Source: Acetonema longum DSM 6540
GTDB lineage: Bacteria; Bacillota; Negativicutes; Sporomusales; Acetonemataceae
Assembly: GCF_000219125.1 (NCBI RefSeq)
Contig: NZ_AFGF01000183.1
Span: 1-14,800, forward strand
Reading direction: 5' to 3'
Length of the DNA stretch: 14,800 nt
The translations under genes and the position numbers were made by a program. The notes beneath the pieces were generated by a model. That model did not search any database. It was given only the letters and a program-made list of their open reading frames with translations, and was not told the origin of the DNA. How positions within the stretch are numbered: the first letter of the stretch is position 1; every line of letters starts with the position of its first letter. Below are positions 1-14,800 of this stretch, one piece after another.

Positions 1-40
1 CTCCCAATAGTATTTAAAATACTTTTCTCTGTAGTCCGCA

Positions 41-112
41 TATATTTGCAAGTCTTCGATTGGGTGTCTATTGGACGATATCGCTCCTGTCAGAGTTACT
101 TGCAAGTCGTCG
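41..112. repeat. Direct repeat TTGCAAGTC(T/G)TCGA, two copies (41-54 and 99-112) about 58 bp apart
   Basis: 13/14 identical copies read directly from sequence. The minus strand across 1-105 is also an open frame without ATG running off the left edge (…LDDLQVTLTGAISSNRHPIEDLQIYADYREKYFKYYWE), so the repeat may be a peptide-level repeat instead. Confidence 0.3.
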
Positions 113-203
113 AGTAGTTTAAAGGCCTTCTTTCGAAAAATTAACTTACTATCAGCCCAACCACTTATCTATTCATTCATTTTGCCGGAAGCATACTCAC
201 AAC

Positions 204-253
204 AGAAAATCCTGTCAAATTTTCAATGTTCTTTGACAAATTTGGCAGGATTT
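204..253. promoter_or_regulatory. Imperfect ~16-bp inverted repeat (AAATCCTGTCAAATTT … AAATTTGGCAGGATTT) with a consensus -35 hexamer TTGACA (232-237) inside it; candidate operator/promoter for the WYL operon
   Basis: Arms 206-221 and 237-252 are reverse complements with one mismatch. The region is AT-rich and lies 170-220 bp upstream of the first WYL gene. Confidence 0.35.
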
Positions 254-423
254 CTATGTTTAGATTGAAAATATATAAAAACATTGTCCGAAAGAGGCGG
301 GATGAACAGCAGTGGAATTCGAGCCGAAATCACCCCGGTCTCTGATCTTCGGGAAAGGGATGAGTCAAGGCTGGATGGATAACCTCTGCACGGAACGGCG
401 AGGACGATTAGGTGGTGAAATAA

Positions 424-1665
424 ATGGCATACAGCGAGCTCATCAAGGACGTTTCACGCATAAGGAATTATATGCGTGAGTTTTTTGTGTACGGTTTCAA
501 GAGCCGTGACGAAGTTGGCGCAAAGAGCGCCCGCAGCTACGACAATGAAAAACGCCGTATTGAAAGCTGGCTCGCCGACTATATGTCATTCCGACAGGAC
601 GCGAACGGGAAGGCGGTCTTCCTCTCCGTCGACAGCCGGCACATACCGCACAATCCCTTATACAAAGCGTGGAAAGCCGCAAGCTTTACCAAGAACGACA
701 TCAGCCTGCATTTTATCTTGCTCGACATATTGGCCGACGGCAATCCGCGCAGTCTCTCCGAACTGCTTGACACCATCGAAGATGATTATCTGTCCTCGTT
801 TACCTATACGGAACCGTTAGATGAATCAACCCTAAGAAAGAAGCTAAAGGAATATACGGAAAAAGGCTTGCTTACTACTGTAAAGCGCGGCAAGCAGTAC
901 CTGTATTCATTGTCCGCGGACTCCGTTGATTTAGAAACGTGGCGAGAGGCTGTAACCTTCTTTTCCGAGGGCAGCCCGCTCGGCGTGGTCGGAAGTTTCC
1001 TGCTCGACAAGTACGAAGAGCAAAAGCCGGATGTGTTTTCGTTCAAGCATAGGTACCTTCTGTTCGCTCTGGATAACGGATCCCTTTTGGATTTGTTGAC
1101 CGCTGTCCATTTACGCCAAAAAGTTGAACTCGAACTCGCCGGAGGTAAAAACGGTGGCGCAAGGCAAGCCGTTACTGTTCCGCTGAAGATCTACATCAGC
1201 ACTCAGGGCGGCAGGCAATACCTGGCGGCTTACAGCCTTTGGAGAAAGAAAATAACCTTCTTTCGGTTGGACACCATTGTTAAGGTTAAGCCTATGGAGG
1301 TCGAGCCGGAGTACGATTCGTACAAATCCCTCCTGCAAAACGAACAGCCTCATATATGGGGCGTGTCCTGCGGTCAGTACAGGCTTGAACATATCGAGCT
1401 GACGCTGAAGGTTGACCCGAAAGATATACATATTGTCCATAGACTGGAGCGGGAAAAGCGGTGCGGTTCCGTAACAGAAACCTCTGACAACGAGTGGCGG
1501 TTCACAGCCGATGTGTACGATGCCTGGGAACTGATGCCCTGGCTTCGAACCTTCATCGGGCGTATTTCATCTTTGACTTGCTCCAACAAGAAGGTAGAAA
1601 AACAGTTCTGGTCGGACTTCTCTGTGCTTACCAAGATGTACGGAGGTGACGACGATGCTGTTTAG
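424..1665 (+). CDS. HTH-WYL-domain transcriptional regulator (BrxR/CapW/PafBC-like), 413 aa
   Basis: WYL-domain motifs: PLKIYISTQGGRQYLAAYSLW…ITFFRLDTIVKVK. A probable wHTH lies around NPRSLSELLDTIEDDYL. SD-like AGGTGGTGA sits upstream of the ATG. The 3' end overlaps the next gene by 20 nt. Confidence 0.7.
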   Translation: MAYSELIKDVSRIRNYMREFFVYGFKSRDEVGAKSARSYDNEKRRIESWLADYMSFRQDANGKAVFLSVDSRHIPHNPLYKAWKAASFTKNDISLHFILLDILADGNPRSLSELLDTIEDDYLSSFTYTEPLDESTLRKKLKEYTEKGLLTTVKRGKQYLYSLSADSVDLETWREAVTFFSEGSPLGVVGSFLLDKYEEQKPDVFSFKHRYLLFALDNGSLLDLLTAVHLRQKVELELAGGKNGGARQAVTVPLKIYISTQGGRQYLAAYSLWRKKITFFRLDTIVKVKPMEVEPEYDSYKSLLQNEQPHIWGVSCGQYRLEHIELTLKVDPKDIHIVHRLEREKRCGSVTETSDNEWRFTADVYDAWELMPWLRTFIGRISSLTCSNKKVEKQFWSDFSVLTKMYGGDDDAV

Positions 1666-2584
1666 CGAGGTATACTCCGCTTACTTCAATGCAGTTGCCG
1701 CCATCATCACGGAAGCATTGGAAAGTGAACTTACTGTAAAGCGAATGGACGAGATTATCCGCGAACGTGCTTTTTCCGCGAGCATGCTGACTATTTTACC
1801 CGCTCTTAAAAACTCTGAATGGACTATATTGGATAAGAACCTGCGAACTCCCATTAAGCGCAAACCCAAGATGCCGCTGACCATTTTGCAGAAGCGGTGG
1901 CTGAAAGCCATATCGCAAGACCTTCGCATCGCGCTCTTTGACGTTTCTTTACCGGGTCTTGAGGACATAGAACCTCTGTTTACGCCGGACGACTTTGTAT
2001 TCTTTGACCGTTATTCGGATTGTGACCCTTTTTCGGATACAGATTACATCACCCGCTTCAAGATGATTCTAACGGCTTTGCGGGAAAAGCGGCGGCTACG
2101 TATAGAGTACCGCAACCGCCATAACCGTCTGATGCAAGGCAGGTTTATTCCATATAGGCTGGAGTATTCCTCAAAGGACGACAAGTTCAGGCTCGAAACG
2201 ACGGGCGGGCGCTATGCGGCGTATATTAACCTTAAGCGCATCGAAAGCTGTGAATTGCTTGAGGCGTACGATGCGAACAGCATCATCCCTCCGGTACGAA
2301 GAGATGCCTCAGTCAGATTCCTGCTAAAAAATGAACGCAACGCTCTTGACCGCGTAATGCTCCACTTTTCGGACTGCCGCAAAGAAACGATGCGTTTGGA
2401 TAATGGTCTGTATGAGGTTCAGCTTTGGTACGAGGCGCAGGATGAAACCGAAATACTGATCCGCATCCTTTCATTCGGTCCCATGCTTAAGGTGACCGCC
2501 CCGGACAGCTTCATCTCGCTGATGAAAAACCGAATCTCTATGCAGCAGACATTCTCAAAGCAAGTTGCGGACTCGTCAAAATGA
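1646..2584 (+). CDS. Second WYL-domain regulator, 312 aa, paralogous partner of the upstream gene
   Basis: WYL-like core: RLRIEYRNRHNRLMQGRFIPYRLEYSSKDDKFRLETTGGRYAAYINLKRIESCELL. The start overlaps the upstream stop by 20 nt (translational coupling). Confidence 0.65.
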   Translation: MTTMLFSEVYSAYFNAVAAIITEALESELTVKRMDEIIRERAFSASMLTILPALKNSEWTILDKNLRTPIKRKPKMPLTILQKRWLKAISQDLRIALFDVSLPGLEDIEPLFTPDDFVFFDRYSDCDPFSDTDYITRFKMILTALREKRRLRIEYRNRHNRLMQGRFIPYRLEYSSKDDKFRLETTGGRYAAYINLKRIESCELLEAYDANSIIPPVRRDASVRFLLKNERNALDRVMLHFSDCRKETMRLDNGLYEVQLWYEAQDETEILIRILSFGPMLKVTAPDSFISLMKNRISMQQTFSKQVADSSK

Positions 2585-2600
2585 GTTCGCAACTTTTTTT
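2583..2600 (+). terminator. Weak intrinsic-terminator-like element: short hairpin (GAGTT-CGC-AACTT) followed by a T7 run
   Basis: TGAGTTCGCAACTTTTTTTCC lies immediately after the WYL2 stop. The stem is only 4-5 bp, so it is weak. Confidence 0.3.
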
Positions 2601-2640
2601 CCACGATTTTCATTTGTTCGATGAGTATAATGACAATGCA
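2597..2640 (+). promoter_or_regulatory. Candidate promoter with a perfect -10 TATAAT (2626-2631) and a poor -35
   Basis: TATAAT is seen directly. It would start a transcript with a ~440-nt structured leader/ncRNA ahead of the SPFH-RtcB genes. Confidence 0.3.
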
Positions 2641-2725
2641 AGGTCGCTTTTGCGTGGATGTCAAGGACTAAGCCGCACGAAGCCGTGAAATACCGCGGTG
2701 AAATGCAAATTTGAAGTCCTGCGGT

Positions 2726-2930
2726 GCCGAAAGCTGTGCTTTAACGGCATGCCGAGCGAATGCTTGCCCCTTTACCCCTTTACGCGGGTTCGAATCCCGC
2801 CTGACCTTTGCAGTCAGCCAGTGGTTTGGAAGAGACTCTATGATACGAGTGAAAACTCGCATCACGAATTCGTGTGTCGCGGCTTGCCCGCAAAGCCGTA
2901 CCCCTAATTGGGGTGGGGACGCAGTACCGC
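2726..2930 (+). ncRNA. Structured RNA candidate containing a canonical tRNA T-arm (2784-2800: GCGGG-TTCGAAT-CCCGC) followed immediately by a closed acceptor-like hairpin (2801-2817: CTGAC-CTTTGCA-GTCAG). Possible permuted tRNA mimic (Y-RNA-like/YrlA-like) or structured leader.
   Basis: The T-loop TTCGAAT with GGTTCGAATCC is exactly the tRNA T-psi-C consensus. No complementary 5' acceptor strand exists upstream, so it is not a standard tRNA. Confidence 0.4.
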
Positions 2931-3082
2931 TTTTGCCCTGCCGGACAGAGGATACCGCATAGGCACGGCAATCGCCAGAGCCAACGCTCCCGTGTTTGCC
3001 GGTGAGATGCTTAATTTATCCGCCGCAGAAGTTGGTATGGGCAATCCGCAATAACACACAACAAAGAAGGAGCGGAATCGCT

Positions 3083-4183
3083 ATGAAAACAATCATCATC
3101 AATGAAAACCAGAGAGGTCTGCTTTTTAAGAACGGCAAATTTGCCGCATACCTGAAACCCGGAAAGCACGTCAAGTTCGGGTGCAGCTTCAGCGTGGAAG
3201 TCTTACATACCGGTTCTGAGTTCAAAGTCCCGGGATACAACCTTGAGATCTTCCTGAAAAATGCGGAACTGGCAGGCGAGGTCGACGTTGTTGACGTAGC
3301 CGACGAGACGCTTGCATTGCATTTTGTGAACGGCAAATACGCGGGGACGCTGACTAGCGGCAAATACGCCTTTTTTAAAATTCACGACAAGCACGAATTC
3401 AGGCCTGTGGATATTACAACGCCGGAAGTGTCCGACGCTGTTCCCCAATATCTGTTTGCTTCCATTCCCAAGTATTTGTTCACCAAGGTTGAAGTTGCTG
3501 ATTATCAGAAGGCGCGGCTTTGCTATGACGGCAAGTTTGTCAGACTGCTGGAGCAGGGTACGTATTACTTCTGGAATAACGGCACCAAGGTGACCGCCGG
3601 GCTTGCGGATACGCGCTTACTGCAGATGGACATCACAGGGCAGGAAATGATGACCCTTGATAAGGTTGCTCTTCGCATTAATTTCGTGTGCAGCTATAAA
3701 ATCACGGACTATGTGAAGATCCACACGGAAATCGATGACTACGAAAGGCAGATACACATCCTGCTTCAGCTTGCACTGCGTGAGTATGTGGGCAGATATC
3801 GCCTTGACGAGATTCTCGAAAATAAGGAGCAGATGTCCTCAGCCATGCTGGCCCGTCTGAAAGAGAAGGAAGCCGGATACTTCGTGACCTTTTCCGATGC
3901 GGGAGTCAAGGACATTATCCTGCCGGGTGAAATCCGCAATATTATGAACACCGTCCTTATTGCGGAGAAGAAGGCGCAGGCGAACGTGATAACGAGACGC
4001 GAGGAAGTCGCGTCCACAAGAAGCCTGCTGAACACCGCCAAGTTGATGGACGAAAACCAGACGCTTTACAAGCTGAAAGAGCTTGAGTATCTGGAAAAAA
4101 TCTGCGACAATGTCGGGAGCATATCGGTCACCGGCGGCACTGACCTCCTGTCGCAGTTGACAAAAATACTGAAAGGTGCGTAA
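3083..4183 (+). CDS. Cytoplasmic SPFH/band-7 (stomatin/flotillin-like) domain protein with N-terminal beta-repeat units and a C-terminal helical region; ~366 aa from the RBS-supported start (ORF opens at 2996)
   Basis: SPFH core motifs: DKVALRINFVCSYKITD…LREYVGRYRLDEILENKEQ…GVKDIILPGEIRNIMNTVLIAEKKAQANVI. There is no hydrophobic TM stretch. The RBS AAGGAG at 3067-3072 sits 10 nt before ATG 3083, with only 5 nt to the RtcB start. Confidence 0.8.
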   Translation: MKTIIINENQRGLLFKNGKFAAYLKPGKHVKFGCSFSVEVLHTGSEFKVPGYNLEIFLKNAELAGEVDVVDVADETLALHFVNGKYAGTLTSGKYAFFKIHDKHEFRPVDITTPEVSDAVPQYLFASIPKYLFTKVEVADYQKARLCYDGKFVRLLEQGTYYFWNNGTKVTAGLADTRLLQMDITGQEMMTLDKVALRINFVCSYKITDYVKIHTEIDDYERQIHILLQLALREYVGRYRLDEILENKEQMSSAMLARLKEKEAGYFVTFSDAGVKDIILPGEIRNIMNTVLIAEKKAQANVITRREEVASTRSLLNTAKLMDENQTLYKLKELEYLEKICDNVGSISVTGGTDLLSQLTKILKGA

Positions 4184-4188
4184 TCGAA

Positions 4189-5409
4189 ATGGTTAAGATA
4201 GAAGGATTACACAATACCGCTGTCTGTTACACCCCACAATTAGAGGAGCGGGCGGCGGAGCAAATCAAAACAGTCTGCGACCAAGAAGTGTTCGCAGACT
4301 GCAAAATCCGCATAATGCCTGACGTTCACGCCGGCAAAGGTTGTACTGTCGGAACGACGATGACCATTACTGATAAGATTGTACCCGGCATGGTCGGTGT
4401 GGACATCGGCTGCGGCATCGAAACAATGCGTATCGATACTGCAGCGCTTGACTTCGCCCGCCTTGACGAGGTGATACATAAATGCATTCCAGCGGGCTTT
4501 GACGTTCGGAAAATCCCACACAAATATGCCGATGAGATTGATTTATCCGAACTCCGCTGTGCGAAGCACGTTAACCTCGACAGGGCTTACAAGAGCGTCG
4601 GAACTCTCGGCGGCGGGAATCACTTTATTGAGGTTGACCGAGCCGGGAGCGGCGAGTGGTACATTGTTGTTCACTCCGGCAGCCGGCATTTGGGCTGTGA
4701 GGTCGCGGAATACTACCAGAGCGAAGGTTACAACGCCTTGGGCGGTCACGTGCAGTTTCAACTTGAGCAGGTAATCGTACAGTTAAAAGCCGAAGGCAGG
4801 GAAAAGGAAATCCAAAGCACAATCAGGGCTTTGAAAGAACGGACGGCGATACCCGTGCCGAAAGACCTCGCCTACGTGGAAGGCAGTCTGTTCGACGATT
4901 ACATGCATGACATGAAGATTATGCAACGGTTCGCCGTTCTGAACCGCAAAGCGATGGTCGACACGATCCTTGTGGGTATGCGCCTGTCCGCTGCGGAAGA
5001 ATTCACGACCATTCACAACTACATAGATACTGATGCGATGGTTCTCCGCAAAGGCTCAGTGTCCGCAAAGGACGGCGAGAAGCTGCTCATACCAATCAAT
5101 ATGCGTGACGGCAGCTTAATCTGTGTTGGCAAGGGAAACCCTGAATGGAACTGCTCCGCTCCCCACGGCGCGGGTCGCCTTATGAGCCGGAGCAAGGCCT
5201 TTCAGGAATTGACGATGGAACAGTACCAGGCAGAAATGAGCGGAATCTACTCCACCTGCGTTCTGCCGGAAACGCTGGACGAATCGCCGATGGCGTATAA
5301 ATCGATTGACGAAATTATCGCTCAGATTGAGCCGACCGCTGAAATAATAGCGAGAATTAAGCCCTTCTACAATTTCAAGGCGGCTGAGCAAAAACGGAGG
5401 CGTCGGTGA
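4189..5409 (+). CDS. rtcB: RtcB RNA 3'-phosphate/2',3'-cyclic-phosphate RNA ligase, 406 aa
   Basis: Motifs line up with RtcB metal/GMP-binding residues: MPDVHAGKGCTVG, VGVDIGCGI, GGGNHFIEV, HSGSRHLG, HNYID, SAPHGAGR (nucleophilic His). Length matches E. coli RtcB. Confidence 0.9.
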   Translation: MVKIEGLHNTAVCYTPQLEERAAEQIKTVCDQEVFADCKIRIMPDVHAGKGCTVGTTMTITDKIVPGMVGVDIGCGIETMRIDTAALDFARLDEVIHKCIPAGFDVRKIPHKYADEIDLSELRCAKHVNLDRAYKSVGTLGGGNHFIEVDRAGSGEWYIVVHSGSRHLGCEVAEYYQSEGYNALGGHVQFQLEQVIVQLKAEGREKEIQSTIRALKERTAIPVPKDLAYVEGSLFDDYMHDMKIMQRFAVLNRKAMVDTILVGMRLSAAEEFTTIHNYIDTDAMVLRKGSVSAKDGEKLLIPINMRDGSLICVGKGNPEWNCSAPHGAGRLMSRSKAFQELTMEQYQAEMSGIYSTCVLPETLDESPMAYKSIDEIIAQIEPTAEIIARIKPFYNFKAAEQKRRRR

Positions 5410-5411
5410 AT

Positions 5412-5652
5412 ATGGAAAAGTTCATACCGTTCGAGAAGCTGTCGAAAAAGAAACAGCGAGAACATAATGCCCGAGAGCGGCGCGACTGGGGGTGTAATGA
5501 ATCCGGTCACCCGTGTGACTCCCGATCCCAAGGCATATGGCAGAAGCAAGGCAAAGGCTATCCGTAGAAATGATGGGGATAGCCTTTGCTTATATTTCAG
5601 CTTAAGCCGAAATGAAGGACAGGGATGCTGCGGCGTACCGGTCAAGCTGTAG
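5412..5652 (+). pseudogene. Small, highly basic (~79 aa) protein gene interrupted by a +1 frameshift at a G5 homopolymer
   Basis: Frame A (5412-5570) gives MEKFIPFEKLSKKKQREHNARERRDWG…. Frame B (through 5652) gives …NPVTRVTPDPKAYGRSKAKAIRRNDGDSLCLYFSL…. Deleting one G of TGGGGG fuses them into a continuous ORF. The start is 2 nt after the rtcB stop. Confidence 0.4.
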
Positions 5653-5699
5653 GCACAGTCAAGTCGATAGCCATTTTGAGTGGTGATTCTTTCAAGTCT

Positions 5700-5833
5700 T
5701 CCTGGTAAAAATGTTACAATTTGTAAAGGGATATAATGCAATCTGTCGAAATATATATAAAATTGACTTTACGCAATCGTAGGTGCACTGACCTCAATAT
5801 GGTTAGAATTTGTTAGTGATTTGAGGTAGTAAG
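5700..5833 (+). promoter_or_regulatory. AT-rich promoter region for the Wadjet operon, with a perfect -10 TATAAT (5732-5737), TTGACT (5763-5768), TAGAAT (5804-5809) and RBS GAGGTAGTAAG before jetA
   Basis: Hexamers read directly. The -35/-10 spacing is not ideal for any single pair, so the exact promoter is unresolved. Confidence 0.3.
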
Positions 5834-7306
5834 ATGGTACAGCAAAAAAATGAATTCTCGGAGCATATGTCCTTTGAATTCCTGGAATTATTGCGTAAGA
5901 AAAATCCGGCATGGCGATTATTGGCTTCGCCGCAGGCGCCTCTTGTTGCAGCTTTTCTTTATAAAGAATTCATTGCGGAAAACAAGCGATTGGTTGCTGA
6001 ACAGGAGTTGATCAGCCGCTTGGAAGGTTTTATCGACCGGCTAAGCCAGGGGCAAAATGAGCGCCTTTTTCCTAGAACAGGACGGGAATACCTGGATGAC
6101 TGGGCCGGTGATGAGCACGGTTGGCTGCGAAAGTTCTATCCTCCGGGGCAGGATGAACCCTATTTTGATGTAACCTCTCTGGCTCAGAAGGCCATTGAAT
6201 GGCTCTTGAGTTTAAGACAGCAAACCTTTATTGGTACAGAGTCGCGGTTAATCACAGTATTTGAGCTTTTGCACCAGATTGTGGAGCGTTCTGAAACGGA
6301 TCCCAAGCTGCGTTTGGCGGAACTGGAACGGCGAAAGGCGGAAATCGAACAGGAAATCATCCGAGTGCAAAACGGACAAGTAGCACTGTTAGATGAAACG
6401 CAAATCAAGGAACGCTTCTGGCAGGCGATGACAATAGCCCGAGAGATTCTGGCTGACTTTCGGGCTGTGGAACAGAATTTTCGGGACCTGGACCGGGGCA
6501 TGCGGGAACGGATTGCCACATGGGACCGGGGAAAAGGGGAGTTATTGGAAACCGTCTTTAGTGAACAGGATGGGATTGGGCAGTCGGAACAAGGGAAAAG
6601 TTTCGCTGCCTTCTGGAAATTTCTCATGTCCTCTTCCTATCAGGAGGATTTTCAGGATACTCTTGATAGGGCATTGCAGCTGAAAGCGGTGCACGAAATG
6701 AGTACGAGCCGGAATCTCCGGCATATTCACCATGACTGGGTGAACGCCGGCGCCCATGTTCAAGAGACGGTAGCCGTATTATCCCAGCAGTTGAGACGAT
6801 ATGTGGACGAGAATTTTTTGGAAGAAGAACGCCGGATCAACCAGATCATACGGGAAATCGAAGGAAAAGCTGTGGCCGTCCGCAATGACCCGCCGCAAGA
6901 ATGGGAAATGAAAATTGACGAGGTAGCTCCGGAAATTTCATTCCCTTTGGACAGGCCTCTGTTTACGCCTCCCCAACGACCGGAAATTAAAGACGACGTA
7001 ATCGGTGCCGGTGTGGAGGATGTGTCGGCGGAAGCGCTTTTTTCCCAGGTTTATGTGGATAAGGAAAAGTTAAAGGACCAGATTGGCTATCTGCTGCAGG
7101 CCCAGGACAGAATTACGCTGTCCCGGATCATTGAGCATTACCCGTTGGAATTGGGTTTAAGCGAGCTTGTAACTTATCTGGTCATTGCCAGCGAAAGTCC
7201 GCAGGCAGCCTTCTATCCGGAGGATGTGGAGGAAGTATCCTGGACCGATGAAACAGGAAAGAAAAAAGTGGCTAAGATGGCCAAAATTATTTTTCAGCGG
7301 ACTTAG
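5834..7306 (+). CDS. jetA: Wadjet JetA (DUF3375, MksF/kleisin-like), 490 aa
   Basis: N-terminal NPAWRLLASPQAPLVAAFLYKEFI matches the JetA family signature. It is followed by jetB, jetC and jetD in the canonical order. Confidence 0.85.
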   Translation: MVQQKNEFSEHMSFEFLELLRKKNPAWRLLASPQAPLVAAFLYKEFIAENKRLVAEQELISRLEGFIDRLSQGQNERLFPRTGREYLDDWAGDEHGWLRKFYPPGQDEPYFDVTSLAQKAIEWLLSLRQQTFIGTESRLITVFELLHQIVERSETDPKLRLAELERRKAEIEQEIIRVQNGQVALLDETQIKERFWQAMTIAREILADFRAVEQNFRDLDRGMRERIATWDRGKGELLETVFSEQDGIGQSEQGKSFAAFWKFLMSSSYQEDFQDTLDRALQLKAVHEMSTSRNLRHIHHDWVNAGAHVQETVAVLSQQLRRYVDENFLEEERRINQIIREIEGKAVAVRNDPPQEWEMKIDEVAPEISFPLDRPLFTPPQRPEIKDDVIGAGVEDVSAEALFSQVYVDKEKLKDQIGYLLQAQDRITLSRIIEHYPLELGLSELVTYLVIASESPQAAFYPEDVEEVSWTDETGKKKVAKMAKIIFQRT

Positions 7307-7330
7307 GACTGGTTTAGGGAGGTCAAAGGT

Positions 7331-7936
7331 ATGAATGTTTTGGATGATTTGGCATTTTCGAGGACTCTGGTGGCTCTCTTTAAAAACGTTATCTTTAAAG
7401 AAACAGACCCGGAAACTTGGGAAGTGATCTTGGCCCAGAAATATAAAATTGAGGATTATGTAAGCAAAGTCGGCCTCATCCTAATTGTTGACGAGATGGA
7501 TGGTTATGGGTATCTGAAACAGCGCCTTTACGGGGAAGGAGAGGAGGAGATTCCCCGTCTGGTGTCCCGTCATGCATTGAGTTATCCGGTCAGCCTCCTG
7601 CTTGTCCTGCTCCGAAAACAATTACTGGAGTTTGATTCAACTACAGGAGACCAGCGGCTCATCGTAACCAGGCAGCAGATTGCCGAACGGATGCAGTTGT
7701 TCCTGAAAGATACAACCAATGAAGCCAAAATGGTAGCGAATATTGACAACCATATTAAAAAGATTGAAGACATGGGTTTCTTGCGCCGTTTGCGGGGCAG
7801 CGAAGATAGTTTCGAAGTACAGCGCGTCCTTCGCAGTTTTGTCAATGCGGAATGGCTTCGTGATGTTAACGAACTGCTGGATAAGTATCGGGTTTATGCC
7901 GGCGGAGAGACAGGAGAAGGGGAGAGTCAGGAATGA
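7331..7936 (+). CDS. jetB: Wadjet JetB (DUF4194, MksE-like), 201 aa
   Basis: Size, position between jetA and jetC, acidic C-terminus, RBS GGGAGG, and a stop overlapping the jetC start (ATGA). Confidence 0.75.
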   Translation: MNVLDDLAFSRTLVALFKNVIFKETDPETWEVILAQKYKIEDYVSKVGLILIVDEMDGYGYLKQRLYGEGEEEIPRLVSRHALSYPVSLLLVLLRKQLLEFDSTTGDQRLIVTRQQIAERMQLFLKDTTNEAKMVANIDNHIKKIEDMGFLRRLRGSEDSFEVQRVLRSFVNAEWLRDVNELLDKYRVYAGGETGEGESQE

Positions 7937-10900
7937 GTTTGTTGAACTTGAAGCAGGAATATCCTGGGCTGCTCTTTGGCGCGACACCAGGTTTCCGGCT
8001 AGCCAAGCTGGAAGTGTTGAATTGGGGCACCTTTGACGGACAGGTCTGGACGTTTTCCCCCGGAGGGGAAACATCACTTTTGACTGGCGATGTGGGTTCG
8101 GGTAAATCTACTCTGGTCGATGCGCTGACAACCCTTCTGGTCGCGCCGCGAAAAGTAGCCTATAACAAAGCGGCTGATTCCAGTGCCAAGGAGCGTTCAA
8201 TCACGTCTTATGTCCGTGGTTACTTTGGTCAGAAGAAAAGCGCCGAAGGGACCGGCCAACCGGATTCTTTGAGGGATATGCAGCATTATTCCGTCTTGCT
8301 GGCGACCTTTCAGGACTCGGGTTTGTCCCAGTCTGTCACCTTAGCGCAGTTTTTTTGGTATCAGGATGCGCAGAAGCCACCGGCTCGTTTTTATGTTGTG
8401 GCTGATAAAGAAATGTGGATTACACAGGATTTTTCCAAGTTTGACAAGGATGTCCGCGAATTGAAAAAGCGTTTGAAAAATAGCGGTGTCCGGGTATTTG
8501 AGGATTATACCCGCTATGCGGAAGTTTTCCGCAGAAAATTTGGGATTGAACAGGAACAGGCCTTGGATTTATTTCAGCAGACTATTTCCATGAAAAAGGT
8601 GGAAGCCCTTACCGAGTTTGTACGGGCTAATATGCTGCAGGTTCCTAATACAGAAGAGGAAGTCGAGAAACTAAAAAATCATTTCCAAGATTTGAATAGT
8701 GCTCATGAGGCTGTTCTGAAGGCTAAGAGACAGATTGAACTGCTTCATCCCATTGCAGACCAGGGCAAACGCTGCGAACAGATGGATAACAGACAAAATC
8801 TGATGGAAAAGTCGCTCCGCGCCCTGAGTCCTTGGTTCGCGGAACAAACAGCGGCTTTGTTGACTGATGAAATCGCCAGGATTGAACAAGATCTGATTTT
8901 GGCTGCAGGGGCGCGGGAACAGGCGGAAATCAAACAACGAGAAATCGAAGAAAGTATCAAAAAGACCGAGCGAGATATTTACGCTAATGGCGGTGGGGCG
9001 TTGGAAGCATTAAAAGCTGAAATTGAGAACCTGCGCCAAATCCTTGATCACATTCGCAAAAACTGGGCAAACTATGCGAATTGTGCCGGAAAATTAAAAT
9101 TATCCATGCCAAAAACAGTGGACGATTTCATTAGCAACCGGTCAAAATTGCCGGAAATCAAGTCTAACGAAGAAACATTACAAGGTCGTTTGAATGCAGA
9201 CCTTCAGGCGGCTGCCGGGGAAACGGCCAGAGCGGAGAAAGAAACGCAGACAGTGGCTGAAGAACTGGAGTCTCTCCGTTCACGGAGAACAAGCATCCCC
9301 CGTGAATACATTGAGAAACGAAAACAACTCTGCCGAGATTTGAAGCTTGAGGAAACGGAACTCCCCTTTGCCGGCGAATTATTGGAAGTCAGGGAAGAAG
9401 AAGCCGGTTGGGAAGGCGCGATTGAAAGACTCCTGCATAATTTTGGCCTCTCGATGCTTGTGCCCGAAAAGCACTATCCGGCTGTCATGAGATGGGTGGA
9501 CCAGACGATGCTGGGAATAAGACTGGTCTATTACCGGGTATCCGAAACGTCACAGCCTGTTTCCGGTCAGCCGCATCCTGCGGCCGTATCGGAAAAGCTG
9601 AACATTAAGCCGAATACCTCCTTTGGCATTTGGCTGACCAGGGAACTCCGCCAGCGTTTCTCCCATGTTTGCTGCGAAGGCAGGGAGCAATTCAGCCGCG
9701 AATCGCTGGCCATTACCCAGGCCGGACAGATTAAGTCAAAAGGCAACCGGCATGAAAAAGACGATCGATACGCAATTGATGACCGCCGCCGTTACATCCT
9801 GGGATTTTCCAATCAGAAAAAAATTGAGGTCTTAGAGGCAAATGAGCAGGAACTCAAAGCAGAGATCCGATTCTACCGGGACGAAATCGACAATATTCGC
9901 AAGCAGCAAAAGGAAAGCCAGGAGCGGTTAAACGCTGCCGTCACTATGGAAGGAATCACCGGTTTTGCCGACATTGATACCCGTTCCAAGGAAAAAGAAA
10001 TCGATGAAAAAGAAGAGCGAAGAAAGAGAATAGAACAAGGAAGCGATGTGCTGCAAGAACTGCAGCACCGGTTGACTGAACTGGAGGAAATGAAGAAAAC
10101 TCAGGAAGATGTTTTAAAAAAGGCTGGCAAAAAGGAGACAACGCTTGAAAACAGGCTGGGAAGCCTTACTCAAGATAAGGAGCGGGCGGATGCAACCGCT
10201 GCGGAAACTGCGCCGGCAATGAAGGAAGAGGAATATCCCTTTTTAGAAAAAAACAAAGGCACGGCTTTGCAAAATAAGAAAGTAACCCTGGAAAGCAGAA
10301 TCGCGCTGGAACGGGATTACCGGGACTGGCTTGAGAAAGAACGCGGCATATTGGCAAGGGAGATTAGTCAGCTAAGAGGAAAAATTATCAAGGCCATGTC
10401 CGAATACAACAATCAGTACGCCGAAGAAACAAGAGAAGTGGATCCAAGTATGGAAAGCCTTCCGGAATATAACCGCATGCTGGCGCAACTGGAAAGCGAC
10501 GGATTGCCCCGGTTTGAAAAGCGGTTTAAGCAATTATTGCATGAAAACACGATCAATCAGATTGCCTTATTCCAGGCCAAATTAAAGCAGGAACAAGATA
10601 CTATTAAAAGTCGGATTGAACAAATCAACGGCTCTTTGAGCGCCATTGACTATGACGAAGGCCGCTATATCCGTCTGGAACATGACGAAACCTATGACAG
10701 CGATATCAAGGCTTTCCGGGTACAGCTGAAAGCCTGTACGGAAGGGGCCTTGACCGGATCCAGCGATGATCAATACGCGGAGACGAAGTTCCTGCAGGTG
10801 AAAGCTATCATTGAACGTTTCCGGGGCAGGCCCGGCGAGACGGAAAGCGATGCGCGCTGGACTAAAAAGGTGATTGACGTACGCAACTGGTTTTTATTCG

Positions 10901-11334
10901 CCGCTTCGGAACGGTGGCGCGAAACTGATGAGGAATATGAGCATTATACGGATTCGGGCGGAAAATCAGGCGGTCAGAAAGAAAAATTGGCTTATACGAT
11001 TCTCGCGGCTAGTCTGGTCTACCATTTCGGCTTGGAGGGACAGGATTCCCGGCCGCAATCCTTCCGTTTTGTCGTCATCGACGAGGCTTTTCTGAAGAGC
11101 TCGGACGAGTCGGCGCGGTTTGGGCTGGAACTGTTTAAAAAGCTGGATCTACAGCTGCTGATTGTCACGCCGTTGCTTAAGATCCCCACCATTGCTCACT
11201 TCATTGCTCATGTAGGCTTTGTGCATCATGATGATATCAGACATCGGTCCATGCTGCGAAATATCTCCATTGAAGAATACGAGCAGGAACGGAAGGCCCG
11301 GGAGGTAGCGCGCTATGTCCACCGGGTGGTCTGA
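7933..11334 (+). CDS. jetC: Wadjet JetC, SMC/MukB-like ATPase, 1133 aa
   Basis: Motifs present: N-terminal LEVLNWGTFDG, Walker A GDVGSGKST, long coiled-coil middle, ABC signature SGGKSGGQKEKLAYT, Walker B FRFVVIDEAF, and D-loop region LQLLIVTP. Confidence 0.9.
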   Translation: MSLLNLKQEYPGLLFGATPGFRLAKLEVLNWGTFDGQVWTFSPGGETSLLTGDVGSGKSTLVDALTTLLVAPRKVAYNKAADSSAKERSITSYVRGYFGQKKSAEGTGQPDSLRDMQHYSVLLATFQDSGLSQSVTLAQFFWYQDAQKPPARFYVVADKEMWITQDFSKFDKDVRELKKRLKNSGVRVFEDYTRYAEVFRRKFGIEQEQALDLFQQTISMKKVEALTEFVRANMLQVPNTEEEVEKLKNHFQDLNSAHEAVLKAKRQIELLHPIADQGKRCEQMDNRQNLMEKSLRALSPWFAEQTAALLTDEIARIEQDLILAAGAREQAEIKQREIEESIKKTERDIYANGGGALEALKAEIENLRQILDHIRKNWANYANCAGKLKLSMPKTVDDFISNRSKLPEIKSNEETLQGRLNADLQAAAGETARAEKETQTVAEELESLRSRRTSIPREYIEKRKQLCRDLKLEETELPFAGELLEVREEEAGWEGAIERLLHNFGLSMLVPEKHYPAVMRWVDQTMLGIRLVYYRVSETSQPVSGQPHPAAVSEKLNIKPNTSFGIWLTRELRQRFSHVCCEGREQFSRESLAITQAGQIKSKGNRHEKDDRYAIDDRRRYILGFSNQKKIEVLEANEQELKAEIRFYRDEIDNIRKQQKESQERLNAAVTMEGITGFADIDTRSKEKEIDEKEERRKRIEQGSDVLQELQHRLTELEEMKKTQEDVLKKAGKKETTLENRLGSLTQDKERADATAAETAPAMKEEEYPFLEKNKGTALQNKKVTLESRIALERDYRDWLEKERGILAREISQLRGKIIKAMSEYNNQYAEETREVDPSMESLPEYNRMLAQLESDGLPRFEKRFKQLLHENTINQIALFQAKLKQEQDTIKSRIEQINGSLSAIDYDEGRYIRLEHDETYDSDIKAFRVQLKACTEGALTGSSDDQYAETKFLQVKAIIERFRGRPGETESDARWTKKVIDVRNWFLFAASERWRETDEEYEHYTDSGGKSGGQKEKLAYTILAASLVYHFGLEGQDSRPQSFRFVVIDEAFLKSSDESARFGLELFKKLDLQLLIVTPLLKIPTIAHFIAHVGFVHHDDIRHRSMLRNISIEEYEQERKAREVARYVHRVV

Positions 11335-12493
11335 TCCGCAATGGATCCGGGAAGAACTGAGAAAGAAATGGGATTCTGGCAAGATTCTGCAGGCGCTGCT
11401 CATAGAGGAGGATTTATTTCCTCTCCGTTTACCGCTGAAAAGACCGAAAAGCAACGATGTGAACGAAAACTTTGCTGAAATTTCCCGTTGGATTAGACAG
11501 CTTAGGGATCATAGCAAGCAGAATACGGGTTTTGGCTATGAACTGATCGAGAAGGAAATGGTGCATCGCCAGTCCGGTCGCAATCTTCTGCCGACCCATG
11601 CCGTTGTTCCGACAGTGCGGGATGCCCTGCGCCTGATGAAAAAAGAGCGGGAAGCGGACAGATTCCTGGAGATTCTCGGGAGATTGTCGGCGGAATGGCC
11701 CGCATTACTGGAATGGGCCGGTAGACACCCTCATAAGGTACTGGCTGTCGGCGACGACTGGACAGGCATATTGGCTGTCTTGAAATGGTTTTCACTGAAT
11801 CCCAATTGCCAATTATATATGCGGCAATTGGATATTCCCGGCATTGACACCAAGTTTATTGAACAGCGAAAGGGAATTTTAACGGAACTACTGAATATCG
11901 TTTTGCCGGAAGAGACAATTAACCACAGCGCCACTTCTTTTGAGCAACGATTCGGATTGCGGGTCAAGCCGGTCCAGATAAGAATGCGATTGCTGGATCA
12001 GGCGCAATATATTCAGGGTCTTTCTGATCTGACAATTCCGGTGGAGCAGCTGATACTGCTAAAACCTGATGTAACCCGGGTCTTTATTACCGAGAATGAA
12101 ATCAACGGACTATGCTTTCCGGACGCCGGAAGCAGTCTGGTGATCTTCGGACTGGGATACAGTGTGGATGTATTGAAGGCTGTTACCTGGTTACAGGAGA
12201 AAGAAATCTATTATTGGGGCGATATTGATACCCACGGATTGGCCATTTTGGACCAAGTCCGAAGTTTCCTGCCGCAGACTTGTTCGATGCTCATGGATGA
12301 AAACACCCTGCTCAAGTACCGCGATCTCTGGAGCGTGGAAGATAAACCTTTTTTGGGGAAAGTCACTCGGTTAACCTCGGATGAAAATCAGCTACTCTGT
12401 TCACTTCAAAACAATAGGTGGGGCAAGGGCGTCCGGTTAGAGCAAGAGCGAGTTTCTTTTCAGCAGGTGAAGCAGTTCCTTTCAACTCTTTAA
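11315..12493 (+). CDS. jetD: Wadjet JetD (DUF2220, topoisomerase-VI/Toprim-like nuclease subunit), 392 aa
   Basis: Toprim motifs are present: VFITENEINGL (catalytic Glu) and YYWGDIDTHGLAIL (DxD). It overlaps the jetC 3' end by 20 nt. Confidence 0.85.
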   Translation: MSTGWSDPQWIREELRKKWDSGKILQALLIEEDLFPLRLPLKRPKSNDVNENFAEISRWIRQLRDHSKQNTGFGYELIEKEMVHRQSGRNLLPTHAVVPTVRDALRLMKKEREADRFLEILGRLSAEWPALLEWAGRHPHKVLAVGDDWTGILAVLKWFSLNPNCQLYMRQLDIPGIDTKFIEQRKGILTELLNIVLPEETINHSATSFEQRFGLRVKPVQIRMRLLDQAQYIQGLSDLTIPVEQLILLKPDVTRVFITENEINGLCFPDAGSSLVIFGLGYSVDVLKAVTWLQEKEIYYWGDIDTHGLAILDQVRSFLPQTCSMLMDENTLLKYRDLWSVEDKPFLGKVTRLTSDENQLLCSLQNNRWGKGVRLEQERVSFQQVKQFLSTL

Positions 12494-12558
12494 CCTACTT
12501 CAGCACAAGAAGTAAAGGAGAATATTCGCCTCCAATTTGAGAATCCAAGGCTGTCCAA

Positions 12559-12591
12559 AAGTAATGGCAGAGTTGTCCCATTATATGCCAT
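12559..12591. repeat. 8-9 bp inverted repeat GTAATGGCA … TGCCATTA(A) with a 16-nt spacer at the jetD/Fic junction
   Basis: Read directly: 12559-12567 and 12584-12591. Confidence 0.3.
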
Positions 12592-12702
12592 TAAATACCA
12601 AAGACAGAGCCTCTGTTCCGGGCCTATGCGTCATCCGGTGCGGCGGCTCTTCTTTTAGCTGCTGTTCATCAGCTATTACCCCCTTGTCACCCGCTATACA
12701 GC

Positions 12703-13278
12703 ATGGAAGATTTGTTCGGTTGGGCGAAAGCCTCGGAACTGCACCCCGTGCTGAAAAGCGCGATTCTGCATTATGAAATCGAAACCATCCATCCGTTTTC
12801 GGACGGTAACGGTCGTATGGGCCGGTTATGGCAAACGCTCCTGCTCGCCAAATGGAACGCAATTTTCGCGTGGATACCGATGGAATCGGTGCTGTACCAA
12901 AATAGGCCGCAGTACTATCAGGCGATTGAAAACGCAAGCAAAGCCAACGATTCCGGCGTGTTCATTGAATTTACGCTTTCCGCGATTTATGAAATCATCG
13001 CAGAACAAGCAAAGCACCAAGTTAAGCACGAAGATAAGCACCAAGTCGAACTCTCCGACACGCAGCTTGCCGTGCTGAACGCGCTTAAAAATAAGACTTT
13101 ATCGCGCAAAGATATATTTGCCGCAATCGGAATGAACGGCGATTCACGCTCGTTCAAGCGGCACATCGAGCCGCTCTTAGACGAGGGCTTAATAGAAATG
13201 ACCGTACCCGACAAGCCGAACAGCCGAATGCAAAAGTATCGGCTGGCCGAAGCGGGCAAGGAAAGAGTAAAGGAATAA
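12703..13278 (+). pseudogene. Fic/DOC family protein lacking the N-terminal ~150 aa; the Fic motif and C-terminal winged-helix are retained
   Basis: HPFSDGNGRMGRLW is the Fic consensus HPFx(D/E)GNGRxxR. The C-terminal wHTH reads …KYRLAEAGKERV. The motif sits only ~35 aa from the ORF start. An in-frame stop at 12592 and non-Fic-like sequence upstream indicate 5' truncation. Confidence 0.6.
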
Positions 13279-13293
13279 GCCGGAGGCTTAGAT

Positions 13294-13512
13294 ATGCTGT
13301 CAGACACAATCAAATATGGCAGACATCATCGCTCGATACTCCATTTTTGTGTTCAAATTTTCAATTTAGGGGAATGGTTATTGCTGGTAGAGCAGATTTA
13401 TCGGACGATGAAGATTGGAGGGGAGAACCGTATCAGAGCTAACGGCAAAAAAATAGTCGAAGTTCCTGCAAAGATTTTGATATTTGCAGGAACTTTTGTA
13501 TTTATAAGGTAA
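13294..13512 (+). CDS. Hypothetical small protein (72 aa) with a good SD (GGAGG, 7-nt spacer); its 3' end runs through the terminator hairpin
   Basis: The RBS is seen directly. No recognisable family, so it may be spurious. Confidence 0.25.
   Translation: MLSDTIKYGRHHRSILHFCVQIFNLGEWLLLVEQIYRTMKIGGENRIRANGKKIVEVPAKILIFAGTFVFIR
13460..13505. terminator. Bidirectional intrinsic terminator: perfect 13-bp inverted repeat (AAGTTCCTGCAAA / TTTGCAGGAACTT, 10-nt loop), followed by TTTTGTATTT on + and preceded by A7 (T7 on the minus strand)
   Basis: Read directly from sequence. Confidence 0.5.
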
Positions 13513-13568
13513 TTTATTTATATAAAACCAGGCGCTACGTGCGCTAAAATAAGTGAAGGTGATCTGAG

Positions 13569-13787
13569 ATGAATCTGGAAGAGAAAATCATTTTATATAC
13601 AACAGACAGCGGTAATGTGAGCGTTTCGGTACGCTTCGAAAACGGAAACTTCTGGATGATCCAGAAAGCGATTGCGGAGTTATTTGAAACAGACCGCAGT
13701 GTCATTACGAAACATCTCTCGAACATCTATGCGAGGAAGAACTGGATAAGGAGTCAACCTGTGCAAAATTTGCACAGGTTCAAATAA
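13569..13787 (+). pseudogene. N-terminal fragment (72 aa) of a RhuM / Fic-DOC N-terminal-domain family protein
   Basis: MNLEEKIILYTTDSGNVSVSVRFENGNFWMIQKAIAELFETDRSVITKHLSNIY matches the conserved N-terminus of virulence-RhuM/Fic-DOC family proteins (full length ~330 aa). The ORF stops shortly afterwards. Confidence 0.5.
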
Positions 13788-13821
13788 AAGCTAATCGTGA
13801 GGTTTCGACAGGAGGTAAACT

Positions 13822-14361
13822 ATGCCCAGACCTGCAGCCAAGCCGGACTTGATCAAGGCGGCTAACGAACAATTTGAGAAGATGTGGAAGCTCATCGGCT
13901 CTATGACAAACGACGGGCAGAACGCAGCGTTCAATTTCGGCGACGATATCGGCACAGAAGCGCACTGGAAACGCGATAAAAATCTGCGTGACGTGCTTGT
14001 CCATCTGTATGAATGGCACCAGTTGCTGCTGGACTGGGTGAACGCCAACCGGAGCGGCAAAGCAAAGTCGTTTTTGCCCGCGCCTTACAACTGGAGAACA
14101 TACGGTGATATGAACGTGGAGTTTTGGAAGAAACACCAGTCCACACCTTATGAGACATCCAAGGAGATGCTCCGCGAGAGCCACGAGAAAGTCATGGTGT
14201 TAATTGACGGCTTCTCCAACGAGGAACTGTTTGAAAAGGGATGCTTGCCTTGGGCTGGAACGTCAACTCTCGGAAGCTACTGCGTTTCCGAAACGTCGAG
14301 CCATTACGACTGGGCGATAAAAAAGATTAAGGCGCACATCAAGACATACAAGGCTTCATGA
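13822..14361 (+). CDS. ClbS/DfsB family protein (DUF1706), 179 aa
   Basis: The N-terminus MPRPAAKPDLIKAANEQFEKMWKLIGSMT closely parallels ClbS (…SKEELIKAINSNF…LESIT). HLYEWHQLLLDW and FSNEELF correspond to ClbS FSNDELY. Strong RBS AGGAGGT. Confidence 0.8.
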   Translation: MPRPAAKPDLIKAANEQFEKMWKLIGSMTNDGQNAAFNFGDDIGTEAHWKRDKNLRDVLVHLYEWHQLLLDWVNANRSGKAKSFLPAPYNWRTYGDMNVEFWKKHQSTPYETSKEMLRESHEKVMVLIDGFSNEELFEKGCLPWAGTSTLGSYCVSETSSHYDWAIKKIKAHIKTYKAS

Positions 14362-14783
14362 TGCACTATACCGATTACAAAACTATCCTCTCCCCACAGA
14401 AAGGAATAAACCTGTATCGTGGCTGCTCGCACGGCTGCATCTATTGCGATAGCCGGAGTGCCTGTTATCAGATAAACCACGACTTCGAAGACATCGAGGT
14501 GAAGCGCGACGCCCCGCGAATCCTTGAAGCGCAGCTTCGCCGCATAAGGAAACCGTGCATGATTAGCACCGGAGCGATGTGTGACCCATACCTTCCCTTG
14601 GAAGATGATTTGCAGATAACGCGGGAATGTCTCGCACTGATTGAAAAATATGGCTTCGGCCTGGCGGTTCTGACGAAATCCGCTCGAATACTGCGGGATT
14701 TAGATATTCTGACGGCAATTAACGCAAAGACGAAATCGGAAAGTTTCGAAGCTGTCACACCCCGATGGAGACCTATCAGATAG
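14358..14783 (+). CDS. Radical SAM protein of the SPL / COG1533 DNA-repair-photolyase-like family; only the N-terminal 141 aa before a stop 17 nt from the window edge, possibly disrupted
   Basis: Motif INLYRGCSHGCIYCDSRS (CxxxCxxC). The start ATGA overlaps the ClbS-like stop. Typical family members are ~300 aa, and this ORF stops where conserved downstream motifs would be expected. Confidence 0.55.
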   Translation: MMHYTDYKTILSPQKGINLYRGCSHGCIYCDSRSACYQINHDFEDIEVKRDAPRILEAQLRRIRKPCMISTGAMCDPYLPLEDDLQITRECLALIEKYGFGLAVLTKSARILRDLDILTAINAKTKSESFEAVTPRWRPIR

Positions 14784-14800
14784 GCCCAATTTTTTCATTC

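Follow-up and report, generated by a model that had tools for sequence, protein, structure and literature searches.

A conserved WYL-SPFH-RtcB cassette with a structured leader RNA in Acetonema longum and other Bacillota, a probable RNA-repair system

A cassette of two WYL genes, a structured RNA, an SPFH/Band-7 gene and an RtcB gene was located at 424-5409 of a 14,800-nt window from Acetonema longum DSM 6540 (GCF_000219125.1, contig NZ_AFGF01000183.1, positions 1-14,800, + strand). The module is self-contained and recurs across many Bacillota, where the WYL pair, RNA, SPFH and RtcB form a conserved unit and no chance juxtaposition. It is a WYL-regulated Bacillota variant of a known, predicted, experimentally uncharacterised RtcB/Band-7/tRNA-like-RNA system, and its operation as a WYL-regulated SPFH-RNA-RtcB RNA-repair system is considered fairly probable. 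The four co-directional elements described in an earlier sequence-only reading were all present on the + strand, with small corrections to their coordinates (Table 1).

Table 1. Features of the cassette, in window coordinates
Feature	Positions	Strand	Size, evidence or remarks
WYL1, wHTH-WYL-WCX transcription-factor-like protein	424-1665	+	413 aa; Pfam WYL E 9e-07, WCX weak
WYL2, WYL-WCX paralogue	1655-2584	+	309 aa; weak WYL match, E 1e-3 (Pfam)
Hairpin and T-run at WYL2 end, intrinsic-terminator-like	2562-2603	+	15-pair stem, then T-run
Non-coding gap between WYL2 and SPFH	2585-3082	+	498 nt; predicted leader RNA ~445 nt
Near-invariant box TTCGCAAC-T7-CCACGA, candidate operator/promoter element	2586-2606	+	~-52 to -32 of the RNA-SPFH promoter
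-10 hexamer TATAAT	2626-2631	+	TAnAAT is conserved in related loci, often as TGnTAAAAT, with constant spacing to the box
RNA 5' domain, long stem enclosing a three-way junction	2638-2767	+	Covariation, duplex energies, single-sequence folds
tRNA-like module (T-arm 2784-2800, P6 2801-2817, P7 2818-2829)	2784-2829	+	Covariation, energies, RNAalifold
Variable linker with local hairpins	2830-2918	+	Sequence and length poorly conserved; mostly gaps (alignment columns ~40-240)
RNA 3' core domain, 120-nt unbranched rod	2919-3040	+	Covariance model R1, covariation, window MFE
TM-less SPFH/Band-7 ('slipin') protein	3083-4183	+	366 aa; Band_7 E 6e-30
Compact RtcB-family 3'-phosphate/2',3'-cyclic-phosphate RNA ligase	4189-5409	+	406 aa; Pfam RtcB E 2.8e-60

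Conservation and gene order

SPFH loci from 80 other Bacillota genomes were compared with the window (81 sources in total). The neighbourhood check bore out the proposed co-localisation: the WYL pair was upstream of SPFH in 43/51 loci (only those with enough flank being counted), RtcB was downstream in 43/66 (65%), and the RNA 3' domain was found in 73/80. In the other 23 of the 66, SPFH was followed by unrelated housekeeping genes. The core comprises the WYL pair, the RNA and SPFH; RtcB, which had been taken as a member of the unit, is frequent but facultative. The commonest recurrent extra neighbour was RlaP (RNA-ligase-associated nucleotidyltransferase). The taxon spread of the loci speaks against the conserved order being a single-clade sampling artefact, and very high sequence identity between distant families fits a module that is transferred whole. 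RtcR, RtcA, Rsr and archease were, as reported before, not encoded in the window.

That an ordinary membrane-organising SPFH protein merely adjoins an unrelated RtcB and unrelated regulators is scarcely credible. SPFH proteins are common, and the database names of the homologues ('slipin', 'regulator of protease activity HflC') suggest membrane roles, but the neighbourhood analysis refuted this reading: gene order was conserved over 80 species, the SPFH protein has no membrane segment, RNA and SPFH occur one-to-one, and the high identity across distant families fits module transfer.

Promoter and structured RNA

Transcription of the RNA and SPFH is predicted to start near 2637. The upstream box (also written as TTCGCARC-T7-CCGTGA) was conserved at 90% or more in a MAFFT alignment, was matched by a regular expression in 54/80 sources, and lay at a fixed distance of 19 nt from the -10 hexamer. 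In divergent arrangements it was positioned between the WYL1 and SPFH genes. It also forms the right arm of the terminator-like hairpin, the left arm of which lies within the WYL2 coding sequence; where the WYL pair was not directly upstream, the left arm was missing and the box was kept. The box is a better candidate operator than the inverted repeat at 204-253 that had been proposed as the WYL site, which was not conserved upstream of WYL1 elsewhere and carries two divergent TTGACA -35 boxes.

A structured non-coding region of ~450 nt with a T-arm had been claimed for the gap, and this was upheld by its length, the T-arm and covariation. The leader RNA consists of three covarying parts, namely a 5' three-way junction, a T-arm with two hairpins after it, and the rod. 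Evidence for this predicted structure is comparative and not thermodynamic, because folding z-scores were only modest (-2.72 for whole-gap MFE, -1.2 to -2.0 for the domains).

In the 5' domain, stems P1 (2638-2642 with 2763-2767) and P1b (2644-2649 with 2754-2759) enclose a variable hairpin (P2, 2664-2720) and a conserved one (P3, 2723-2753), the latter with 25 and 12 two-sided changes. The P1 duplex was calculated at -12.8 kcal/mol with native and -8.2 kcal/mol with swapped partners (native better in 47/48), and the three-way architecture recurred in most single-sequence folds. The T-arm of the second part (GCGGGTTCGAATCCCGC) showed 15 and 18 compensatory changes at T-stem pairs, and the T-loop motif was present in 60/74 upstream regions. 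P6 was calculated at -6.6 kcal/mol against -1.6 kcal/mol when shuffled (native better in 45/45); P7, with a conserved YGGW loop, was recovered by RNAalifold. The window's own fold of this module is three consecutive hairpins. Identity of the RNA as a tRNA was rejected: ARAGORN found none, and the window RNA has neither acceptor stem nor anticodon arm, although an anticodon-like arm is present in some relatives. The RNA matched no Rfam family.

The rod carries conserved internal loops (GCCYUGCC/GCCGC and GGAUACCG/CUNAA). Covariance model R1 matched the window with 86.1 bits (E 2.4e-21) and matched once per locus in 74/81 sources (73/80 related loci and the window), always just upstream of SPFH; no match was found outside cassette loci in 0.97 Mb. 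RNA and SPFH gene are thus linked one-to-one. Rod positions were paired in 85.6% of cells in a plain MAFFT alignment (~41% in slid controls) and in 90.9% in the model-fitted alignment (~40% in slid controls), two-sided changes occurred at 31/34 pairs, and the window MFE reproduced the rod.

Alternatively, the region might act solely in cis, as a 5' leader resembling a riboswitch or attenuator that controls how the SPFH-RtcB mRNA is translated or how stable it is, and not be an RNA partner of SPFH. It always lies on the same strand at the operon 5' end, even where an extra ORF is inserted before SPFH; the rod ends ~40-45 nt before the SPFH start codon in most loci; and no terminator-like or processing site was found between RNA and SPFH. 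However, no conserved expression platform or alternative terminator was seen, and the rod is clear of the RBS. The region's size, modularity and bona fide T-arm, together with the anticodon-like arm of some loci, are characteristic of ncRNAs bound by proteins, YrlA being one. T-loop hairpins are also retained with proteobacterial SPFH homologues, although the regulator there is quite another one (RtcR with sigma-54). A solely cis-acting role is regarded as unlikely.

WYL, SPFH and RtcB proteins

In the WYL1 family, the WYL domain was detected in 31/31 members and a PaaX-like wHTH in 14/31. An AF2 model of WYL1 (mean pLDDT 66) placed the wHTH at 94-165, WYL at 218-293 and WCX at 297-405, with ~90 extra, poorly modelled N-terminal residues; top Foldseek matches were DriD, PafBC, BrxR and CapW. 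Sequence similarity to PDB entries was marginal (best profile match E ~0.01, WYL domain only). WYL2 probably starts at ATG 1655 (RBS GGAGGTG, 1642-1648), the start also chosen by gene callers, and overlaps the WYL1 stop (1663-1665) by 11 nt, an arrangement compatible with translational coupling. WYL2 always accompanied WYL1 in related loci. WCX was detected in 28/32 WYL2 family members, WYL in 9/32 and an HTH in 0/32; of the two coupled HTH-WYL proteins once described, the coupling fits, but the HTH-WYL designation is verified only for WYL1.

The SPFH start was assigned to ATG 3083 (RBS GAAGGAG, 3066-3072), and the TTG ORF start at 2996 was discarded as an artefact. Three N-terminal beta repeats precede a stomatin/HflK-like SPFH domain and a long, 60-residue helix. 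The protein had been described as cytoplasmic, and no TM segment was found in the window protein (maximum Kyte-Doolittle 19-mer 0.81) or in 28 homologues (<=1.23). RtcB begins 5 nt beyond the SPFH stop, as first described. Its scores did not reach the thresholds of the named NCBIfam RtcB models; its metal-binding and nucleophile motifs (DxGCG, GNHF, VHSGSR, HGAGR) align with P. horikoshii RtcB, and the catalytic motifs are intact.

In the window, a Wadjet system (JetABCD, 5834-12493) lies 3' of the cassette. The sequence-only reading had attached meaning to placement beside DNA defence, and this did not hold: Jet genes were near 0/80 related genome loci, flanking genes were otherwise heterogeneous, and the adjacency is specific to this window. 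The module could be primarily a DNA-damage or anti-phage unit, with the WYL dimer sensing ssDNA like PafBC, DriD and CapW, the SPFH-RNA particle serving defence or abortive infection, and RtcB as an accessory, for example in DNA 3'-phosphate end capping or ligation. WYL1's structural relatives are ssDNA-bound or regulate defence loci (DriD and CapW, both characterised, were solved with ssDNA, not RNA), a third of cassettes have no neighbouring RtcB, the window cassette abuts Wadjet, and E. coli RtcB is able to act on DNA ends (PMC7790460). However, the cassette does not recurrently adjoin Wadjet or any other defence system; no SPFH homologues were found among phage records; the sole recurrent functional partners are the RNA-repair genes RtcB, RlaP and RtcR; and the tRNA-like RNA features point to tRNA biology. 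A primary role in DNA damage or defence is judged quite improbable.

Related systems and proposed mechanism

The cassette had been thought undescribed. [quoted passage not shown] As summarised there, the b7a-tRNA system likewise has a Band-7/SPFH gene beside RtcB, a predicted tRNA-featured ncRNA immediately upstream and a proposed role as scaffold and RNA cofactor for RNA ligation. Compared with that summary, the present RNA, at ~445 nt, has two further covarying domains, its regulator is a WYL pair, and the window RNA is devoid of anticodon arm and acceptor stem and blank in ARAGORN and Rfam.

Salmonella rsr-yrlBA-rtcBA (Ro60/Rsr and Y RNAs, RtcR-controlled) also has an ncRNA with a tRNA-like module (T-arm and closed acceptor-like helix) inside an RtcB operon, adjoining the gene for a ring- or cage-forming scaffold protein, with known or proposed induction by nucleic-acid damage. 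The scaffold here is SPFH and not TROVE/Ro, Rsr, RtcA and RtcR are absent from the cassette, the promoter looks like a sigma-70 rather than a sigma-54 one and carries a WYL-type box, and the RNA belongs to no Rfam family. With PafBC, DriD, CapW and BrxR, WYL1 shares the wHTH-WYL-WCX fold; WYL1 and WYL2, like pafB-pafC, are tandem overlapping paralogous genes; and the position of the box, next to or overlapping the -35 region, is what would be predicted for an activator working near RNA polymerase. In contrast to those proteins, sequence similarity is marginal, WYL2 has no recognisable HTH and WYL1 has the extra N-terminal residues.

The slipin of a Citrobacter freundii rtcR-slipin-nucleotidyltransferase locus is a full-length SPFH homologue (33% identity across residues 2-354, a span that takes in the N-terminal repeats), with a ~450-nt gap containing T-loop hairpins on its 5' side and an RNA-repair-type enzyme on its 3' side. 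That locus differs in RtcR and a sigma-54-like promoter and in its partner enzyme, a nucleotidyltransferase and not RtcB; the 3' rod was undetected in it with model R1. PaFlo8 of P. aeruginosa is an SPFH gene inside an rtc locus, alike by reported location only (PMC13086221). Among related SPFH genes it alone has been tested genetically, and general assays gave no phenotype.

A link to RNA repair is reasonable, because 65% of loci have RtcB next to SPFH, RlaP recurs as a neighbour and the proteobacterial SPFH homologue is under RtcR. Of the earlier model of WYL-controlled SPFH and RtcB repair, the conserved unit, RNA-repair neighbours and WYL1 fold stood, but the operator site, the defence link and the WYL2 HTH did not. 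In the mechanism favoured here, WYL1 and WYL2 would be expressed from their own non-conserved promoter and form a PafB/PafC-like heterodimer. Once a nucleic-acid damage signal (ssDNA or RNA ends) was bound, this heterodimer would occupy the -52 to -32 box and turn on the RNA-SPFH-RtcB transcript. An SPFH oligomer may then bind the structured leader, either attached or after processing, with the rod as protein-binding element and the T-arm module imitating a tRNA elbow, by analogy with Ro/Y-RNA (YrlA). The soluble SPFH RNP would scaffold or specialise RtcB for end-healing and sealing on cleaved tRNA-like substrates, and in loci without adjacent RtcB its place would be taken by a ligase or nucleotidyltransferase whose gene lies elsewhere.

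Points against this mechanism are the third of loci without adjacent RtcB, the lack of any terminator or processing signal found between RNA and SPFH, the absence of a detectable DNA-binding domain in WYL2, the ssDNA-bound relatives of WYL1, the modest z-scores, the window RNA without an anticodon-like arm, and the PaFlo8 result. The SPFH domain followed by a long helix is the architecture that builds closed cages in the eukaryotic vault (major vault protein and vault RNA) and in membrane SPFH assemblies (stomatin, HflK/C, prohibitin, flotillin). The cassette SPFH also resembles major vault protein in being free of the membrane, in its additional beta domains at the N terminus and in its genetic link to a small structured RNA.

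Composition and neighbourhood of the cassette

An earlier sequence-only reading had placed four co-directional elements at 424-5409, and this layout was confirmed (see table). As that reading had also stated, RtcR, RtcA, Rsr (TROVE) and archease were absent; a domain search detected none of them in any window ORF. An alternative TTG start for the SPFH gene at 2996 was rejected as an artefact, since the gene callers and the ribosome-binding site support a start at 3083. A 61-aa ORF between RtcB and JetA was also predicted by the gene callers and had no Pfam match.

Features of the cassette and its surroundings (positions refer to the window except in the last row)
Feature	Position	Strand	Remarks
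WYL1	424-1665	+	
WYL2	1655-2584	+	likely start ATG 1655 behind GGAGGTG ribosome-binding site; 11-nt overlap with WYL1 stop
Non-coding gap	2585-3082	+	498 nt
Candidate promoter/operator box	2586-2606		TTCGCARC-T7-CCGTGA; immediately past WYL2
RNA stem P1	2638-2642 with 2763-2767		GCAAG with CUUGC
RNA stem P1b	2644-2649 with 2754-2759		
T-arm, canonical	2784-2800		stem pairs with 15 and 18 compensatory changes
Rod model (R1) match	2919-3040		86 bits, E 2e-21
SPFH/Band-7 protein	3083-4183	+	gene callers; ribosome-binding site 3066-3072
RtcB	4189-5409	+	start 5 nt past SPFH stop
61-aa ORF	5467-5652		
Wadjet, complete	5834-12493		JetA (DUF3375), JetB (DUF4194/MksE), JetC (SMC-like ATPase), JetD (DUF3322 + JetD_C)
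Fic-family ORF	12703-13278		
AT-rich hairpin	13452-13503		
Extra ORF between rod and SPFH	L021 806-1465; L033 7339-7980; L046; L048; L059; L073		positions within the related loci

A scan of one genome per GTDB species with the SPFH alignment gave 600 or more matching stretches; the 80 best loci, all from Bacillota and distributed over many families, were fetched and their ORFs searched with the window proteins. WYL1 and WYL2, the paired WYL-domain proteins, lay directly upstream in 43 of the 51 loci having at least 3.3 kb of upstream sequence (38 co-directional, 5 divergent). The same compact RtcB was found within 2.5 kb in 43 of the 66 loci having at least 1.5 kb of downstream sequence; in the remaining 23, unrelated housekeeping genes came next (prfB, cyclophilin, transporters, AraC-type regulators). 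The WYL pair, the RNA and SPFH make up the invariant core, with RtcB as a frequent, facultative partner. The four-part unit first proposed was thereby retained as a conserved WYL/RNA/SPFH unit with frequent RtcB, and RtcB was dropped as a fixed part. Chance juxtaposition of the parts was excluded.

The 105 ORFs flanking the cassettes carried 135 different Pfam families. RlaP was the commonest (three times) and the sole recurrent partner; RtcA, archease, Hen1/Pnkp and defence genes were not recurrent among these ORFs. The RlaP nucleotidyltransferases take their name from an association with RNA-repair ligases. The module is self-contained and occurs in variable contexts. SPFH proteins from distant families were 65-88% identical, which suggests lateral spread of an apparently mobile cassette, and no SPFH homologue was found in 50,697 phage records.

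Two kinds of variant locus were observed. In L083 (6257-7486) and L085 (6243-7481) the gene order differs: the WYL pair is divergent, and an RtcB of canonical length from a different subfamily (PF01139, 373 bits, full model) precedes the RNA-SPFH unit. In six loci, an additional conserved ORF of ~205-230 aa lies between the 3' end of the RNA and SPFH; its motifs include YHCIFSRSYDGYVRQKHIEALL and MISYWNE[FY]YR, and it has no Pfam match.

The complete Wadjet system (JetABCD) lies directly downstream of RtcB in the window, and siting beside a DNA-defence system had been part of the original proposal. Jet genes were present in the window contig only and absent from all 80 related loci, so the siting does not extend to the cassette at large. 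That the module is primarily a DNA-damage or defence unit, as this neighbour and the ssDNA-bound relatives of WYL1 (below) might suggest, is unlikely in our estimate, with no Jet gene beside any relative and no defence gene recurrent among the flanking ORFs. Also downstream of Wadjet in the window are DUF1706 and the start of a radical-SAM gene. A Fic-family ORF in the same region matches only positions 46-93 of the 93-position Fic profile, together with a Fic-like C-terminal domain, and may be N-terminally truncated or mis-started. An AT-rich near-perfect hairpin (GUUCCUGCAAA...UUUGCAGGAAC) between small ORFs matched a microRNA model at chance level on both strands and may be a terminator.

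The SPFH protein consists of an SPFH domain followed by a long coiled-coil helix, as in the cage-forming SPFH proteins stomatin, HflK/C, prohibitin and flotillin; unlike these, the window protein has no membrane anchor (maximum 19-mer hydropathy 0.81). Residues 1-176 (window 3083-3600) comprise three tandem ~65-residue beta motifs (NGK[FY]xxxLxxGK[HY]xF), which resemble the opening strands of the SPFH domain repeated three times. The window RtcB is compact and divergent and falls under the cut-offs of the named NCBIfam RtcB models; it keeps the metal-binding Asp/Cys, the His motifs and the HGAGR nucleophile motif.

Architecture of the leader RNA

The RNA between WYL2 and SPFH was resolved by comparison into a 5' domain, a T-arm module and a 3' rod. 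Its predicted transcript start is at ~2637, and the 5' domain is a long stem enclosing a three-way junction with two hairpins, P2 of variable length and P3 (GGUGCnn...nnGUAUGCC) highly conserved. Compensatory changes on both sides numbered 25 and 12 at the variable pairs of P3. Misalignments of a single column made RNAalifold miss P1 and P6 when it was run on plain MAFFT alignments, and P1 was instead assessed alignment-free by comparing native 5' and 3' strands with strands swapped between loci. Native strands gave -12.8 kcal/mol versus -8.2 kcal/mol for swapped strands and were the more stable in 47 of 48 loci (Wilcoxon p = 2e-9).

The T-loop motif was present in 60 of 74 related upstream regions. 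Hairpin P6 follows the T-arm directly (-6.6 versus -1.6 kcal/mol for shuffled sequences, 45/45 loci) and is followed by hairpin P7, which has a conserved YGGW loop and visible compensatory changes. Minimum-energy folds of the window RNA reproduced the T-arm, P6, P7 and the 5' elements. Single-sequence folding z-scores were modest (-1.2 to -2.7), so the structural evidence comes from cross-genome comparison.

A variable linker separates this module from the 3' rod, a 120-nt unbranched element (116-134 nt across 37 loci) with invariant internal loops GCCYUGCC/GCCGC and GGAUACCG/CUNAA. In the plain MAFFT alignment, 85.6% of cells were paired versus 41% when slid, with two-sided changes in 35 of 41 pairs. 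In the alignment fitted to R1, the covariance model of the rod, the corresponding values were 90.9% versus ~40%, with two-sided changes in 31 of 34 pairs. R1 had a single match per locus in 74 of 81 sources, in every case on the strand of SPFH and just upstream of that gene, and none elsewhere in the 0.97 Mb searched. Five of the seven misses (L009, L032, L042, L065, L066) were contigs that break off within the SPFH gene or at most ~360 nt before its start; in the other two (L072, L086) upstream sequence was present and the match absent. This fixed placement bears on whether the RNA is a purely cis-acting leader. Given the size and modularity of the RNA and its T-arm, we hold that explanation to be unlikely.

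Three further pairings were considered and rejected. An acceptor stem of AAGGTC (2640-) with GACCTT (2803-) was displaced by covariation that makes 2801-2817 a local hairpin. A long-range GCGGU/ACCGC pairing between two RNA domains lacked compensation in L028 and L043, and a GGAUA/UAUCC hairpin over the invariant GGAUACCG occurred in a subset of sequences only.

The likeness to tRNA is confined to the T arm; in the cloverleaf test, an acceptor stem joining the 5' and 3' ends was absent. ARAGORN found no tRNA in the window and made weak calls in only 2 of 80 relatives. The window gap had no match at E up to 1 among 4227 Rfam families, and the best Rfam match of the most tRNA-like relative was a 14-bit T-arm match to tmRNA. 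In ~12 of 67 relatives (within L014-L078), a 7-nt loop YUGUNAR is carried by a hairpin 4-7 nt before the T-arm. Read as anticodons, these loops give GUC (6), GUA (2), GUU (2) and GUG (1), the Asp/Tyr/Asn/His set. The tRNAs for these amino acids are the queuosine tRNAs, which are cleaved by colicin E5. The anticodon-like GUN loop would fit a decoy or substrate-mimic role, a suggestive detail in support of a tRNA-directed function. The window RNA has no anticodon-like arm; instead, two tandem copies of the 8-nt CCCTTTAC occupy 2768-2783, and in ~9 other loci the T-arm is preceded by a second T-loop hairpin (GGGGUUCAACUCCCC).

Promoter box and WYL regulators

The box is conserved at 90% or more and was matched by a strict pattern in 54 of 80 sources. 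Its spacing to a TAnAAT -10 element (often TGnTAAAAT) is always 19 nt. In co-directional loci, the box and its complement in the coding end of WYL2 form a 15-bp hairpin followed by a T-run, which is terminator-like. Box and spacing were kept without the complement in eight loci (L021, L024, L041, L070, L071, L073, L077, L082), and in divergent arrangements the box sits between WYL1 and SPFH; it therefore appears to serve independently as a promoter or operator element. The box is a candidate WYL operator on sequence grounds. The -35 position holds a poor hexamer (CGTGAt/a), as might be expected of an activator-dependent promoter.

The inverted repeat at 204-253, originally put forward as the WYL site, was found to contain the two TTGACA -35 boxes of divergent promoter-like sites (+ strand 233-260, - strand 218-190). 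None of 47 other loci had an equivalent upstream of WYL1, and the assignment was abandoned.

Single-sequence searches of WYL1 and WYL2 against PDB sequences returned nothing, and profile searches reached only marginal PafB/PafC matches, which for WYL1 were confined to the WYL domain (PafB E 0.0095, PafC E 0.76); a comparison of folds was therefore needed. An AlphaFold model of WYL1 was built from 39 homologues (mean pLDDT 66; N-terminal 90 residues poor, the rest 75-94). In the model, residues 94-165 form a winged HTH, 218-293 a WYL barrel and 297-405 a WCX domain. Its Foldseek neighbours were DriD, PafBC, BrxR and CapW (E 1e-10 to 1e-7), and the DriD and CapW entries among them were solved bound to ssDNA. 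All parts of these HTH-WYL-WCX factors, namely the N-terminal winged HTH, the Sm-like WYL domain and WCX, are present in WYL1.

In the WYL2 family, WCX was detected in 28 of 32 members, WYL in 9 and an HTH in none. The description of both proteins as HTH-WYL thus applies to WYL1, whose HTH is demonstrable, and fails for WYL2, in whose family none is detectable. The overlapping two-gene layout is that of pafB-pafC, with an 11-nt overlap in the window and ATGA overlaps in relatives; the profile-profile relation between WYL1 and WYL2 is weak. By analogy, WYL1 and WYL2 may form a PafBC-like heterodimer.

Relation to described systems and proposed function

According to 10.1101/312249, Burroughs and Aravind (2016) predicted a system of RtcB beside a Band-7 protein and a ncRNA termed 'band 7-associated tRNA'. 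The same paper describes this system as functionally parallel to Rsr/YrlA and never validated. The window shares with it the Band-7 gene, the adjacent RtcB and an upstream ncRNA with tRNA features, and on this account the cassette, first taken to be undescribed, belongs to a system predicted in 2016. It differs in its RNA: the predicted ncRNA 'strongly resembles an authentic tRNA' in the wording of 10.1101/312249, whereas the window RNA does not. A later paper from the same group cites the 2016 work for WYL domains and 2',3'-cyclic RNA ends, so the WYL link may already have been noted then. The searchable literature, which represents the 2016 paper through papers citing it, and Rfam contain no mention of the complete layout of the RNA (three-way junction, T-arm triplet and 120-nt rod), of its being paired strictly with SPFH and not RtcB, of the promoter box or of RtcB being facultative. 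No experimental study of the Bacillota-type cassette emerged from literature searches.

The window is a WYL-regulated Bacillota variant of the predicted system. The canonical rtcR-rtcBA operon differs in having RtcR (CARF, sigma-54 AAA+, HTH) and RtcA, and the Salmonella-type operon in having Ro60/Rsr (TROVE) and Y RNA (YrlA/YrlB); these are absent from the window. In Proteobacteria a related arrangement is found under RtcR, a different regulator from the WYL pair. In Citrobacter freundii (L087; NZ_CP151862.1, 3960-7913), a divergent rtcR, a 449-nt gap, a slipin homologue (full-length, 33% identity to the window SPFH) and a nucleotidyltransferase gene are present and RtcB is absent. The gap contains a sigma-54-like TGGCAC-N5-TGGCA and two T-loop hairpins, and had no match to R1. 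In P. aeruginosa, the SPFH gene PaFlo8 lies inside the rtcR/rtcB/rtcA locus (PMC13086221), and assays of growth, virulence factors, motility, biofilm and oxidative stress revealed no phenotype of its deletion.

In the proposed mechanism, the WYL1/WYL2 pair would sense nucleic acid, act at the box and drive the RNA-SPFH-(RtcB) transcript. An oligomeric, soluble SPFH particle would have the leader RNA, processed or unprocessed, as its cognate RNA, with the rod as the protein-binding element. The T-arm and stacked hairpin would mimic the acceptor/T minihelix and elbow of tRNA, as in YrlA. The particle would help RtcB, or other enzymes in loci that lack an adjacent RtcB, to heal and seal the ends of cleaved tRNA-like substrates. 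Tentatively, and with the odds against it in its full form, we propose a new class of large structured ncRNA of ~445 nt, present in at least 600 species genomes, that associates with a soluble, vault- or Ro-like SPFH cage, captures cleaved tRNAs or decoys anticodon nucleases by tRNA mimicry, and is switched by a PafBC-like WYL pair responding to damaged ends.

The cassette bears on the role of bacterial RtcB and on why scaffold proteins and tRNA-like RNAs accompany RNA ligases. It is compact and very widespread, and its parts are mapped (promoter box, transcription-factor pair, three RNA domains whose helices have covariation support, membrane-free SPFH, ligase), which makes both the 2016 prediction and the question of an SPFH-RNA particle directly testable; the value of the finding lies there and not in novelty of the cassette. 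Should SPFH indeed form a soluble cage loaded with RNA, it would represent a prokaryotic equivalent of the vault and Ro RNPs and give a new function to a family otherwise seen as membrane organisers. The RNA merits a family entry whatever its function, being strongly structured and unannotated, with a constant 120-nt core.

Follow-up and report, generated by a model that had tools for sequence, protein, structure and literature searches.

In the window (the whole 14,800-nt stretch of DNA that was analysed), a T-arm, a loop-closed acceptor-like hairpin and a D-like arm follow one another at 2784–2829. Judging from sequence comparison, this module is more than a chance arrangement, since it recurs with the whole surrounding leader upstream of an SPFH gene in dozens of loci and carries compensatory changes. 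On the reading that we consider probable, with modest confidence, the module is the tRNA-elbow-mimicking core of a ∼410-nt RNA that forms the 5′ leader of a WYL-controlled SPFH-RtcB repair operon, and this leader would be transcribed together with the operon, mimicking a circularly permuted tRNA as YrlA does and acting for SPFH or RtcB as an RNA cofactor or scaffold. RtcB operons had already been predicted to carry ‘Y-RNA-like’ cofactors that mimic tRNA, and the leader RNA is a larger, predicted variant of these. Such repair operons are widespread, and the RNAs that accompany them include Y RNAs and the predicted Band-7-associated tRNA-like RNA.

The tRNA-like module

An earlier note on this DNA had pointed to the T-arm, the hairpin that follows it, a G-rich segment, a GAAA hairpin, a palindrome, a further hairpin at 2726–2748 and a TATAAT box, all of which were found where it had placed them (Table 1). 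The T, acceptor and D-like hairpins lie adjacent to each other in the minimum-free-energy fold of 2640–3082 (z = −2.66 versus shuffles). Across 59 loci in a model-fitted alignment their helices are 95.3% paired, compared with 34–47% when the partners are slid; on a plain MAFFT alignment the paired fraction is 93%, and slid partners over both alignments reach 29–48%. None of 500 shuffles attained the observed paired fraction and covariation score of the module.

Table 1. Features of the leader RNA and its operon, in window coordinates
Feature	Position	Strand	Details
Two tandem WYL-WCX proteins	424–1665, 1646–2584	+	Pfam WYL and WCX, PADLOC WYL; presumed regulators
Near-invariant 24-nt box GAGTTCGCAACTTTTTTTCCACGA	2583–2606	+	Covers −35 region; candidate operator of the two WYL-WCX proteins
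−10 box TATAAT	2626–2631	+	Position and sequence conserved; TAAAAT in most homologs
Whole conserved structured leader RNA, ∼412 nt	∼2638–3049	+	Ends inferred from conservation
5′ domain	2638–2767	+	P1, P2, P3
P1	GCAAG 2638–2642 with CTTGC 2763–2767	+	5/5 pairs in 42/50 sequences
P2	2652–2653 and 2656–2658 with 2717–2719 and 2721–2722	+	Encloses clade-specific ∼55-nt insert (∼2660–2715)
P3 hairpin	2723–2753	+	GCCG...CGGC hairpin 2726–2748 at that position
T-arm	2784–2800	+	5-bp stem GCGGG/CCCGC, loop UUCGAAU (DNA TTCGAAT)
Loop-closed acceptor-like hairpin (AS)	2801–2817	+	CUGAC / CUUUGCA / GUCAG
D-like arm, G-rich CCAGTGGTTTGG	2818–2829	+	CCA / GUGGUU / UGG, or 4 bp including a G-U pair
Variable linker	2830–2879	+	Hairpin 2840–2862 and palindrome 2863–2874; low conservation
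3′ domain, single long irregular hairpin (∼170-nt rod)	2880–3048	+	43 pairs
S1	2880–2889 with 3039–3048	+	3′ rod
S2	2924–2936 with 3025–3038	+	3′ rod
S3	2940–2949 with 3015–3023	+	3′ rod
S4	2957–2960 with 3007–3010	+	3′ rod
Distal stems	2964–2971 with 2996–3004; 2978–2981 with 2986–2989	+	By eye
Shine-Dalgarno GAAGGAG and SPFH ATG (3083)	3066–3085	+	17–34 nt past RNA end
Soluble stomatin-like SPFH/Band-7 protein	3083–4183	+	Pfam; PDB stomatin matches; no hydrophobic segment
RtcB RNA ligase	4189–5409	+	Pfam, synteny

The T-arm is 100% paired across the 59 loci, with two pairs compensated, while the acceptor hairpin shows compensatory changes in 8 of 8 model pairs with 91% of cells pairing; the check that the earlier note had proposed, covariation across homologous loci, came out in favour of both. 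The acceptor segment is a hairpin in 41 of 42 loci (∼15 distinct stem sequences, 13–26 nt long). The D-like arm is 97.7% paired, its third pair changing from A-U to G-C or U-A (the arm reads UCU/AGA in L052), and the GG of its loop (2823–2824) is retained in all variants. Both this GG and the UUCGA of the T-loop, which a T-loop/D-loop elbow would require, are invariant, and invariant columns fall within the T and D arms. The D-like arm is unusually small, with a stem of 3–4 bp and a loop of 4–6 nt; a tRNA-like elbow is plausible and predicted. When 40 loci were used to train a covariance model, which profiles sequence and structure together, it recovered the module just 5′ of SPFH in ∼18 loci outside the training set, among them L014 (78 bits), L075, L062, L053 and L061. 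In a motif scan of metagenomes the module occurred only in the SPFH context, the remaining matches being ordinary tRNAs that score 40–76 bits with the tRNA model RF00005. The earlier proposal of a circularly permuted YrlA-type mimic in a structured SPFH-RtcB leader is supported by the paired fraction of the helices and by a YrlA-like pattern of conservation, though formal membership in YrlA fails.

ARAGORN called 0 tRNAs and 0 tmRNAs in the window, so the module is not a tRNA gene, and made pseudo-tRNA calls in just 4 of 50 homologs. RF00005 aligned its T-arm positions 46–63 to 2783–2800 with zero mismatches, scoring 14.6 bits on the T-arm alone. At the gathering threshold Rfam returned nothing on the leader, either in the window or in 20 homolog loci, and in E-value mode it returned T-arm fragments, a 16-bit YrlA alignment and noise (ylbH, snoRNA); the tmRNA match was confined to the T-arm.

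The earlier note had stated that the acceptor strand has no complementary partner upstream, but a partly complementary one is present. AGGTC (2641–2645) is complementary to GACCT (2803–2807), and by eye this pairing grows to 8 bp with one bulge, between GCAAGGTC (2638–2645) and GACCTTTGC (2803–2811), but no compensation accompanies its disruption in L003, L005, L015, L007 and the entire majority clade. A large subclade is able to form an alternative open, canonical acceptor stem (possible in 31 of 42), and the fold may not be unique. For the window clade we rejected an open cloverleaf, as the possible open acceptor has 3 of 7 pairs. For a closing helix of the tRNA-like domain, formed by the sequence that precedes the T-arm and the sequence that follows the D-arm, inspection by eye gave only candidates of 4–6 bp with inconsistent covariation. 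A hairpin whose stem has 5 bp and whose 7-nt loop reads YUGUNAA stands 6–7 nt 5′ of the T-arm in ∼28 homologous loci, with the ‘anticodons’ GUC (18 loci), GUA (6), GUU (3) and GUG (1); the window and its closest relatives lack this hairpin and keep the rest of the RNA.

A three-domain leader RNA and its operon

The earlier note had described a structured non-coding stretch of ∼450 nt that contains a tRNA-like module. The stretch is indeed structured, but the flanks of the module are two more conserved domains, and the unit is the whole ∼410-nt RNA, of which the tRNA mimic makes up only one third. Sequence covariation showed three domains: a 5′ three-helix junction, the T/acceptor/D module and a 170-nt 3′ rod. 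Among 80 loci that have a related SPFH gene, nhmmer found homologs of the leader in 52 when started from the single sequence and in 73 when given a profile; ∼20 metagenome contigs also carry it. The RNA is read on the + strand because G-U pairs fix the strand. A coding region was rejected, since the open reading frames listed over the leader are not kept in frame and the lengths of the homologs are spread evenly over the three classes modulo 3 (15/21/15).

In the 5′ domain, P1 occurs in the compensated variants GCAGG/CCTGC, GCAAA/TTTGC and GCGAT/GTTGC, and 96.9% of cells in P2 and P3 are paired, versus 25–56% when slid. The 3′ rod is 89.6% paired, versus 37–45% when slid, with 39 of 43 pairs compensated and a covariation of 0.583 versus 0.226 in shuffles. 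It has invariant internal loops, GCCYUGYC, GGAUACCG, CUYAA and GCCGC, which are a predicted candidate binding site for SPFH or RtcB. Between the module and the rod lies the linker, whose hairpin contains CGAGU-GAAA-ACUCG (2846–2859) and whose palindrome reads CACGAATTCGTG. Linkers of homologs bear different hairpins, for example GUCC-UUCG-GGAC or GCCG-GAAA-CGGC; the GAAA hairpin and palindrome to which the earlier note had drawn attention are therefore present, but they belong to a variable segment and are not conserved parts of the RNA.

The homologs that we located are found in gut Clostridia, ahead of an SPFH-RtcB RNA-repair operon, and nearly all homologous loci and metagenome contigs have the order WYL-WYL-[RNA]-SPFH-RtcB. 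The RNA remains with SPFH where RtcB is absent or has been swapped for the RNA-repair nucleotidyltransferase RlaP (L041), and an additional gene separates the RNA from SPFH in L027, L053, L057 and L062. It is always directly 5′ of the operon's first open reading frame and on the same strand, a position that would also suit a cis-acting leader. A Wadjet defence island adjoins the locus. In viral contigs the 3′-domain motif gave 46 chance matches and zero homologs, and the T-to-D motif gave one jumbo-phage tRNA array; a BLAST search with the Rfam YrlA consensus against phage genomes returned tRNA T-arms only. The leader RNA does not look phage-borne.

The TATAAT that was earlier suggested as a possible start of the transcript is conserved as a −10 box, and the conserved 5′ block of the RNA, TGCAAGG, begins 6–7 nt 3′ of it; no good −35 hexamer lies at 17 nt from this box. 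The 24-nt box that covers the −35 region is near-invariant in >50 loci. It doubles as the 3′ arm and T-run of a terminator-like hairpin (2562–2595) of the upstream WYL gene, and it is kept even in loci without the upstream hairpin arm. Between the leader RNA and SPFH there is no terminator, and the leader has no conserved anti-Shine-Dalgarno sequence.

Proposed role and competing explanations

If the leader is a tRNA-mimicking cofactor, the pair of WYL-WCX proteins could bind the 24-nt box and turn the promoter on after nucleic-acid damage. In the transcript, the UUCGAAU T-loop and the GG of the D-loop would form a tRNA-like elbow, while the closed acceptor end would leave nothing for aminoacylation. 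In the manner proposed for YrlA and Ro60, the mimic could then be a cofactor or scaffold RNA on which tRNA-binding factors that recognise the elbow (tRNA-processing enzymes or RtcB itself) and/or oligomeric SPFH would dock, with the 3′ rod as a protein-binding platform. The RNA may act while still joined to the mRNA or once cut off from it.

A simple cis switch is disfavoured because the leader has neither a terminator nor a conserved anti-Shine-Dalgarno sequence, and because an extra gene lies between the RNA and SPFH in four loci. It is possible, though we think it rather unlikely, that the RNA is a cis-regulatory leader of the riboswitch, T-box or protein-binding type that tunes SPFH-rtcB transcription or translation, the signal coming from tRNA that is damaged or uncharged, from a small ligand or from the SPFH, RtcB or WYL proteins. 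The constant position and orientation of the RNA before the first open reading frame would fit such a role, as would the lack of a terminator of its own ahead of SPFH and the resemblance of two invariant loops of the 3′ rod (GGAUACCG and GCCGC) to ligand- or protein-binding sites. However, the leader has no expression platform, with neither a terminator/antiterminator pair nor conserved Shine-Dalgarno sequestration, and the first open reading frame varies among loci. No specifier, T-box sequence or terminator was found at the leader, neither the T-box model (RF00230) nor any riboswitch model matched even at E up to 10, and we know of no riboswitch class with a tRNA-mimic module. A more far-reaching explanation, which we consider unlikely, is that the three-domain RNA represents an undescribed class of large structured RNA. 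It would nucleate SPFH around RtcB into a soluble, vault-like assembly, and its tRNA-like module would toggle between two forms, one closed as in YrlA and the other opened into a cloverleaf by means of P3's 3′ strand (majority clade) or of the 5′ end of the RNA itself (window clade); this toggle would couple the detection of tRNA damage to repair. We give still less credence to a decoy or sentinel role, in which anticodon nucleases would bind or cut the RNA and RtcB would seal it again, shielding tRNAs or yielding a fragment signal for the WYL regulators. The anticodons of the YUGUNAA-loop hairpin, which we take to be the queuosine-family anticodons cut by colicin E5-type tRNases, speak for it, and RtcB seals 2′,3′-cyclic-phosphate to 5′-OH ends, as left by such cuts. 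Competitive inhibition of a nuclease has also been suggested for YrlA (PMC7790460), but YrlA was left uncut by a Salmonella nuclease (PMC7790460), and the window and its closest relatives have no anticodon-like hairpin, yet retain the rest of the RNA.

That the RNA is a genuine YrlA Y RNA, whose Ro60/Rsr partner would be encoded at another place in the genome, seems very improbable to us. The YrlA model (RF02553) does align over its full length (positions 1–114) to 2753–2866, with an identical T-stem and with a 5′ segment, GCGAAUGCU, resembling the YrlA consensus. The alignment nevertheless scores 16.0 bits (E = 1.9 on 571 nt), below the gathering threshold of 69 bits, and in homolog L034 the model has no match at E up to 10. 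The scans with the YrlA covariance models and the T-box model that the earlier note had called for thus assigned the RNA to neither family. The window sequence AGCGAAUG (2755–2762) is without the first G of the YrlA motif GNCGAAN0-1G, and GCGAA is not conserved, the block reading GAAGAA in most loci. Moreover, the RNA has four times the length of YrlA, and in P1 the partner of its 5′ end is the CTTGC that immediately precedes the module, not the 3′ end, leaving no Ro-binding end stem. For a YrlA RNA, a Ro60/Rsr (TROVE) gene would be expected on the same strand within ∼4 kb; none of the 15 larger open reading frames in the window has a TROVE domain, in accordance with the earlier observation that no Rsr (Ro60) gene is present here; the neighbours are WYL, SPFH, RtcB and Wadjet genes. 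A decayed tRNA gene, or the 3′ tRNA fragment marking an integration (att) site that the earlier note had raised as an alternative, might be expected from a perfect T-arm without a cloverleaf in the window and from the adjacent Wadjet island, but we regard this explanation as refuted. A 21-mer across the T-arm and the start of the acceptor matches once in the 14.8 kb at up to 3 mismatches, and since the segment is single-copy it is not an att remnant; there is no direct repeat in this stretch, the position relative to SPFH is fixed in >70 loci, the helices after the T-arm carry compensatory changes, and the flanks are conserved structured RNA.

The locus family offers a defined test case, with RNA coordinates, a covariation-backed structure (>70 loci), a candidate promoter and operator and, in Clostridiales bacterium VE202-08 (contig BAHV02000021.1, locus L052), a carrier in culture. 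Whether RNA repair makes use of an RNA cofactor thereby becomes directly testable.

Comparison with known RNAs

Like a tRNA or a circularly permuted tRNA, the module has a UUCGAAU T-loop, a D-type loop bearing GG and, in most homologs, a helix of acceptor length (7–8 bp), and many homologs have an anticodon-type stem–loop at variable-loop distance from the T-arm. Unlike a tRNA, it has a loop-closed acceptor and lacks a CCA end, the window copy has no anticodon arm, and the module is embedded in a longer RNA that both ARAGORN and the Rfam tRNA model refuse. The tRNA-like domain of tmRNA, viral tRNA-like structures and mascRNA likewise place tRNA mimicry within a larger RNA, but their acceptor end is open and aminoacylatable or processed by RNase P/Z, whereas that of the leader is closed. 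T-box leaders are also long structured 5′ leaders in Bacillota connected with tRNA; in contrast to this leader, they are binders and not mimics of tRNA, and a terminator/antiterminator switch forms their end.

Another comparable RNA is b7a-tRNA, the predicted Band-7-associated tRNA-like RNA of Burroughs and Aravind (NAR, 2016), which is said to resemble authentic tRNA strongly and was reportedly proposed as a cofactor in RNA ligation. Going by this description, the leader RNA is likewise a predicted tRNA-like non-coding RNA adjoining Band-7/SPFH and RtcB genes, but the window copy cannot form a cloverleaf and only part of the majority clade can. Rfam contains no b7a-tRNA family. A preprint credits Burroughs and Aravind (2016) with predicting tRNA-like RNAs beside Band-7/RtcB, sometimes YrlA (bioRxiv 10.1101/312249).

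YrlA itself has the order V-T-AS-D, its T and D arms being invariant and its AS variable (Chen et al. 2014, PMC4201824), and folds like tRNA (bioRxiv 10.1101/312249). Modification by TruB/DusA goes with this fold as a YrlA trait. The leader differs from it in having no Rsr/Ro60 gene nearby and no conserved GNCGAAN0-1G motif, in a tRNA-like domain that is not enclosed by a 5′–3′ end stem, in a D arm of 12 nt versus 15 nt, and in its size of ∼410 nt, four times that of YrlA, with two extra conserved domains and placement as an mRNA leader. The two RNAs share the order of T-arm, loop-closed acceptor and D arm, optionally with a V hairpin first, which is in effect that of a circularly permuted tRNA; in both, T and D hardly change and it is the acceptor stem that differs in sequence and length, the leader's T-stem (GCGGG/CCCGC) agrees with the Rfam consensus, and both are encoded in operons with RtcB.

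A conserved, structured leader RNA upstream of SPFH-RtcB

Conservation extends beyond the T-arm over the whole leader, and it is this leader of ~412 nt (~2638-3049), not the T-arm alone, that forms the unit: an RNA that is conserved, structured and linked to the operon, and whose core is tRNA-like and permuted. We gathered homologs by a scan with the SPFH protein, keeping one genome per species, which gave 80 loci (L-numbers below), almost all from Clostridia metagenome-assembled genomes of gut, rumen and termite. Full-length homology to the window's 498-nt gap was detected by nhmmer in 52 of the 80, and a profile built from the first nhmmer matches located the leader RNA in 73. Most loci have the order WYL-WYL-RNA-SPFH-RtcB by tblastn.

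Features of the window around the leader RNA
Feature	Position	Strand
WYL-WCX protein, first of two	424-1665	+
WYL-WCX protein, second of two	1646-2584	+
Box GAGTTCGCARC-T7-CC, near-invariant in >50 loci	2583-2606	+
Non-coding gap, roughly 500 nt	about 2585-3082	
TATAAT	2626-2631	
Hairpin	2726-2748	
T-arm GCGGG-TTCGAAT-CCCGC	2784-2800	
Hairpin CTGAC-CTTTGCA-GTCAG	2801-2817	
G-rich D-like segment CCAGTGGTTTGG	2818-2829	
GAAA hairpin	2846-2859	
Palindrome	2863-2874	
SPFH/Band-7 protein	3083-4183	+
RtcB	4189-5409	+
Complete Wadjet operon: JetA (DUF3375), JetB (DUF4194), JetC, JetD	5834-12493	+
Truncated Fic gene, after Wadjet	12703-13278	

From 5′ to 3′, the conserved order is the promoter-proximal box, a conserved -10 box, a TGCAAGG block that is the probable RNA start (~2638), the 5′ domain (helices P1 to P3), the tRNA-like module, a variable linker and a highly conserved 3′ domain that ends at ~3049, 17 nt 5′ of the Shine-Dalgarno sequence. 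In many loci the box (GAGTTCGCAACTTTTTTTCCACGA) and the WYL gene end together make up a palindrome or terminator-like hairpin (window 2562-2606), and the box is kept even at loci without the upstream hairpin arm. We consider the box a candidate WYL-WCX operator, replacing the -35 element. Since G-U pairs occur in many helices, the RNA was assigned to the + strand, and the even spread of homolog lengths over the three mod-3 classes argues against a coding region.

Base pairing across homologs
Segment	Alignment	Cells paired	Cells paired when slid	Pairs compensated
5′ domain (P2, P3)	47 sequences, MAFFT	96.9%	25-56%	6/13
T-arm/acceptor/D-like module	40 sequences, MAFFT	93.0%	29-48%	12/16
T-arm/acceptor/D-like module	59 loci, model-fitted	95.3%	34-47%	12/16
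3′ domain	50 sequences, MAFFT	89.6%	37-45%	39/43

All 5 pairs of helix P1 (2638-2642 with 2763-2767) form in 42 of 50 sequences, and three variants are compensated; in the window, P2 contains a ~55-nt insert specific to the clade. The 3′ domain is a single long irregular hairpin (covariation 0.583 vs 0.226 in shuffles) with the invariant internal loops GCCYUGYC, GGAUACCG, CUYAA and GCCGC. A covariance model of the module, built from the 40-sequence alignment, placed it just 5′ of SPFH in ~66 loci, ~18 of them outside its training set. In the 59-locus alignment, which leans towards the model because it was fitted to it, the covariation score was 0.398 vs 0.135 in shuffles, and 8/8 acceptor-hairpin pairs and 2/3 D-stem pairs were compensated; the MAFFT alignment gave the same picture. 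The check on homologous loci proposed in an earlier note thus yielded compensatory changes at 12 of the module's 16 pairs.

Anatomy of the tRNA-like module and its alternative pairings

All the sequence elements that the earlier note had described, from TATAAT to the palindrome, lie where it had placed them, and the T, acceptor and D-like hairpins are adjacent in the free-energy fold of 2640-3082 (z = -2.66). Among homologs, hardly any change is seen in the T-loop UUCGAAU or the stem GCGGG/CCCGC. The acceptor-like helix is loop-closed and freely variable in sequence. In most loci it has 7-8 bp (acceptor-stem length), frequently interrupted by a single bulge; in the window clade (the window plus its nearest relatives) it has 5 bp. 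It leads through 0-2 linker nucleotides into the D-like arm, CCN-GUGGWU-N′GG, in which the GG is present in every case and the A-U at the third stem position is replaced by G-C or U-A; the arm of L052 has UCU/AGA.

That this is not a standard tRNA was borne out: ARAGORN returned no tRNA and no tmRNA in the window, which rules out both identities, and the Rfam tRNA model aligned with the T-arm only (14.6 bits), no Rfam family reaching threshold in the window. The T-arm/acceptor segment is single copy in the window, so that a 3′ tRNA fragment marking an integration site, the earlier alternative, is ruled out. A T-box leader was rejected as the identity of the RNA, as was a phage-borne RNA, no copy being found in two viral scans. 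The supposed lack of an upstream acceptor strand stood only in part: in the window the RNA 5′ end GCAAGGTC (2638-2645) can pair with GACCTTTGC (2803-2811) over 8 bp with one bulge, in competition with P1 and the closed acceptor hairpin, but the pairing is not kept in the relatives L003, L005, L007 and L015.

In most homologs the T-arm is preceded, at a distance of 6-7 nt, by a hairpin whose 5-bp stem closes a 7-nt YUGUNAA loop (e.g. L034 2640-2660); the window clade lacks it. This anticodon-arm-like hairpin occurs in L028, L034, L038, L047, L049 and ~23 other loci, and its 'anticodons' (GUC in 18, GUA in 6, GUU in 3, GUG in 1) are the queuosine-family set. A second T-arm-like hairpin, GAUGGGGUUCAACUCCCC, lies 5′ of the main T-arm in ~20 loci, including L025, L030, L033, L043 and L057, and suggests tandem tRNA genes as origin. 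In 31 of 42 RNAs of the majority clade, the 3′ strand of P3 (G[U/C]GUAUG) is able to form 7/7 pairs, in a single register, with the 7 nt that follow the T-stem. Because of this, an open cloverleaf is an alternative fold in that clade (e.g. L047 2461-2533), which explains why ARAGORN called pseudo-tRNAs (tRNA-Asp, tRNA-His or tRNA-Leu) at four majority-clade loci. The pairing is weak evidence, since the upstream strand is G/U-rich and its partner varies by transitions only; it fails in L043, L044 and L055 and in the window clade (3/7 pairs by hand count). P3 and the closed acceptor hairpin, in contrast, hold everywhere. The open cloverleaf may serve as a structural switch or may simply result from the G/U-rich strand, and both alternative pairings are possibly clade-specific.

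Genomic setting

A complete anti-plasmid Wadjet operon lies directly 3′ of SPFH-RtcB, which places the repair operon in a defence-island-like setting. Residues 140-343 of the SPFH protein are similar to stomatin, and no membrane or hydrophobic segment was found in the protein, which is unusual among SPFH proteins. Its residues 1-140 (window 3083-3500), ahead of this stomatin-like domain, contain 2-3 repeats of the motif NGK[FY]A..L..GK and had no match in the PDB.

At some loci RtcB is absent within 3 kb. In L041, an RlaP nucleotidyltransferase (RNA repair; 4158-4907; PF10127, E = 1e-90) follows SPFH in RtcB's place, and a hairpin with a CUGUAAA loop substitutes for the acceptor hairpin. A conserved extra ORF of about 205-220 aa lies between RNA and SPFH in L027 (2150-2983), L053 (2366-2983), L057 (2336-2983) and L062 (2318-2983); the L057 copy had no Pfam match. 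A metagenome scan with the motif GGTTCGAATCCCGCC-N12-28-GCCAGTGG gave 46 contigs, ~20 of which hold this RNA in its usual context; 20 of the others, scanned with Rfam, carry ordinary tRNAs (40-76 bits), mostly at the motif site. Two copies are decayed: L127 (344-2768) has an IS66-family element just 5′ of the RNA and no SPFH after it, and L154 (96-394) is a truncated RNA beside pfkA and dnaX. L047 has a Gut-1 RNA (RF01706, 50.6 bits; 1307-1390, - strand) between its two WYL genes. In L019 (Bacilliculturomica massiliensis), where the order WYL-WYL-SPFH-RtcB is that of RNA-bearing loci, no RNA homolog was detectable in the 620-nt G+C-rich gap (2380-3000).

Possible roles and relation to YrlA

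We infer that the promoter is under the WYL-WCX pair, acting through the 2583-2606 box, and that the RNA would be made jointly with the SPFH and RtcB mRNA; its elbow mimic may recruit tRNA-recognising factors or the SPFH oligomer, with the 3′ rod (2880-3048) as a putative platform for protein. Alternatively, the RNA could be a cis-acting sensor leader; no terminator-like site was found between it and SPFH. Less likely, it could act as a decoy or sentinel for nucleases or be a true Y RNA paired with a distant Ro60. The permuted, YrlA-like order of T-arm, closed acceptor and D-like arm that the earlier note had recognized holds, as does the absence of Rsr (Ro60) from the window. Formal membership in YrlA (RF02553), a check suggested there, was rejected: the score was 16 bits vs 69, the model did not match L034, homologs do not conserve the GNCGAA-like block, the 5′ and 3′ ends are not joined by a stem and there is no Rsr in the window. 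Rfam 15 contains no matching family.

The general idea of a Band-7/RtcB-linked tRNA-like RNA is already known: according to a Wolin/Ji-group preprint (10.1101/312249), as far as its account goes, Burroughs and Aravind (2016) predicted a Band-7-associated tRNA-like RNA adjoining RtcB, and YrlA occasionally lies beside a Band-7 protein, such predictions being unvalidated. Relative to that account, through which we know the 2016 work, three features appear undescribed: an architecture of three domains over 410 nt, a closed acceptor in an RNA of a WYL-controlled Clostridial operon, and the conserved promoter box. In the YrlA crystal structure, a tRNA elbow is formed by the T-loop together with two guanines of the D-loop (PMC4201824; 10.1101/312249), and the leader module has the element order and conservation pattern reported for YrlA in these sources, but with a D arm of 12 nt vs 15 nt.
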